Assembly: GCA_018667855.1 (NCBI GenBank)
Contig: JABIRL010000243.1
Location: forward strand, 3,464-67,463
Direction: 5' to 3'
DNA length: 64,000 nucleotides
Source: Rhodospirillaceae bacterium
GTDB taxonomy: Bacteria > Pseudomonadota > Alphaproteobacteria > GCA-2731375
Positions 1 to 64,000 of this stretch are shown here, in pieces. Below the pieces are notes generated by a model. That model searched no databases, was not told where the DNA came from, and saw only the letters and a list, made by a program, of their open reading frames with translations. Both the position numbers and the translations under genes were made by a program. The stretch's first letter is position 1. Every line of letters starts with the position of its first letter.

Positions 1-640
1 GCAGATATGTGTGCATCGCGGGAAACGGATAGGCCTCGCTGGAATAGCCCGGCGCACCCGTCGCCTTGACCGCCACATTGGGATATTTCGCCAGCGCCAG
101 AAGCTCCGGTATGTGGGTCATGGCGGCGGCATCCTTAAGGGTGGTCAACCCGCCCCGGCCGCCCAGATGATCGATGGTCAGACGTAGCCCGGGATGGCGC
201 TCGGCAATCCGGCCCAGGACGGCCAGCGAATCCGTCGCCAGCGCGGCGATGGGAACGCCAGCATTTTCGGCCGCCGCAAACAGCCAATCAAGTTCACCAT
301 CGTGCAGCATTTGTCGGGCGGGATCACTCAGGAAGGTATAGCGCAGGCCCAGCATGCCGGGTTGGTCCTTCCAGTTCGCAATCAGGTCTCGGGAGTCCGG
401 CTGATCAAGAGGCAAGGACCCCATGATGGCAAAGCGGCCGGGATAGTTCCGTACCGCGGCGGAGGCCATTTCTTTGGAGCCGGGGTCCCAGCTGGGCGGA
501 TGGATGACCGCGCCATGGACGCCACCCTCGTCCATCAATTTTATGGCCTCTTCCGGCGTAAAGGAGGTCACCTGCCAGTGAGACATATTGCTGGGCAGGC
601 CGCTGCCCCAAAGGTGGACTTGCGCATCAATGATCTGCAT
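1..640 (-). CDS. Amidohydrolase-family protein (PF04909-like metal-dependent hydrolase), 5'-complete, 3'-truncated by window edge
   Basis: Minus-strand reading frame open from ATG at 640 to the window start (MQIIDAQVHLWGSG...HPPSWDP...TIDHLGG). The ORF is not in the supplied track because it lacks a stop inside the window. The HxH...D metal-ligand layout is typical of the amidohydrolase_2 fold. Confidence 0.55.
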   Translation of the reverse strand, partial: MQIIDAQVHLWGSGLPSNMSHWQVTSFTPEEAIKLMDEGGVHGAVIHPPSWDPGSKEMASAAVRNYPGRFAIMGSLPLDQPDSRDLIANWKDQPGMLGLRYTFLSDPARQMLHDGELDWLFAAAENAGVPIAALATDSLAVLGRIAERHPGLRLTIDHLGGRGGLTTLKDAAAMTHIPELLALAKYPNVAVKATGAPGYSSEAYPFPAMHTYL

Positions 641-668
641 CGCGGTCTGTTCCTGTCCGTAGCTCGGC

Positions 669-1511
669 TCAATAGCTTGGTTTGGTGGGAAACGGCGTCA
701 ACTGCAGCTCGTGCGTCCAGCATGATCTATCCTGGGTGTGCAGGTAATAAAACGCCTCGGCGATCTTGACGGGGTTCATGACGATGTCAGGATTCTCCTG
801 TGCCTTGGCCAGGGCCCGGGTTCCCGGTGAATCGATAAGGCCATCGATCACCACGTTGGCCACGTGCACGCCGTGCTCGGAATATTCCTCCGTAAGCACC
901 TGGGACAGGGTGCGCATCATGCCCCGGGGATAATAAAGGGACTCGCCGGTGTTCCGCTTTTTTCCGCGCAGGGAAAAGTTGTTATTGGAGATGAGAAACG
1001 AGCCCTCGCCCTTTTCCCGCATGGCCGGCAAAACTTCCTTGGCGACCAGAAACGGCCCCCGGCTGGAAATATGCTGCGCGGTCTCGAACATTTCCAATGG
1101 GATATATTCCAGCAGTTCTTGCCCGGGCGGCAGATCACGGCCTTCCAGATAGCCGGCGTTGTAGACCAGGACTTCCGGCACGCCGGCCTCCGCCCGGATC
1201 ATGGCGAAGGCGGTGGAGATCGAGTCGCTGGAGACCAGGTCCAGCTCCACGGTCATGCACTCGCCGCCCTGCTCCCGGATGGCGCCTTCAAGGGCGGCGG
1301 CATTGGCCGCTGTGCGGGTGGTGAGCACGACGAAATATCCCTCGGCCGCGAATTTTTGCGCGATGGCGCCGCCGATACCCCAGCGCACGCCGGGCGGGAA
1401 GCTGCTGTCGTCCAATGCCTGGCCGTGGGCCAACTTGGTCATGCGGCCGTCCGCTTGCCATTTGGTGGTGGCGCCGACAACGACGGCGACCGGTTTCCTA
1501 GCTGCGTTCAT
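669..1511 (-). CDS. Short-chain dehydrogenase/reductase (SDR) family oxidoreductase
   Basis: 280 aa with an N-terminal Rossmann VVGATT motif and SDR-like length and architecture. Co-directional with the upstream phosphonate genes. Confidence 0.75.
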   Translation of the reverse strand: MNAARKPVAVVVGATTKWQADGRMTKLAHGQALDDSSFPPGVRWGIGGAIAQKFAAEGYFVVLTTRTAANAAALEGAIREQGGECMTVELDLVSSDSISTAFAMIRAEAGVPEVLVYNAGYLEGRDLPPGQELLEYIPLEMFETAQHISSRGPFLVAKEVLPAMREKGEGSFLISNNNFSLRGKKRNTGESLYYPRGMMRTLSQVLTEEYSEHGVHVANVVIDGLIDSPGTRALAKAQENPDIVMNPVKIAEAFYYLHTQDRSCWTHELQLTPFPTKPSY

Positions 1512-1534
1512 TTTGTCATACCTAAGATTTGCAT

Positions 1535-2563
1535 TTACGAAGTGCCGAAACTGAGCAGGTTCTCCACGGGTTTGTAAAGTTCCTCCAGATAGGCGATGTC
1601 GGCCTCTTCCAGGGTGATCTCGGTCGCGGCGACCAGTTGATCCAGCTGGCTGATTTTCGAGACCCCCACGACAGGTGCCGTTATCTCATCCTTGCTCAAC
1701 AGCCAGGCGACGGCGATTTGCGCCGGGGTGTGGCCCAGCTTCTCGGCCACTTCAACAACGCGGTCCGCGATCTGGAAATCCATCTCGCCCAGATACAGCC
1801 CCTCCGTGCGCTTGCGGTCCGCCCCCTGGGAGCGCGCCGTGCTGCCGCCATCAAGACTGCCTTTGTAGGACCCGGTCAGAATGCCGCGGGCCAGGGGCGA
1901 CCAGGGTGTCAGGGCCACGCCAGTTGAGGCGCAATAGGGGTTCATCTCGCGCTCTTCTTCCCGGTAGATGAGATTGTAGTGGTTCTGCATGGAGATGAAG
2001 CGGGTCCAGCCATTGCGCTCCGCCGTCATCTGCAGTTGGACGAATTGCCAGGCAAACATCGAGGATCCGCCGATGTACAGCGCCTTGCCTGCCTTCACCA
2101 CGTCGTGCAGCGCCTCCATGGTTTCTTCGATCGGCGTCTTGGCAAGACCAAGACGGCCGTGGGGGTGGCGATGGATGATCAGCTGGTCCACGTAATCCAG
2201 ACCCAGACGCTGAAGGCAGGCATCCACGCCCTCCATCACATGTTTGCGCGACAGGCCGCCCTGGTTTGGGTTCTTGCCCATGGGCGCCGAGATCTTCGTC
2301 GACAGCACATATTGATCACGCGGCACCAGCTCCCGCAGCAGCTGGCCGACCACCCGCTCGCAGGCGCCCAGCCCATAGATATCAGCGCAATCGAAATAGA
2401 ACAGACCGTGGTCCAGCGCCGCCTTGAAGATCGGCCGCGCCTCGTCAATGGGCAGGGTCCAATCCCCCTGATGGCCGCGCCCCGGCTCGCCGAAATTCAT
2501 CGTGCCCAGACACAGTTTCGAAACACTGAGCCCGCTATTGCCGAGTTGCACCGTCTCCAACAT
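1535..2563 (-). CDS. Aldo/keto reductase (Tas/Kv-beta-like AKR)
   Basis: 342 aa with LGTMNFG, DxAxxYG and IGxSS motifs characteristic of the AKR superfamily. Confidence 0.85.
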   Translation of the reverse strand: MLETVQLGNSGLSVSKLCLGTMNFGEPGRGHQGDWTLPIDEARPIFKAALDHGLFYFDCADIYGLGACERVVGQLLRELVPRDQYVLSTKISAPMGKNPNQGGLSRKHVMEGVDACLQRLGLDYVDQLIIHRHPHGRLGLAKTPIEETMEALHDVVKAGKALYIGGSSMFAWQFVQLQMTAERNGWTRFISMQNHYNLIYREEEREMNPYCASTGVALTPWSPLARGILTGSYKGSLDGGSTARSQGADRKRTEGLYLGEMDFQIADRVVEVAEKLGHTPAQIAVAWLLSKDEITAPVVGVSKISQLDQLVAATEITLEEADIAYLEELYKPVENLLSFGTS

Positions 2564-2857
2564 GGATATTCCTCCTGACCAAACCGACAGCGACGTTAAG
2601 GCGCATGCCCGGTGGGCGCAACGCCAAAGTCCATGGCCGGGGTGGATTCAAGTTCATATGCCCGTCCGCCCAACCTGCACGGGACATGGGCTGCGGATCA
2701 CTTTGCGCCAGCTATATTGCCCGTCGCCTAGGGAACATCGAGCATGTAGCGGCCCTGCTCGTCCTTCCAGCATTTCGCCCCGCAGCTTAGCCTCGGGCGA
2801 GGTGAGCTTGGCGGCGCGGGTCTTGTCGCTGGAATTACTGCCCGGCGCAAGTTGAAC

Positions 2858-4012
2858 TTAGCCGGTAGTGCTATTCGGTTCGGCCAGGAACGCCTTGAAG
2901 CGATCAGCCACCTCTCTTGGCGACAGTGTCGGTCTGCCGAGGCTATCTAGGGAGCCGGGACGAATACGTACATGAATAAGGTGGGGCCCTGGTTTTTCCA
3001 GCGCCGCCACGAAGGCTTTTTCGAAGCCATCGGGATCGTTGGCGAGGGCGGCGCCGGCATAGCCGCAGGACAGAGCGGCACCGGCGAAATCGACGCTTGG
3101 CGATACGGTCGGCTGGCCCCCCGTCGAGTCATGAACGCCATTGTCGAGAATAATGTGGACCAGATTGTCCGGGCCCATCGCGCCGATCGTGGCGAAGGCG
3201 CCCAGCTTCATCAGGGCGGCGCCGTCACCGTCGAGCACGACCACGGGCCGGTCCGAATTCAATGCCACCCCCAGGCCCATCGGTCCCGCGCAGCCCATGG
3301 AGCCGACCTGATAGAGGTGCTGCGGCCGATCGGCGAGGGTGAACAATTCGCGCCCGCACTTGCCGGTGCTCGCCACTATCGCGGCATTATCGGGGACGGC
3401 GGCGAGCACGCGTTCTAAAATCGCGTAGCGGGTCGGCAGCTCCGCCGAGACGGAAAGGTCGGTACGTGTACCGCTCGGTCGCACGGGAGGCGTTGTTTCG
3501 CTCAAGCCGTCATCGTGAACGCTGCCCTTTTCCATGATGAAGGCGAAGGGCAGACGGGTTTCGTTCAGGCTCGCCGACATCGCCGCGATCGCCGGGCCGA
3601 TTTCGTCCGCCGTGGCCGGAAAGGCCATATGGGGGATACGCAGAGTGTCGAGCAGGGCCGGCGTGATCTGACCCATCAGCTCGTGCTGCGGCTCGTCCGC
3701 CAAGCCAGGCTGGCCGCGCCAGGTAACCACCAGCAAGGTTGGAATTTGAAATGGTGCGTTGAGGGAAGTGAGCGGGTTCACCGCGTTGCCGAGACCGGAA
3801 TTTTGGCACATCACCACGGTCTGCCGGCCGGCCAGCCAGGCGCCCGCCGCGATGCCGACCGCCTCGCCCTCGCTCGCCGCCCCGACATAGCGGTTGGCGG
3901 GATCATTGATTACCCGGTTGATCAACGGCGTCAGGTAGGAGCAGGGCACGCCAGTGTAAAAATCAAAACCCTCTTGCCGCGCGGGTCCAAGAAAATCGTC
4001 GGCATTGATCAT
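2858..4012 (-). CDS. ppd: Phosphonopyruvate decarboxylase (TPP-dependent)
   Basis: 384 aa with a split TPP-binding fold (GDG...N motifs) and the length typical of Ppd/AepY. It lies 42 bp downstream of a PEP mutase gene in the same orientation. Confidence 0.8.
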   Translation of the reverse strand: MINADDFLGPARQEGFDFYTGVPCSYLTPLINRVINDPANRYVGAASEGEAVGIAAGAWLAGRQTVVMCQNSGLGNAVNPLTSLNAPFQIPTLLVVTWRGQPGLADEPQHELMGQITPALLDTLRIPHMAFPATADEIGPAIAAMSASLNETRLPFAFIMEKGSVHDDGLSETTPPVRPSGTRTDLSVSAELPTRYAILERVLAAVPDNAAIVASTGKCGRELFTLADRPQHLYQVGSMGCAGPMGLGVALNSDRPVVVLDGDGAALMKLGAFATIGAMGPDNLVHIILDNGVHDSTGGQPTVSPSVDFAGAALSCGYAGAALANDPDGFEKAFVAALEKPGPHLIHVRIRPGSLDSLGRPTLSPREVADRFKAFLAEPNSTTG

Positions 4013-4054
4013 ATTTGAGTTCCGTTTAGGTGACTAAATTTTAGGTGACCAAAT

Positions 4055-5680
4055 TTAGGCATTGAAATTTCCCGCCACGACAACATCCTGTACCGTGTCA
4101 ATATCGAGCCAATGCCCGGTGGTGTAGATGACGCGGATCGTATTGCCATCCTCAACCAACATATTGATCAGATCGGGCATCTTGAATTGCTGCTGCTCCG
4201 GGTTTGACAATAATTCATTCAAGGCGGATTTCATGATCGGAAATCCCTTGGCCGAAACCTTCAAGAATCCCATCCATTCACCGTGAATTTTGGCCTCTGG
4301 AAAATCGTCGCCGAGGCGCTTCAAACTGACATGCGTGGAAAATGTATCTCTTGAGTTCGGATGACTGCAGATGGCCCAATCGGCCTCTCGCCCGGCATTG
4401 CGGCTATTGACCCAATCCGCATCCACGGTGACGACGAAATCTTCCCCGGGTTCTTCCAGCAACGACAAAATATACTTGTTGAAAAGCACATCGCCGTAGG
4501 AAACAACCATGTCCGTACCTAAGTCGCCGAGATGGTCAACCGCCTGCTTTAGCGAGACCAGTTCGCCGGTGCTTTCATGGCGATCATTGTCCACATAGTC
4601 CAGGCCCGGCACATCGACCGCGTGCTTCATGTAACCGCGCACGACGACGAGCTTTTTTATGCCGGCCAAATTGTAGGTTTCGGCGATGTGGGCTAGCAAG
4701 GGCTTGCCGCGAATATCGATCATGACCTTGGGTTTGTCCTCCGTGAGGGCGCCCAGCTCCTTGCCTCTCGAGGCCGCAAGGATCACCGCGCAGGGTGCCT
4801 TTTCCGCCGATGGAAGATATCGCTTTTCAGCTTCCTTGAGCTCTGCTGCCCCTTGCAGGCGGAAAACCTCGTCAACGCCTGCGACATTGTCCTCGATCGA
4901 CAGCAGGTTCCGTTCGGCGTGGATTTGTTTGGCCGTGCGTTGCATGGCCGTAATGGACGCGCGCAGCAAATGATTGGCCCAAATAGCCAAAGAGAAGCCG
5001 GCATCCTCGAATACCTCCGTGGCCGTGGCGTAATATTTGGTCGGCACGATGACCACGGGGCAGCGGTCAGCCCATTCCGTCTTGAAGGCCAGCACTTCGT
5101 CGGCTACCGCCAGGGCGCTGTGGATCAAAATCGCATCGGCGCCTGCCTCATGATAGGCTTCGGCCCGGCGGAGCGCTTCGCCAAGGCCCCAGCCGGCAAT
5201 GAATGCCTCGACGCGCGCGACAATGCTGAAATCGTCATCCAGCTGGGCATCCTTGCCGGCCTTGATCTTGCCGCAAAATTCGTGGATGTCGGCCAGCGGC
5301 TGTGTGTCGCCCGAAATAAAGCTATTGGTTTTCGGAAAAATCTTGTCTTCGATACAGACCGCCGCAATGCCACGCTGCTCCAGCTTGTGGATCAACCGGC
5401 GGAAGTTGTTAAAACTGCCATAGCCGGTATCACCGTCCAGCATGATCGGCACGCTGCTGGCATCCGACATGAATTCCAATGTTTCCAGGACCTGGGTCCA
5501 GGAAGTCTCGTTGTTGTCGCGCACGCCATACTGCGCGGAAATTGTCAGGCCGCTGCCCCAGATGCCCTTGAAGCCCGCTTCCTCGACAATTTTGGCGCTC
5601 AATCCATTGTGTGCCTCACAAATGAATTCAAGCTCTCCCGAGGTTAGTAGCCCGCGAAAAGCGGTGGTCTTTTTCATCAT
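4055..5680 (-). CDS. pepM: Phosphoenolpyruvate phosphomutase (N-terminal) fused to a LicC-like nucleotidyl(cytidylyl)transferase domain (C-terminal)
   Basis: The N-terminal ~290 aa have the ICL/PEPM fold with the PEP-mutase-specific EDK-x5-NS motif ([13 protein letters not shown]). The C-terminal ~240 aa have an NTP-transferase fold ([13 protein letters not shown]...). The gene is ATGA-coupled to phnW upstream. Confidence 0.85.
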
Positions 5681-6852
5681 GTTCCCGTTCTGTTTAAGCT
5701 GCTTGTTTGATTGGTTGCCTTTGATGCCAGATCGTCGATGCCCATCGCTTCCAGCGTTGCCTTGACGGCAGCCAACGCTGCCCGCATTTCCAGCGCGCCC
5801 AGGGCGCCGATACAGCCGATCCGGAAGCTGTCCGCGAGGGCGAGCTTGCCCGGATAGATGACGAAACCGCGGGCGCTTAAATCGTCGTAGAAACGGGTAA
5901 ACTCGAAGCGGCTGTCGGCCGGCATCAGAAAGGTGACGATAATTGGCGCCTGGACGCTATCGGCCAGCAGGGTTTCAAAGCCGAGCTCGCGCATGCCCTG
6001 GACGAGAATATCGCGATTGCCGCCATAGCGGCGATGACGCGCGGCTACGCCGCCTTCCTCCCGGTGTTCGGCGAGGGCCTGGTCGAACGCCGCCAGTACA
6101 TGGGTCGGCGGCGTGAAGCGCCACTGTCCATTGGCTTCCAGACCGCGCCACTGCTCATAAAGATCCAGGGCCAACGAATGGGCATTGCCCTCGGCCAACT
6201 CCAGCCATTGCCTGGCGATCAGCGCGAAGGCGATGCCCGGAACACCTTCGAAGCATTTGTTGGAGGAGGCAATCAGGGCATCGAAGGGCACGCTGTCGCC
6301 ATCGATCGGAATGGCGCCGAAGGCGCTCATCCCGTCAATGATCAGGCGACGCTTATGGGCCTTCGTGACACGGCCAATCGCCACCATGTCGTTCAATATG
6401 CCGGTGGTGGTTTCGCAATGCACGACCACGACATGCTCGATCGCCGCGTCCTCACGCAAGGCCGCGTCCAGGGCCGTTGGATCGACCTGTTGATCCTCCG
6501 GCCAGCGCAACACCGAAACCTGGTGGCCGATCCGCTCCAGTATCGTCACGATGCGCTTGCCATAGGCGCCGTTTTCCAGAACCAGGGTCCGCTGTCCGGG
6601 CGCGATCAGCGTGCCCAGCGTGGCCTCCACGCCAAAAGTGCCACTGCCCTGCACCGGCACCGCGACATGGCTGTCCGCTACCCTTGCGATGTTCAACAAT
6701 CGATCTTGGATGCGCCTGGTGATGGCGATGAAGTCCGTGTCCCTGGAACCCCAATCGCGCAGCATCGCCTGCTTGGTCGCAAGCGATGTCGTCAACGGGC
6801 CCGGGGTCAGGAGATAATTGTCATTTCCACTATCGTTCATGATCAACCGCAT
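5677..6852 (-). CDS. phnW: 2-aminoethylphosphonate:pyruvate aminotransferase
   Basis: 391 aa class V aminotransferase with the PhnW-typical N-terminus ([11 protein letters not shown]). Its 4-bp overlap with the pepM start indicates translational coupling. Confidence 0.85.
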
Positions 6853-7419
6853 GGCGATTGTCAGATCGAGTGTCCATATTCAATACCTCCCCAAAAGGTT
6901 TGTTGTTTTGCCGGGGCGAAATCACGGCTTGAGCACATGAACCGAGCCGACATTTAAATGTCATCAAGGTCTCGCCGTGACTATTGATCACGGCAACGAC
7001 AGAAACATCGAAGTATCCAAGGCAATGGCCACAGAAGACGTAAAGACCATTGTCGTTGACGACGAGTTTGGCGGCGTATTCGGCGATGGTTTGGGCTAAC
7101 TCTTCAACCGCCGAATGAAGGCAGTACGACCCATGGCTCATCCTGCCAACTCTAAGCTGGCAATGGTCATAATGACGACATCGCCAGAAACGCTCGACAA
7201 TCTCAAATTGAATATTTCCCAGCCTATCGGAATACTACCGGCCACGAAATTTCAGGTAACATTTACGTCGAGGGCGATCCTATCCGATTTCCAATAACAT
7301 AGAAACCTTTATCCCGATACTGGCGGTCCAACAGCCGGATACTGGCAACTTTACTGTGTTCGAAAGACCGCCAATTGATGGATTCTATTGAATTTCTATT
7401 CCGCGACAATTTCTTTTCT

Positions 7420-8988
7420 TCACCGCCTTGGCGGACGTTGTTCGACCACGCCGTCTGGCCCGAGCCGTGTGTTGGCCAGGGTCCGTTCATCGTGGTTCAT
7501 GCGCCAGCTGAGCATTTTTTGCGCATAATCAAGGACCAGTCGGTGATAGGCGGGATCGTCGGCGAGATTGTGAAACTCGTGCGGATCGTTTTCCAGATCG
7601 AAAAATAGCGGCGGCAGACCGGTAAAATGGACGTATTTGTAGCGTTTGTCCCAGAGCAGATTGGCGCTGCACTGATCTGGTGTCAGGCCCAGCGTCCGCC
7701 CGCCGTCAAGCCCCGGAAAATGCCGAAAATCGAACGCCGCATGCGCTTCCTCGCGCCAATCTCGGACGTCGGCGCCGTGGCAGAAAGGCAGCAACGAGGC
7801 GCCGTCACAGGCGGCGGGAACCTCAAGACCCAGCCACTCCAGGATCGTCGGCATGAGATCGACATTCTCGCTGAAGGCCTCGATCGCCGTGCCGCGCGCC
7901 TGGTCGGAGGCGGCGCGCGGGTCACGGATGATCAAAGGGATATGGTAGGTCTGTTGGTAGTAGCTGAATTTCGACATCATCCAATGATCGCCCAACTGCT
8001 CGCCATGATCGGAGGTAAAGACGATTAGGGTCCGCTCCCAAGCGCCCGTCTCTTTCAGATGTGCGATCAGGCGTCCGATTTGGTCATCGATCTCCGTTAT
8101 CATGGCGTAGTAGGTCGCCCTGATTTGCCGTATTTCGGCTTCGCCGATGTCAAGGTAATCCTTCAGCAAAGCGCCATGGGTATAGGCTGCATCCAGCTGG
8201 TTCGAGAGATAAAATCGGGTCCATGGATGCTGCTTGGCTTCTTCCTCGGCGCTGGCACGGCGAACGGGCAGCGGCACGTCCGCCGGATCATAGAGGGCAT
8301 GATAGGGTTCGGGCGCGATATACGGGGGATGCGGCGCGTGATAGGAGATGTGGGCGAACCAGGGTGTCGAGGGGCGGTCCGAGATGTAGGCCAACACCTC
8401 ATCGGTTAGAAAGGCCGCGCCGCTGTCTTCCGCCCGGTACCACGTCGGCGCGTAGGTGCGGCCCCGGCTTGGATCGATACCTTCCCGGTTAGGGCGAAAA
8501 AGCGCGCGTGGATCGTCATCGACCTGATACCCCCGCTGTCGCAACGCATTTTTCCATGCCTGGTAGCTGGCATCCATACGGACCACCGGCGTCAACCCCG
8601 GCAACAGTCCGGCCCGCGTCCTGAGCTCGGGGTCTTCCGGGTCCCGGCCGCGCGGGTCGGCGGCGATATCGGTATATCCGAACAGGGCGGGATCATGGCC
8701 CCCCTTGCGGGCCTCGAGCGCGACATTGGCATGGCGGTCGTCCAGCGGCGTGCCGTTCGTCACCGTGCGGTGATTATGCTGATAGAGGCCCGTGTAGAGG
8801 CTGGCGCGTGCCGGCCCACAGGGCGTGGACTGGGAATAGTGGTGGCGAAACAGGGTGCCCATCGCCGCCAGCGCGTCCAGATGCGGCGTCTTCACGATCG
8901 CATGGCCCTGGGCGGAGAGGCATTCGCCCCGCCACTGATCCGCTGTGATAAAAAGTACGTTTTCCACCGTCTTGCCCGTCGTTGTCAT
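7420..8988 (-). CDS. Sulfatase-family (alkaline-phosphatase superfamily) hydrolase, Cys-type formylglycine motif, no signal peptide; arylsulfatase / phosphonate-monoester-hydrolase-like
   Basis: 522 aa. Residues 10-20 (LFITADQ) begin the sulfatase fold directly, with no signal peptide or TM. The C-x-P-x-R signature (TPCGPARASLYTG) and downstream SDHG metal ligands are present. Confidence 0.8.
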   Translation of the reverse strand: MTTTGKTVENVLFITADQWRGECLSAQGHAIVKTPHLDALAAMGTLFRHHYSQSTPCGPARASLYTGLYQHNHRTVTNGTPLDDRHANVALEARKGGHDPALFGYTDIAADPRGRDPEDPELRTRAGLLPGLTPVVRMDASYQAWKNALRQRGYQVDDDPRALFRPNREGIDPSRGRTYAPTWYRAEDSGAAFLTDEVLAYISDRPSTPWFAHISYHAPHPPYIAPEPYHALYDPADVPLPVRRASAEEEAKQHPWTRFYLSNQLDAAYTHGALLKDYLDIGEAEIRQIRATYYAMITEIDDQIGRLIAHLKETGAWERTLIVFTSDHGEQLGDHWMMSKFSYYQQTYHIPLIIRDPRAASDQARGTAIEAFSENVDLMPTILEWLGLEVPAACDGASLLPFCHGADVRDWREEAHAAFDFRHFPGLDGGRTLGLTPDQCSANLLWDKRYKYVHFTGLPPLFFDLENDPHEFHNLADDPAYHRLVLDYAQKMLSWRMNHDERTLANTRLGPDGVVEQRPPRR

Positions 8989-9008
8989 ATCGGCACCGCG
9001 TTAAACCA

Positions 9009-10307
9009 CTACTGTAGGTCGGCTTGCTGTCTGGTTTCAGCCGCCGCCGGGTCGAGGTAGGTATATTCAACGTCTTTAAATTCACCATAAAGGACACGCA
9101 AATATGCCTCTGGATCATGGGGACAGTCGAAGGTGCCGCCGAGGAAGTCAATTGTCGATGTCGGCAGGACGATCTCTTGCGGCACACCATAGCCGCCGCT
9201 TTCTGTCACTGCCATGGCACCCTTGTGGCTTTGCCTTTCCAGCACCGTTTCACCGTGACTGATAGCCTTTCGGTAAAGTGCCACATCAACCCGGATTTCG
9301 CCGCGAAGACGATAGCGCTCCCAGCGAAAGAGCCATGATTTCGGCGCATCGAAGGAGATCGATATGAGATTTTTCCGTTCGAAAAGATCAATGAAGAAGC
9401 CATCCCGCCTACAGCGTTTGCTGAGCCCGGCGGACAACCTATCCCAACTCATCTCGGCGTCCAGCAGAACCGATATATCGATATCGTCCTTCCAGTCCAG
9501 AAGCGTGCCATTCTCCCGTACGGCACCAAGCAGGCTGCCGCCCTCCAACCAGTACACCGCCCCCATATCGCGCAGGCGGTCGGCGACGTAGTGGCAGATT
9601 TCCCGCATATGTTCGCGGCAGCAGGGCGCGGTGTTGAGGCCAAGACGGTTGACGTAAAGGTTGAAGGGACAGGGCGGCGTATTTTTGCTGCAGCCCCTCC
9701 AACTGACGTTGTCCCCGGACAGCACCAGTTCGCGGATGCCGTGGCGCCGACGGAAGGCCTCTAGATCACCGCCCGCCTGGGTCTCCAGGACCGCCAAATC
9801 GCTATCGTTGAAGGAATGGAGCCGCCGTCGCCGGCCGGCCAAGTGCTGGCGCAAGGACCACGACATTTCAATCATCATGGCGGCCGCCAGCATCGCCTGC
9901 AGCTTGAGGTTCGGCACCGCCAAGCCGGCTGCCAGCGCTGGTGCGAGCAACCACAAGCCTGCATGCTCGGCGTGTTTGGCCAGGAATTCCACCCCTCGAT
10001 TGGCCGGACGGAAGGCAATTCCCGGGGCCGCGACAATGGCAAATATGACAATGATGAAGGCAGCCGATACCGCCAGGCCGATTATGTCCAGACCGATTGT
10101 GTCCAGATCATGGCCCGACAGCGACACCCAGGCCAGGGTAAGGGCCACGAGAAACCCTGTCGTTGCCACGGCAGAGGGGCCAAGCGCGACCCAGTTCCGC
10201 GGAAAGCGCAGGAGGCGAACGAAGGATAGATATGCCGCCACGTAAAGGCCGGCGGCAATCAGCCCGGCGAAAAACTGGGTGACTGCTGAGGCTTCAAAAC
10301 CGGTCAT
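9009..10307 (-). CDS. licD: LicD-family phosphotransferase with N-terminal polytopic membrane domain
   Basis: The C-terminal domain carries the LicD/fukutin motif (VYWLEGGSLLGAVRENGTLLDWKDDIDISV). The N-terminal ~150 aa form 4-6 predicted hydrophobic helices. I prefer the start MTGFEAS at 10307, ATGA-coupled to the upstream NTase. The longer track ORF, which would begin at 10472, has a basic low-complexity 55-aa extension that overlaps the upstream gene. Confidence 0.7.
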   Translation of the reverse strand: MTGFEASAVTQFFAGLIAAGLYVAAYLSFVRLLRFPRNWVALGPSAVATTGFLVALTLAWVSLSGHDLDTIGLDIIGLAVSAAFIIVIFAIVAAPGIAFRPANRGVEFLAKHAEHAGLWLLAPALAAGLAVPNLKLQAMLAAAMMIEMSWSLRQHLAGRRRRLHSFNDSDLAVLETQAGGDLEAFRRRHGIRELVLSGDNVSWRGCSKNTPPCPFNLYVNRLGLNTAPCCREHMREICHYVADRLRDMGAVYWLEGGSLLGAVRENGTLLDWKDDIDISVLLDAEMSWDRLSAGLSKRCRRDGFFIDLFERKNLISISFDAPKSWLFRWERYRLRGEIRVDVALYRKAISHGETVLERQSHKGAMAVTESGGYGVPQEIVLPTSTIDFLGGTFDCPHDPEAYLRVLYGEFKDVEYTYLDPAAAETRQQADLQ

Positions 10308-11143
10308 AAGTCTTGTGCCGCACCTTTGTTGATGTCCTTTGTGCTCACGGTTGTATCGCGGCTTTTCGTTGCCGCCGGTGCGTCGTGCCGGCGACCCGCG
10401 TTCAGCGCGATACGCGGCAGGATTTCGGTTTCGGCGCGCGCGACATCGGCGGCGAAATCGATCTCGATCCAAGGCAACCCGGTGATGTCCTCAAAAGCGA
10501 ATGCGCCCCGTGGTGAGGTCAGCAGCACATCGCGGATCGTCTCCTCGTAGGGCTCGTGGCGGCGGCCTTGGTCCAGATAGAGAGCGGTCTGGGCGATAAT
10601 CAACTGGGCCGCATCGCTGGATAACTTGAACATACCCACGGATTCACCGCAGAAATCGAACCCGGTGCTCAACCATTTGCGGAATTCGACAATCTCGCCG
10701 TCCCGCACACATATCTTGACAGGTTCATCGCCCGGCTCGAAGTCACGATCGAGGAGCAGGCAGTTCCGATGGGGCGAGTTCATCAGACGTTGCAGCAGCT
10801 CTTGGTCATAGAGAATATCGGCATCCATGAGCAGCACCGGGCCGTCGCAACGCAGTTCGTCGCGCACTGTCCACAAGGTGACGATATTGCCCTCCCGATA
10901 ATCCTCATTGAATACCACCCGCACGAAATCCTGCGCGCCCAGGGCCATGATCTCTCGCTCGATTTCCTGGTATTTGTAACCGACGCCCAGCACCAATTCA
11001 TCGATGCCCTGTTGCCTGAGAATTTCGAGGTGATATTCCAGCAACGATTTACCACCGAAGCGCAATAGAACCTTCGGCGGTGGTTCCGTGATACTGGATC
11101 CGAGCCGGGCGCCGATCCCGGCCGCCAACATGACTGCCTTCAT
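10304..11143 (-). CDS. LicC-like sugar-phosphate/phospho-base cytidylyltransferase (stand-alone)
   Basis: 279 aa with an N-terminal MKAVMLAAGIGARLG P-loop-like NTP-transferase signature and overall LicC/PntC-like architecture. Confidence 0.8.
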   Translation of the reverse strand: MKAVMLAAGIGARLGSSITEPPPKVLLRFGGKSLLEYHLEILRQQGIDELVLGVGYKYQEIEREIMALGAQDFVRVVFNEDYREGNIVTLWTVRDELRCDGPVLLMDADILYDQELLQRLMNSPHRNCLLLDRDFEPGDEPVKICVRDGEIVEFRKWLSTGFDFCGESVGMFKLSSDAAQLIIAQTALYLDQGRRHEPYEETIRDVLLTSPRGAFAFEDITGLPWIEIDFAADVARAETEILPRIALNAGRRHDAPAATKSRDTTVSTKDINKGAAQDL

Positions 11144-11234
11144 TTGTGACTATTTTCCTCCAACCTGACTTGCGCCAGGATACTACCAATTTTGCCCGCT
11201 ATTCCCAAGCTTAGCGCGGCGCAGGCTAGCGGAA

Positions 11235-12104
11235 CTAGACTGGTGACCAACTCGCATGGCGCGCCAGGTTGCGCAGAATTTCGGCTTCAGGGCCAAGCCG
11301 GTCGAGACAGGACAGCGCCATCTCCTGATACCGCTGGGCCTGGATTTTCGTATCCCCGACACCAAAGAAATGGATGGCGGTACGCTTGCCGACATCGTTA
11401 CCCGGTAGCTTGCCGACTTCACCAAGACCCGCTTCCACGTCAGCGACATCATCGAGATACTGGTACGACAGCCCGAGGTTCATGCAGGCTTCATAGACGG
11501 CCGTGCGATCTTCCTCGCCGGCGCCGCAAAAAGTCGCGCCGACCCGCGCGGCCGAGGCGTAGAGGGCGCCGCTTTTCCGTCGGTAGCATTCAAGCATCGT
11601 CGCTTGTTCGTCACCACTTGTCGGCTGAGATAAATCGATCTCCTGACCCTCGATCATCAATAGAGCGGCGTTGCTCATCTCGATCGCCCCTGCCAGCCGC
11701 CGCTCGGGCGTCACGGATGGATTGTCGAGCACCGCTCGATAAGCCGTATTGATCAGGTACATCGGCGCCAGATGGACGGCCCATGCCGGGTAAACAATGT
11801 GGGCGCTGGGCTTCCCGCGCCGGTAGTCTGCATCATCCATCGACGGCAAATCGTCCAGTATCAATGACGCCCCGTGCGCCATCTCGACCCCGCAGGCAAG
11901 CGACATACAAATCGTCACGGCATCCCGGTCAAAGATGTTTCCCGCCGCGATGGCCACCATGGCGCGCCAGCGGTGTCCGCCTCCCAACACACCGTATTTG
12001 GCGGTGCGGCAGACTTCCGTGTCGTCCTGCGCCGAGAGAATCTCATCAAGGCGCTGCTCAACGGATTGTCGTACGCGCGTCTTGAAGTCCTCGAATGTGT
12101 TCAT
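11235..12104 (-). CDS. trans-Polyprenyl diphosphate synthase (FPP/GGPP synthase family)
   Basis: 289 aa with the first (LILDDLPSMDDADYRRGKP) and second (YQYLDDVADV) aspartate-rich motifs. Confidence 0.8.
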   Translation of the reverse strand: MNTFEDFKTRVRQSVEQRLDEILSAQDDTEVCRTAKYGVLGGGHRWRAMVAIAAGNIFDRDAVTICMSLACGVEMAHGASLILDDLPSMDDADYRRGKPSAHIVYPAWAVHLAPMYLINTAYRAVLDNPSVTPERRLAGAIEMSNAALLMIEGQEIDLSQPTSGDEQATMLECYRRKSGALYASAARVGATFCGAGEEDRTAVYEACMNLGLSYQYLDDVADVEAGLGEVGKLPGNDVGKRTAIHFFGVGDTKIQAQRYQEMALSCLDRLGPEAEILRNLARHASWSPV

Positions 12105-12556
12105 CAGAATTCCTAATTAAACCGATCCATGGCCTGTCAGTGAAGCTGATCTGTGAGTTCTTTTCAACCGACACCGCAACTCTATCTATTGGGTCGCGAT
12201 CAGCAGCCCCTTCGGACAGTCCGACATCATTCACGGATTGCCCTCCCATCATTTTCCATTTCGCGGTGAGATTCTCGGTCAATTCCGGCAAGGGCCCTGT
12301 CGTCGGTCATCGACCACGCACTGGATGCGAAAGCGCCGGCTGTCCGTAAAGGCATCCGAAACGAAATCCAATGACCCGCTGCTTGGTGCTCCTTCTGGTT
12401 CAGCCGCCACCGTCGGGATTCTTGAACCATGCCTGCCAAAGCGGCCTCATATTACGACGGTAAAGAACGACCTCGGCGTCTCTAAAATGATGAATATCTC
12501 CGTCCATGGCAAATCTCGCGTGCTATCGATTTGCTACGCATGATCCAAAAGGCAGA

Positions 12557-12588
12557 ATGGGTTACGTGATACATCACGTAACCCATTG
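12557..12588 (-). terminator. Perfect 15-bp-arm hairpin followed (minus strand) by a T-tract; likely rho-independent terminator of tRNA-Leu
   Basis: AATGGGTTACGTGAT-AC-ATCACGTAACCCATT sits 19 bp beyond the tRNA 3' end. The minus-strand continuation reads CTGCCTTTTGG. Confidence 0.45.
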
Positions 12589-12606
12589 AATGTCTTGAGA
12601 ATTTGT

Positions 12607-12692
12607 TGGTGCCCCTGCCCCGACTCGAACGGGGACGTCCTAAGGACAATAGATTTTGAATCTATCGCGTCTGCCAATTCCGCCACAGGGGC
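12607..12692 (-). tRNA. tRNA-Leu (anticodon CAA), type II with long variable arm, CCA encoded
   Basis: The reverse complement folds as a cloverleaf: acceptor GCCCCTG/CAGGGGC, anticodon stem ATAGA/TCTAT with loop TTCAAAA, a long variable arm and a 3' ACCA. Confidence 0.85.
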
Positions 12693-12745
12693 CCGGCCGG
12701 CATAATAGCGCCGACGGGGTTTGGGTCAATAACAAGTACCTGGTC

Positions 12746-12783
12746 TAGAGCAACCCGCGGTCAATTGGGTTCAATTGACCGCG
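12746..12783. repeat. Palindromic repeat TAGAGCAAC-CCGCGGTCAATTG-GGTT-CAATTGACCGCG (copy 1), immediately 3' of leuB
   Basis: Read directly from the sequence. A near-identical copy lies at 39625..39676. Confidence 0.6.
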
Positions 12784-12790
12784 ACATGCG

Positions 12791-13903
12791 CTAGGCCGCC
12801 AATTTATCCAATTCCCGCAGCAGGCTTTCGCCCATCACGGAGGTGGAAACCTTGGCCTTGCCGGGCTGCATGATATCCGCCGTGCGCAGGCCGCCGGCGA
12901 GGACATTTTCAACCGCTTGTTCGATCAAATCGGCATCTTCACCCAAATCAAAGGAATAGCGCAGGCCCATGGCGAAACTCAACAGGGTCGCGATGGGATT
13001 GGCCAGTTCCTGACCGGCGATATCGGGGGCGGTGCCGTGGACCGGTTCGTACAGCGCCTTGCGGCCACCGGTGGGATCCATGGCGCCCAACGAGGCCGAG
13101 GGCAGCATGCCCAGGGAGCCGGTCAGCATGGCCGCGGTATCCGACAGCATATCGCCGAACAGATTGTCGGTGACGATGACATCGAACTGCTTGGGATCGC
13201 GCACCAATTGCATGGAGCAATTGTCGGCATACATGTGGCTCAGTTCCACGTCCTGGAAAGATTCGTCCTGCAGTTTGGTGACTTCGTCGCGCCAAAGAAC
13301 GCCGGATTCCATGACATTGGCTTTTTCCACCGAACAAACCTTGCGGCCCCGTAGGCGCGCCAGCTCGAACGCCAGCACTGCTACGCGGCGAATTTCGGAG
13401 GTGGTATAGCTTTGCGTATTGATGCCCCGGCGCTGGCCGTCGGGTAGCGTTTCGATGCCGCGCGGTTCGCCGAAATATACCCCGGCGGTCAGCTCGCGGA
13501 TGATCAGAATGTCCAAACCCGAGACGACCTCCGGCTTCAGGGTCGAGGCATCGACCAAGGCGTCAAAGCAAATGGCTGGGCGCAGGTTGGCGAACAAATC
13601 CATTTCCTTGCGCAGACGCAGCAGGCCGCGTTCGGGTTTTTGTTCGAACGGCAGATCATCCCATTTCGGACCACCGACCGCGCCTAGCAGGGTTGCATCC
13701 GCCGACATGGCATCGGCCATGGTTTCATCCGTCAGGGGCGTGCCGTCGGCATCGATGGCGGCGCCGCCGACCTTGCCCTCGGAAACATCAAAGGTGACGG
13801 CACGGCGTTTGTCCATCCAGTCGATCACCCGGCGTACTTCACGCATTACTTCTGGTCCAATGCCGTCGCCCGGCAGCATCAATAAGGTTTTGTTCGAGGC
13901 CAT
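12791..13903 (-). CDS. leuB: 3-isopropylmalate dehydrogenase
   Basis: 370 aa with conserved LeuB blocks ([22 protein letters not shown]). Confidence 0.9.
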
Positions 13904-13935
13904 ATCTTATGTGCTCACTCTATCTGGTTCGGTTC

Positions 13936-14559
13936 TTATTCAGCCGCGGCGCTGTATAGCCAGGGCTGGCCGGCCTTTTGCCGCTCTTCGAAATCGTCGA
14001 TACGGCCCTTGCGCTGCAGGGTCTGGCCGATGTCGTCCAACCCCTCCAACAGACATTGCTTGCGGAAGGGATCCATCTCGAAATTGATCACGCCGCCATC
14101 GGGCCCCGTAATCTCCTGGCTCTCCAGATTGACGGTCAGGGTAGCGTTGGAGCCGCGATCGGCATCGTCGAACAGTAATTCCAGCTGCTCCGGCGTCACC
14201 TTGATGGGCAGGATGCCGTTCTTAAAGCAGTTATTGTAGAAGATGTCCGCGAACGACGTGGAGATCACGCATTTAATGCCGAAATCAAGAATGGCCCAGG
14301 GCGCATGCTCGCGGGAGGAGCCGCAGCCGAAATTATCCCCGGCAACCAGGATCTGGGCCTCACGATAGGCCGGTTTGTTCAGCACGAAATCTTCTTTTTC
14401 GCTGCCGTCCTCGTTAAAACGCTGCTCCGCGAACAAATTCTTGCCCAGGCCGGCCCGCTGAATGGTTTTCAGATACTGCTTGGGGATGATCTTGTCCGTA
14501 TCGATATTGATGCCACGCATGGGCGCGGCGACACCGCTGACGGTTTTGAATTTTTCCAT
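13936..14559 (-). CDS. leuD: 3-isopropylmalate dehydratase small subunit
   Basis: 207 aa aconitase swivel domain ([13 protein letters not shown]). Confidence 0.9.
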
Positions 14560-14573
14560 TTTTCAGTTCTCCC

Positions 14574-15977
14574 CTAGGTAAAATCGCGCACGTCGGTCAG
14601 ATGACCGGCGATGGCGGCGGCGGCGGCCATGGCGGGGCTGACCAGGTGAGTACGTCCGCCAAAACCCTGCCGGCCTTCAAAATTCCGGTTCGAGGTAGAG
14701 GCGCAGCGTTCGCCCGGCTCCAACCTATCGGCGTTCATGGCCAGGCACATGGAACAGCCCGCATCGCGCCAATCAAAGCCGGCCTCGATCAGGATCTTAT
14801 CCAGGCCCTCTTCCTCCGCCTGATGCTTGACAAGGCCCGAACCCGGAACCACCAAAGCATGCACCCCATCGGCAACCTTGCGGCCCTTGGCGACGGCGGC
14901 GGCGGCACGGATATCCTCGATCCGGCCATTGGTGCAGGAGCCGATGAAGGCCTTGTCGATCGTCACGTCCTGCATGGGCGTGCCGGCCTCCAGCCCCATA
15001 TATTCCAAAGAGCGCTCCCAGGCGGCACGCTGGTCATCGTCGCGGGCCTGATCCAGGGTCGGTACGCTGCCGGTTATGTCGGCGACGTTTTCCGGACTTG
15101 TGCCCCAGGTAACCTGGGGGATCAATTCCGATACATCCAACGAAACATCGATATCAAAAACCGCGTCGGCATCGGTGTGGAAGGTTTTCCAATAATTCAC
15201 CGCCGCCTCGTACTGGCCCGCCTTGGGGCCCATGGCGCGGCCTTTCATGTATTCAAAGGTGGTCTCGTCGGCAGCGACAAGGCCGCCGCGGGCGCCGCCC
15301 TCGATGGACATGTTGCAGACCGTCATGCGCCCTTCCATGGACAGGGCGCGGATGGCATCGCCGGTATATTCGACCACACAGCCGGTGCCCCCCGCCGTTC
15401 CGATCTTGCGGATAATAGCCAGGATCAGGTCCTTGCCGGTGCAGCCCACGGGCAGATCGCCATTGACGTCGATCCGCATGTTCTTGGAACGCTGTTGGAT
15501 CAGGGTCTGGGTCGCCAGTACGTGTTCCACCTCCGAGGTGCCAATACCGAAGGCCAGGGCGCCAAAAGCACCGTGGGTGGCGGTGTGGCTGTCGCCGCAG
15601 ACGATCACCATGCCGGGCTGGGTAAAACCCTGTTCCGGTCCGATAATGTGGACAATGCCCTGGCGGGGATCGTCGATCTGAAAATACGGCACGTTGAATT
15701 CGGCGATGTTGGCTTCCAGGGTTTCCACCTGCAGCTTGCTCTCGGGCTCCTTGATACCCTGGTCCCGGTTGATGGTGGGAATATTGTGGTCGGCCACGGC
15801 CAGGGTGGCATCCAAGCGGTGCACCTTTCGACCGGCGGCCCGCAGACCTTCAAAGGCTTGCGGCGAGGTGACTTCATGGACCAGATGACGATCCACATAA
15901 ATCACGCAGGCGCCGTCGTCCTGCTGGTCAACCAGATGCGCGTCCCAGATTTTGTCGTAAAGCGTTTTGCCGGCCAT
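14574..15977 (-). CDS. leuC: 3-isopropylmalate dehydratase large subunit
   Basis: 467 aa aconitase family with Cys ligands (GSCTNGR, CSMCL). Confidence 0.9.
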
Positions 15978-16115
15978 TGCTCAGCAGCCCCCCTGTTAAA
16001 TCCGCCCAATTTGTCCAAACCGTCTGGACGTGGACGTCACCAACATCAGGCACGCCCGACAGATCAAAAATAGAAGAGGCGCGAGTGGCCTTGCCAATCC
16101 GCCTCGCCCGAATAT

Positions 16116-16511
16116 CTATGCGTTTTTTGCTTTGCCCTTGGCCAGGCGGCGATGATCGATTTTTTCGGCGATGCGGGCTCTCTTGCCCCTCAGGCCGCGC
16201 AGGTAGTACAGCTTGGCCCGGCGGACCCGACCGCGGCGTATCACGTCGATGCTGTCGATGCGCGGCGAATGCATGGGAAAGACCCGCTCCACGCCCTCGC
16301 CATAGGAGATCTTGCGCACGGTGAAGGAGGAGTTGATGCCGGCCTGCTTTATCGCGATGCAGACACCTTCAAAGGCCTGCACCCGCTCGCGCGTACCCTC
16401 GATCACCTTGACGTTGACGCGCACGCTGTCGCCGGGGGCGAAATCGGGCACTTCATATTCGGACTTCCGGGCCTGTAGTTGGCCGTTTTCAAACTTCTGC
16501 AATAAATTCAT
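16116..16511 (-). CDS. rplS: 50S ribosomal protein L19
   Basis: [12 protein letters not shown]... L19 signature. ATG at 16511 is preceded by GAGG. The track ORF extends to a GTG at 16538. Confidence 0.85.
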
Positions 16512-16534
16512 TGCCCTAGCCTCACGATCTAGCT

Positions 16535-17328
16535 TCACGATTTACGGGAACGAAGGTACCGGTCCCAAAGGTCCGGCCGCCGCGCCCTGGTCAATTCCTC
16601 GGCCCGCTCTAAACGCCAGGCCTTGATCTTCTCATGGTGACCGGAGGTCAAAACCTCCGGCACCTCCCGCCCTTCCCAAATCTGGGGCCGGGTATATTGG
16701 GGATATTCCAATAACCCGTGGGCAAAACTTTCTTCCTCCAGCGCCGCGCTGTCACCGATTACGCCGGGTAACAGCCGCACCACCGCATCCAACAATACCA
16801 GCGCCGCGGTTTCGCCTCCCGACAGCACATAATCGCCGATGCTGACTTCCTCGATCCCGCGCCCCTCCAGGGCCCGTTGATCGACCCCTTCGAAACGCCC
16901 GCAAACCAGAACAAGGCCGTCCTGTTCCGACAATTCCCGCGCCAAAGCCTGGTCCAACCGTCGCCCCCGGGGGCTCAGGTAAATGACCCGATTATTCGTC
17001 GCGTCCGTTCCCGTCGTGCCCGCAACCGTCGTGCCCGCAACCGTCGCGCCCGCAACCGTCGCGCCGGCACTGACATGATCCACTGCATCGGCCAAGATAT
17101 CGGGCCGCATGACCATGCCGGGGCCGCCGCCAAATGGGGCATCGTCCACGGAGCGGTGTTTATCGCGCGCAAAGTTGCGAATGTCTACCGTTTCCAGCCG
17201 CCAAATGCCGTTTTTTAGGGCTTTTCCGGCCAAACTTTGCCCCAAGGGGCCCGGAAACATCTCCGGAAACAGTGTCAGGACCGTCGCAACCCAGGTTTTC
17301 TCCTCATTTGTTCCTGGCATGGTCGCCA
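16535..17328 (-). CDS. trmD: tRNA (guanine37-N1)-methyltransferase, with in-frame ATVAG pentapeptide-repeat insertion
   Basis: The TLFPEMF N-terminal block and SPOUT C-terminal blocks ([20 protein letters not shown]) are present. Start is either 17320 or 17328. The track ORF start at 17389 would run 86 bp into rimM. Confidence 0.8.
17012..17071. repeat. 15-bp x4 tandem repeat (CGTCGTGCCCGCAAC) inside trmD, in frame (ATVAG x4)
   Basis: Read directly from the sequence. Confidence 0.7.
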
Positions 17329-17888
17329 TCTTCTTCGCCGTCATCGTCGCCGTCATCGTCGCCGTCATCGTCGCCGTCATCGTCGTCATTGCCGGGATCG
17401 TTTATCACAATGCGTCCGTTTGCCATGTCGACTTGCGGTACCGCTTCCCGATCAAACGGCACCATGATGGTTTCGTTTGAGGCGCCCAGTTGAATTTCCA
17501 ACAAGTCGCCGGCGCCGAAATCGTGCATCGCCTTGATCCGGCCAAAGGCCGTACCATCGGGTAATTCAACCGCCAGACCGATCAGATCGGCATGGTAATA
17601 TTCGTCTTCCTCCGCAGGCAATTCAGGCAGGACACCGCGTTCAACGTAAAGCTTGGTGCCTCTCAAATTCTCCGCGTCATTACGATTACCGATACCGGGC
17701 ACCGCCGCCAATATTCCGCCCTTTGTCGGCCCCCGCAAGGATAGCTCCACCACTTTACCGGTTCCGTCGCGCAACGAACCGTAGGCGATGATATCTTCCG
17801 GCGCCTCGGTGAAACTACGTATCTTCACCAGGCCCTTGATGCCGTGGGCGGCGACAATCTCGCCCAGTAACAGGCGTTCGTCAGCCAT
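17304..17888 (-). CDS. rimM: Ribosome maturation factor RimM, with acidic DDDG-repeat C-terminal tail
   Basis: RimM N-terminal ([18 protein letters not shown]) and PRC barrel. The tail is encoded by a 12-bp x4 tandem repeat at about 17335..17390. Confidence 0.85.
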
Positions 17889-17915
17889 GCCCCCGCACCT
17901 TGCCCGACGGCGGGC

Positions 17916-18443
17916 CTAGTCTTTCGCCGCGTCTTCGGGGGTGTCTTCAGCGGCATCTTCGGCTGCGGCTTCCTCGGCCGGTGCCTCTTCAGCTGTTTCT
18001 TCGGCAGGGGCTTCTTCTACGGCTTCTTCTATTGCAGCTTCTTCGACAGGCGCTTCCTCGGCCGGTGCTTCCTCGGCCGGAGCCTCGGCTTCAGCCTTCG
18101 CAGATTCCGCGGCTTCCGCGGCGGCGGCCATACGTTCCTGGGCCTTGGCCTTGGGTTTGGCTTTTTCCGGATTGTTGCGCTGCGCCGGCATGGGGATGAT
18201 TTCCGCCGTGCCGAGGAACCGCGCCACCCGGTCCGTGGGCTTGGCGCCCTTGTCCAGCCAATAGCGGATGCGCTCTTCCTTCAGATCGACCCGGTTTTCG
18301 TTGTCCTTGGCCAGCAAGGGATCATAGGTGCCCAGACGCTCGATATAGCGGCCGTCCCGGGGCATGCGGCTGTCCGCCACCACAATACGATAGTGCGGCC
18401 GCTTTTTTGCCCCGCCGCGGGCCAGTCTGATTTTCAATGACAT
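17916..18443 (-). CDS. rpsP: 30S ribosomal protein S16 with long Ala/Glu-rich C-terminal extension
   Basis: [33 protein letters not shown]16 core, followed by about 75 aa of (A/E/P)-rich low complexity. Confidence 0.85.
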
Positions 18444-18504
18444 ATGTCTGTTCCTGTTTCCTGCTTATTGCGTAATTTCGTTGATAAGTTGAATTTCGTT
18501 GGTC

Positions 18505-19887
18505 CTAGCGTCGCGGCAGCATGCCCTGCATGCCCGGCATTTGCTGCCCGCCCAGTCCCGGCAGGCCGCGCATCATGCCTTTTTTGCCCATTTTGGAGAC
18601 CTTTTTCATCATCCCCGACATCTGCTTGAACTGTTTTAGCAGCTTGTTGACTTCCTGCACCGAGGTGCCGGCACCGGCGGCAATGCGTTTTTTGCGCGAG
18701 GCGTGGATCACCTTGGGCTTCAGCCGTTCTTCCGTCGTCATGGACAGAATGATGGCTTCCTGACGCTTGATCAGTTTGGGGTCGATATTGGCCTCGGCCA
18801 TCTGCTTTTTCATCTTGCCGACACCGGGCAGCATGGCCATCAGGCCGTCCAGGCCGCCCATCTTGGAGATCTGGCGCAATTGATCCAGCAGGTCGTTCAT
18901 GTCGAACTGACCCTTCTGGATTTTTTTCGCCAGCTTGTCTGCTTCCTGTTCGTCAATATTCTCGGTGGCTTTCTCCACCAGTGAAACAACATCGCCCATA
19001 CCAAGGATGCGGGAGGCGATGCGGTCGGGATGGAAGGTCTCGATCTCGTCAAGTTTTTCGCCGACGCCCAGCAATTTGATGGGGCAACCGGTGACCGCGC
19101 GCATGGACAGCGCCGCGCCGCCGCGACCGTCGCCGTCAACGCGGGTCAGCACGATGCCGGTCAGGTTCAGTCGCTTACCGAATTGTTCGGCCACGTTGAC
19201 CGCGTCCTGGCCGGTCAGACTGTCGACCACCAGCAGGGTTTCCACCGGTTTCGCCACGCCATGAATGGCCTGCACCTCGGCCATCAAGGCCTCGTCCACA
19301 TGCATGCGGCCGGCGGTGTCCAGCAGTATAATGTCAAAGCCCTGCAGCTTGGCGGCCTGCATGGCCCGTTTGGCGATGTCGTTGGGGTTCTGCCCCTCGA
19401 CAATGGGCAGGGTGGGCACATCGATCTGTTCGCCGAGTACCTTAAGCTGTTCCATGGCAGCCGGGCGGCGGGTATCGAGAGAGGCCATCATGACCTTCTT
19501 CTTGTCCCGCTCCACCAGCCGTTTGGCCAGCTTGGCCGTGGTCGTGGTTTTGCCCGAACCCTGCAGGCCGACCAGCATGATCGGCGCGGGCGGCACGGCA
19601 TTCAGGTTGATTTCGACCGCTTCCGAACCCAGGGTCTCGACCAGGGTGTCGTTGACGATCTTGACCACCATCTGGCCCGGCGTGACGCTTTTGACGACTT
19701 CCTCGCCGACCGCGCGTTCGCGCACCTGGGCAATAAAATCACGGGCCACGGGCAGGGCGACATCGGCCTCCAGCAGCGCCTGGCGCACTTCGCGCAGGGC
19801 CGCATCGACGTCGCTTTCACTCAGCGCGCCGCGCCGGGTGAGTTTGTCGAAGACCGTACCAAGCCGGTCTGTCAGGCTATCGAACAT
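18505..19887 (-). CDS. ffh: Signal recognition particle protein Ffh
   Basis: 460 aa with NG domain GLQGSGKTTT, DTAGR, and a C-terminal Met-rich M domain. Confidence 0.9.
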   Translation of the reverse strand: MFDSLTDRLGTVFDKLTRRGALSESDVDAALREVRQALLEADVALPVARDFIAQVRERAVGEEVVKSVTPGQMVVKIVNDTLVETLGSEAVEINLNAVPPAPIMLVGLQGSGKTTTTAKLAKRLVERDKKKVMMASLDTRRPAAMEQLKVLGEQIDVPTLPIVEGQNPNDIAKRAMQAAKLQGFDIILLDTAGRMHVDEALMAEVQAIHGVAKPVETLLVVDSLTGQDAVNVAEQFGKRLNLTGIVLTRVDGDGRGGAALSMRAVTGCPIKLLGVGEKLDEIETFHPDRIASRILGMGDVVSLVEKATENIDEQEADKLAKKIQKGQFDMNDLLDQLRQISKMGGLDGLMAMLPGVGKMKKQMAEANIDPKLIKRQEAIILSMTTEERLKPKVIHASRKKRIAAGAGTSVQEVNKLLKQFKQMSGMMKKVSKMGKKGMMRGLPGLGGQQMPGMQGMLPRR

Positions 19888-20047
19888 CAGCCGTTACCGT
19901 TCCATCAAATGCCGTGATTGGGCCCACGGGTTAAGAATCTTCAATGCGAATTTGACCGGGCCGCACGCCCAATATATGCGCAAGCCTCGATCGCGGCGGT
20001 TTTTAGGCGCAACGGCGGTGGGTGTCAAGCGGTCGCGGCGGCCGCAA

Positions 20048-20974
20048 TCAGCCATCCACCATTGGCCGGACTTGCTCCATGAAAACCGTCATGGACTCCT
20101 CAAGCTGCTCGAGGCTGCCGCAGCCGTTGAAGTTCAGTTGGAACTGATCCAGGTCGGCGTCATCGCGGTATTTTCGGATGTCGGCGGCGATGTCGTCGAC
20201 ACTGCCGTGGCCTGCCAATCTGTCGCCATTCGGGCCGTGGGGGTCCTTGCCGGTGATGTCCGAAACATTGATCCGGAAACTCATGCGGATTTCGGGAGGT
20301 ATCTTGCGTCCGATTTTCTCGCAAGCCACCAGCAATTTGGCCTTGTTGGCGATCAGATCGTCCAGAGGCGTGGGCACGGGTTGCCAGACGGCGGCGAATT
20401 CGGCGGCCCGGCGCAGGGCGGCCTTGGACGAGCCGCCGATCCAGATGGGAGGATGCGGCTGTTGCACGGGTTTTGGTGAACAATGCATATCATCGAACTG
20501 GTGATAGGCGCCCTGGAACGAAATCGGGTCGGAAGCCCAGCAAGCCTGACAGACCTTTAGATATTCGTCCGTGCGCGCCCCCCGATCGCCGTGACTGACG
20601 GCAAGGGCGGCGAACTCGCTTTCCAGCCATCCGGCGCCAACGCCAAGGATAATGCGGCCATTGGAAAATTGATCCAGTGTCGCCACGGTCTTGGCGGTCA
20701 GAATGGGGTTGCGGTGGGGCAGGATCAGCACCGAGGTGGCCAACTTAATCCGTTCCGTCCGCGCGGCCAGATAGGCCATGGTCGTCAGGGGTTCGTATAC
20801 ATTACCCCACGATGCCACCATTTCCGGCGGGCCTTTGACGATCAGGTGGTCATTTAGCAAGATGGCGTCAAACCCTAGCGCCTCGGCCCGCTGGGCAGCC
20901 GTGACGATGGCCTCTGGCGTGGCGGGAAAGCCAAGATAGTCGGCGTTGGGGATGCGGAACGAAAATTGCATCAT
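20048..20974 (-). CDS. LLM-class (luciferase-like) flavin/F420-dependent oxidoreductase
   Basis: 308 aa bacterial-luciferase-like TIM barrel (ILGVGAGW). Confidence 0.7.
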   Translation of the reverse strand: MMQFSFRIPNADYLGFPATPEAIVTAAQRAEALGFDAILLNDHLIVKGPPEMVASWGNVYEPLTTMAYLAARTERIKLATSVLILPHRNPILTAKTVATLDQFSNGRIILGVGAGWLESEFAALAVSHGDRGARTDEYLKVCQACWASDPISFQGAYHQFDDMHCSPKPVQQPHPPIWIGGSSKAALRRAAEFAAVWQPVPTPLDDLIANKAKLLVACEKIGRKIPPEIRMSFRINVSDITGKDPHGPNGDRLAGHGSVDDIAADIRKYRDDADLDQFQLNFNGCGSLEQLEESMTVFMEQVRPMVDG

Positions 20975-20984
20975 TTACCTCGAA

Positions 20985-21782
20985 TTACTTATCTTCGAAT
21001 TTCGGGGCCGAGGCGCTGCCGCCGCCGTCCACGGCGATGCGCTGGCCGTTGACGTAGCTGTTGGCTTCCGAGACCAGGAAACAGACCACGTTGGCGATAT
21101 CGTCGGGCTGGCAGACATGGCCGAACGGCATGTGCGCATCCGGTTGGCGCAGATCCTCAATGCCTGATCTCGCCTTGACAAGGCGGCGGCCCATGTCCGT
21201 CTCAACCAGGGGCGGCGCCACGATGTTGGTGCGGATGTTGTTCTTTTGCTCTTCCTTGGCCAGGGTGAAAGCTAATCCTTCCATGGCCGCCTTGCCCATA
21301 TTATAGGGCGCGCCGAACGCGCCGTAGCTGTCCGTCGCGACGGAGGAGATCATGACGATGTCGCCCCGGTCCTGGTCCCGCATCATGGGAATGACCAGTT
21401 TGGAAAGATAATGCGGGCCAAAGGCATGGACCCGGACCACCCGCTCCATCTCCGCCGGCTCGGTGTCGGCGACCGATTGCCCCCGGCTGGCGATGCCGGC
21501 GTTGTTGACCAAAATCCCGACCGGACCCATCTCGCGGCCGATATCGGCCACCATCGCGGTGGCCTGCTCCAGATCCTCGATGGACGCCTGGAATGCCTGC
21601 GCCTTGCGGCCCAAGGCCTGAATTTCCGCTACCGCTTCCGCCGCCGAGGCCTCGTCGCGGCGGTAGTTGACGGCGATATCGGCGCCGTCCTTGGCCAGAG
21701 CCACGGCAATGGCCCGGCCGATCCCTCTGCCCGCACCGGTTACCAGGGCAATGCGTCCGTTTAATGACATGTCGATCTCCAA
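20985..21782 (-). CDS. SDR family oxidoreductase (FabG-like)
   Basis: GRIALVTGAGRGIGRA Rossmann motif, NNAG, and a Y-x3-K catalytic layout. Confidence 0.8.
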   Translation of the reverse strand: MEIDMSLNGRIALVTGAGRGIGRAIAVALAKDGADIAVNYRRDEASAAEAVAEIQALGRKAQAFQASIEDLEQATAMVADIGREMGPVGILVNNAGIASRGQSVADTEPAEMERVVRVHAFGPHYLSKLVIPMMRDQDRGDIVMISSVATDSYGAFGAPYNMGKAAMEGLAFTLAKEEQKNNIRTNIVAPPLVETDMGRRLVKARSGIEDLRQPDAHMPFGHVCQPDDIANVVCFLVSEANSYVNGQRIAVDGGGSASAPKFEDK

Positions 21783-21882
21783 ATGACTGAATTTACTTTG
21801 TTGCGCGGCAAGATATCAGGCTGCTCGATCTTTGAGTAGGAAACATGTGCTATGATTTTCCATGATCAGTGGGGAGGCCGCT

Positions 21883-22839
21883 ATGGGCAACAACGCTATA
21901 GGGATCGAACGGCTGGGCCGCAGCCTTTGTGCCCAGGTGCATGGCGCGGATTTGTCGAAGCCGTTGTCGGATGCCGATTTCGCGGCCATTCACGATGGCC
22001 TGGCGGAACACGAAATGCTGCTGTTTCGCGATCAGGATATCACCGCCTCGTCGCAGCTTGAATTCGGCCGCCGCTTCGGACCGCCCTCGGTGCATCCGTT
22101 CTCACCCAACCTGGCGGATATGCCGGAATTGATCGTGCTGGATAATCACCAGGACAACCCGCCGCGCCTCACGGATATCTGGCACAGCGACGAGACCTTC
22201 CGGGCGGAGCCGCCCATGGCGACAATTCTGCGTTCGACCATTACGCCGAAACTGGGCGGCGATACCATGTTTGCCTCAATGTCGGCAGCTTACGATGATC
22301 TCAGTGATCACTTGCAGCACTTCCTCTCGGGCCTGGAGGCGGTGCACGATTTCAAGCCGTTCCGCACCCTGCTGGCCAACGACGAAGATGGGCACCGCCG
22401 ACTGCGCGAACTGGAAGCGAAATTCCCCCTGCAACACCATCCCGTCGTCCGGCTGCATCCCGTCAGCGGCCGCAAGGTGATTTTCGTCAATCCGCAATTC
22501 ACCATCGGCATCAAGGGCATGGACGAACGGGAAGCCCAGCCGCTGCTGGCCATGCTGTTTGATTTGGCCAAGGTGCCGGAATATCAATACCGCCTGCAAT
22601 GGCAGCCGAATACTTTGGCGATCTGGGACAATCGCTCGGTACTGCATTACGCCATTCATGACTACCAACCGCAGCGCCGTCGCATGGAGCGGATCACCAT
22701 TTGCGGCGACCGGCCCTTTGGCGTTCAGGACGGCCGGCAGGTGCCGTTAATCGCGCGTCAGCCCATCGCGGCCGAGACGCCATCGGCCGTCGAGGCGGAG
22801 CCGGTGCGCGAAGTCTATCGAGGGGGGCGCAACGCATGA
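21883..22839 (+). CDS. tauD: Taurine dioxygenase-like Fe(II)/2-oxoglutarate dioxygenase (TauD/TfdA family)
   Basis: Long collinear blocks match E. coli TauD as I recall it from memory (LSKPLSD, FLRDQ, WHSDETF HxD motif, HPVVRLHPVSG, AIWDNRSVLHYA). Start is either 21862 or 21883. Confidence 0.8.
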   Translation: MGNNAIGIERLGRSLCAQVHGADLSKPLSDADFAAIHDGLAEHEMLLFRDQDITASSQLEFGRRFGPPSVHPFSPNLADMPELIVLDNHQDNPPRLTDIWHSDETFRAEPPMATILRSTITPKLGGDTMFASMSAAYDDLSDHLQHFLSGLEAVHDFKPFRTLLANDEDGHRRLRELEAKFPLQHHPVVRLHPVSGRKVIFVNPQFTIGIKGMDEREAQPLLAMLFDLAKVPEYQYRLQWQPNTLAIWDNRSVLHYAIHDYQPQRRRMERITICGDRPFGVQDGRQVPLIARQPIAAETPSAVEAEPVREVYRGGRNA

Positions 22840-23678
22840 TACTGGTGCAAATATCGGACACCCATATCGATGAGCCTGATACGTTGGTTTACGGCCATTT
22901 CGATACATCCCTGGCTTTGGCCCAGGCAGTCGCGGCGATCAATGCCATGGACCCCGCGCCAGATCTGGTGCTGCACACAGGTGACATCGCCTCCCATGGC
23001 AGCGTGCCCCGGTACGAAGCCTTCAAGGCCATCGTCGACGAACTAAAGGCGCCCTTGGCGCTTATGCCTGGCAATCACGATGACCGGGATGCGCTGCGGG
23101 AAGTCTTCGGCGGTACGCAACGACTGCCGGCGACCGGCGATTTCCTGCATTTCGTCATCGACGACCAGACGGTGCGGATTATCTGTTGCGATAGCGTGAT
23201 CGCCGGCGATACGCCGGGCGAGATGTGCGCGGAGCGACTGGCCTGGCTGGATGAACAATTGGGCGCGGCAACGGACCGTCCCACCATTGTCGCCCTGCAT
23301 CATCCACCCTTCTATTCGGGCATGACCGGCAGCTCAGCCAAGGGATTGAAAAATGGCGGCGGTGAACTGGATGCCCTGCTGCGCCGCCACCCCCAGGTCG
23401 TACGCGTCCTGGCCGGCCATTCACACCGGCCCATGACCACGGCCTTTGGCGGCACTATTGCCTTTGCCGGACCCACCACCTGCTATCCCTTCGGCCTGGA
23501 TACCGGGCCGGAGCGGGTCCTGAACGTCACCTACGAGCCGCCGGCATATGCCGTACATTTATGGCTGGGAGACGCATCGCCCGCCGGCGCCGATCTGGTT
23601 ACACACACTGTGCCGATAGGCGACTGGCCGGCGCCCATGGCTCTCTTGAAGGCCGGCGTAAAAGTATTGGACGTTTAA
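22836..23678 (+). CDS. Calcineurin-like metallophosphoesterase, GpdQ/CpdA class (phosphodiesterase)
   Basis: MILVQISDTHID...HTGDI...PGNHDD motifs I-III and the GHSHR motif. The ATG overlaps the tauD stop (ATGA). Confidence 0.75.
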   Translation: MILVQISDTHIDEPDTLVYGHFDTSLALAQAVAAINAMDPAPDLVLHTGDIASHGSVPRYEAFKAIVDELKAPLALMPGNHDDRDALREVFGGTQRLPATGDFLHFVIDDQTVRIICCDSVIAGDTPGEMCAERLAWLDEQLGAATDRPTIVALHHPPFYSGMTGSSAKGLKNGGGELDALLRRHPQVVRVLAGHSHRPMTTAFGGTIAFAGPTTCYPFGLDTGPERVLNVTYEPPAYAVHLWLGDASPAGADLVTHTVPIGDWPAPMALLKAGVKVLDV

Positions 23679-23729
23679 CGCCATCGTCGTTGAAGTTTGA
23701 TAGGGCTGTCGGCGGGTGAACTGATCAAC

Positions 23730-24524
23730 CTAAACCGTGGCGGTGACCATGAATTGCGGCAGTATGAAAAGATAGCTGCCGTCGGCAATTGCGGCGTCGA
23801 CCTCGGCCATCACTGCGTCAATCTCGGCCTCCGGCAAGCTGCCACCGGCGCGAGCATACGAGGCAATATTGCGGATCACTCCGGCGAATTGACCATCAGT
23901 ATCAATCGTGGGCAGGATGCCCAAGTCGATTGTAGAATAACCGGCGGTTTGGCATAGGCCGTAAAGCTTGCGGCCAAGCAAAGGTGATTTGTAGGCGTGA
24001 CTGGCCGCCGATATCAAAGCCGCGGTCCGCGCCTGCGACAACGGCTCGAAAACATAAAAACCCCAATCGTTGTCGGTAACATGCAGGCGTCCGCCAGGCG
24101 CTAACACCCGGTGGCAGTCCTGTATGCTGGCCAATGGGTCATCGACATATTTCAGGACGTTCTTGCACAAGATCCGATCAATCGAGCCGTCCTCGAAGGG
24201 CAACCGGTCGTCGCTCATGTGATGCACGGTGATCCTGTCCGTCAGCCCTTCGGCTTGCGCCCGTTCACGTGTGCGCCGGACGAATTTTTCATTGATATCC
24301 ATGGCATGAACGTGGCCGCCCGGCCCGACCCGTTTGGCCAGTTCGACGCACATTTGACCCGGCCCACAACCATAATCTACTACGACTTGATCCGGCCCAA
24401 AACCCGCCGGGGCAATCAGGGGTTCCAACTCTGGCGACCATGCAAATACCTGCTCGTATACTTCGTGCCGCTCTTCCGCCACTTCGACCCAGTGGTCCCG
24501 GTAAAAGGTATCCAACGGCACCAT
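23730..24524 (-). CDS. Class I SAM-dependent methyltransferase
   Basis: VDYGCGPG motif I and a Methyltransf_11-like fold. Confidence 0.75.
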   Translation of the reverse strand: MVPLDTFYRDHWVEVAEERHEVYEQVFAWSPELEPLIAPAGFGPDQVVVDYGCGPGQMCVELAKRVGPGGHVHAMDINEKFVRRTRERAQAEGLTDRITVHHMSDDRLPFEDGSIDRILCKNVLKYVDDPLASIQDCHRVLAPGGRLHVTDNDWGFYVFEPLSQARTAALISAASHAYKSPLLGRKLYGLCQTAGYSTIDLGILPTIDTDGQFAGVIRNIASYARAGGSLPEAEIDAVMAEVDAAIADGSYLFILPQFMVTATV

Positions 24525-24616
24525 GAAATCGCCTCCTTTAAGTGACGCTAGTTTGAAGAATTCGCAATCGAACTACCGCCCTCGGCAACCGCGACAAACC
24601 CAAGTAACAGGAAATC

Positions 24617-25609
24617 TCAGAAGGTGAGGGTCGATAATACCGCCGGCAGGCCGGTGGCCAGGGCGCTCCACTGCGCATCGTTGCTGACCCGCCATACCTC
24701 ACCGGTATCGGTGCCAATGACAACGCCGCCGGGATTTTCCCTATCCGGCGCCAGACCGTGGATATTGGCCGCGGAGGGTGAGTGGGCCTCGTCACAGAGG
24801 GAGCGCCAGCTCTCGCCGCCGTCTTCCGAACGCAGCAGCATCGCCTCCGCGCCGCCCTCGTCCTTGAAGCTTGAAAACGCTGTCGGCGCACTGGCCACGG
24901 TCAGGCCATGGGGCGTGGCCGGGTCAATGCACATGGGGCGGGAGTATCTGGGCGTGATGCCTTTCCAGGCATACTGCCAACTGCCGCCACCATCGTCGGA
25001 GCGGAACACGCCCGCGTTGCCCTCGATCATTTCAGCCACGCCATCCAGACGTCCATAGCCGGTGGAAGCATATATGACGTCCGGATTATCAGGCTGGGCG
25101 CACATCATATGCAGATCCGGATTTTCGCCGGGCAGACTAAATTCCCAGGTTTCGCCGCCGTCCGTGGTGGCCATGATGCCGCCGACTTCCACGCCGACCC
25201 AGATACGGCGCGGGTCGTTTCGGTCGATCACCAGGGCACGGGAGCGGCCGGGCAGCCTGGGCTTGACCGGGACGCACCAATCATCGGCGCCCGGTATTTT
25301 GGTAAACGCTTCATTCTCGATCCAGCTTTTGCCGCCATCGGTGCTTTTGAACAATCCGGCCGGCTGCGTGCCCGCATAAATGGCGCCGTCACCGGCGGCG
25401 CGGACCTGCCAGACTTCGTAGTCGGCCATACCGGACAGCGACCAGGTTTCGCCGCCGTCGTCCGAACTGTACAGCCCCGCACCGGTGCCCGCGAACACGC
25501 GGCCATCGATCGTGACAAGGTCACGAACGCCACGGCCTTCTAGGACCTGCCGCCCCGCGCCATCAGCGATCAAATAAACGCCTTTCGAAGTGCCCGCCAG
25601 AATGCTCAT
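24617..25609 (-). CDS. BNR/Asp-box repeat beta-propeller protein (sialidase-like or Ycf48-like)
   Basis: At least 5 S-x-D-G-G-x-(S/T)-W Asp-box motifs. Confidence 0.6.
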   Translation of the reverse strand: MSILAGTSKGVYLIADGAGRQVLEGRGVRDLVTIDGRVFAGTGAGLYSSDDGGETWSLSGMADYEVWQVRAAGDGAIYAGTQPAGLFKSTDGGKSWIENEAFTKIPGADDWCVPVKPRLPGRSRALVIDRNDPRRIWVGVEVGGIMATTDGGETWEFSLPGENPDLHMMCAQPDNPDVIYASTGYGRLDGVAEMIEGNAGVFRSDDGGGSWQYAWKGITPRYSRPMCIDPATPHGLTVASAPTAFSSFKDEGGAEAMLLRSEDGGESWRSLCDEAHSPSAANIHGLAPDRENPGGVVIGTDTGEVWRVSNDAQWSALATGLPAVLSTLTF

Positions 25610-25715
25610 CTCGATATCCGCCCCTGTTCGTCAATTGTTCGTCAATCCGTTGACATATTGTCCGCCTGTCCGGACATATGTGCAAGGCGCGGATTATTCC
25701 GTTCCTGGCGGTCGG

Positions 25716-26138
25716 CTAACCTTTTTGAATTTCAATCTGCCGTTTCGAGGCTTCGGCCTCCTTCCATTTCGGCAGGCGCAGGGTCAGGACACCGTCCTTG
25801 GCCGAGGCCTCGATATGGTCCTCGTCAACATCGGCCGGCAATCGGAAGACCCGCTGAAAGGCACCGAAGGTGCGTTCCGCGTAATAATAAGTCTTGTCCT
25901 TTTCCTCCCGGGACGAATGCTTTTGACCTTTCACGGTCAGCAGATTGCCGTGGTGCTCGACCTGGATGTCTTCCTCCTTGACGCCGGGTAGTTCGACCTC
26001 GACCACATAGGCATCATCCATGGCCGCGGCGTCCGTGGCCGGTGAGAAGAATTCCGAAATCTTGCCGCCGAACTTGCGCAGGGGATCGGCAATATTCGGC
26101 CACCAATCAGATTGTTTTTGCAGATTTGCTTGAACCAT
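25716..26138 (-). CDS. Hsp20/alpha-crystallin small heat-shock protein
   Basis: 140 aa alpha-crystallin domain (AYVVEVELPGV...GVLTLRLPK). Confidence 0.85.
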   Translation of the reverse strand: MVQANLQKQSDWWPNIADPLRKFGGKISEFFSPATDAAAMDDAYVVEVELPGVKEEDIQVEHHGNLLTVKGQKHSSREEKDKTYYYAERTFGAFQRVFRLPADVDEDHIEASAKDGVLTLRLPKWKEAEASKRQIEIQKG

Positions 26139-26308
26139 TTTCCGTCTCCTTCATGGTTCGTGTTGTCCGTCTATTGTAGATGAGCGCTCGCGCGGCGTGC
26201 GGCAACGGTCTGGGGCGCTTTGTCGCAAGGGGCGTGGTGTCGGCTTGCCAAACAGGCGCGATTGGCCAAAAATGAGGCCGCGAACTTGCCCGGAGCACAG
26301 AAAACAAC

Positions 26309-27472
26309 ATGACAAATTCAGAAACCAGCGGCCCCATATCCGCCTTGGAACATTCCGAAACCATGGCGGCCTATATTCGCCAGGGTGAACAACGGGCCCA
26401 TGCCCTGAGCAATCGCGGTCCCATCAAGCTGGACGGTTCCGGCAATTTGGATGCCGCCATTTTGGAAGCTTATTGGCGACACGGCTTCTACGTTTTTGAG
26501 AATGTCATTGGCGAAGAGGAACTGGCCGAGCTTCGCGCCGACGTGGCGCGGGTTCTGGCGGGGGCACCCACGGCGCCGGATGGCGGATATGATGCCCAGG
26601 GAAATCCGGCCATCGGCGGCGAATTTGCCCTGCCTCCCTATGGCTGGGCCAAACCGTTGAGCGATCCCTTGGGCGGCACGTCCAAGAACAAGGGCCGCCA
26701 TCCGGTCAAGATGCAGGATCCGACGCCGCCCGCCGACGGACCGGATTGGACCATCGAACGCTTGCGGGGAAACCTGCAATTGATGGAGTCCTGTGTTCGT
26801 TTGTATGGACATCCCGGCCTGTTGGCTGTGGCGGCGGCGGTCAACGGCGATGATTTCGTGCCGTACAACGAAGTGGTTTTCATCAAGGAACCGGGCCTGG
26901 GGCCGTCGGTCGCCTGGCACCAGGACGGCACCACCCATTGGGATGCGCCCGATTGGGATCAGGGGGCGCATGGCTTCAATTTCATGGCGCAGCTTTATCC
27001 CTCCACCGCCGGCAACGGCGTCTGGGTGCTGCCCGGCAGTCACAAGCTGGGTAAGGTTGATATCAAGAAACTGGTGGCGGACAGTGGATCCGAACGTATC
27101 GAAGGCGCGGTGCCTTTGTTGTGCCAGGCCGGTGATGTCTTCATCACTAACCGCCAGGCGGTGCATGGCTCCTTCGCCAATTCATCGCCCGATAGGCGCG
27201 TTACATTGAATGAGGGCTTTTTCCCGCGAAATCGCGTGCTGGATGTCTCCACCAGCAAACTGGACGGCACCGCCGTGTCCTATGACGCGGAACAGATCCA
27301 AGAACGCAGCCGTCTGATCGCCGTCGCCACCGACGCCCGGCGCCAGCGTTTTCCCGATGAAGCGCAATATCGGTATCGCCCGCTGATCGGCCAGGAAGAC
27401 GATAACAGATGGAATGCCGAAACCCGCGAGACCCTGGTGAAAGATTACAACATCAAGGACTTCTACATTTAA
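26309..27472 (+). CDS. Phytanoyl-CoA dioxygenase (PhyH) family Fe(II)/2OG oxygenase
   Basis: WHQDGTTHW HxD motif, a distal H, and a PhyH-like length. Confidence 0.7.
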   Translation: MTNSETSGPISALEHSETMAAYIRQGEQRAHALSNRGPIKLDGSGNLDAAILEAYWRHGFYVFENVIGEEELAELRADVARVLAGAPTAPDGGYDAQGNPAIGGEFALPPYGWAKPLSDPLGGTSKNKGRHPVKMQDPTPPADGPDWTIERLRGNLQLMESCVRLYGHPGLLAVAAAVNGDDFVPYNEVVFIKEPGLGPSVAWHQDGTTHWDAPDWDQGAHGFNFMAQLYPSTAGNGVWVLPGSHKLGKVDIKKLVADSGSERIEGAVPLLCQAGDVFITNRQAVHGSFANSSPDRRVTLNEGFFPRNRVLDVSTSKLDGTAVSYDAEQIQERSRLIAVATDARRQRFPDEAQYRYRPLIGQEDDNRWNAETRETLVKDYNIKDFYI

Positions 27473-28008
27473 GATTGTTCCGACGGTCCAAGTCGGCACT
27501 CTTTTATGACCCTTACGGGATAGAATTCGGCGCAATCGGCGACGTCGAAGACGACCTCGAATGGTGAGATCGTTTCCTTTGTGAGCCTTATGGCGGCCGC
27601 CTTGTTGGATGGCGTGACGGACATCGCTAATGTCGCGTGGGGCACCCAGTTTTCCGGCCGGTAGTGCGGCGCGCACAACGCCGGATCAATCCGCCTGTTT
27701 ATTTCCGCCTGTGTATTTTTTAGTTCGGTGGAAAACACAGGCGCTGCCCAAATGACAAGGCTTGGTTCCTCGAAGTAGTTCAATGCCTCGAACCTCAACG
27801 TAAAGGGATCGATCTTTTCGAAGCTCGATTGCATCGTCTCAGACAAAAGACCTTCGTCGATGGCATCGTACCGCGCCAGGGTAATGTGCGGCGGGTAGTT
27901 CAGGGCAGCCATGGAGCCTTCCGCTTCGAGCGCGCCAAAACGCGTCCAAAAACCGGAAATCGCTTTCGCCGTTTTGTTCTGCGATTTAATTGAAATCGCA
28001 TAGGGCAT
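27469..28008 (-). CDS. 2H phosphoesterase superfamily protein (LigT / 2'-5' RNA ligase-like)
   Basis: Two H-x-T-x motifs (PPHITLARY, VPHATLAMS) about 90 aa apart. Confidence 0.65.
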   Translation of the reverse strand: MPYAISIKSQNKTAKAISGFWTRFGALEAEGSMAALNYPPHITLARYDAIDEGLLSETMQSSFEKIDPFTLRFEALNYFEEPSLVIWAAPVFSTELKNTQAEINRRIDPALCAPHYRPENWVPHATLAMSVTPSNKAAAIRLTKETISPFEVVFDVADCAEFYPVRVIKECRLGPSEQS

Positions 28009-29094
28009 CTAGTCGGTGAAACCCTGCAGCCGGGCGGCCTCCGCGCGGACCCGTTCGGGGCTGCCCAGGTAGGCGCGGTTCACACCCAGGCGCTTGAACC
28101 AATAGTGCAGGCCCATCAGGTCGGTGAAACCCATGCCGCCGTGTACCTCTGTCGCGGTGCGGGCGACGAAGCGGCCGACCTCGTCCACATGGGATTTGGC
28201 GAAGGCGGCTGCCAATGACAATTCCGCCGGTTCGTGCTGCATTGTATAGGCCCCATGCCAGACCAGAGCGCGGCAGGGCTGTAGTTCCGAGGCCATTTCC
28301 GCGCACATGTGCTTCACGGCCTGGAAGGAGGCGATGGGACGGCCGAACTGTTTGCGGTCGGCGGCGTAATCGACCGCCTGTTGCAGCATGACTTCGCCCG
28401 CGCCAAGGCTGTCGGCCGCGAGCATGACCCGGCCCGCATCAATAATTGTCTGCAACACGCCTTCGCCCTGGCGCAGGGGTTCGGCCGGAGTATTTTCAAA
28501 GCTTAGTTCGCTGATGGCGCGGGTCCGGTCGATGGTTTTCAGGCCGATCTGCTCCAGACCACCCGCATCGGCCTTGACCAGGTGCATCCCGCCGCTGTTG
28601 TCGGCGACCACATAGCCCTGGGCGCCAGCGGCATCCAGCACGAACAAGGCCCGTCCGCTCAGCACACCGTTACCGGCCGTCACGCCCGCGTCCTCACGAG
28701 CGCCGGCGGCGATCTCGGATACCGCGACGCCGACGCGCAGGGAGCCATCCGCCATGCCCGGCAGCCAGTCCCGGCGCTGGTCTTCGTCCCCGCCCAGACC
28801 GATAGCCAGCGGCGCCATGACGGCACTGGCGACGAACGGAACGGGCGCCACCCGGCGGCCCAGCTCCTCCGCCACCACGGCTGCTTCCAATAATCCAAGC
28901 CCGGCACCGCCGTAATCTTCGTCGATCAGCAAGCCGGCCATGCCGAGCTGACACAGCTCGCCCCAGACGTTTTCATCCAGGGGGGCGCCTGCCTCGGCCG
29001 TTTGGCGCACAACATCCAATTCGCAAATGCGCGACAAGGTGCCTTGAAAGCTGTCGCGGATCAGTTCCTGTTCTTCGGAAAGTCCAAAATCCAT
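28009..29094 (-). CDS. Acyl-CoA dehydrogenase family protein (short form, 361 aa)
   Basis: ACAD N-, middle- and C-domains. Confidence 0.75.
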   Translation of the reverse strand: MDFGLSEEQELIRDSFQGTLSRICELDVVRQTAEAGAPLDENVWGELCQLGMAGLLIDEDYGGAGLGLLEAAVVAEELGRRVAPVPFVASAVMAPLAIGLGGDEDQRRDWLPGMADGSLRVGVAVSEIAAGAREDAGVTAGNGVLSGRALFVLDAAGAQGYVVADNSGGMHLVKADAGGLEQIGLKTIDRTRAISELSFENTPAEPLRQGEGVLQTIIDAGRVMLAADSLGAGEVMLQQAVDYAADRKQFGRPIASFQAVKHMCAEMASELQPCRALVWHGAYTMQHEPAELSLAAAFAKSHVDEVGRFVARTATEVHGGMGFTDLMGLHYWFKRLGVNRAYLGSPERVRAEAARLQGFTD

Positions 29095-29108
29095 CTGTCC
29101 GCTCCACC

Positions 29109-30332
29109 TTACGCCCGTGCTGCTTTTGGTGCTACCTTCGGCTCACGGGGCATGCCCAGGCCCCGTTCCGAAATGATGTTTTTCTGAATCTGCGCCGTAC
29201 CACCGCCGATAATCAGGCCCAGATCGAACATGAAGTTCGCCTGCCAGGCGCCGCCGTCCCGCAACATGGGGCTTTCATCATACAGCACGCCAATCTCGCC
29301 CATGATGTCGATGCCCAGGCCGTCCAACTGATGGTTCAATTCGCAGCCCAGCAACTTGACCACCATGTCGCCCAACCCGCGCTCCTTGCCCTTTCCGGCA
29401 TCGGTGATCATGCGCATCTCGTGCAGGCGCATGGCCTGGACGCGGGCCTGCAAACGAATAAACCGGTCCCGGAACAAAGAATTTTCCATCAGCGGCCGGC
29501 CATCCAGACTCTCGTTTTGCAGCAGCTTTTTGACCCGCAGCAGGCTGTCCAGGGATCGATTGGCATCCCCCAGCAAACCCCGTTCGTGTTTCAGGGTGGA
29601 GTTGGCGACGACCCAGCCCTGGCCCCGGTTGCCCACCACGTTGGCCATGGGCACGCGGACGTCGGTGAAGAAAACCTCGTTGAAGGACGGCGTGCCGGTC
29701 ATGGTCTGCAACGGCCGCACTTCGATCCCCGGCGTGTCCATGGGAAAGACGATATAGCTGATGCCCTCGTGTTTCGGCGCATCCGGTTCCGTGCGCACCA
29801 GGCAAAAGATCATGTCGGCGATATGGGCGCCGGAGGTCCAGATTTTTTGCCCGTTGATGATGAAATCGTCGCCATCCTCCCTCGCCGCCGTTTGCAGGCT
29901 GGCCAGATCAGAACCTGAATTTGGTTCGGAATAGCCCTGGCACCAGACAATCTCGCTGCGGATTGTGGGCCGGATATAACGTTGCTTTTGCTCTTCCGTG
30001 CCATGTTCCAGCATGGTCGGCACCAGCATGGAGATGCCCTGGTTGCCCAGTCCCTGGATGACACTGGCGGCGAAAAATTCGTCGGCGATGATGCGGGATT
30101 TCAGGATATCTACTTCGGCGCCATATCCGCCGTATTCTTTCGGAATGGTGCGCGAGGTAAAGCCATGATCCACCAGCAAACCCTGCCAGGTGCGGACCTC
30201 CTCGGCCAGATTACGCGGCCGCATGCGGAAGGAAAATGCTGACTCGCCCGGCGCGAGATGCTTGTTCTCGTCCAAAAACACCCGAACTTCTTCGCGAAAG
30301 ACTTTATGTTCCGCCCGGTCATTAAGATCCAT
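29109..30332 (-). CDS. Acyl-CoA dehydrogenase family protein (407 aa)
   Basis: ACAD fold (YSEPNSGSD, QIFGGxG-like C-terminus). Confidence 0.8.
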   Translation of the reverse strand: MDLNDRAEHKVFREEVRVFLDENKHLAPGESAFSFRMRPRNLAEEVRTWQGLLVDHGFTSRTIPKEYGGYGAEVDILKSRIIADEFFAASVIQGLGNQGISMLVPTMLEHGTEEQKQRYIRPTIRSEIVWCQGYSEPNSGSDLASLQTAAREDGDDFIINGQKIWTSGAHIADMIFCLVRTEPDAPKHEGISYIVFPMDTPGIEVRPLQTMTGTPSFNEVFFTDVRVPMANVVGNRGQGWVVANSTLKHERGLLGDANRSLDSLLRVKKLLQNESLDGRPLMENSLFRDRFIRLQARVQAMRLHEMRMITDAGKGKERGLGDMVVKLLGCELNHQLDGLGIDIMGEIGVLYDESPMLRDGGAWQANFMFDLGLIIGGGTAQIQKNIISERGLGMPREPKVAPKAARA

Positions 30333-30417
30333 GTTTCCCGCCTTTGACTTTTATGTCGTTTCTTGTCTCGAACGCAGGAACTGATTATGTCTCACTGTCG
30401 GCGTCTCGAAAAGCCCA

Positions 30418-31302
30418 TCATTCAGGTGTATTTTTCGGCCAACGATTATGCGGCCAAAGCCATTGCTCCGGGCGCGCCCTGATCCAGTCTTCCATCAAAT
30501 CATTGACCTGTCCCATCAGGGCCGTGATATCGGCGGTTTGATCGTTGCCGGTGGCATAGACCATGGGTTCGTGGATGGTGACACGGAAAGCAGCTCCCCC
30601 GAGTCGTTCGCAACGTACTGGAATGACGGGCAAATTACGACGCAAGGCCAATTGCGCCAGGGCTGGCGCGGTCATGGCGGGGTGGCCGAAAAACGTTACC
30701 TCGATGCCGTCATTCATTTTCTGGTCGACCAGCATGCCGACAGTTTCGCCCTTATTGAGGGCGGCGAGGATGCCCCGCGCGGCGGAAGCCCCCTTGGCCA
30801 GAGCGCCGAGGGATGAACCTTCCCGCACATGCCACAGCCATTGGTCGATCAGCGGATTGTTTGCGGCGCGATAGACCACATGCATGGGCCGGCCCAGCTT
30901 GGCCGTAACCAGATACATCAATTCCCAATTGGCCAGGTGGCCGCCAAACAGCAGCGAACCCTCCCGGCCTTCCAGATTGGCGGTGCCGATAACCTGTATT
31001 TGGCCCGCCCGCGGGGGCTGGTCGGTCAAGGTGAAATCCGGCAGATGCGGCAGTTCGGCGATTGTGCGGCCCAAATTCCGCCAGACACCGGCCCTGATGG
31101 CGGCGCGTTCACGGGGTTTCAGATCGGGCATGGCCAGGATCAGATTTCGTTCAACCCGGCGCGCCAAAATCGGCAAAAGGCCGATCGCCGTACCCAGGGC
31201 TGCCCCCACGTTCGAGGCGGCGGCTATGGGCAGAGCCGTCAACAAGGCCCAAAAGCACCGTGCCAGACAATATTCCAGGCGATAGCGGATCGGATGCTTC
31301 AT
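30418..31302 (-). CDS. Lipid A biosynthesis (Kdo)2-lipid IVA acyltransferase (LpxL/HtrB family)
   Basis: 294 aa with one N-terminal TM and an LPLAT fold. It sits immediately downstream of lpxK and waaA. Confidence 0.7.
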   Translation of the reverse strand: MKHPIRYRLEYCLARCFWALLTALPIAAASNVGAALGTAIGLLPILARRVERNLILAMPDLKPRERAAIRAGVWRNLGRTIAELPHLPDFTLTDQPPRAGQIQVIGTANLEGREGSLLFGGHLANWELMYLVTAKLGRPMHVVYRAANNPLIDQWLWHVREGSSLGALAKGASAARGILAALNKGETVGMLVDQKMNDGIEVTFFGHPAMTAPALAQLALRRNLPVIPVRCERLGGAAFRVTIHEPMVYATGNDQTADITALMGQVNDLMEDWIRARPEQWLWPHNRWPKNTPE

Positions 31303-32300
31303 GGCGCCTTATTCGCACCCCTGTCCGCAAGGACCATGTCCAACAGTTTGTCTAGTCTCTCCTCGTCATCGAATTCCAAAGTGACGTCGATCACCGTCAC
31401 CATATCCCTGGCACCGGGGGGCAGGCGCACCGCATCCTTGGCCGTGGTCACGGCAATGGCATTCCGCTCGCGGGCCGCCTCGATCACCGCCCAGATTTCG
31501 TCCTCGCGGAAAGGATGATGATCGGGAAATGCTTGTTGGCCTACCAGTTCCGCGCCCAGTTCCCGCACGGTATGAAAAAAGCGCTCCGGTCGACCGATCC
31601 CGGCGAAGGCGACAACGGGCTGTCCCCGCAAAGCCAGGGCGTCCGGGCCCGGTATCAAACGAGCCGTCAAGGGCGCCGCCGCCATATGGGGCAAGGGTGC
31701 CGGTGCCTCGCCCGATTGCAGGATGATCACGGCATCGGCCCGAGCCAGACCGGTGGCGGCGGTTTCGCGCAAGGGGCCGGCGGGATGCACCCGGCCGTTG
31801 CCCAGGCCATAGGCGCCGTCGATCACCAGCAGGGAGAGATCCTTGGCCAGGCCCGGATTTTGAAAGCCATCATCCATGATGATGGCCTGGGCGCCGGCAG
31901 CGATGGCGGCACGGGCGCCCCGGACGCGGTCACGGGCAATCCAGGCCGGCGCGGCGGCGGCCAGCAACAGGGGTTCGTCGCCCACATCGCCGGCATCATG
32001 TACCTTACCGTCGACCCGTATCGGGCCCGATAGGCGGCCGCCATGGCCTCGACTAAGGAAATGCGCCGCGATCCCCCGCCGCGCCAAGGCCCGACCGATG
32101 GCCAGCGCGGTCGGCGTCTTGCCGGCACCGCCGGCGACCAGATTGCCGACACAGATCACCGGCACCGGCCCCTGCCAAGGTTGGCTCAGCGCCCAGCGCA
32201 GACGGCCCAGGCCCGCGTAAAGCCAGGCCATGGGTTGCAGAACCCGGGCCAGGACGCCATCCTGGTGCCAGAATTCAGGCGTTCGCATCGCCCGACCCAT
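31299..32300 (-). CDS. lpxK: Tetraacyldisaccharide 4'-kinase
   Basis: PVICVGNLVAGGAGKTP P-loop typical of LpxK. Confidence 0.8.
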   Translation of the reverse strand: MGRAMRTPEFWHQDGVLARVLQPMAWLYAGLGRLRWALSQPWQGPVPVICVGNLVAGGAGKTPTALAIGRALARRGIAAHFLSRGHGGRLSGPIRVDGKVHDAGDVGDEPLLLAAAAPAWIARDRVRGARAAIAAGAQAIIMDDGFQNPGLAKDLSLLVIDGAYGLGNGRVHPAGPLRETAATGLARADAVIILQSGEAPAPLPHMAAAPLTARLIPGPDALALRGQPVVAFAGIGRPERFFHTVRELGAELVGQQAFPDHHPFREDEIWAVIEAARERNAIAVTTAKDAVRLPPGARDMVTVIDVTLEFDDEERLDKLLDMVLADRGANKAP

Positions 32301-33606
32301 GTTCCATCGGCGGCTGATCCGTCGGCGGCTGATCCGGCGGCGGTTGACCCGGCAGCAGGGGTGCGAGCTGCTTCAAAACAGCCCTGACCACATCGTGGCC
32401 ATCATCGGCTGCCAACACAGCAGCCTTGGCCCGGCGCGCAACCTCCGCTTCATCGCGCAACAACAGGGCGATCTGGTTACCCAGACTGTTCCCGTCGGTG
32501 ACCAGGGCGGCGCCACCGGTCATGGTCATGGCCGCCGCCTGTTCGGTAAAATTGAACATATGCGGTCCGAACAACAGCGCCGAGTCCAGGCGCGCGGCTT
32601 CAAGGGGGTTTTGCCCGCCATGTTCAACCAATGACCCGCCGATAAAAACAATGGACGCCAGGCGATAGTACAAGCCCATTTCGCCCATGCTGTCGCCCAG
32701 ATAGATATCCGTCTCCGCGCCGATCGGCTGATCCAGGCTGCGCCGGGCCACGGTAAGCCCCAGACCCGCCAATTCCGCCGCGATGGCCTCTCCGCGTTCG
32801 GCATGGCGGGGCACCAACAGCGTGACAAGACCGGGGAATTGCTTGGCCAGCCGTCGGTGGACCACACCGACCGTGATTTCCTCGCCGGGATGGGTGGACG
32901 CCGCCAGCCACCGGGGCCGCCGGGCCATGGCGGTGTTCAATATATGCAAATCCCTGGGATCAACCGGCAATGGCGCCGATGCGGCCTTCAGATTACCATG
33001 GAAGGCCACGTTATGGGCGCCCAAGGTCGCCAGGCGGCCGGCGTCGGGTGCGCTCTGTGCAATGCAGAATTGAAACGACTGCAGCAAGGGTTTTATCACC
33101 GAGGGCAGGCGCCGCCAGCGTCGGAAAGATTTTTCAGACATGCGGGCGTTGATCAACGCCATGGGGGTGCCGCGCCCCTTTGATTGGTGGATCAGGTTGG
33201 GCCAAAGTTCGGATTCCACCCAAAGGGCAAGGTTCGGCCGCCAGTGTTCCAGAAAGGCCGCTACGGCGGCGGGTTGGTCAATGGGGATATATTGATGCAG
33301 GGCCCGGGCCGGCATTCGGTCGGCAATGATCCGAGCCGATGTCACGGTGCCCGAGGTCAGCAATACGTGCAATTCCGGATCCTGATGCAAAAGCCGCTCA
33401 ACCAATGGCAGCACGGATATCATTTCACCGACCGAGGCGCCATGCACCCATATCAGCATGCCTTGCGGGCGCTCCCGCCCCGGCTGGCCCAGCCGCTCGC
33501 CAAATCGCAGGGGATCTTCCTTGCCCCGGCGCAGACGGCGCCGCAGAAACCAGACCAGCAATGGCCCGAATAGGGTCGTCAAGCCGCGATACAGCCGATA
33601 AGTCAT
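32275..33606 (-). CDS. waaA: 3-deoxy-D-manno-octulosonic acid (Kdo) transferase
   Basis: WVHGASVGE N-terminal motif and a GT30 fold. The C-terminal tail carries P/Q/D-rich imperfect repeats. Confidence 0.8.
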   Translation of the reverse strand: MTYRLYRGLTTLFGPLLVWFLRRRLRRGKEDPLRFGERLGQPGRERPQGMLIWVHGASVGEMISVLPLVERLLHQDPELHVLLTSGTVTSARIIADRMPARALHQYIPIDQPAAVAAFLEHWRPNLALWVESELWPNLIHQSKGRGTPMALINARMSEKSFRRWRRLPSVIKPLLQSFQFCIAQSAPDAGRLATLGAHNVAFHGNLKAASAPLPVDPRDLHILNTAMARRPRWLAASTHPGEEITVGVVHRRLAKQFPGLVTLLVPRHAERGEAIAAELAGLGLTVARRSLDQPIGAETDIYLGDSMGEMGLYYRLASIVFIGGSLVEHGGQNPLEAARLDSALLFGPHMFNFTEQAAAMTMTGGAALVTDGNSLGNQIALLLRDEAEVARRAKAAVLAADDGHDVVRAVLKQLAPLLPGQPPPDQPPTDQPPMEHGSGDANA

Positions 33607-34319
33607 GGCGCCGCCCCGGCCAGTTGATCGGCCTGCTCGGTAACCCTATCCAGCGCGGCCTCGACCTGGAGGCGGGCGGCCTCTTGCCCTTGGTCATCAA
33701 GCTTGCGTTGGATATTGATCGGCTCGCCGAATATCATCGCGCCCCTGGAAAACGGCAGGGCAAAACGAAAACTGTCCCAGCTTCGAAACAGTCGAAATCG
33801 TGCCGTGCAGATTGTCACCGGTATGATCGGCGCGCCGGACAATCGTGCCAAGGTTATGACCCCGGCGCTGAGCTGCCGGGCCGGGCCGCGCGGACCATCG
33901 GGGGTCAGGCCAATGGTATGCCCCGCCTTTAACAGCGTCAGCATCTGACGCAGGGCAGCGGCCCCACCCTTGTCGCGATCTCGATCCTGGCGGTGGGTCG
34001 ACCCGCGCACCATGATCATGCCGAAATGAGCCAATGTGCGCGCCACTAACTCACCATCCCCGTGCCGGGATACCAGCAAATGCAAAGGTTTCCGGCCGGT
34101 CCAGCCGGCCGGGATCATCATCAAGCTGCTGTGCCAGGTAATCGTGATGACGCCGCGCCCTTGGGCCAGGGTGTCGGGAATGATCCGGCCGTTGGAAACC
34201 TGCCATCGGGTGGTTCGGATAACCAGGCGGATATAGTGGGCTATCAGATAACCAATGATGGCCTGACCACGAGAGCTGCCCAGAATTCGTTTGCTCCACG
34301 ACCGTCTGTCCACAGCCAC
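33603..34319 (-). CDS. DUF374 / lysophospholipid-acyltransferase-like protein commonly linked to waaA
   Basis: 238 aa. Its 4-bp overlap with the waaA start indicates translational coupling. Confidence 0.55.
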   Translation of the reverse strand: MAVDRRSWSKRILGSSRGQAIIGYLIAHYIRLVIRTTRWQVSNGRIIPDTLAQGRGVITITWHSSLMMIPAGWTGRKPLHLLVSRHGDGELVARTLAHFGMIMVRGSTHRQDRDRDKGGAAALRQMLTLLKAGHTIGLTPDGPRGPARQLSAGVITLARLSGAPIIPVTICTARFRLFRSWDSFRFALPFSRGAMIFGEPINIQRKLDDQGQEAARLQVEAALDRVTEQADQLAGAAP

Positions 34320-34324
34320 CGATG

Positions 34325-36244
34325 TCAGCTCCCAAGCCGTGCGGCGACTTCGTTTTCCGGGTTTTCGCGGTCGGCATCCCGTTCAAGATCGGCGAACTGC
34401 AGCTTGTACAGGTGGGCGTAACTGCCGCCCTCAGCCAAAAGACTGTCGTGATTGCCACTTTCCACGATACGACCGTTGTCCAGCACATATATCCGGTCCG
34501 CCGACATGACGGTGGATAAACGATGGGCAATAACAAGGGTGGTGCGGCCCGCCTTCAAGGCATCCAGCGCGGCCTGGACCTCTCGCTCGGCCTCGCTGTC
34601 CAGGGCCGAGGTTGCCTCGTCCAACAGCAGGATCGGGGCATTTTTCAGCATGGCTCGGGCGATGGCGATACGCTGGCGCTGGCCGCCCGACAGGCGGACG
34701 CCATTTTCCCCAACCATTGTGTCATAGCCTTGGGGCAGGGCGGTAATGAAGGTATCGGCCGCCGCCACCCGGGCCGCGGCGGTAATTTCGTCCCGGCTGG
34801 CGCCGGGCCTGCCATAGGCGATATTGGCCGCCACCGTGTCGTCGAACAATGTGATGTCCTGGCTGACCAGGGCCGTGGCGGCGCGTAGAGACGCCATGGT
34901 GACATCGCGGATATCCTGGCCATCGATCTCGATCCGGCCGCCGGTCGGGTCATAGAACCGGGGCAGCAGGTTCATCAACGTGGTCTTGCCTGATCCCGAC
35001 GGTCCCACAAGGGCGACGGTCGTGCCGGGTTCCACTTGCAGGTCGACGCCATGCAAGGCGGCTGTTTCCTTATCGTATGAAAATTTTACGTCAGAATAGG
35101 AAATGCCGCCGCGATCCGCTTGCAAAGCCACCGCCTCCGGATGATCAACAATGGTGGGCGCCACATCCAGTATGGCGAATATCCGCTGGGCCGCCGCCAG
35201 GCCTTCCTGTAGGGCTGTGTTCAGGTTGGCCAGCCCCTTCAGCGGTTGATAGGCCATTAACAGCGCCGCCAGGAATGACATGAATTCACCCAGGGATAAA
35301 GCGCCGGTCTGGGCCCGCCAGCCGCCATAGAAAATCGCCGCCGCTATGGCAACTCCGCCCAGGGCCTCGGTCAACGGCGTGGCGGCGGAGCGGGTTCGGA
35401 TGCCGCGCATGATTTCGGCTAGGCGCCGTTCTATGCGGGCCCGGATGCGTTCGGTTTCGCCCGCCTCCATGCCATAGGCCTTGACCAGGCGCACCCCTTC
35501 CAGAGTTTCGCTCAACTGGCTGGCCAGCTTGCCTGTTTCCTCCTGTGTGGCGGTGGAAACATTGCGCATGCGCTTGCCGAGTTTGCGGATCAGGACGCCG
35601 ACCAGGGGAAAAATCAACACCACAACCAGGGCCAGCTGCCAGTCCTGTATGAACATTACCGCGCCCAATGCCAACGCGGTCAGGGCATCCTTGGCGATAC
35701 CCGTGATGGCGCGCCCAACGGCATCACGCAGCAAATTGGCGTCGTACAGGAATGACGACAGCAGCTCGCCCGAATGGATCGACTGCAGGTAGGCAAGGTC
35801 GGCGCCAATCAGATGGCGATACATCTTAACCTGGGTCTCGGCGATAATGCGCTGGCCGACACCGTGCATGAGGATACTTTGCAGATAGGTCGCGCCGCCG
35901 CGCAGACAGGCGACCACCACCAGCACCACAGGTACCAGGATCAACATGCCCGGTACCTGATCGACAAAGACCTTATCGATGGCCGGTTCCAGCAACCAGG
36001 CGTTCAGGCCCGTGGTCGCGGCGACAAGGGCCATGAACAATGCGGCCCAGGCAAGCCGTCCGGCGTGCGGCCGGACGTACTCCCGCAACAGCCGCAGCAT
36101 CAGCCGATGGCTCTGTTGCGCCGCGGGCGCACCAATAGCTTCTGCCGCAGGCGCACCAATAGCTTCTGCCGCAGGCGCACCCGCCTGTTGCGCCGCTGCT
36201 GCGTCAGCCTGTCGGTCCACTTGGTTGGTTGCGGTCAAATCCAT
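34325..36244 (-). CDS. msbA: ABC transporter permease/ATPase, MsbA-like lipid A flippase
   Basis: 6-TM domain plus NBD (GPSGSGKTT, LSGGQRQRIAIARA, LLDEATSALD). The N-terminal extension contains a 24-bp x2 tandem duplication (APAAEAIG x2). The true start may be the internal MLRLLREY. Confidence 0.8.
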   Translation of the reverse strand: MDLTATNQVDRQADAAAAQQAGAPAAEAIGAPAAEAIGAPAAQQSHRLMLRLLREYVRPHAGRLAWAALFMALVAATTGLNAWLLEPAIDKVFVDQVPGMLILVPVVLVVVACLRGGATYLQSILMHGVGQRIIAETQVKMYRHLIGADLAYLQSIHSGELLSSFLYDANLLRDAVGRAITGIAKDALTALALGAVMFIQDWQLALVVVLIFPLVGVLIRKLGKRMRNVSTATQEETGKLASQLSETLEGVRLVKAYGMEAGETERIRARIERRLAEIMRGIRTRSAATPLTEALGGVAIAAAIFYGGWRAQTGALSLGEFMSFLAALLMAYQPLKGLANLNTALQEGLAAAQRIFAILDVAPTIVDHPEAVALQADRGGISYSDVKFSYDKETAALHGVDLQVEPGTTVALVGPSGSGKTTLMNLLPRFYDPTGGRIEIDGQDIRDVTMASLRAATALVSQDITLFDDTVAANIAYGRPGASRDEITAAARVAAADTFITALPQGYDTMVGENGVRLSGGQRQRIAIARAMLKNAPILLLDEATSALDSEAEREVQAALDALKAGRTTLVIAHRLSTVMSADRIYVLDNGRIVESGNHDSLLAEGGSYAHLYKLQFADLERDADRENPENEVAARLGS

Positions 36245-36322
36245 TCTCGCGCGTGGAGATTCAGAAGAGATTCACCGCTGCATCCTAACATGACGGCTGG
36301 CCACGACCAATCCGGTTACGGT

Positions 36323-37438
36323 CTATTCCGCCGCCTGGATGGTTTGCGTGACGTGCGCCTTGGCGTCAAACTCCTCGGCCACCTTTTCATCCGCCGCCAG
36401 CAGCGCATCCACATCCAGGTTCGGGTCGCAGAATTCCAGCAGGCCCATCTTCTCGAACGCCGCCTGTACGTTATCCGACCACATACCGATATCGCGCACG
36501 ATGGGGACGATGCGGCTGAATAGGCGGGTACGGAACAAACGCATGCTTTCCGAGGCCTCGACCCATTCGATGCATTCCTTGGCCGGCAGACCAACCACCT
36601 CCCACAGTTCATTGGAGGTGAAGCGGTCCCGCATATGCCAGCACCCTTCGATCAGGAACTCTTCCCGCTCGGCCATTTCCGAAGCGCTGAGGTGCGGGTA
36701 GTAGTCCCGCAGGGCCAGGCGGCCAAAGGCCACGTGGCGGGCCTCATCCTGCATGACATAGGCGTTGACCGATGCCGACAGGGGATTCTTGGACATGTCG
36801 CGCAGGCCGTGAAAGGCGGCCAGGGCCAGCCCCTCGATCAGCACCTGCATGCCCAGATAATTGAAGTCCCAGCGTTTGTCGTGCAGGACATCCTCCAACA
36901 GCGAAGCCAAGGGCGGCGTGATCGGGTAAGCCAGCTCAAACTTGTCATGCAACAGACGGGAATAGGCCTCAACATGGCGCGCTTCGTCCATGACTTGGGT
37001 CGCGGCGTAGAATTTGGCATTGATGTCGGGCACGGTTTCGACGATCCGGGCCGAGACCATCAAGGCGCCCTGTTCGCCGTGCAAAAACTGCGAGATCTGC
37101 CAGGCTTGGCCGTGGCGGCGCAGATTGATGCGCTCCTTCTTCGTCATCTTATCCCAGATGGGCGAGCCGTAGATGCGGATCATTTCATCGGGCATTTCCA
37201 TGGGATTTTCCGGGTCCAGGTCCAGATCCCAATCGATCCGTTCCTTGGCATCCCACTGTTGCTGCTTGCCCTTGTCGTACAGCTTCAACAGATCGTCATT
37301 GCCGTCCTCATATTCCCAAACGAAGGTGACATCGTTTTGGCTGTTCACTTTCCATTCGGTTTCTTCGACCGGCAACTGATAGCGATACATCGAAGTCATG
37401 GCTGTTTCCCTGTTATTGTTTTCCCAAGCGCGTTGCAT
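36323..37438 (-). CDS. Ferritin-like diiron-carboxylate protein (acyl-ACP-desaturase / R2-like fold)
   Basis: Two DEARH (E-x-x-H) motifs about 90 aa apart, with upstream Glu residues. 371 aa. Confidence 0.55.
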   Translation of the reverse strand: MQRAWENNNRETAMTSMYRYQLPVEETEWKVNSQNDVTFVWEYEDGNDDLLKLYDKGKQQQWDAKERIDWDLDLDPENPMEMPDEMIRIYGSPIWDKMTKKERINLRRHGQAWQISQFLHGEQGALMVSARIVETVPDINAKFYAATQVMDEARHVEAYSRLLHDKFELAYPITPPLASLLEDVLHDKRWDFNYLGMQVLIEGLALAAFHGLRDMSKNPLSASVNAYVMQDEARHVAFGRLALRDYYPHLSASEMAEREEFLIEGCWHMRDRFTSNELWEVVGLPAKECIEWVEASESMRLFRTRLFSRIVPIVRDIGMWSDNVQAAFEKMGLLEFCDPNLDVDALLAADEKVAEEFDAKAHVTQTIQAAE

Positions 37439-37549
37439 CCGGCGCTAGCTGCGTTCCGAATTTAGTCATAATCGGTGCGCTACTTCGCGGCAAGGGCCCA
37501 GTGTGGTTAACGATTTGTTGTCGACGATCGAGTGCGTTCGGAATATCCG

Positions 37550-38083
37550 CTAGGTCGGTCGCGCGAGGCTATAAATCGCAAGATTTTCGCCGTAGTATCG
37601 GTCCGTTTCGCTTTGGAACGACATTCCGGCCTTTTCCATGACCCGGCGGGAGGCGATGTGGTCCGGACGGGTGAAGGCCAGAATCTCGCGCACCGTCAAA
37701 TTGTCAATACCCCATTCCAGGACGGCCCGGGCCGCCTCGGTGGCGAAGCCCTGGCCCCAATGGCCTTGCCCCAGGGCGTAAACCAATTCGACCGCACTAA
37801 TTCGATCGGGAAGTTGGCGCAGACCGCAAAATCCGATGGCTTCCACCTCACCATCGCCACTGCGCGGCACGACGGATAAAACGCCGCAACCTCCCTCGCG
37901 CCATTCATCATGGCTGTTTCTGATGAACGTTGCGGCAAATTCCCGCGCGCCGCTCGGTCCCATTGGCCCGACCGCCAAATGCTGTTGTACGGCCCCATCG
38001 GCGAATAAATCCGCCAGGGCCGGCAAATCCTCGTCGAGAAATGACCTTAATGAAAGCCGAGCGGTAACAATTTCCATGTCCAT
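37550..38083 (-). CDS. GNAT family N-acetyltransferase (RimJ/RimL-like)
   Basis: Acetyltransf_3-like motif A (HWGQGFATEAARAVLEWG). Confidence 0.75.
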   Translation of the reverse strand: MDMEIVTARLSLRSFLDEDLPALADLFADGAVQQHLAVGPMGPSGAREFAATFIRNSHDEWREGGCGVLSVVPRSGDGEVEAIGFCGLRQLPDRISAVELVYALGQGHWGQGFATEAARAVLEWGIDNLTVREILAFTRPDHIASRRVMEKAGMSFQSETDRYYGENLAIYSLARPT

Positions 38084-38352
38084 TGCCAGAAAAGGTTAAC
38101 GCATTTCGCCGATTTTCACGATGTTTTGAGGAATAAAAACACCTCCAGGCCTTTTAAATTCGCATCGACCGCCCCATATTATGTCTAATTCCCTCCGTCA
38201 CCATGCCGAGGACCGTAGGTGCCGGTTGGGATGGTGCCCTTACACAAGGCATCTAGGGTCTGGTTGCCGCCGTTAGCAATGCCCCCTCCTCTCCGGCAGC
38301 GGCGACCGGGCCCTTTCCTCTTTTCTTGGGACAGGCTTTTCCCCCGCATACA

Positions 38353-38426
38353 ATTGGCATTCCACTTGGCATTCCAGGCAGCATTCCAGGCCATGAATTT
38401 GGTCAGCGAATTTGGCCAGCGAATTT
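38353..38426. repeat. Tandem 12-13-bp direct repeats (TTGGCATTCCAG x3; GGYCAGCGAATTT x2) in the fnr upstream region
   Basis: Read directly from the sequence. Confidence 0.6.
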
Positions 38427-38625
38427 AGTCAGCCGTTTGTGGTTTCGGCTAATCCATTCCTGCGGCGTTTTGGCGCGGCTTTGGACGCTATAACGCGGTG
38501 ATAAAATATGCTTAACTAAATCAACATGTTTTTGACGCTATGATTTTTGCGTCAATCAACGAAATCGCCGACCAGTTTGTATGTGGGGGTCCTGGTTCGC
38601 GATTAGGGGTTCAAGGGGATCCAGG

Positions 38626-39381
38626 ATGAATCTTTCGCGTAGTCAAACCGAACCGGTGAACGGCATGGTATGCCGGCGCTCAGAGGCATCAACTGCGGGC
38701 AGTTTCTGTCAAAACTGCGTGGTCCGCACCAGGGCGTTTTGCGCTGTTCTGGACGATGATGCCTTGGCGCGGCTGGATCAAAGTCACACCATCGTCAATC
38801 TGGACAGCGAGGACGGCCTGTTCATGGAGGGCGATGACGCCACGTCGTTTTTCACGGTTCTGTCAGGCGCTTTGCGGCTGTCAAAACTTTTGCCTGACGG
38901 CCGGCGGCAAATTACCGGCTTTGTCCTGCCGGGTGAATTTGTCGGCCTGTCGGCCGGGGACACTTATGTCGATAACGCGGAAGCATTGACCGAGGCCAGC
39001 CTTTGCCGTTTCACGGTTTCCGATCTGAAGCGAATAGGGCAGGATAATCCGGAAATGGACAGCCAGATGCTGGCCATGACAAACAACACCCTGACACAGG
39101 CGCGGGATCATATGCTGTTGTTGGGCCGGATGAAGGCGCCGGAAAAAATCGCCAGCTTCCTCACCAGTCTGCTTGATCGGGCGTCGGCGGCGGATCAACC
39201 GACCGACCCCCTGGCCCTGCCCATGAGCCGGGCGGACATCGCGGACTATCTTGGATTGACCATCGAGACGGTCAGCCGCACATTTACCCGGTTGAAGGCG
39301 GACAAGATCATTGCCCTGCCGGAGCATAATCGGGTCAGCGTCAATAATATGGAAGCACTGGTCCAGTTGGCCGAAGGCTGA
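38626..39381 (+). CDS. fnr: Crp/Fnr family transcriptional regulator, FnrN/FnrL-type (C-x2-C-x7-C N-terminal cluster)
   Basis: cNMP-binding domain, a C-terminal HTH (ADIADYLGLTIETVSRTFTRL), an N-terminal FCQNCVVRTRAFC cluster and a fourth Cys in the beta-roll. Confidence 0.8.
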   Translation: MNLSRSQTEPVNGMVCRRSEASTAGSFCQNCVVRTRAFCAVLDDDALARLDQSHTIVNLDSEDGLFMEGDDATSFFTVLSGALRLSKLLPDGRRQITGFVLPGEFVGLSAGDTYVDNAEALTEASLCRFTVSDLKRIGQDNPEMDSQMLAMTNNTLTQARDHMLLLGRMKAPEKIASFLTSLLDRASAADQPTDPLALPMSRADIADYLGLTIETVSRTFTRLKADKIIALPEHNRVSVNNMEALVQLAEG

Positions 39382-39457
39382 TCGACACGCTATACAGTCC
39401 GAGAACGATCGCGACCCGAGGCGCAACTGGGGCCATTGCGTTGGCTGCCGCGTCGGC

Positions 39458-39574
39458 CTAGAGCATTTCCGAATTGGAAATGCTCCGATCTTTAAGAATA
39501 GAGCAATTTTCTCCAATCACTTAGAATCGCCCCGGTTGGTTTGGGCGATTCACAATTATTCGGAAATGCTCTAG
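39458..39574. repeat. MITE-like nested-hairpin element: 16-bp terminal inverted repeats CTAGAGCATTTCCGAA / TTCGGAAATGCTCTAG enclosing further perfect hairpins
   Basis: The left TIR itself is part of a perfect 10-bp palindrome GAGCATTTCC-gaatt-GGAAATGCTC. An internal 9-bp stem is GAATCGCCC / GGGCGATTC. A CTTTAAGA(A)TAGAGCAA direct repeat occurs at 39489 and 39616. Confidence 0.5.
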
Positions 39575-39624
39575 CGCAAGTCGCGTTCAATTGAACGCGC
39601 GGCCATGCGCTAAAACCTTTAAGA

Positions 39625-39676
39625 TAGAGCAACTTATCCGCGGTCAATTGAATCCAATTGACCGCGGGTTGCTCTA
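39625..39676. repeat. Palindromic repeat TAGAGCAAC-ttat-CCGCGGTCAATTG-aatc-CAATTGACCGCGG-g-TTGCTCTA (copy 2)
   Basis: Same family as the copy at 12746..12783. A smaller CGCGTTCAATTGAACGCG palindrome lies at 39582..39599. Confidence 0.6.
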
Positions 39677-39695
39677 GGTGAGGGATGGGCGATAG

Positions 39696-40409
39696 GTGCG
39701 AATTCGATCCGCGGACAATATCCTGCCGGCCTGGGCTTGGTTGTGGCTGCCCATTGCGGTACTGGCGGTCGAGCTTGGCTTTCGCATAATCAACGAACCG
39801 CTCTATCGCCAACTGTGGCAAAGCGAGCTGGGGCCGGTGGAAACCGGTACGGTCGCGGTCCTGTTGCCTGGTATTCTGGCCGGCCTTGCGGCACTGCGCC
39901 AGTCGAACCGCCTGCCGGCCCGGTGGTTGACCGGCTGGCTGGTGCTAATTATTACCGGCAGCGTCTATTTCGGCGGTGAGGAAGCATCCTGGGGCCAGCA
40001 TTGGTTGGGCTGGAATACGCCAGAGGCCCTGTCCAAACTGAATGATCAGGGCGAAACCAATCTGCACAACACCTCTTCCTGGCTGGACCAAAAACCCCGC
40101 CTGTTGTTGGAGCTGGGGGTTTTGGTCGGCGGTCTGCTGTATCCGTTGTTTATGGGCCTTAAACGATGGAACCGGCCGTCCGATCCGCAGGAAGTTCATT
40201 ACTGGCTATGGCCGGGCGGTCAATTGCTGCCGACCGCCTTTCTTGCCATCGCCATTGGCCTGCCGCAGCGATTTGAAAAATTCTTCGGCTGGCCGATCCC
40301 CTATCCCTTGGATATTCGTGCCAGCGAGACCCAGGAACTCTATTTCGCCTTGTTTCTGGCCCTCTATCTTTGGTCATTTCAAAGGCGCCTGAATGCGCGC
40401 AGATACTGA
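39696..40409 (+). CDS. Hypothetical polytopic membrane protein (Trp-rich)
   Basis: 237 aa with about 6 hydrophobic segments. No recognisable family. Confidence 0.45.
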   Translation: MRIRSADNILPAWAWLWLPIAVLAVELGFRIINEPLYRQLWQSELGPVETGTVAVLLPGILAGLAALRQSNRLPARWLTGWLVLIITGSVYFGGEEASWGQHWLGWNTPEALSKLNDQGETNLHNTSSWLDQKPRLLLELGVLVGGLLYPLFMGLKRWNRPSDPQEVHYWLWPGGQLLPTAFLAIAIGLPQRFEKFFGWPIPYPLDIRASETQELYFALFLALYLWSFQRRLNARRY

Positions 40410-40947
40410 CGTACTGGCTTTGATCGGCACGGACCAATGGATGATGGCTGTGTTGGAAGCCGTGCGCGGACTTGATTTGCCGGACTGTTGGGTTGGGGCC
40501 GGGTTCGTGCGCCGCAAAATTTGGGACCACCTGCATGGCTATACTCGGGCGACACCGCTGGACGATATCGATGTCCTGTACTTTCAACCCGATGATCCGA
40601 GCGTGGCCGCGGAACAACGCATCGAAGCGTTGCTGCATGCCGCCATGCCCGGACAACCCTGGTCAGCCAAGAATCAGGCCCGCATGCATCTGCGAAATGG
40701 TGATCAGCCCTATCGCGGCACTGGGGATGCCATGCGTTATTGGCTGGAAACCCCGACATGCGTCGCCGTGCGCATGGATAAGTCCGGGGTATTGGAGTTG
40801 ATCGCCCCGTACGGGCTGGACGACTTGGTCAATATGATTGTTCGCCCCACGCCAGCGGGACAGCGCCGCGACGAGGCTTATCGGGCCCGGCTGGAAAGCA
40901 AGAATTGGCTACAAAACTGGCCCCGGACCCAGGTCATCTGGCCTTAG
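40393..40947 (+). CDS. Putative nucleotidyltransferase-fold protein (NTP_transf_6 / DUF-type)
   Basis: G-x-G-F-x-R ... DDIDVLYF pattern resembling a minimal polymerase-beta-like NTase. It overlaps the preceding ORF by 17 bp. Confidence 0.45.
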   Translation: MRADTDVLALIGTDQWMMAVLEAVRGLDLPDCWVGAGFVRRKIWDHLHGYTRATPLDDIDVLYFQPDDPSVAAEQRIEALLHAAMPGQPWSAKNQARMHLRNGDQPYRGTGDAMRYWLETPTCVAVRMDKSGVLELIAPYGLDDLVNMIVRPTPAGQRRDEAYRARLESKNWLQNWPRTQVIWP

Positions 40948-41270
40948 AGGCATGTCAACTGAAGGCGCGGCCGCCAATGCAGGACAGGCAGGCAAGGTCA
41001 CAGGCGCCTTCTTTTTGTAGAGGGCAATGCGCAACCGCCGTCCGCTGGGAAAACAGGCCCGAAGACGTCTCAAACGTGACATTCGCCACCTGGCCATGTC
41101 GGGGACAGTGGGTTGTTTCCACGACCAAATGGCCGGCGGTTTGTTCCGTTGCTGGTATTTTGTGCTGCTCTTGCATGGCGGCAACTCCTTGTTCCACAGT
41201 CCATGTTTGTCATAATGCTACGACGTTGTCCCAACAACGCATTGAGGTGGATCAAATAGCAGATAGAATT

Positions 41271-41879
41271 TTATTTAGGTTTCGGAATGTGTACCGTAAA
41301 TAGCTCCGGATCATCGGCGCTCGGAAACTTCAAATAGAGCTCAATCTTGAAGGGCCGGCTGACGCTATCCCCAATATGCGCTTCCAATGTCGCCCGCACT
41401 TTATTGGGTGCCAGGAACCGGATGACCTCCGCCTCGTCCTCGCTATCGGGAATGGCCTTGATGAATGCCTGGTATCCGCCGACTTGTATGGGTTTGGTAA
41501 AGGCATTGTATAAAAACAGCTGAAATCCGCATTCGGGTGAATAAACCGCCTCCAAGTGATTGATTTTGTTCGGCGCCATGAAAAACGCGCCGCCATGCCT
41601 GGCCGCATGGTCCAAATGCGCGCCTTTCATATCCTTGGCATGGGTCATGGGTTTTGCCCGGTATTCCGGTTTTTTCTTCCCGTGGTGCATTGGGGCGGCG
41701 CCTTTATAAAGTGCCCCGCCCGGCTGACGTTCGGCTTCTTCGGTGATGGTAACCCGTGCATGGCACGATGCGGCCATGTGTTCTCCGCCGTGTTTATGCT
41801 GGGCATCTCCAAGCGCGGAAACAGGTCCTAGCAGGAAACCCAGAAACACCAAAAAAAGGGACAGGGAGTTAGACTTCAT
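41271..41879 (-). CDS. Secreted His-rich hypothetical protein (signal peptide)
   Basis: MKSNSLSLFLVFLGFLLGPVSALG signal peptide, then a His/Lys-rich segment. The start at 41879 is preferred over the track's 41987. Confidence 0.5.
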   Translation of the reverse strand: MKSNSLSLFLVFLGFLLGPVSALGDAQHKHGGEHMAASCHARVTITEEAERQPGGALYKGAAPMHHGKKKPEYRAKPMTHAKDMKGAHLDHAARHGGAFFMAPNKINHLEAVYSPECGFQLFLYNAFTKPIQVGGYQAFIKAIPDSEDEAEVIRFLAPNKVRATLEAHIGDSVSRPFKIELYLKFPSADDPELFTVHIPKPK

Positions 41880-41959
41880 ACTTGTCTCCAATGCCACGGC
41901 GTCGAGCGCAACCACCAGTGAGCATTTAACAAATATCGGTCGCGGATATCGATGCCGCG

Positions 41960-43558
41960 TTATGTCGCACCCAGCAGGTCGGCGCATTTTTCGCCGACCA
42001 TGATGCTGGGCGCGTTGGTATTGCCCGAAGGCATGGTCGGGAAGATCGAGGCATCCGCGATGCGCAAACCGTCCAGGCCACGAACCTTCAATTGCTCATC
42101 CACCACGGTGTTGGGGCCCTGTCCCATGCGGCAGGTGCCGATGGGATGATAGGCGGTTTCCGAATTTTCCCGGATCCATTGTTCAATGGCCTCGTCGCTG
42201 TCAACAGAGGCCCCCGGTGAATATTCCTCGCCCCGGTAGGGATCCATGGGCCCGGCCTGGACGATGCGGCGCATCATCTTGAAACCTTCCACCATCGTGT
42301 CCCGATCGATGCTGTCGCCCATGAAATTAAAACGTATAGCCGGCTGGGCGGACGGATCGGCGGAACGGATATGGATGGAGCCCAGGCTTTCCGGGCGCAG
42401 CTGATAACAGGCGACCGTCATGCCGGGGAAGGGGTGCAGTTTGCGCCGTTTGGGATCTTTCACAGCATAGGGCACCAGATGCATTTGCACATCCGGTGTC
42501 TCCAGATCCTGACGGGTTTTCAAAAACGCCAGCAGCGGCGCCGACGGCAGACTAAGAAAGCCGCCGCCCGTGGTCAGGTATTTCAGTACCTGTCCAAACA
42601 GATTGATGCCCTGGGCCCGTTCGTTGAACGAGACGCCCGGCGCCGTCACCTTCCATTGAATGCGGGCATTGATATGGTCGCGGAAATTTTCGCCCACCGC
42701 CGCCAGTTCGTGGTTCACGTCTATGCCATGCTGCCGCAGCACCTCCGGCTTGCCGATGCCCGAAAGTTCCAGGATCTGTGGCGAGCCGATCGCCCCGGCG
42801 GACAGGATAATTTCGCGCCCCGCCCGCGCCTCATTCTTTTGACTGTTATGAAAATAGCGAACGCCGACGCAGCGCTTGCCGTCCAGGATCAGGCCCAGGG
42901 TCAATGCCTCGGTCACAACATGCAGATTGCTGCGCTTCATGGCGGGCCGCAAATAGCAATGCGCCGCGCTCATGCGCCGCCCGCCCGAAATGGTAGCCTG
43001 GGTCTTGACGATACCTTCCTGATCCGGGCCATTGTAGTCGTCATTGCGCTTATGGCCGGCTTCCACCGCCGCATCGAACAGGGCGTCGTACAAGGGGTTC
43101 TGGTCCGGCACCTCCGTGACGCTGAGCGGCCCGCCGCTGCCGCGCACGCCGTCACCGCCCTTTTCATAGTTTTCCATACGCCGGAACAGCGGTTCCACGT
43201 CGGACCAGCTCCAGCCGCGATTGCCCAGTTGCGCCCAGGTGTCGTAATCCAGGGTCTGCCCCCGTACATAGACCAGACCGTTGATGGACGACGAGCCGCC
43301 CAGCAATTTACCTCTCGGTACGGGAATTTCGCGATTTGCGGTGCCCTCTTCGGGCTCCGAGGAAAATCGCCAGTTGGCGCCGGGATGATCGATCAGCAGG
43401 CCAAAGCTGACCGGCAGGCGGGAATAGGGGTGGGAGGCCTTGCCGGCTTCCAGCAACAAAACCTTGTTGGCCGGGTTTTCGCTCAAGCGATAGGCCAAGG
43501 CAGAGCCGGCGGACCCGGCCCCAACAATGATGTAGTCGTATCGTGCATCTGTGTTCAT
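41960..43558 (-). CDS. GMC family FAD-dependent oxidoreductase (choline dehydrogenase-like)
   Basis: YDYIIVGAGSAGSALAYRLSE ADP-binding motif and a GMC C-terminal H-N active-site region. Confidence 0.85.
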   Translation of the reverse strand: MNTDARYDYIIVGAGSAGSALAYRLSENPANKVLLLEAGKASHPYSRLPVSFGLLIDHPGANWRFSSEPEEGTANREIPVPRGKLLGGSSSINGLVYVRGQTLDYDTWAQLGNRGWSWSDVEPLFRRMENYEKGGDGVRGSGGPLSVTEVPDQNPLYDALFDAAVEAGHKRNDDYNGPDQEGIVKTQATISGGRRMSAAHCYLRPAMKRSNLHVVTEALTLGLILDGKRCVGVRYFHNSQKNEARAGREIILSAGAIGSPQILELSGIGKPEVLRQHGIDVNHELAAVGENFRDHINARIQWKVTAPGVSFNERAQGINLFGQVLKYLTTGGGFLSLPSAPLLAFLKTRQDLETPDVQMHLVPYAVKDPKRRKLHPFPGMTVACYQLRPESLGSIHIRSADPSAQPAIRFNFMGDSIDRDTMVEGFKMMRRIVQAGPMDPYRGEEYSPGASVDSDEAIEQWIRENSETAYHPIGTCRMGQGPNTVVDEQLKVRGLDGLRIADASIFPTMPSGNTNAPSIMVGEKCADLLGAT

Positions 43559-44057
43559 CAGCCAATCCTCCGCCGGCGTATGGTTCCCTATGTTACCAGG
43601 GCGGTATGGTTTGGCCAGCTTCGGGAACGAGTCTTGTGCTTGATCCGCAATTCAGCCATCGCACACATGAATCCATCATTGTCGCAAAATACATCAAAAT
43701 CGCCCCTTATTCGCCTTAACGAACCCTTAACCTCCTGTTAATAAGGTTAACGAGCTTGACGGCAATCGAAACGAAAGATAGTTTCCCGACACTATGACGC
43801 GGTCATTTCATATACAGGGTCTCGCCCTGCGACTTAGCGACCCGGGCCTTGAGGGGCACCGGGATGCCGCACCTATTGCGCGCACGCTAAGGGACCACGC
43901 GTCAAATGTTACAGACAACGATTAATACATCAGCATTTCAAATCCATGTATCCGACCGCTGGACCGTGCGGCGGCGCCGTTTTGCCTTTAGGCATCACAG
44001 GCGCGCCATGGGGGTCCTGATCCGGCGGGCCGGTACGACACGAGAGGATTTTTCGTC

Positions 44058-45737
44058 ATGAACAAGATGGCTTTTCACAAATATCAGCCTTTCCCCCCTA
44101 TCGATCTGCCGAACCGTCAATGGCCCGGAGGGGTCATCGACAAAGCGCCGATCTGGTGCTCCGTCGACCTGCGGGACGGCAATCAGGCCCTGGTCGAACC
44201 CATGGGCCGGCAGAAAAAGCTGCATTTCTTCAACCATTTAATCAAATTGGGCTTCAAGGAGATTGAAATCGGTTTCCCGGCAGCCTCCGACACCGACTTT
44301 GATTTCGCCCGCCATATCATTGAAAACGATCTGATCCCCGACGATGTCGCTATTCAGGTCCTGACCCAATCGCGCCCGGAATTGATCGAAAAGACCTTCG
44401 AGGCGCTGGAAGGCTCCAAGAACGCCATCATCCATCTGTACAACTCCACCTCCGAGTTGCAGCGCCGGGTGGTTTTTGGCCAGGACCGGGACGGTGTCAA
44501 AAAGATCGCCACGGATGGTGCCGGCTGGATTAAGGAAAAAATTCCGGCGCTGGAGGCCGGCGGCACCAAGGTGCGACTGGAATATTCGCCGGAAAGCTTT
44601 ACCGGGACCGAATTGGATTACGCCCTGGACGTCTGCCATTCGATCATGGATATCTGGCAGCCGACAGCTGAAAACCCGGTTATTTTCAATCTGCCGGCGA
44701 CGGTGGAAATGGCCTCGCCCAACTATTGCGCTGATCAGATCGAATGGATGCATCGCAATTTCAAGGATCGGGATACGGTTATCCTGTCATTGCACCCCCA
44801 TAACGACCGGGGCACGGCGGTGGCGGCGACGGAATTGTGCCTGATGGCCGGCGCCCAGCGGGTTGAAGGCACCTTGTTCGGTAATGGCGAACGTACGGGC
44901 AATGTTGACGTTATCACCATGGCGCTGAATATCTTCAGCCAGGGCGTGGATCCCAAACTGGACTTTACCGCCATTCAGGAATCCATCGACGTATCCCAAC
45001 ACTGCACGCAATTGCCCGTACATGAACGCCATCCTTATGCGGGCGAACTGGTCTACACGGCATTTTCCGGCTCCCACCAGGACGCCATCAAAAAGGGCAT
45101 GGCGGCGAACAAGTCATCCAACGATCCCCATTGGGAGGTGCCTTATCTGCCGATAGATCCCATGGACGTGGGCCGCAGTTACGAGGCCATTATTCGCGTC
45201 AACAGCCAGTCCGGCAAGGGTGGCGTGGCCTATATCATGGACACCGAATACGGCATCGACATGCCCCGGGACATGCAGGTGGAATTTTCCAAGGTAATCC
45301 AGAATATCTCCGACCAGACGGGCAAGGAGATCACCCCGGTGCAAATCTGGCAGACCTTCAAGGAAACCTATCTGGACACGAAGGAGCCGTTCGAGCTGAT
45401 CGACTACCGCATGAACTCCACGGCTGAATCGGCCGAGGTCATCATGTGCACCGCCACCATTCGCGCCTATGACGAGGTGCGCGATATCGTCGGTCGCGGC
45501 GACGGCCCCATCGATGCCTTTTTCGGCGCGCTAAAAGAGTCCTGCGGCGTCGAGGCGACGTTCCAGGACTATGCCCAGCGGGCCATGGGCGCCGGCTCGG
45601 ATGTCGAGGCGGTCTGCTTCGTTAAGTTGGAAGGCGGCGACGGACAAACGGCCCACGGCGTCGGCGTTCACCCCAACACCAACAGCGCCTCCCTGCAGGC
45701 CATCATCTCCGCCGTCAACCGCCTGGCGACGCAATAG
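44058..45737 (+). CDS. leuA: 2-isopropylmalate synthase (long, LeuA type 2)
   Basis: 559 aa with DLRDGNQA, HxH motifs and a C-terminal LeuA dimerisation/regulatory domain. Confidence 0.9.
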   Translation: MNKMAFHKYQPFPPIDLPNRQWPGGVIDKAPIWCSVDLRDGNQALVEPMGRQKKLHFFNHLIKLGFKEIEIGFPAASDTDFDFARHIIENDLIPDDVAIQVLTQSRPELIEKTFEALEGSKNAIIHLYNSTSELQRRVVFGQDRDGVKKIATDGAGWIKEKIPALEAGGTKVRLEYSPESFTGTELDYALDVCHSIMDIWQPTAENPVIFNLPATVEMASPNYCADQIEWMHRNFKDRDTVILSLHPHNDRGTAVAATELCLMAGAQRVEGTLFGNGERTGNVDVITMALNIFSQGVDPKLDFTAIQESIDVSQHCTQLPVHERHPYAGELVYTAFSGSHQDAIKKGMAANKSSNDPHWEVPYLPIDPMDVGRSYEAIIRVNSQSGKGGVAYIMDTEYGIDMPRDMQVEFSKVIQNISDQTGKEITPVQIWQTFKETYLDTKEPFELIDYRMNSTAESAEVIMCTATIRAYDEVRDIVGRGDGPIDAFFGALKESCGVEATFQDYAQRAMGAGSDVEAVCFVKLEGGDGQTAHGVGVHPNTNSASLQAIISAVNRLATQ

Positions 45738-45898
45738 GGGCGGGGCATAATATTAGTTAGCCGGTGACCGGGCGGATGCCATGACGTTCCGCCCGCATTG
45801 CCGGCGGGCACGATGTGCGATTAATATCACCCTCAGTGGCCGGGACAGTATGCGAACCGCATCAAATGCGGCCTCGGCTTGGCAGAGGGAGACGCATC

Positions 45899-47050
45899 GT
45901 GACAGACAGCCAGACAGACCGGTCCGGATATGCCGCTACCCGCACGGCGCTAAGCCGATCCCATCACGCGCCGGGAGAAATTTATACTTCGCCTGAGATT
46001 TTCCGCCGCGAGGCGGAGGTCTATTTTATGCGCGAATGGCTGTTCGTGGCTCGGGTGGAGGAACTGCCCAATCCCGGCGACTACCACACCCTGCGCGTGG
46101 TCGGGGAACCGATCATCATTGCCCGCGACAAGGGCGGGGAATTGCATGCCTGCTACAACATGTGTGTTCATCGCGGGGTCGAGGTCGCCTATGGCAGCGG
46201 CAACACACGATCATTCAAATGCCCCTATCACGGCTGGGTTTATGATCTGGACGGTTCCTTGACCGGGGCCGCCTATATGGGAGACACGGAAGGCTTTGAC
46301 CTCAAGGCCTGCCGCATGCGGCCCCTGCGTCTGGATGTCTGGCGCGGCAATATATTCGTCAATTTCGACGCCGATGCCCGGCCCCTGGCCGAAGCGGTCG
46401 CGGATTTCGAGACGGACTTTGCCTTTCTGGGCATGGAGAAATGCCGCCTGGGCAACCGCATCGTCATGGAGCTGGACTGCAATTGGAAGTTCGTGCACGA
46501 AAACCTGATGGATTTCTATCATGTGGGCGTCCTGCATGCGAACACCTTCGGGGCCAAGTTCGCGTGGGAGGATGAAAATGTCCACGCCCGGTCTGATGGC
46601 GGGCTGAGCATATTCTATGACGCCGGGCCGCCAACGCCGGGGGCCGAGCCGCTGCTGGGCAAGATGCCGTGGCTGGAGGACCGCCCCCACAGCTTCGCCT
46701 GTACTGGTTATCTGCCGCCCAACCTGACTATTTTTGGCCGCATCGACTGCATCCGCCCCATGGTCGCCTGGCCCATCGACGAGTCCCATACCCAGGTCAT
46801 CATCTATCATTTGTTTCCGGAAAGCTTTTTCGAACGCGCGGATATCGAGGAGACACTGAAGATCTATCACGACTACCAGCTGACGGTGCTGGAGGAAGAC
46901 CGCTCCATGCTCATATCCATGCAAAGCGCCATGAGCTCTCCGGCCTACAAACCGGGGCGCTTGAGCGTGCTGGAGCGGCCCTTGCATAATTTCCTCAACG
47001 GCTATTTGGACCGCATTATCGGTGACGATGGCCGAGAGGCGGCAGAATGA
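45899..47050 (+). CDS. Rieske [2Fe-2S] non-heme iron oxygenase alpha subunit
   Basis: C-x-H-x16-C-x2-H (CVHRGVEV...CPYHGW) plus a D-x2-H-x4-H mononuclear Fe site. A GTG start with a GAGGGAG SD is preferred. Confidence 0.75.
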   Translation: MTDSQTDRSGYAATRTALSRSHHAPGEIYTSPEIFRREAEVYFMREWLFVARVEELPNPGDYHTLRVVGEPIIIARDKGGELHACYNMCVHRGVEVAYGSGNTRSFKCPYHGWVYDLDGSLTGAAYMGDTEGFDLKACRMRPLRLDVWRGNIFVNFDADARPLAEAVADFETDFAFLGMEKCRLGNRIVMELDCNWKFVHENLMDFYHVGVLHANTFGAKFAWEDENVHARSDGGLSIFYDAGPPTPGAEPLLGKMPWLEDRPHSFACTGYLPPNLTIFGRIDCIRPMVAWPIDESHTQVIIYHLFPESFFERADIEETLKIYHDYQLTVLEEDRSMLISMQSAMSSPAYKPGRLSVLERPLHNFLNGYLDRIIGDDGREAAE

Positions 47051-48087
47051 CGAATGGCATGGGCACCGCCGGGCTGACGGGAGCGGCCGAAGTATTGGTG
47101 CGCGACTATATGGCCGTTCAGCCCGGTGAGAACGTGCTGATCACCACGGATACGGCGGGCGACAGTGCCGTACCGAACGCCGTTCTGACGGCCGCCCTGG
47201 GAGCGGAGGCCAAGGCAGCAGTATTGTTGATGCCGCCGCTGCCGTTTCAGGGCCGCCTGGCCGATCCCTATATTACCGAAACCCTCAGCGCCGCGGCGTT
47301 GGCCTGCGATGTGTGGATCGATCTGACCTTTCCCTATCTTGCCGGCTCCAGCCTGTTTGACGAGGCCATGCAGTCGGAACGTATACGTTATCTGCTGGGC
47401 GGCGACATGAACGCTGGCGGCCTGGAGCGGCTGTTCGGCCAGGCCGATCTGGACAGCTGTTATGGAGTGCACAAACGCTTCGATGAATTGATCAACGAGG
47501 CCATCGGCAAGACCGTTCGGATCACCGACGGCGGCGGTACGAATGTGTCCTTCCGCCTGGGCCAGCGCGGCATCGAAAAACCCCGGCGCGGCGACAAACC
47601 CGGTTTCTATCTGGTGCCGGGCGCCTGTACCATGTTCCCGGACGTGGACAGTGTGCAGGGCACCATCCAGGTGGGTTCTGTGTTCCATGAATATTACACC
47701 CCCCTGGCCACACCGATGATCCTGGAAGTGGACGGCAAGATCCAGGCAATCCGGGGCGGCGGCAACGAACGCGCCGTCGCCGATCGGGCCTTGCGCCGGG
47801 CGGCGGGCGGCGAATACGGCTACATCATTCATTTTACCCACGGTATTCATCCCGCCGCCCGCGCCACCGGCCGGTCGTTCATCGAGGAGATGCGCACCAT
47901 GGGCAACGACGCCATCGGCATGGGCCTGCCCTGGTGGCAGCCCGGCGGCGGTGAGAACCACCCGGATGCCGTTTTGTATATGCAAACCATCGAACTGGAC
48001 GGCCGGCGCATCGTCGAAGACGGCGCTATCGTGGCGCCCCCCGATCTGGCCGAACTGGCCACGGCGCTGACGCCGATCTATCGATAA
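47047..48087 (+). CDS. M29 (AmpS/PepS-like) aminopeptidase-family protein
   Basis: N-terminal VQPGENVLITTD resembles the M29 family. The gene is ATGA-coupled to the Rieske gene. The family assignment is from memory. Confidence 0.45.
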   Translation: MTNGMGTAGLTGAAEVLVRDYMAVQPGENVLITTDTAGDSAVPNAVLTAALGAEAKAAVLLMPPLPFQGRLADPYITETLSAAALACDVWIDLTFPYLAGSSLFDEAMQSERIRYLLGGDMNAGGLERLFGQADLDSCYGVHKRFDELINEAIGKTVRITDGGGTNVSFRLGQRGIEKPRRGDKPGFYLVPGACTMFPDVDSVQGTIQVGSVFHEYYTPLATPMILEVDGKIQAIRGGGNERAVADRALRRAAGGEYGYIIHFTHGIHPAARATGRSFIEEMRTMGNDAIGMGLPWWQPGGGENHPDAVLYMQTIELDGRRIVEDGAIVAPPDLAELATALTPIYR

Positions 48088-48131
48088 AGAGAACCACTCG
48101 GCGCTTGGCCGATCATCAAGGAGATTAGTTC

Positions 48132-49211
48132 ATGCAACTCGGCCTGTTCACCATGCCCCTGCATCCGCCGGGGGCCAATTTCACCGAGACCTTGCAATCG
48201 GACCTGGCGCAGATCGTCGCCCTGGACGAACTTGGCTATACCGAAGCCTGGATCGGCGAACATTTCACCTCCGAGTGGGAGAATATCCCCTCGCCGGAGC
48301 TGTTCATCGCCCAAGCCTTGGCGCTGACCAAGCAGATCCGTTTGGGCACCGGCGTCAGCTGCATGCCGAACCATAATCCCTTCGTCCTCGCCTCCCGCAT
48401 CGCGCAGCTGGATCATATGGCCCAGGGGCGCTTCAACTGGGGCATCGGAACAGGCAGTTTCCCCGGCGACATGCAGGTCTTCGGCTATTGGGGCGAGGAA
48501 GCCACGGTGGACAACGCGGCTTATACACGGGCTTCGTTGGACACCATTTTGCAATTATGGGCCGATCCCAAGCCGGGGGTTTACGAAACTGAATGGTGGA
48601 AATTCACCATCCCCGAAACCGAGGATGATATTGGCCTGCGGGCCCATGTACGGCCCTACCAGACACCCCATCCACCCATCGCATTGGCTGGTGTGTCGCC
48701 CCATTCAACGACACTAAGGATGGCTGGCGCCAGAGGCTGGATCCCCATGTCCATCAACCTGATTCCGCCAAACTTGTTGCAGACCCACTGGCAGGCCATC
48801 GAGGAAGGCGCCCGTGAGGCTGGGCGCGCTCCCGATCGCGGCGTTTGGCGCGTGGCGCGGGAGATCTTCGTAGCCGAAAGCGCTGCCGAGGCCCGTAAGG
48901 AGGCCCTGGAAGGAGTCATGGCGCGGGATTTCCAGGACTATTTCCTGCGTCTGCTGCCCAAGGTGGGCATGTTGGGATTGTTGAAAAATGATCCGGATAT
49001 GGCCGATAGCGACGTGACCATGGAGTATCTGGTCGACAATGTTTTTATCGTCGGCAGTGTCGACGAGGTCGCCCAGAAGCTCAACGACCTGAAAGGCCAG
49101 ATCGGCGATTTCGGCACACTGATGGCGATGGGCCACGAGTGGGAGCCCTATGGGGCCTGGCATCAGTCGATGTCGCTGCTGAAGAACGAGGTTTTGGCGA
49201 AGGTTGACTAG
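48132..49211 (+). CDS. LLM-class flavin-dependent oxidoreductase
   Basis: Luciferase-like TIM barrel (LGYTEAWIGEHF). Confidence 0.8.
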   Translation: MQLGLFTMPLHPPGANFTETLQSDLAQIVALDELGYTEAWIGEHFTSEWENIPSPELFIAQALALTKQIRLGTGVSCMPNHNPFVLASRIAQLDHMAQGRFNWGIGTGSFPGDMQVFGYWGEEATVDNAAYTRASLDTILQLWADPKPGVYETEWWKFTIPETEDDIGLRAHVRPYQTPHPPIALAGVSPHSTTLRMAGARGWIPMSINLIPPNLLQTHWQAIEEGAREAGRAPDRGVWRVAREIFVAESAAEARKEALEGVMARDFQDYFLRLLPKVGMLGLLKNDPDMADSDVTMEYLVDNVFIVGSVDEVAQKLNDLKGQIGDFGTLMAMGHEWEPYGAWHQSMSLLKNEVLAKVD

Positions 49212-49221
49212 GCCCGGCGTC

Positions 49222-50355
49222 ATGGATCGGAACCCTCGTATCGCCATCATCGGCGCCGGCATGGGCGGCTTGGCGGCAGCGGCGGCGCTGCGGGGCGTCG
49301 GCTTTCAGGTTCACGTTTATGAGCAGGCGGAACAGTTCGCGCGGGTGGGCGCCGGTATTCAGATGAGCCCCAACGCCATGCGGGCGCTGCGCGGCCTGGG
49401 GCTTGAGGAAACGATACGCCGCACGGCCTTTCAACCCGAAACCTGGAACAACCGGGAATGGGACAGCGGGGCGGAAAAGTTTGAACTTACCCTGGGCCGC
49501 AGGGCGGAGGCGCAATTCGGCGCGCCTTACCTGCAGATGCATCGCGGTGATCTGCATGCGGCACTTCTATCGGCGGTGCCGGCGACGGACATATCGCTGA
49601 ACAAGCGGTTGGTTGATGTGGCGCCACTGCCGAACGGGTGTGGGCTGTCATTCGCCGACGGCACCGAGGGGGAGGCAGACCTGATCGTTGGCGCGGATGG
49701 CGTGCATTCCCGTATCCGCGAAATCCTGCACGGCGCGGAACGGCCCACGGCGACGGGCCGCGTTGCCTATCGCGCGACGTTTCCGGCCTCCCGCCTGCGC
49801 CAACCGGTCGGCGAGTGCACCAAATGGTGGGGCCCGGACCGCCATATCGTCATCTATTACGTTACGGCGGCCAGGGACGAGGTCTATTTCGTGACCAGTT
49901 TGCCGGATCCGGACTGGGCGCATGAATCCTGGTCCGCCACGGGCGATATGGCTGTCGTCCGTGATGCCTTTGCCGGATTTCATGACGAAGTGCGCGAGGT
50001 TCTGCGCGCCTGTGAAACGGTGCATCGCTGGGCGATCCTGGATAGGGAGCCTCTGGAAAACTGGTTCGGGAACGGCAGTGTTCTGCTCGGCGATGCAGCC
50101 CACCCCATGACGCCCTATATGGCGCAAGGCGCGGCCATGGCAATCGAGGACGGCGTTATGTTAGCGCGGGCATTGCAACAGTCAGCCGATATCAATGGCG
50201 CGTTGGAAGTTTTCGAAGCGACCCGAAAGGCGCGTACGGCCCAGGTTCAGGCTGTTTCTCATGCCAATACCTGGATGCGCCAGGAGACGGATCCCACCTG
50301 GTGCTACGGCTATGACCCCTGGACAGAACCGCTTAGCGCAACCGGCGTTCAATAG
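49222..50355 (+). CDS. FAD-dependent aromatic-ring monooxygenase (salicylate/3-hydroxybenzoate hydroxylase class)
   Basis: RIAIIGAGMGGLAAA dinucleotide motif, a GADG motif, and C-terminal G-D-A-x-H. Confidence 0.8.
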   Translation: MDRNPRIAIIGAGMGGLAAAAALRGVGFQVHVYEQAEQFARVGAGIQMSPNAMRALRGLGLEETIRRTAFQPETWNNREWDSGAEKFELTLGRRAEAQFGAPYLQMHRGDLHAALLSAVPATDISLNKRLVDVAPLPNGCGLSFADGTEGEADLIVGADGVHSRIREILHGAERPTATGRVAYRATFPASRLRQPVGECTKWWGPDRHIVIYYVTAARDEVYFVTSLPDPDWAHESWSATGDMAVVRDAFAGFHDEVREVLRACETVHRWAILDREPLENWFGNGSVLLGDAAHPMTPYMAQGAAMAIEDGVMLARALQQSADINGALEVFEATRKARTAQVQAVSHANTWMRQETDPTWCYGYDPWTEPLSATGVQ

Positions 50356-50431
50356 AACCCATGTTGCGCTAAACCTTTGAAAAAGATCAAATTATCAGCC
50401 AAAAAACGATTCCGTTCTTGGGCTGTTTGAT

Positions 50432-52459
50432 CTACGTCGTAGCCACCCCTGACTGTCGGCCGCCGCCGCGGTTAATCATCCAAGTCAGGGCCACGGCCGG
50501 AATGCCTATGAAGGCAGCGGTAACGTTCAGCTCCAGGTGCGTGAAACCGACGATTTCGCCGCCCGGAAGGGCCAGCATCATGCCGGAGGCGAACAGAGCC
50601 AAACGCAACAGCCAATGCAAGGGATTGGTGCCACTGCCCAATGTTCCAGCACCGATCAAATAGCCCTGCAAGCCGGCCGATACCAGAATAATGCCGGCCA
50701 GGGCTGCAAAGAACACGATGATCACTTCCATTGGCTCGCCAATGCCGAGCAGTGCTGGATTCAGGACAAAGAAGAACGGCACGAAGTAAATGATCGTACC
50801 CAGGCGCATGGCCTCCAACCCGGTCTTCAGGGGGTTCGATTGCGCAATGCCGGCGGCGGCATAGGCGCCAATGGCCACCGGTGGCGTGATAAAGGAAATC
50901 ATTGCCCAATAAAGGATGAACATATGGATCGCCAGATCGTTCAGGCCCGATTTTGCCAGGCCCGGTGCCAAGGTAATGGCCAGGAACAAATAGGCAGCCG
51001 TGATGGTCATGCCGATGCCGAGAACGAAACAGGTCACCGCCCCCATGATCAGCAGCAATATGGTATTGCCGCCCGCGAAGGCGACCAGTTCATAGGCAAT
51101 GGTGCCGACTTTGCCGGTCAGGGACAAAGAGCCGATGATCAGGCCGATTCCCGCCAAGATAGCCGCCAGTTCGGTAAATAACTTGCCGACGCCAACGACG
51201 AAATCCGACAGCTCCCGCCAGCCCCAGCGATGCTGCTTGGCGATCTGGTTGATCACCAGAAGCATGGCCGTGGCATAAAACGGTGCCTGCGCCTCCTGCT
51301 GCATGTACAGCAGCATGTAAATCAGAACCAGAAATACCACAACGAAATACCAGCCGTCGCGCAACACCTCGCGCAAGGTGGGCAGTTCCGACAGCGGCAG
51401 CCCGGATAGGTCATAGCGGGCGGAATAGGCGTCGATCTGCATGAACAGGGCGAAGAAATACAACAGCGAGGGAATGATGGCGGCGATGGCGATGTCGGAA
51501 TAGGGGATCTCCAGGAACACCGCCATAACGAAGGCGGTGGCGCCCATGATGGGGGGCATCAACACACCGCCGGTCGAGGCGCAGGCTTCCACGCCGCCGG
51601 CATAGGCGGGGCGGAAGCCAACCCGCTTCATGGCCGGGATGGACATCACGCCTGTGGTCAAGACGTTGGTGATGACGCTGCCTGACATGGAGCCCATCAA
51701 ACCGGAAGAGAAAATCGCAACCTTGGCCGGGCCGCCCCGGCGCTTGCCCAACAGGGCGAACGCCAGGTTGAGGAAAAACGTGCCGCCGCCCGTGAATTGC
51801 AGGGCGACGCCGAAGATCAGGAAGCCGACCACCAAATTGGCGAAGGCTTCCATCGGTACCCCGATCAGGCTTTCGGTGCCGAACACATGATAAGTCGCCG
51901 TGTCGGCCCAATCATTGGGCTCCCCCTCGAGAAAGCCCGGCGCGTAGGGTGCCAGAATGGGGTAGAGGGAAAACAAAAGGCAGATCAGAAAAATCACCAA
52001 ACCCCCGGCCCGCCGCGCTGCTTCCAACCCGATTATCCAGAAAATGAAGGTCATATAGACCGCATGTTGCGGCGCATCATACTCCCAGCCTTCATCGATA
52101 ATGCTTTCACCGGTAAAGACGAAATAGACCGGGATGGAGAAGGCGAAGGCCGCCAGGATGATGTCATACCACGGCACCCGGTCCTGCGGACCGATGCCGG
52201 GCCAAACTGGATAGAGCAAGAATACCAGGGGCAAAAGGGCCGCCAACATGGCGTAAAAATACTGCGTGTCCAAGGGCACGATGCCGACGTGGATGCCCAG
52301 GTTGAAAATAACATAGACTGCCATAAACACCGAGCTCATGGCCGAGGTTACTAACAGAGCCATCCAGACAGGCGATAAACTACGGTGCCGGTTGGTCGCT
52401 TCCGCTGCCTGTTCCTGCGCCTGCTCGGCGGTAATACTTCCCGATTGCGGATCCGTCAT
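50432..52459 (-). CDS. TRAP transporter, TAXI-type fused 4TM/12TM permease
   Basis: 675 aa highly hydrophobic protein with a DctQ-like N-terminus fused to a DctM-like domain. Confidence 0.8.
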   Translation of the reverse strand: MTDPQSGSITAEQAQEQAAEATNRHRSLSPVWMALLVTSAMSSVFMAVYVIFNLGIHVGIVPLDTQYFYAMLAALLPLVFLLYPVWPGIGPQDRVPWYDIILAAFAFSIPVYFVFTGESIIDEGWEYDAPQHAVYMTFIFWIIGLEAARRAGGLVIFLICLLFSLYPILAPYAPGFLEGEPNDWADTATYHVFGTESLIGVPMEAFANLVVGFLIFGVALQFTGGGTFFLNLAFALLGKRRGGPAKVAIFSSGLMGSMSGSVITNVLTTGVMSIPAMKRVGFRPAYAGGVEACASTGGVLMPPIMGATAFVMAVFLEIPYSDIAIAAIIPSLLYFFALFMQIDAYSARYDLSGLPLSELPTLREVLRDGWYFVVVFLVLIYMLLYMQQEAQAPFYATAMLLVINQIAKQHRWGWRELSDFVVGVGKLFTELAAILAGIGLIIGSLSLTGKVGTIAYELVAFAGGNTILLLIMGAVTCFVLGIGMTITAAYLFLAITLAPGLAKSGLNDLAIHMFILYWAMISFITPPVAIGAYAAAGIAQSNPLKTGLEAMRLGTIIYFVPFFFVLNPALLGIGEPMEVIIVFFAALAGIILVSAGLQGYLIGAGTLGSGTNPLHWLLRLALFASGMMLALPGGEIVGFTHLELNVTAAFIGIPAVALTWMINRGGGRQSGVATT

Positions 52460-52565
52460 GGGTCCGGCACCCCTACAATATGAACTTGAATTGAGACTAA
52501 ATGTGAATTCGTCGAAATGCGGCGGCCGGATCAGTCCGGCCGCCGCAAATCATGATGACGACTTC

Positions 52566-53726
52566 CTACTTGAACGGTACGTTCATGCCGGCCGCTTCAA
52601 GCGAGGCAGCGCGGATTTCCGCCCATTTCTTCAAATGCGCATCGCCTTCAAGACCCAAAGCCTTGACCTTTGTCCAGGCCGCCGCCAGGACATCCTGACG
52701 CTTCAGCAAGGCGGTGTTATGGGCATCATGGTCCGCAGTCCAAGCGCCGATTTCCTTGTAGTATTTGATCGAGCCCGGATGGTAGGGCATGACCCATTTC
52801 AGAATTTGACGGTCGATGCCATAGCCGTCGGCGTTCTTCAAGGCTTCCGTAATCTCGGCGTGATGGGAGACAACCGCCTTGGTCAGCGCATAAATGAAAT
52901 CTTCCGAACGATCACCGTAAGTCACATAAATCGGATACGGGAAGCCGGCGCCATCATAAGGGGTTGAACCCTGCATATTATCTTTAAGCGCGATGCCAAC
53001 CGATACCTTGCGGGGGTTCCAGATCGGCATTTCCGCCTTTGCACGTTCCCAGGCTGCCTTGTCGCCATGAGGATAGGCCGGATGCATTTGCCCCCGGGGA
53101 GAGGCCGCCAGACGTTGAATATGGGGTGAATTGGTGGAGGCGATAACCGCGTCCGCCTGCCCGCCGATCACGCCATCGACAGCCTGTTTCCAACCGGGGA
53201 AATCAACTCGTTTCACATCATTCCAAGTCAGTCCGCCAAAGGCCAGACCCGCCGCCATATTGGCATTCAATGCCGGTGCGCCGCGCACGAAAGCGATCCG
53301 CTTGCCTTTCAAATCCGACATGGATTTTACGCCGATGTCGCCGGCCAGCGCCATGGTGACACCATTGCGGCCCTTGGCATTATTGAAAATATTAAAGACC
53401 CGTTGCGGGCCCCATTTCGGTTTGGCGAAATCAAACACGCCTTCCTGAAGCAGAATGGCCGCCGCGCCGCAGGCGCACAGGTCGGCCTTGCCCTTGAGGA
53501 CCGGGATCATCCGGGAGACATCGTTCTTGCCGGGAATAAGGCGCACTTCGGTGCCGTAGTTTTTCTTCAACACGTTACCGATGGCAACGCCGTTGGCATA
53601 GCCGGACGAGGTCGTGCCATAGGCCGTCCATGATACGCGTTTCGGCAAGTCCGCCGCCGATGCCGAATAACTCAGCACCGAGGCCGCCATGCCTACAGCG
53701 ATTGAGGCAGCTAATAATCTCTTCAT
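52566..53726 (-). CDS. TRAP transporter TAXI-family periplasmic solute receptor
   Basis: Signal peptide MKRLLAASIAVGMAASVLS...A followed by a TAXI-like fold. Confidence 0.8.
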   Translation of the reverse strand: MKRLLAASIAVGMAASVLSYSASAADLPKRVSWTAYGTTSSGYANGVAIGNVLKKNYGTEVRLIPGKNDVSRMIPVLKGKADLCACGAAAILLQEGVFDFAKPKWGPQRVFNIFNNAKGRNGVTMALAGDIGVKSMSDLKGKRIAFVRGAPALNANMAAGLAFGGLTWNDVKRVDFPGWKQAVDGVIGGQADAVIASTNSPHIQRLAASPRGQMHPAYPHGDKAAWERAKAEMPIWNPRKVSVGIALKDNMQGSTPYDGAGFPYPIYVTYGDRSEDFIYALTKAVVSHHAEITEALKNADGYGIDRQILKWVMPYHPGSIKYYKEIGAWTADHDAHNTALLKRQDVLAAAWTKVKALGLEGDAHLKKWAEIRAASLEAAGMNVPFK

Positions 53727-53858
53727 TGTACTCCCCTGAATTTTCAATGCGGCGTAGATGCCGCTGTCACCGATGATTTTTGTTTTTCAAAGGAATTCTG
53801 GAGCAATTCGGTGCCGCTGACAATAGAAGAGCCGAAAAGGGCAATCGCGGCGTCGAAA

Positions 53859-55808
53859 TCAATTTCGGGCCAAGCGGCAGAGAAGGAGCGCCGGCAGAAA
53901 TAATCCCAGGGCGGCCAGTAACAAGACCCAGCCGGACAGTCCCAGCGTGCCGGCGGGCGCCACCAACGACAAACCTGCGCCAACCATCAAAAATCGACCA
54001 ACCAAGGCGAAAGCGCCGCGACCCAAGCCGCCGAACAGCACCAGATGGCCCTGAAGGCCACTGGCGACAACCACCACGCCAAGCAGCGCCGTCAGGGTCA
54101 CCGACATCACTTCCTCGACGTTGCCCATGCCCAGCAGGGCCGGATTGAAGACAAAGAAAAACGGAATGAAATAAATCACCGTGCCAAGGCGCATGGCTTC
54201 CACCGCCGTGCGCATGGGCGGGGCATTGGCCAGGCCGGCGGCGGCGAAGGCCCCGATCGCCACGGGCGGCGTGATATAGGACAGCATGCCCCAATACAGA
54301 ATAAACATGTGTGCCGCCATGGGCTCAATTCCAACCGCGATCAGGGTTGGCGCCAAAGTGATGGCGAGGAACAGATAGGCTGCGGCGACCGTCATGCCGA
54401 TGCCAAGAATAAAACTGGTCACCGCACCCAAAATCAACAGAATAAGTACGTTGTCGCCCGCCACCGACAACATATCGTAGGTGAAGTTTCCGATCATCCC
54501 GGTCATCATCAACGCGCCGATGATCAACCCCACCGGCGCCAGCAATCCCGCCAAGGTCACCAACTGTTCCCCTGTGCCCAGGATGAACACCTGAAAGTCC
54601 CGCCACCGGTATTTTGTTTTTTGCGCCCAGGCTTGGCTGATCAGCAGCACCAATGTGGCCCAATACGGGGCCGATTGCTGCCATCCCAACACCAGCAACA
54701 GCAGCATTAGTACAATGAAAGAGAACAGGTAATGCCAGCCCCCGCGCAAGGTATTGCCAATTCTCGGCAGCAGATCCGGTGCCAGGCCGGCCATGTTGTG
54801 GCGGGCGGCATAACTGTCGATCTGTACGAATAGGCCGAAAAAATACAACAGCGACGGAATGACGGCGGCGGCGGCGATATCGGCATACCTGACGCCCATG
54901 ATGGAGGCCATGACGAAGGCGGCCGCGCCCATGACCGGGGGCATCAATACCCCGCCGGTCGAGGCGGCGGCCTCCACCCCGCCGGCATATGCGGCGTGGA
55001 AACCGGTACGCCGCATGACGGGCACGGTGACCGATCCGGTGGTCAGGACATTGGATACCACACTGCCGCTCATGGAGCCCATCAGGCCGCTGGCCACCAC
55101 CGCGACTTTCGCCGGACCGCCGCGCACCTTGCCCAGCAAGGCATAGGCGAGATCCAGGAAGAATCGCCCGCCGCCCGAATGCTGCAGCGCGGCACCAAAA
55201 ATCAGATAGCCGAAGGCAAGTTCCCCATAGGCCCGCATGGTCGGTCCCAGGAAGCTCTCGACGCTGTAGATATGAAAACTGATGGCGCCCGCGAAATCGT
55301 AGGTGTGGCCATCGATCAGCGCGGGCAGGTCGTCGGCGATCAGGGGGTAGAGGGAAACCACCCCGGTGATGAGGAATATCGGCAGGCCGCCCGCACGGCG
55401 GCCAATTTCCAATAACAGCAGCCAACCCAGGATGGCCGCGCCCAGCGCAAACCCAGGTGGGTCAAAATCCCAACCGTCAACATGGATGTGATGGGCGTTC
55501 CAGAGATAGAAGAACATACAAACAAATGTCAGGACAAAAAGCGATAGATCGTACCAGGGCACGCGATCGCGCGGACCGTCTTTCCGCGCGGGCAGAAACA
55601 GGAATACCGGCGGCAACATCAACATCGCCAACAGGTAGAAGAAATGCGTCGCCTCCAGCAGACCGCCCAGTTTGATATAGGGATGAAACAAACGAAGCAC
55701 CGACAATATGATGGCGGCACCGGTCACGACGATGACGAGGGCCGTCATGACCCCCGGCGTAATGCGGGGCGGAATTCTGGTGTGCTCACCCTGTCCCGCT
55801 TCGTCCAC
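53859..55808 (-). CDS. TRAP transporter, TAXI-type fused permease (second copy)
   Basis: 649 aa paralogue of 50432..52459. Confidence 0.8.
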   Translation of the reverse strand: MDEAGQGEHTRIPPRITPGVMTALVIVVTGAAIILSVLRLFHPYIKLGGLLEATHFFYLLAMLMLPPVFLFLPARKDGPRDRVPWYDLSLFVLTFVCMFFYLWNAHHIHVDGWDFDPPGFALGAAILGWLLLLEIGRRAGGLPIFLITGVVSLYPLIADDLPALIDGHTYDFAGAISFHIYSVESFLGPTMRAYGELAFGYLIFGAALQHSGGGRFFLDLAYALLGKVRGGPAKVAVVASGLMGSMSGSVVSNVLTTGSVTVPVMRRTGFHAAYAGGVEAAASTGGVLMPPVMGAAAFVMASIMGVRYADIAAAAVIPSLLYFFGLFVQIDSYAARHNMAGLAPDLLPRIGNTLRGGWHYLFSFIVLMLLLLVLGWQQSAPYWATLVLLISQAWAQKTKYRWRDFQVFILGTGEQLVTLAGLLAPVGLIIGALMMTGMIGNFTYDMLSVAGDNVLILLILGAVTSFILGIGMTVAAAYLFLAITLAPTLIAVGIEPMAAHMFILYWGMLSYITPPVAIGAFAAAGLANAPPMRTAVEAMRLGTVIYFIPFFFVFNPALLGMGNVEEVMSVTLTALLGVVVVASGLQGHLVLFGGLGRGAFALVGRFLMVGAGLSLVAPAGTLGLSGWVLLLAALGLFLPALLLCRLARN

Positions 55809-55858
55809 TGCTCAACCTCTCGTATTTTTCAGCACCGAAATGGCGCCATGGTCGCCGA

Positions 55859-56857
55859 TTAGCCCAGGTTGGCCACGCGTTCGATCAGCAGATCGAAAAA
55901 ACCATCGGCGTCCACATCTCCCAGCACCAGTGCGTTTTTCCGGCGTTTCGTGACGCCCCACCAGTCGACCACGGTGGCCCCGCGCGTGAGCTTGGATGTC
56001 GTCTCGATCTCGACGTTGCACATACGGCCCTGGAACAGCTCCGGCCGCAGCAACCAGGCGATTGTCGTTGGATCATGCAGCGGGCCCCCGTCCGTGCCGT
56101 ATTTTTCCTCGTCGAAGCGTTCATAGAACACCAACATCTCCACCAGGGCCCGGGCCGCCGGATTGTCGATGTCGCGAATTCTGTCCACCCGTGATTTGGT
56201 TGTCATCACCTTGTGGGTGACGTCCAGGGGCATCATGACCAGGGGCGCGCCGCAGGCGAACACCTCGGCGGCGGCTTCTGGATCGACAAAAATGTTAAAT
56301 TCCGCCGATGGCGTAATATTGCCTTGGGCAAAATAGCCGCCGCCCATCAATACGATCTGTTGAATACGGCCCGCGATGGCGGGTTCTTTTTGCAGCGCCA
56401 GGGCTATGTTGGTCAGCGGCCCGATGGGACACAGCGACACCGTTTCGGGGGCTTCGTTCATTAATGTGTCGACAATGAAATCCACGGCATGCCCGTCCTG
56501 AAGCTGGAACGACGGCTCGAACAGGTTGGGGCCGTCCAGGCCGGTTTTGCCATGCACATGTTCGGCCGTGACCAGGGGGCGGCTCAACGGTCTGTCGGCT
56601 CCCGCGAAGACTTTGATATCGGTTCGCCCGGACATCTCGCAGATGATACGCGCATTGCGTTCGGTCAGGGCCAAGGGCACGTTGCCGGCGACGGCCGTTA
56701 TGCCCAGCAAATCAATTTCCGGACTGCCCAAGGCCAGCATGATCGCGGCGGCGTCATCCTGCCCCGGATCGGTGTCTATGATGACCTTCAATATTGTTCT
56801 CCCTGAATTGTCCCGGGTCCGGCCAATTGAGTTTCCCGACGGGTTCGACAATGACAT
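55859..56857 (-). CDS. Inosine-uridine-preferring nucleoside hydrolase family
   Basis: DTDPGQDDAAAI aspartate cluster. Confidence 0.8.
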   Translation of the reverse strand: MSLSNPSGNSIGRTRDNSGRTILKVIIDTDPGQDDAAAIMLALGSPEIDLLGITAVAGNVPLALTERNARIICEMSGRTDIKVFAGADRPLSRPLVTAEHVHGKTGLDGPNLFEPSFQLQDGHAVDFIVDTLMNEAPETVSLCPIGPLTNIALALQKEPAIAGRIQQIVLMGGGYFAQGNITPSAEFNIFVDPEAAAEVFACGAPLVMMPLDVTHKVMTTKSRVDRIRDIDNPAARALVEMLVFYERFDEEKYGTDGGPLHDPTTIAWLLRPELFQGRMCNVEIETTSKLTRGATVVDWWGVTKRRKNALVLGDVDADGFFDLLIERVANLG

Positions 56858-56952
56858 TTTTCCTAGTCGATTGCCGAGTTGATTTTCGCCTTATGCAAAG
56901 TCCGTGACGCGGATATAATTTCCAGGCCGTCAATGCAATTCGAGGGGCGATC

Positions 56953-58503
56953 ATGTATCCGGGCAAACACGCAATTCAACATCCTGACAAACCGGCTTTC
57001 ATCATGGCGGAAAGCGGCGAAGTCGTTAGCTATGGCGAATATGAAGCGCGTTGCAATCGACTGGCGCATCTGCTTCGGGACCTGGGGCTGAGGCGTCTGG
57101 ACCACTACGCCATCTTCATGGAGAACAATTCCCGCTATCTGGAAAGTTGCGGCGCCGGCGAGCGCGCGGGGCTGTATTTCACCTGCGTCAATTCATACCT
57201 GACCGCCGACGAGCTGGCCTACATCATCAACAACAGCGAAAGCCAGATCCTGATCACCTCCGAAGCGTGCCGCGAGGTGGCTCTAGCCGCCGTGGCGCAA
57301 TGTCCGCAACTGCGCCTTTGCCTGGTTGTTGACGGCCCCGGCGCGGGCGAAGCGATCGTCAATCTGGACGAGGCTGTTGCCCCGTTCCCCGACGGCCCCA
57401 TCGCCGACGAATGTCTGGGCATGGCGATGCTGTATTCGTCCGGCACCACGGGCCAGCCCAAGGGCATTCTGCGGCCCATGCCCGACGAAGCTCCTGATCA
57501 CAACACCTTGCTGTTTAACTTCCTGCAAAACATTTGGCGCTATCGGGAAGGCATGATCTATCTGTCGCCGGCCCCGCTTTACCATTCCGCGCCCCACGCG
57601 GCGGTCAATTTTACCTTCCGCTTCGGCGGCACCGTCATCGTGATGGAGCGGTTCGACCCGGAAAAATATCTGGCTCTGATCGGCAAGTATCAGGTGACCC
57701 ATAGCCAACTGGTGCCGACCATGTTTTCCCGCATGTTGAAATTGCCCGACCAGGTGCGTAACAGCTACGACATTTCATCGCTGGAAACAGCCGTGCATGC
57801 GGCCGCGCCCTGTCCGGTGCAGGTCAAGGAGAAGATGATTGAGTGGTGGGGTCCGATCGTGCTGGAATATTACGGCGCCACCGAAGCGCAGGGACTGACC
57901 GCCTGCGATAGCGAGGAATGGCTGGCCCATCCCGGTACCGTGGGTCGCGTGCTGCTGGGCGATATGCACATTTTGGATGATGACATGCAGCCCTGCCCAA
58001 CGGGGACCGCGGGCATGATCTGGTTTACCAACGCAACCGAGTTCGAATATTTCAATGACCCCGAACGTACGGCGGAAGCAAGTTCCGAAGACGGCAGTAT
58101 GAGCACGGTCGGCGACATGGGCTATGTGGACGAGGACGGCTATCTGTACCTGACCGATCGGGCCACCTTCATGATTGTCTCGGGCGGGGTGAACATCTAT
58201 CCCCAGGAATGCGAGAACCTGCTGATTGTCCATGCAAAGGTGGCTGATGCCGCCGTGTTCGGTATCCCGAACGAGGATTTTGGCGAGGAGGTCAAGGCGG
58301 TCGTCCAGCCCATGCCCGATCATCCACCGGGCGATGAGTTGGCGGAAGAACTGATGATCTATTGCCGGGAGCATCTGTCGTCGCAGAAATGCCCGCGATC
58401 CATCGACTTCGAAGTGGAACTGCCCCGCCTGCCGACCGGCAAGTTATACAAGCGCGTATTGCGTGACCGCTATTGGGGCGATCGTAAGAGCCGCATTCTG
58501 TAA
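56953..58503 (+). CDS. AMP-dependent acyl-CoA synthetase/ligase
   Basis: YSSGTTGQPKG AMP-binding motif and a TGD motif. Confidence 0.85.
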   Translation: MYPGKHAIQHPDKPAFIMAESGEVVSYGEYEARCNRLAHLLRDLGLRRLDHYAIFMENNSRYLESCGAGERAGLYFTCVNSYLTADELAYIINNSESQILITSEACREVALAAVAQCPQLRLCLVVDGPGAGEAIVNLDEAVAPFPDGPIADECLGMAMLYSSGTTGQPKGILRPMPDEAPDHNTLLFNFLQNIWRYREGMIYLSPAPLYHSAPHAAVNFTFRFGGTVIVMERFDPEKYLALIGKYQVTHSQLVPTMFSRMLKLPDQVRNSYDISSLETAVHAAAPCPVQVKEKMIEWWGPIVLEYYGATEAQGLTACDSEEWLAHPGTVGRVLLGDMHILDDDMQPCPTGTAGMIWFTNATEFEYFNDPERTAEASSEDGSMSTVGDMGYVDEDGYLYLTDRATFMIVSGGVNIYPQECENLLIVHAKVADAAVFGIPNEDFGEEVKAVVQPMPDHPPGDELAEELMIYCREHLSSQKCPRSIDFEVELPRLPTGKLYKRVLRDRYWGDRKSRIL

Positions 58504-58542
58504 TGACGTAGTAGTTTATGAAAAAATGTTAGGAATGAGTAA

Positions 58543-59331
58543 GTGGTAGATTTGTTTCAAACCCTGGCCGAGGCGCCGGCCGGCGTGTTGGAGATGGTGG
58601 GGGATTCTCTGGAAAATCGTGCCAAGGATCCGGCGCAGCAGGCTATTCTGGAAAGATACATAGGCGATCTTGATATTAATCCGGGCGCCGTGGTGGTTGA
58701 GATCGGCTGCGGAACGGGGCCGGTCTGTCGCCGCTTTGCCGAAATAGAAAACGTCGCGCGGGTTGTCGGTGTTGAACCGGCTTCCGCGTTGGTTGAGCGG
58801 GCCGGGACGTTGGCGGACAGCGATAAGCTTGAATTCCGGGTAGGCAGGGGAGAGGAAACTGGCCTTGCCGATGGTTCCGCGGATATCGTCGTCCTGCATA
58901 CATTGTTGAGCCATGTGCCGGACCAGAGCGCGATCCTGGACGAGGCGCTGCGACTGCTCCGGCCGGAAGGACAGTTGGTCGTTTGTGATGCGGATTTTTC
59001 CAAGACCTCCGTCGCCATCGGCGATGCCGATCCATTGCAGGCCTGTGTCGAAGGCAATGTCACCGACCGCTGGCTCTGCCCGCGATTGCCGGGACTGTTG
59101 AAGTCAAAAGATCTGGAAATCTCGGCGTTCAAGGGCCACAACCGAGTTGATGTCGCGGGCATAAGTACGGGCCCGGGATGGGTCAGGATGGGCGCTGACG
59201 CCTTGGTTGCCAGCGGCAGAATAAGCGAAACGGCGGGCGCGGCGCTGAAGGCGGAGTGCGAGGCGCGAATAGCGGCCGGACAGTTTTACGCCGCACTGCC
59301 GTTCGTCAGCGCCGTCGCCAGACGTTCCTAG
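58543..59331 (+). CDS. Class I SAM-dependent methyltransferase
   Basis: VVEIGCGTG motif I. Confidence 0.7.
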   Translation: MVDLFQTLAEAPAGVLEMVGDSLENRAKDPAQQAILERYIGDLDINPGAVVVEIGCGTGPVCRRFAEIENVARVVGVEPASALVERAGTLADSDKLEFRVGRGEETGLADGSADIVVLHTLLSHVPDQSAILDEALRLLRPEGQLVVCDADFSKTSVAIGDADPLQACVEGNVTDRWLCPRLPGLLKSKDLEISAFKGHNRVDVAGISTGPGWVRMGADALVASGRISETAGAALKAECEARIAAGQFYAALPFVSAVARRS

Positions 59332-59538
59332 AAATTTCGCCGTAACAGCGACGGCGTGGTCAATTCCGCTGGTCTGGCATGTTGGACAGTGTAGGCGCAA
59401 GGCGCACAGAAACCCCTTACCGGCCCTGTTGCCGATTTCGAAGGTAACCCGGCCATTGACGCCAATGCTCGAACCAGCCACAGCGGTTTGAAAAGCGTCT
59501 TCATCTGAAAAGACTGTCACGGCCGAATTAGCAACTGA

Positions 59539-60404
59539 CTAACCATCGTACTTGTCATCGAAATTCCGAAACAGCGCGGTGTTCACACGTTCGACCCAAT
59601 CGAAAATATTCTGAAAGTTCTCGTCGTACGCGTCTATTCGCTGGAGCCAAAGACGGAAAGGCTTGTTGGCGAATTTCAATGTCGGAGTGACGTAACGGAT
59701 GTCCGCCGGATGATGAAACGGGAAGGGTAAGAATGTTCCATCGTCGTTTCTGTCGAGGCACCAATCCATCGATTCGTTCCATGATCCATGTATTGACTCG
59801 GACATCATTCCATATGTGGCTGCGTAGAGATCGACATGTTCCACTTCTGCAAAGATGTCATAGAAGGGTTTTCCCTGAAGTCGCCACCGGTTTTTTTCTG
59901 TACATCGAAGTCTTGTGGGGTCAATTCCTCGAACTTCATTTTGTCGATCACGGATTTATGTAGCCTCTTTCCCGCCTTCGTTTCGAAAAATGGTGAGCCG
60001 TTCTCAATATCGCGCAAGATACGCAGTCGGTCTTTATAAGAACATTTCCGATAGTCTTCGATTACGTTTCCGTTATTTGTCATCAAAAATGTGGCAACGA
60101 CCGATGCCTCAATGAGAGGGCGTTCGAGGATGCTGATGATCTCCGCGTTGTCCTGTTCATAATACCTGATGATTTCCTTCAGGAGCTTCCAGACGCGGAC
60201 CAGCAAGCCAAGGATTGGTGCATCGTCGAGAGAGAATCCTGTAGGATTGCGCTCAATATTCTTTATTCTAGTTACGCAGTCATAAATCTCGGCTGCATCC
60301 TTATAGAAGTTGAGCGCAAACTCATTAAGCCCTTCTAGGGAATCCAGCTGATCTTGCACATATTCGGCGTCGTATTTTTCTGTAATTTTGCGAATCTCAT
60401 CCAT
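59539..60404 (-). pseudogene. Low-GC hypothetical gene split into two overlapping frames (199 aa + 101 aa); possible frameshifted horizontally acquired gene
   Basis: The two ORFs overlap by 40 bp in different frames (59805..59844). Composition is AT-rich relative to the rest of the window. No family recognised. Confidence 0.35.
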
Positions 60405-60627
60405 TCGGAATTATGTCACGGTCGCAAAGATACTTAGAATTTGAAATGCAAACGTTGCATCTATCTTACGCACTTTGTTGCTATTCGATTGCGAAGTGGA
60501 GGCCCGTAATATTTTAAATTGGGATGTCACTGCGTTGGAATCATTCCTTCAATTCAGAATCAGAAATGGTGGCTAGGCGCTCATCGTGTTTTAGTCTTCT
60601 GACTCGAAAAACCCTGGACCGCAACGT

Positions 60628-62367
60628 TCAGGCGCTGGCTGCCAGCGCTCCCTTGATCACCTGGCCGGGGAAATTGCCGGTGCTGTTGCCATCCTCGAAA
60701 GCGACCTGGCCGTTGACGATGGTGGCGTGGATGCCCTCGGCCTTTTGCACCAGGCGTCGGGCGCCACCGGGCAGGTCCTCTTCCACCGTGGGCAGGCAGG
60801 GCCTGACGTTGGCCTCGTCAAAAATCACCAGATCGGCGATATAACCGGTGCGGATCAGGCCCCGGTCCCTCATTTCCCAGGCCGAGGCATTGTCGAAGGT
60901 CAACATCCGCACCGCCTGTTCCAGGGTGAATTCCTGTCGCTGACGGACCCAGTAACTCAGCATATGGGTCTGTAGCGAGGAGCCCATTTCCTGGCAGACA
61001 TGGGCGCCGGAATCCGAGAATGTGGCCAGGGTCAACGGGTGCTTCAACATGCCCAGAACATCGTCCGGCATTTCGTTGACCAGGGGCTGGATGAAGATCT
61101 GGTCTTCGTTTTCCAGCACCAGATCGATCATGGTTTCCACCGGATGGTAATTGCCCGCCGCCGATAGTTCGGCCACCGTGGGATCGTTCCAATCGACCCC
61201 CTGCATGACGAAGATATTTTCGTAATCGGGCTTCAAGGGATTGGTCGTGGCGGCGCCGCCGCCCTGGAATTCATCCCCCCGGGGCTTCATCCCGGCCTCT
61301 GCCGCGACCAGCTCGCGGCGCACCTCCGGATCGCGGAGGCGTTGTTTCTGCTCGTCCAAGGGCAGGGCGCGCACGTCACGCCAACCGGGCAGATAGTCGA
61401 ACGGCAGGTAGGATTTGAGCGAGAACAGGGCGTTGATGGAGCGGGTGGTGGTCTGCCCGAACATGCGCCCGCCCATGGCCACGGTCTCCGCCATGTGGTC
61501 CAACTGGTATTGCCAATGGTTCGGCTCGGCGCCCTGGCGGGTCGAGATGGTGCCGAACATGACCGGCCGTCTGCTCTCCAACGCCACTTGCCGCAAACGG
61601 TCCAGAAAGACCCGCTGGGCGCCGCCGCTGGAAACATCAGGGCCAATCTGAAACACCCCGGCATTCAAATCCGCCATCTGGGCGGCGAGGTAATCGATCT
61701 CCTCCCATTCAGCGATACGGCTGGCGACGGGTCGTCCGTCCGGTGTGATGTGAGTGTTCGCGCGTGAGGTGGAAAATCCCACCGCGCCGGCTTCCAACGC
61801 TTCCCGCACTGCTGCGCCCATACGCTTCAGATCGTCCTCGTTCGCCGTTTCCTCCAACGCGCGAGACCCCATGGCGTACATGCGCAAGGCGGAATGGCCG
61901 ATATAGGAGCCATAATTCATGGCCTTGGGCAGGCGTTCCACGTTGGCCAGATATTCCGGGAAGGTCTCCCAGTTCCAGTCGATACCGGCCAGCATGGCCT
62001 CGGTCGGGATATCCTCCACCGCTTCCAGGCAGCGGGCGAACCATTCCCGCTCCTCTTCCTTGCAGGGCGCCAGGGCGAAGCCGCAATTGCCCATCAATAC
62101 GGATGTCACCCCGTGCCAGCAGGAACAACTGCCGATGGGGTCCCAGGCGATCTGGGCATCCATATGGGTATGGCCGTCAATGAAACCGGGCGCGACGATC
62201 AAGCCGTCCGCATCGATGGTTCGGGCCGCCGGCGTCCGGATCCGCCCGATTTCGACAATACGTCCGCCCAGGACACCCACATCGGCGCGAAACCGCGCCA
62301 TGCCGGAACCATCAACAATCGTGCCATTCCGAATAAGCAGATCCAAAGCCATGATATTTTTCCTCAA
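60628..62367 (-). CDS. N-acyl-D-amino-acid deacylase (D-aminoacylase) family amidohydrolase
   Basis: GFIDGHTHMD metal site and a D-aminoacylase-like length and architecture. Confidence 0.75.
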   Translation of the reverse strand: MRKNIMALDLLIRNGTIVDGSGMARFRADVGVLGGRIVEIGRIRTPAARTIDADGLIVAPGFIDGHTHMDAQIAWDPIGSCSCWHGVTSVLMGNCGFALAPCKEEEREWFARCLEAVEDIPTEAMLAGIDWNWETFPEYLANVERLPKAMNYGSYIGHSALRMYAMGSRALEETANEDDLKRMGAAVREALEAGAVGFSTSRANTHITPDGRPVASRIAEWEEIDYLAAQMADLNAGVFQIGPDVSSGGAQRVFLDRLRQVALESRRPVMFGTISTRQGAEPNHWQYQLDHMAETVAMGGRMFGQTTTRSINALFSLKSYLPFDYLPGWRDVRALPLDEQKQRLRDPEVRRELVAAEAGMKPRGDEFQGGGAATTNPLKPDYENIFVMQGVDWNDPTVAELSAAGNYHPVETMIDLVLENEDQIFIQPLVNEMPDDVLGMLKHPLTLATFSDSGAHVCQEMGSSLQTHMLSYWVRQRQEFTLEQAVRMLTFDNASAWEMRDRGLIRTGYIADLVIFDEANVRPCLPTVEEDLPGGARRLVQKAEGIHATIVNGQVAFEDGNSTGNFPGQVIKGALAASA

Positions 62368-62467
62368 ATGAAATCTATGCCGCAGCCATTAACAGCCTGG
62401 CGCGGCCCGTTTGTAAGAGTATGGAGGTCTGAAATTGGCGGCACAAGACAGCAATTCTCCCGAACCA

Positions 62468-63088
62468 TCAATCCGCCGCGACCTTGCGCATGGTCACGCG
62501 CGGAATCCAATTGCGGGGCACGCCTGACAGCGGTTCCCTGACAACCCGAAAACCAGCCCGGCGGAACAACGGTTCTGTGCCGAAATAGGCATTGTCTTCG
62601 CCCGTGCGGGCATCTCCGGCGCGCGGGTAAGCTTCGACAGCCGGCGCGCCCTGCTCAAAAGCATAGGCCGCAGCTGCCTGGATCAAGGCGACCGCGATGC
62701 CCTGGCCGCGGACCGTCTTGGCGACGGTGATGCAGGGAATGACCCACACGTCCGTGTCGTCTACGCGCGGCGTGGCCCGGCTGGCATCGACACGGCCAAA
62801 TTCGCCCCGGGGCGCGATGGCGACCCAGCCCACCGGTGCTTCGTCAACAAATGCCAGCAGGCCCGGCGCGCGCCGGCGGCGGGCCAGTTTCGTCATCGCG
62901 GCGCGCCGACGGAGGTTCATGGCGCCCTCGCCCGGCAGCTCGCGCATCTGTTTTTCGCTCAGGCGTGGATGCAGGCACCAGCAACTGCTGCCCCAACTGC
63001 CGCGCAGGATCGCGCCCAATTGATCCATTAGGCGCGGTGTCAAGGGCCGGATGATGGGGGTGGTGGATTTCGCGGCGTCGCTGCCCAT
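62468..63088 (-). CDS. GNAT family N-acetyltransferase
   Basis: RGQGIAVALIQAA acetyl-CoA-binding motif A. Confidence 0.7.
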   Translation of the reverse strand: MGSDAAKSTTPIIRPLTPRLMDQLGAILRGSWGSSCWCLHPRLSEKQMRELPGEGAMNLRRRAAMTKLARRRRAPGLLAFVDEAPVGWVAIAPRGEFGRVDASRATPRVDDTDVWVIPCITVAKTVRGQGIAVALIQAAAAYAFEQGAPAVEAYPRAGDARTGEDNAYFGTEPLFRRAGFRVVREPLSGVPRNWIPRVTMRKVAAD

Positions 63089-63102
63089 GGGCGAGCGGGC
63101 CG

Positions 63103-64000
63103 TCAGGCCATGCCCTCGAACAGTGCCGTGGACAGATAGCGTTCGGCGAAGGATGGCACGATGACCACGATGGTCTTGCCGTCGTTCTCGGGCCGCTCGG
63201 CAATCTCGACCGCCGCCGCCAGGGCCGCGCCGGATGATATACCCACCGGCAACCCCTCCAGTGCGGCGACCCGGCGGGCGGTATCGAAGGCTGTTTCGTT
63301 GCCGATGGTCAGGACCTCGTCGATGATATCCTGGTTCAGTACCGCTGGTATGATACCGGCGCCGATACCCTGAATTTTATGGGGTCCCGCTTCACCGCCC
63401 GACAGCACGGGGCTGTCCTCGGGCTCCACCGCGACCATCAGTATATCCGGCTTCAGCGCCTTCAAGGTTTCACCGATACCCGTGATGGTGCCTCCGGTGC
63501 CGACGCCGGCGACAACGATATCCACATTGCCGCCTGTGTCGTTCCAGATTTCCTGGGCTGTCGTATGGCGATGAATATCGGGATTGGCGGGATGCTCGAA
63601 TTGCTGCGGAATGGCCGCGTTCGGCAATTCGGCGGCCAGTTCCTCGGCCTTGCGGATGGCGCCGCCGATGGCTTCCTCGGCCGGCGTCAGGACCAACTCC
63701 GCGCCCAACAGGGTCAGCATGCGGCGGCGTTCAATAGACATGGAATCCGGCATGGTTAGAATAATGCGGTAACCCTTGGCGGCGGCGACAAAGGCCAGGG
63801 CAATGCCGGTATTGCCCGAAGTCGGTTCGACCAACACCGTATCCTGGTCGATCACGCCGGCGCGCTCCATGGCTTCGATCATGGCGACGCCGATCCGGTC
63901 CTTGACCGAGGCCAGGGGATTGAAAAATTCCAACTTGGCGAGAATTTCCGCCTTGACGCCGGCATCCTGTTGCAGGCGGGAGAGGCGGACCAGGGGCGTG
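63103..64000 (-). CDS. cysK: Cysteine synthase A (O-acetylserine sulfhydrylase), N-terminus beyond window
   Basis: PLP-fold blocks ([21 protein letters not shown]). The ORF is open through to the window end. Confidence 0.85.

What the first reader, a model, noticed from the sequence alone, without database searches (positions are those of the whole stretch)
21883..23678. Translationally coupled TauD-like 2OG dioxygenase and GpdQ/CpdA-like metallophosphodiesterase
The TauD homologue matches the E. coli taurine dioxygenase blocks I recall, but no tauABC transporter genes are nearby. The dioxygenase is instead fused at the operon level (ATGA) to a binuclear metallophosphoesterase of the promiscuous glycerophosphodiesterase class. 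A 2OG-dioxygenase and phosphoesterase pair recalls the two-step oxidative C-P cleavage logic (PhnY*/PhnZ), although PhnZ is HD-type rather than calcineurin-type. It also recalls alkyl-sulfate or phosphoester scavenging. The pair may hydroxylate an organophosphonate, organosulfonate or phosphodiester and then hydrolyse it, which is notable given the phosphonate biosynthesis locus 10 kb away.
Basis: partly seen in the sequence, partly recalled or inferred. Interest (0 to 1): 0.55.

Follow-up and report, generated by a model that had tools for sequence, protein, structure and literature searches.

The report
TauD-like dioxygenase and phosphodiesterase: accidental neighbours
Two real, intact enzyme genes (an iron/2-oxoglutarate dioxygenase related to taurine dioxygenase, and a two-metal phosphodiesterase) do overlap by four bases. 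They became neighbours only because a gene that sits between them in close relatives was deleted, so they are probably not a dedicated two-step pathway.

Summary
A 318-aa TauD-family gene (21883-22839, +) and a 280-aa class-III (GpdQ/Rv0805/CpdA-type) metallophosphodiesterase gene (22836-23678, +) overlap in ATGA. Both keep all catalytic residues, both are under purifying selection, and five independent assemblies carry the same junction.

The pathway interpretation does not hold. In the closest syntenic relatives the operon is tauD-hpaB-PDE. One relative with tauD directly before the PDE still carries an 85-nt relic of the hpaB 3' end between them. Other relatives kept hpaB-PDE and deleted tauD, leaving tauD relics. 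Others have tauD followed by unrelated genes and no PDE. PDE orthologues 77-83% identical are also coupled to an SsuA-like protein (after a PhyH dioxygenase) or to a type-I phosphodiesterase. None of 80 PDE-family loci from species genomes has a window-type TauD directly upstream.

The dioxygenase belongs to a conserved, uncharacterised sister clade of taurine dioxygenase (47% identity to E. coli TauD). It keeps the Fe, 2OG and sulfonate-clamp residues, but the residues that bind taurine's amine are replaced.

The phosphonate locus makes 2-AEP-type surface decoration. It lies 10-16 kb away behind housekeeping genes.

Verdict: ordinary co-transcribed accessory genes, of low interest.

The parts
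21883..22839 (+). Gene for a TauD-family Fe(II)/2-oxoglutarate dioxygenase (318 aa). It belongs to a conserved non-taurine sister clade with a C-terminal tail of about 40 aa.
   Evidence: Pfam TauD 227 bits. NCBIfam taurine dioxygenase equivalog 288.7 bits, below the 313 cut-off. Best solved relative is E. coli TauD at 252 bits and 47% identity. H101/D103/H255, T128/R266 and H71/R270 are kept, while the positions of Y73, N95 and S158 are S, T and P. dN/dS is 0.10-0.15.
22836..23678 (+). Gene for a cytoplasmic class-III (calcineurin-fold, two-metal) phosphodiesterase (280 aa).
   Evidence: Pfam Metallophos 70 bits. PDB matches are GpdQ at 116 bits and Rv0805 at 92 bits, with 32% and 34% identity. 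The ligands D8, H10, D50, N80, H155/156, H195 and H197 are kept. NCBIfam SpdA 132.8 (cut-off 400) and CpdA 108.7 (cut-off 225). dN/dS is 0.06-0.13. There is no N-terminal signal sequence, because the catalytic motif starts at residue 6.
22836..22839 (+). ATGA start/stop overlap between the two genes. The PDE ribosome-binding site GAGGGGGG (22820-22827) lies inside the 3' end of the TauD gene.
   Evidence: Sequence read directly. No promoter-like or + strand terminator-like site lies between the genes. The relative L176 has an 85-nt hpaB relic at this position.
21783..21882 (.). Divergent control region shared with the SDR gene. Conserved blocks are GCGGCAAGATATCAG (21805-21819), TTGAGTAG (21832-21839) and GTGCTATGATTTT (21847-21859, which resembles an extended -10 element), followed by the ribosome-binding site GGGGAGG (21871-21877).
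   Evidence: Alignment of six orthologous intergenic regions. The blocks are invariant or nearly so whether tauD or hpaB is the first gene downstream. That they act as a promoter or operator is inference.
20985..21782 (-). Divergently transcribed short-chain dehydrogenase/reductase gene. It is the conserved anchor of the variable slot. The likely true start is ATG 21770.
   Evidence: Pfam adh_short 170 bits. It is 85-93% identical in L084, L089, L093, L168, L169 and L175, always next to the variable operon.
20048..20974 (-). Luciferase-like monooxygenase gene (TIGR03619 class), the second anchor gene.
   Evidence: Pfam Bac_luciferase 193 bits. NCBIfam TIGR03619 233.7 bits, above the 166.9 cut-off. 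It is 80-83% identical to the window protein in L084, L168 and L169, and also present in L089 and L093.

Best explanation
These are two independently acting cytoplasmic enzymes, transcribed together from a conserved control region shared with a divergent SDR-LLM gene pair. The site is a slot where accessory genes are frequently gained and lost.

Gene 1 is an Fe(II)/2-oxoglutarate dioxygenase from an uncharacterised sister clade of taurine dioxygenase. It keeps the iron triad, the 2OG ligands and the His/Arg clamp that holds a sulfonate or sulfate group in TauD and AtsK. The residues that hold taurine's ammonium group are replaced. Most likely (inference) it hydroxylates the carbon next to an anionic sulfonate or sulfate-ester group of a substrate other than taurine, releasing sulfite or sulfate and an aldehyde. 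The substrate may be related to aromatic compounds.

Gene 2 is a two-metal phosphodiesterase of the GpdQ/Rv0805/CpdA class. It hydrolyses a phosphodiester whose identity cannot be read from the sequence; it could be an imported diester or a cyclic nucleotide.

The direct ATGA coupling was produced by deletion of an hpaB-like flavin monooxygenase gene from an ancestral tauD-hpaB-PDE operon. It ensures co-expression but does not indicate that one enzyme feeds the other.

Shown: gene identities, catalytic residues, the overlap, purifying selection, the alternative gene orders and the deletion relics. Inferred: substrates, promoter function, and the absence of metabolic coupling.
For: Gene identities and intact active sites. 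Purifying selection on both genes.

Gene orders next to the same LLM-SDR anchor:
- Window and L177-L181: SDR|tauD-PDE.
- L084: SDR|tauD-hpaB-PDE.
- L175: SDR|tauD-hpaB.
- L089 and L093: SDR|hpaB-PDE.
- L168 and L169: SDR|tauD|adenylate-cyclase-like gene.

In L174, where the anchor lies outside the contig, tauD is followed by an unidentified 332-aa ORF and no PDE.

Deletion relics:
- The 85-nt spacer in L176 aligns to the last ~70 nt of hpaB, at the correct collinear position. The score is 52, against 25 +/- 3 (maximum 38) for 300 shuffles.
- The SDR-hpaB spacer of L089 encodes TauD residues 1-26 (58% identity) and 287-314 (46%).

Other partners of PDE orthologues 77-83% identical: UbiD...|hpaB-PDE, PhyH-SsuA-like-PDE, and a type-I phosphodiesterase-PDE pair with a 4-nt overlap.

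None of 80 PDE-family loci from GTDB species genomes has a window-type TauD directly upstream. TauD-clade members 61-70% identical sit in other contexts and have no PDE nearby.

The taurine-binding roles of His70/Arg270 and of Asp94/Asn95/Ser158/Tyr73 are taken from PMC9304159 and PMC12951627.
Against: The tauD-PDE order recurs in at least two lineages about 80% identical (window and L176), and both genes stay under purifying selection after the loss of hpaB, so continued joint use is not excluded.

The PDE subclade sits repeatedly at the 3' end of operons rich in oxygenases (TauD, HpaB, PhyH, 2OG-Fe(II)). This could reflect a shared theme rather than chance.

No substrate has been tested. The sulfonate/sulfate assignment rests on two conserved clamp residues and on homology.
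Confidence: 0.68

Rival explanations
1. The dioxygenase hydroxylates an organophosphonate, organosulfonate or phosphodiester and the metallophosphoesterase then hydrolyses the product. This would be a calcineurin-fold analogue of PhnY*/PhnZ, possibly recycling the cell's own phosphonates.
For: The 4-nt overlap makes co-expression likely. The dioxygenase is not a canonical taurine enzyme. A 2-AEP-type phosphonate biosynthesis locus lies at 2.9-11.1 kb. The tauD-PDE order is also seen in L176.
Against: The pair arose by deletion of hpaB, and each gene is dispensable in close relatives. No PhnY or PhnZ model is matched. PhnZ-type C-P cleavage is oxidative HD-domain chemistry (established knowledge; review PMC8177086 listed), not hydrolysis. 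The phosphonate genes are biosynthetic and separated from the pair by housekeeping genes.
Confidence: 0.06
2. A modular scavenging theme. The PDE clade is a dedicated terminal enzyme of several ester-scavenging or catabolic operons (tauD-hpaB-PDE, PhyH-SsuA-like-PDE, NPP-PDE). It frees an alcohol or phenol, or phosphate, from an imported phosphodiester, and the variable oxygenases process the organic part. The window would hold a trimmed version of one such module.
For: The PDE is the constant 3' gene behind TauD, HpaB, PhyH plus an SsuA-like protein, or a type-I phosphodiesterase, often with start/stop overlaps. More distant family members follow ABC importers (30 loci) or precede MFS transporters (16 loci), which fits import-and-hydrolyse scavenging. 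The TauD clade sits in neighbourhoods of aromatic catabolism and sulfatase genes.
Against: The partner genes share no common chemistry. Orthologues 60-71% identical have no oxygenase directly upstream: for example GFA(-)|PDE-MFS in L102, L002 and L100, and no same-strand ORF upstream in L098 and L099. tauD and hpaB were each lost while the PDE stayed, which argues for independence. There is no transporter next to the pair in the window.
Confidence: 0.16
3. Plain housekeeping reading. Gene 1 is a genuine taurine dioxygenase used for sulfur acquisition, and gene 2 is a cyclic-nucleotide phosphodiesterase (CpdA/SpdA-like) with a signalling role.
For: E. coli TauD is the best characterised relative, and the equivalog score falls just short (288.7 against 313). 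The best NCBIfam hits for the PDE are SpdA and CpdA, and public sources label it cAMP phosphodiesterase. In L168 and L169 an adenylate-cyclase-like gene occupies the slot after tauD. A Crp-family regulator is encoded at 38581-39381.
Against: The Tyr73, Asp94/Asn95 and Ser158 positions are replaced throughout the clade. No taurine transporter genes were found. The PDE scores lie far below both equivalog cut-offs, and it is as similar to GpdQ as to Rv0805. The source names are automatic annotations.
Confidence: 0.1

Closest known systems
E. coli taurine/2-oxoglutarate dioxygenase TauD (PDB 1GQW, 1OS7)
   Same: Same fold and family. 47% identity over 273 residues. The iron triad (His/Asp/His), the 2OG ligands (Thr126, Arg266) and the sulfonate clamp (His70, Arg270) are all conserved.
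   Different: The score is below the NCBIfam equivalog cut-off. Tyr73 is replaced by Ser/Ala, Asp94-Asn95 by Arg-Leu-Thr or Trp-Gly-Thr, Ser158 by Pro and Val102 by Glu across the whole clade. There is an extra C-terminal tail of 35-45 aa. There is no tauABC. Relatives sit among aromatic-catabolism genes.
AtsK (P. putida) and Rv3406 alkyl-sulfate ester dioxygenases
   Same: TauD-family enzymes that hold an anionic sulfur group with the same kind of His/Arg clamp and release it by alpha-hydroxylation. This is the chemistry proposed here for a non-amine substrate.
   Different: They are much more distant in sequence (147 and 143 bits, against 252 for TauD). I did not make a residue-level comparison of the tail-binding pocket.
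GpdQ (Enterobacter aerogenes glycerophosphodiesterase, PDB 2ZO9, 3D03)
   Same: Best solved match (116 bits). 32% identity over residues 1-217. All seven ligands of the two-metal site are conserved. More distant family members are linked to ABC importers.
   Different: The C-terminal ~60 residues do not align. Similarity to the cyclic-nucleotide enzyme Rv0805 is equal (34%). There is no transporter next to the window gene.
Class-III cyclic-nucleotide phosphodiesterases CpdA, Rv0805 and SpdA
   Same: Same catalytic domain and motifs. These give the best NCBIfam hits.
   Different: Scores are far below the equivalog cut-offs (132.8 against 400; 108.7 against 225). No specificity determinant could be tested.
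PhnY*/PhnZ and TmpA/TmpB oxidative C-P cleavage pairs
   Same: Only the general picture: a 2OG dioxygenase gene next to a metal-dependent phospho-enzyme gene.
   Different: PhnZ and TmpB are HD-domain di-iron oxygenases, whereas this PDE is a calcineurin-fold hydrolase. The dioxygenase matches no PhnY model. The pairing is not conserved.

Membership tests
TauD/TfdA family of Fe(II)/2OG dioxygenases (PF02668) | Full-length match above the Pfam gathering score | tested here: met
   227.1 bits against a cut-off of 27, covering profile positions 5-267 of 267.
TauD/TfdA family of Fe(II)/2OG dioxygenases (PF02668) | HXD...H iron triad plus the Thr/Arg 2OG ligands | tested here: met
   H101, D103, H255, T128 and R266 align with E. 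coli H99, D101, H255, T126 and R266. They are invariant in 22 aligned sequences.
Taurine dioxygenase proper (NCBIfam NF007104 equivalog) | Score at or above the curated equivalog cut-off | tested here: not met
   288.7 bits against a cut-off of 313.
Taurine dioxygenase proper (NCBIfam NF007104 equivalog) | Sulfonate clamp His70/Arg270 | tested here: met
   H71 and R270 are conserved and invariant in the clade. Their roles are taken from PMC9304159 and PMC12951627.
Taurine dioxygenase proper (NCBIfam NF007104 equivalog) | Residues that bind taurine's amine (Tyr73, Asp94/Asn95, Ser158) | tested here: not met
   Ser74, (Arg-Leu-)Thr97 and Pro159 occupy these positions. The replacements are conserved across the clade.
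Taurine dioxygenase proper (NCBIfam NF007104 equivalog) | Linkage to the tauABC transporter genes | tested here: not met
   No tauABC-like genes were found among the window ORFs scanned or next to clade members.
Class-III / calcineurin-like metallophosphodiesterases (PF00149; GpdQ, Rv0805, CpdA) | Motifs D-x-H, GD, GNH[DE], H and GHxH, which provide the seven metal ligands | tested here: met
   D8, H10, D50, N80, H81, H155/H156, H195 and H197 are present and invariant in 16 homologues.
GpdQ-type glycerophosphodiesterase | Activity on glycerophosphodiesters and alkyl diesters, and the hexameric cap domain | not testable with these tools
   Only the catalytic domain (residues 1-217) aligns, at 32% identity.
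cAMP phosphodiesterase CpdA / 2',3'-cNMP phosphodiesterase SpdA (NCBIfam equivalogs) | Score at or above the equivalog cut-off | tested here: not met
   CpdA 108.7 against 225; SpdA 132.8 against 400.
PhnY*/PhnZ-type oxidative C-P cleavage pair | A PhnY-type hydroxylase together with an HD-domain di-iron oxygenase | tested here: not met
   The dioxygenase hits only the TauD, ScoE and PtlD models. The second protein is Metallophos, not HD.
Conserved two-gene functional module (tauD + PDE) | Adjacency kept across related genomes | tested here: not met
   Only the window population and L176 show it. Relatives have tauD-hpaB-PDE, hpaB-PDE, tauD followed by other genes, or the PDE behind other genes. 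None of 80 GTDB loci shows it.

The most novel reading that the evidence does not exclude
The marine PDE subclade is a dedicated last step in a set of interchangeable oxygenase-plus-phosphodiesterase operons (tauD-hpaB-PDE, PhyH-SsuA-like-PDE, NPP-PDE). These operons would oxidatively process and then dephosphorylate, or first hydrolyse and then oxidise, phosphodiester or phosphonate-ester components of marine dissolved organic matter. The window's TauD-PDE pair would then be a working minimal version that uses a non-taurine TauD-like enzyme.
Probability: 0.08. Interest if true: 0.6.

Novelty: new member of a known kind. Interest (0 to 1): 0.2.

Why it matters
The pair itself matters little. 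It warns against reading pathway logic into a start/stop overlap, because here the overlap is the scar of a gene deletion.

Two by-products may be useful:
- A large, conserved, uncharacterised sister clade of taurine dioxygenase occurs in marine Alphaproteobacteria. It keeps the sulfonate/sulfate clamp but has a rebuilt distal pocket and a C-terminal tail. It is a candidate for new organosulfur (or other anionic-substrate) chemistry.
- A GpdQ-like phosphodiesterase subclade is repeatedly placed as the last gene behind different oxygenases. The PhyH-SsuA-like-PDE operon of relatives is a better place than this window to look for new oxidative phosphorus or sulfur scavenging.

Tried and rejected
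- **Sulfoquinovose dioxygenase (SqoD).** I considered it as a model for a non-taurine sulfonate dioxygenase next to LLM and SDR genes. I rejected it because SqoD is only 15.5% identical to E. coli TauD and lacks the His/Arg clamp (PMC12951627), whereas this protein is 47% identical and keeps the clamp.
- **Literature.** A search for GpdQ together with TauD returned no papers. A search on GpdQ gave nothing about gene context.
- **Promoter and terminator scan.** The consensus scan of 21600-24000 found nothing between the genes and nothing above shuffle expectation. It did not pick up the conserved upstream blocks.
- **hpaB in the window.** tblastn at E <= 1e-5 found no hpaB copy or protein-level relic anywhere in the window. 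Relaxed to E <= 10 on 22601-22900, it still found none at the junction. Only L176 keeps a relic.
- **Nucleotide alignment of the window junction to the L176 spacer.** It gave an ambiguous GC-rich match (score 56), which I did not use as evidence.
- **Link to the phosphonate locus.** Rejected, because those genes are biosynthetic and housekeeping genes intervene.
- **Not done.** I did not run structure prediction or fold search, because sequence matches to solved TauD and GpdQ structures were already unambiguous. I could not build a proper TauD/AtsK/TfdA/PhnY tree, because reference sequences other than E. coli TauD were not retrievable. I used the ranking of bit scores against PDB chains instead.
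Full report
**1. What is there**

The window is about 60% G+C. The PDE protein is identical to one that NCBI lists from a 'MAG: Rhodospirillaceae bacterium'.

The first gene runs 21883-22839 on the + strand and encodes 318 aa. Its start is fixed by the ribosome-binding site GGGGAGG 6 nt upstream and by the N-termini of orthologues. It is a full-length TauD/TfdA-family protein (Pfam 227 bits).

The second gene starts at ATG 22836. This ATG overlaps the TGA of the first gene in ATGA and is preceded by GAGGGGGG. The gene ends at 23678. It encodes a 280-aa calcineurin-like metallophosphoesterase (Pfam 70 bits).

The junction is genuine. Five other assemblies carry exactly the same arrangement and sequence.

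Four-base overlaps are common in this window; at least four other gene pairs have them. The overlap shows probable co-translation and nothing more.

**2. The dioxygenase**

The best solved relative is E. coli TauD (252 bits). It is followed by P. putida TauD (212), a Burkholderia TauD (180), RdpA (175), PlaO1 (171), AtsK (147), Rv3406 (143) and ScoE (98).

Identity to E. coli TauD is 47%. The NCBIfam taurine-dioxygenase equivalog gives 288.7 bits, just under its 313 cut-off.

| Role in E. coli TauD | E. coli residues | This protein |
|---|---|---|
| Iron ligands | H99, D101, H255 | H101, D103, H255 (kept) |
| 2OG ligands | T126, R266 | T128, R266 (kept) |
| Sulfonate clamp | H70, R270 | H71, R270 (kept) |
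| Taurine amine network | Y73, D94/N95, S158 | Ser, Arg-Leu-Thr, Pro (replaced) |

The residue roles come from PMC9304159 and PMC12951627.

An alignment of 20 relatives 53-82% identical shows that these replacements define a clade. Its signatures are HPF(S/A)P, PP(RL/WG)TDxWHSDETF and HDFKPF, plus a C-terminal tail of 35-45 aa that E. coli TauD lacks.

The clade is large. It supplies most of the 120 best of 5,683 hits at E <= 1e-40, mostly from marine Alphaproteobacteria.

Clade members 61-70% identical sit in these contexts:
- a tandem of two TauD-family genes (L170);
- a LigXa-type Rieske oxygenase, a dehydratase and an RraA-like protein (L172);
- two SDR genes, a CMD-family gene and a sulfatase (L182);
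- a TAXI-TRAP transporter, pcaHG/pcaB/pcaC and a sulfatase (L183).

This points to a substrate that is not taurine, is anionic, and may be related to aromatic compounds. That conclusion is inference. SqoD is not a model for it.

**3. The phosphodiesterase**

The best solved matches are GpdQ (116 bits, 32% identity over 1-217) and Rv0805 (92 bits, 34% identity). All seven metal ligands are present and invariant among homologues.

The NCBIfam SpdA and CpdA equivalogs are hit far below their cut-offs. The sequence cannot decide between a non-cyclic diester and a cyclic nucleotide as substrate.

There is no signal sequence, so the enzyme is cytoplasmic.

Among the 167 loci analysed, most of them family members 37-46% identical, an ABC-transporter ATPase lies directly upstream in 30. 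A permease lies two genes upstream in 18. An MFS transporter follows within two genes in 16. This fits an import-and-hydrolyse role for the wider family. The window has no such transporter next to the pair.

**4. Is the pair a unit?**

I collected 80 loci from species-representative genomes and 80 metagenome loci. I added contigs that encode specific homologues. I then mapped the neighbours by tblastn.

Next to the same conserved LLM-SDR anchor (80-93% identical proteins) there are four arrangements:

| Arrangement | Loci |
|---|---|
| SDR\|tauD-PDE | window, L177-L181 |
| SDR\|tauD-hpaB-PDE | L084; L175 is cut inside hpaB |
| SDR\|hpaB-PDE | L089, L093 |
| SDR\|tauD\|adenylate-cyclase-like gene, no PDE | L168, L169 |

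L176 (TauD 82% identical) also has tauD followed by the PDE, but its SDR side is off the contig. In L174 tauD is followed by an unidentified 332-aa ORF and no PDE.

PDE orthologues 77-83% identical also occur in these orders:
- UbiD...|hpaB-PDE (L081-L083);
- PhyH-SsuA-like-PDE, with a convergent 2OG-Fe(II) oxygenase gene (L001, L004, L092; L090 and L091 show the same order but no PhyH match was reported upstream);
- a type-I phosphodiesterase gene followed by the PDE with a 4-nt overlap (L086, L087).

Orthologues 60-71% identical mostly have no oxygenase directly upstream. None of the 80 species-genome loci has a window-type TauD directly upstream.

**5. How the adjacency arose**

In L176 the two genes are separated by 85 nt. 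This spacer aligns with the last ~70 nt of hpaB from L081, at exactly the collinear position. The score is 52, against 25 +/- 3 (maximum 38) for 300 shuffles.

Conversely, the 330-nt SDR-hpaB spacer of L089 still encodes TauD residues 1-26 and 287-314. L093 has the homologous spacer at nucleotide level. This is an internal deletion of tauD.

The ancestral operon was therefore tauD-hpaB-PDE. The window lineage lost hpaB and trimmed the relic down to an ATGA overlap. Other lineages lost tauD instead. The PDE survived in both.

Both window genes remain under purifying selection: dN/dS is 0.10-0.15 for tauD and 0.06-0.13 for the PDE.

The upstream control region has blocks that are invariant whichever gene comes first (window 21805-21819, 21832-21839 and 21847-21859). 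This suggests that one regulatory input drives whatever occupies the slot.

**6. The phosphonate locus**

The genes at 2858-11143 encode the following:
- a phosphonopyruvate-decarboxylase-like ThDP enzyme;
- a PEP mutase fused to a nucleotidyltransferase;
- a class-V aminotransferase;
- a sulfatase-family protein;
- LicD;
- a further nucleotidyltransferase.

This is biosynthesis and attachment of a 2-AEP-type head group, not catabolism. A polyprenyl synthetase gene, leuB, leuD, leuC, trmD and ffh lie between it and the pair. Nothing links the two loci.

**7. Verdict**

The hydroxylate-then-hydrolyse idea and the PhnY*/PhnZ analogy are not supported.

The most likely reading (confidence about 0.68) is two independent enzymes co-transcribed in a variable accessory slot. 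Their direct coupling is a deletion scar.

A modular 'oxygenase plus PDE' scavenging theme remains possible (about 0.16). So does the plain taurine-dioxygenase plus cNMP-phosphodiesterase reading (about 0.10).

Novelty is limited to new members of known enzyme families. Interest is low (0.2).

Noticed in passing
L001:5286-8017, L004:6118-8843, L092:3133-5834 (also L090, L091): In PDE orthologues 77-79% identical, the PDE is start/stop-coupled to an SsuA/NMT1-like binding-protein homologue. In L001, L004 and L092 that gene is preceded by a PhyH-family dioxygenase. The dioxygenase's best solved match is the uncharacterised 'monooxygenase' 6ZYK (155 bits), and it has a weak 29-bit hit to a methylphosphonate hydroxylase model. 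The operon is flanked by a convergent 2OG-Fe(II) oxygenase gene and, in L001, L004 and L092, by a sodium:solute symporter gene; L001 also has another TauD-family gene.
   Followed up: partly
L089:2054-2380 and L093:1059-1377: The spacer between the SDR and hpaB genes of L089 contains decayed 5' and 3' fragments of tauD (residues 1-26 and 287-314), showing an internal deletion of the dioxygenase gene. L093 has the homologous spacer at nucleotide level.
   Followed up: yes
window 21805-21859: Three sequence blocks are invariant across six orthologous divergent control regions: GCGGCAAGATATCAG, TTGAGTAG and GTGCTATGATTTT. The spacing between the last two varies in L084. The regulator is unknown.
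   Followed up: partly
window 2858-11143 (- strand): A phosphonate head-group biosynthesis and attachment cluster. It encodes a Ppd-like ThDP enzyme, a PEP mutase fused to a nucleotidyltransferase, a class-V aminotransferase, a sulfatase-family protein, LicD and a second nucleotidyltransferase. It probably makes a cell-surface 2-AEP-type decoration.
   Followed up: partly
L168:4259-5518 and L169 from 4930: In relatives whose TauD is 80% identical, the position after tauD is taken by a gene for an adenylate-cyclase-domain protein with a CadC/TPR-like region. A cyclic-nucleotide cyclase-like gene and a class-III phosphodiesterase-like gene thus alternate in the same slot. This may be coincidence.
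   Followed up: no
window 26309-27472 (+) and L098:2093-3238 (-): The 387-aa PhyH-family dioxygenase encoded 2.6 kb downstream of the PDE has a 64% identical orthologue about 1.8 kb from the PDE orthologue in L098. This is a second recurrence of PhyH-type dioxygenases near this PDE clade.
   Followed up: no
window 23730-24524 (-): A class-I SAM methyltransferase gene lies between the PDE and BNR genes in the window but is absent at that position in the syntenic L084. This is further evidence that the slot is variable. A 32% identical methyltransferase gene is near hpaB-PDE in L081.
   Followed up: no
L005-L080 and L111-L167 (PDE family, 37-46% identical): Most distant family members sit behind ABC importer genes (ATPase directly upstream in 30 loci, permease two genes upstream in 18, binding protein in 8-9) or before an MFS transporter gene (16 loci). 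This suggests phosphodiester import and hydrolysis for the wider family.
   Followed up: partly
window 36323-37438, 41960-43558, 45815-50355: The window is rich in oxygenase genes: an AurF-like di-iron N-oxygenase, a GMC oxidoreductase, a Rieske ring-hydroxylating alpha subunit, a second luciferase-like monooxygenase and an FAD monooxygenase. A Crp-family regulator gene lies at 38581-39381 and a TAXI-TRAP transporter at 50432-53747.
   Followed up: no
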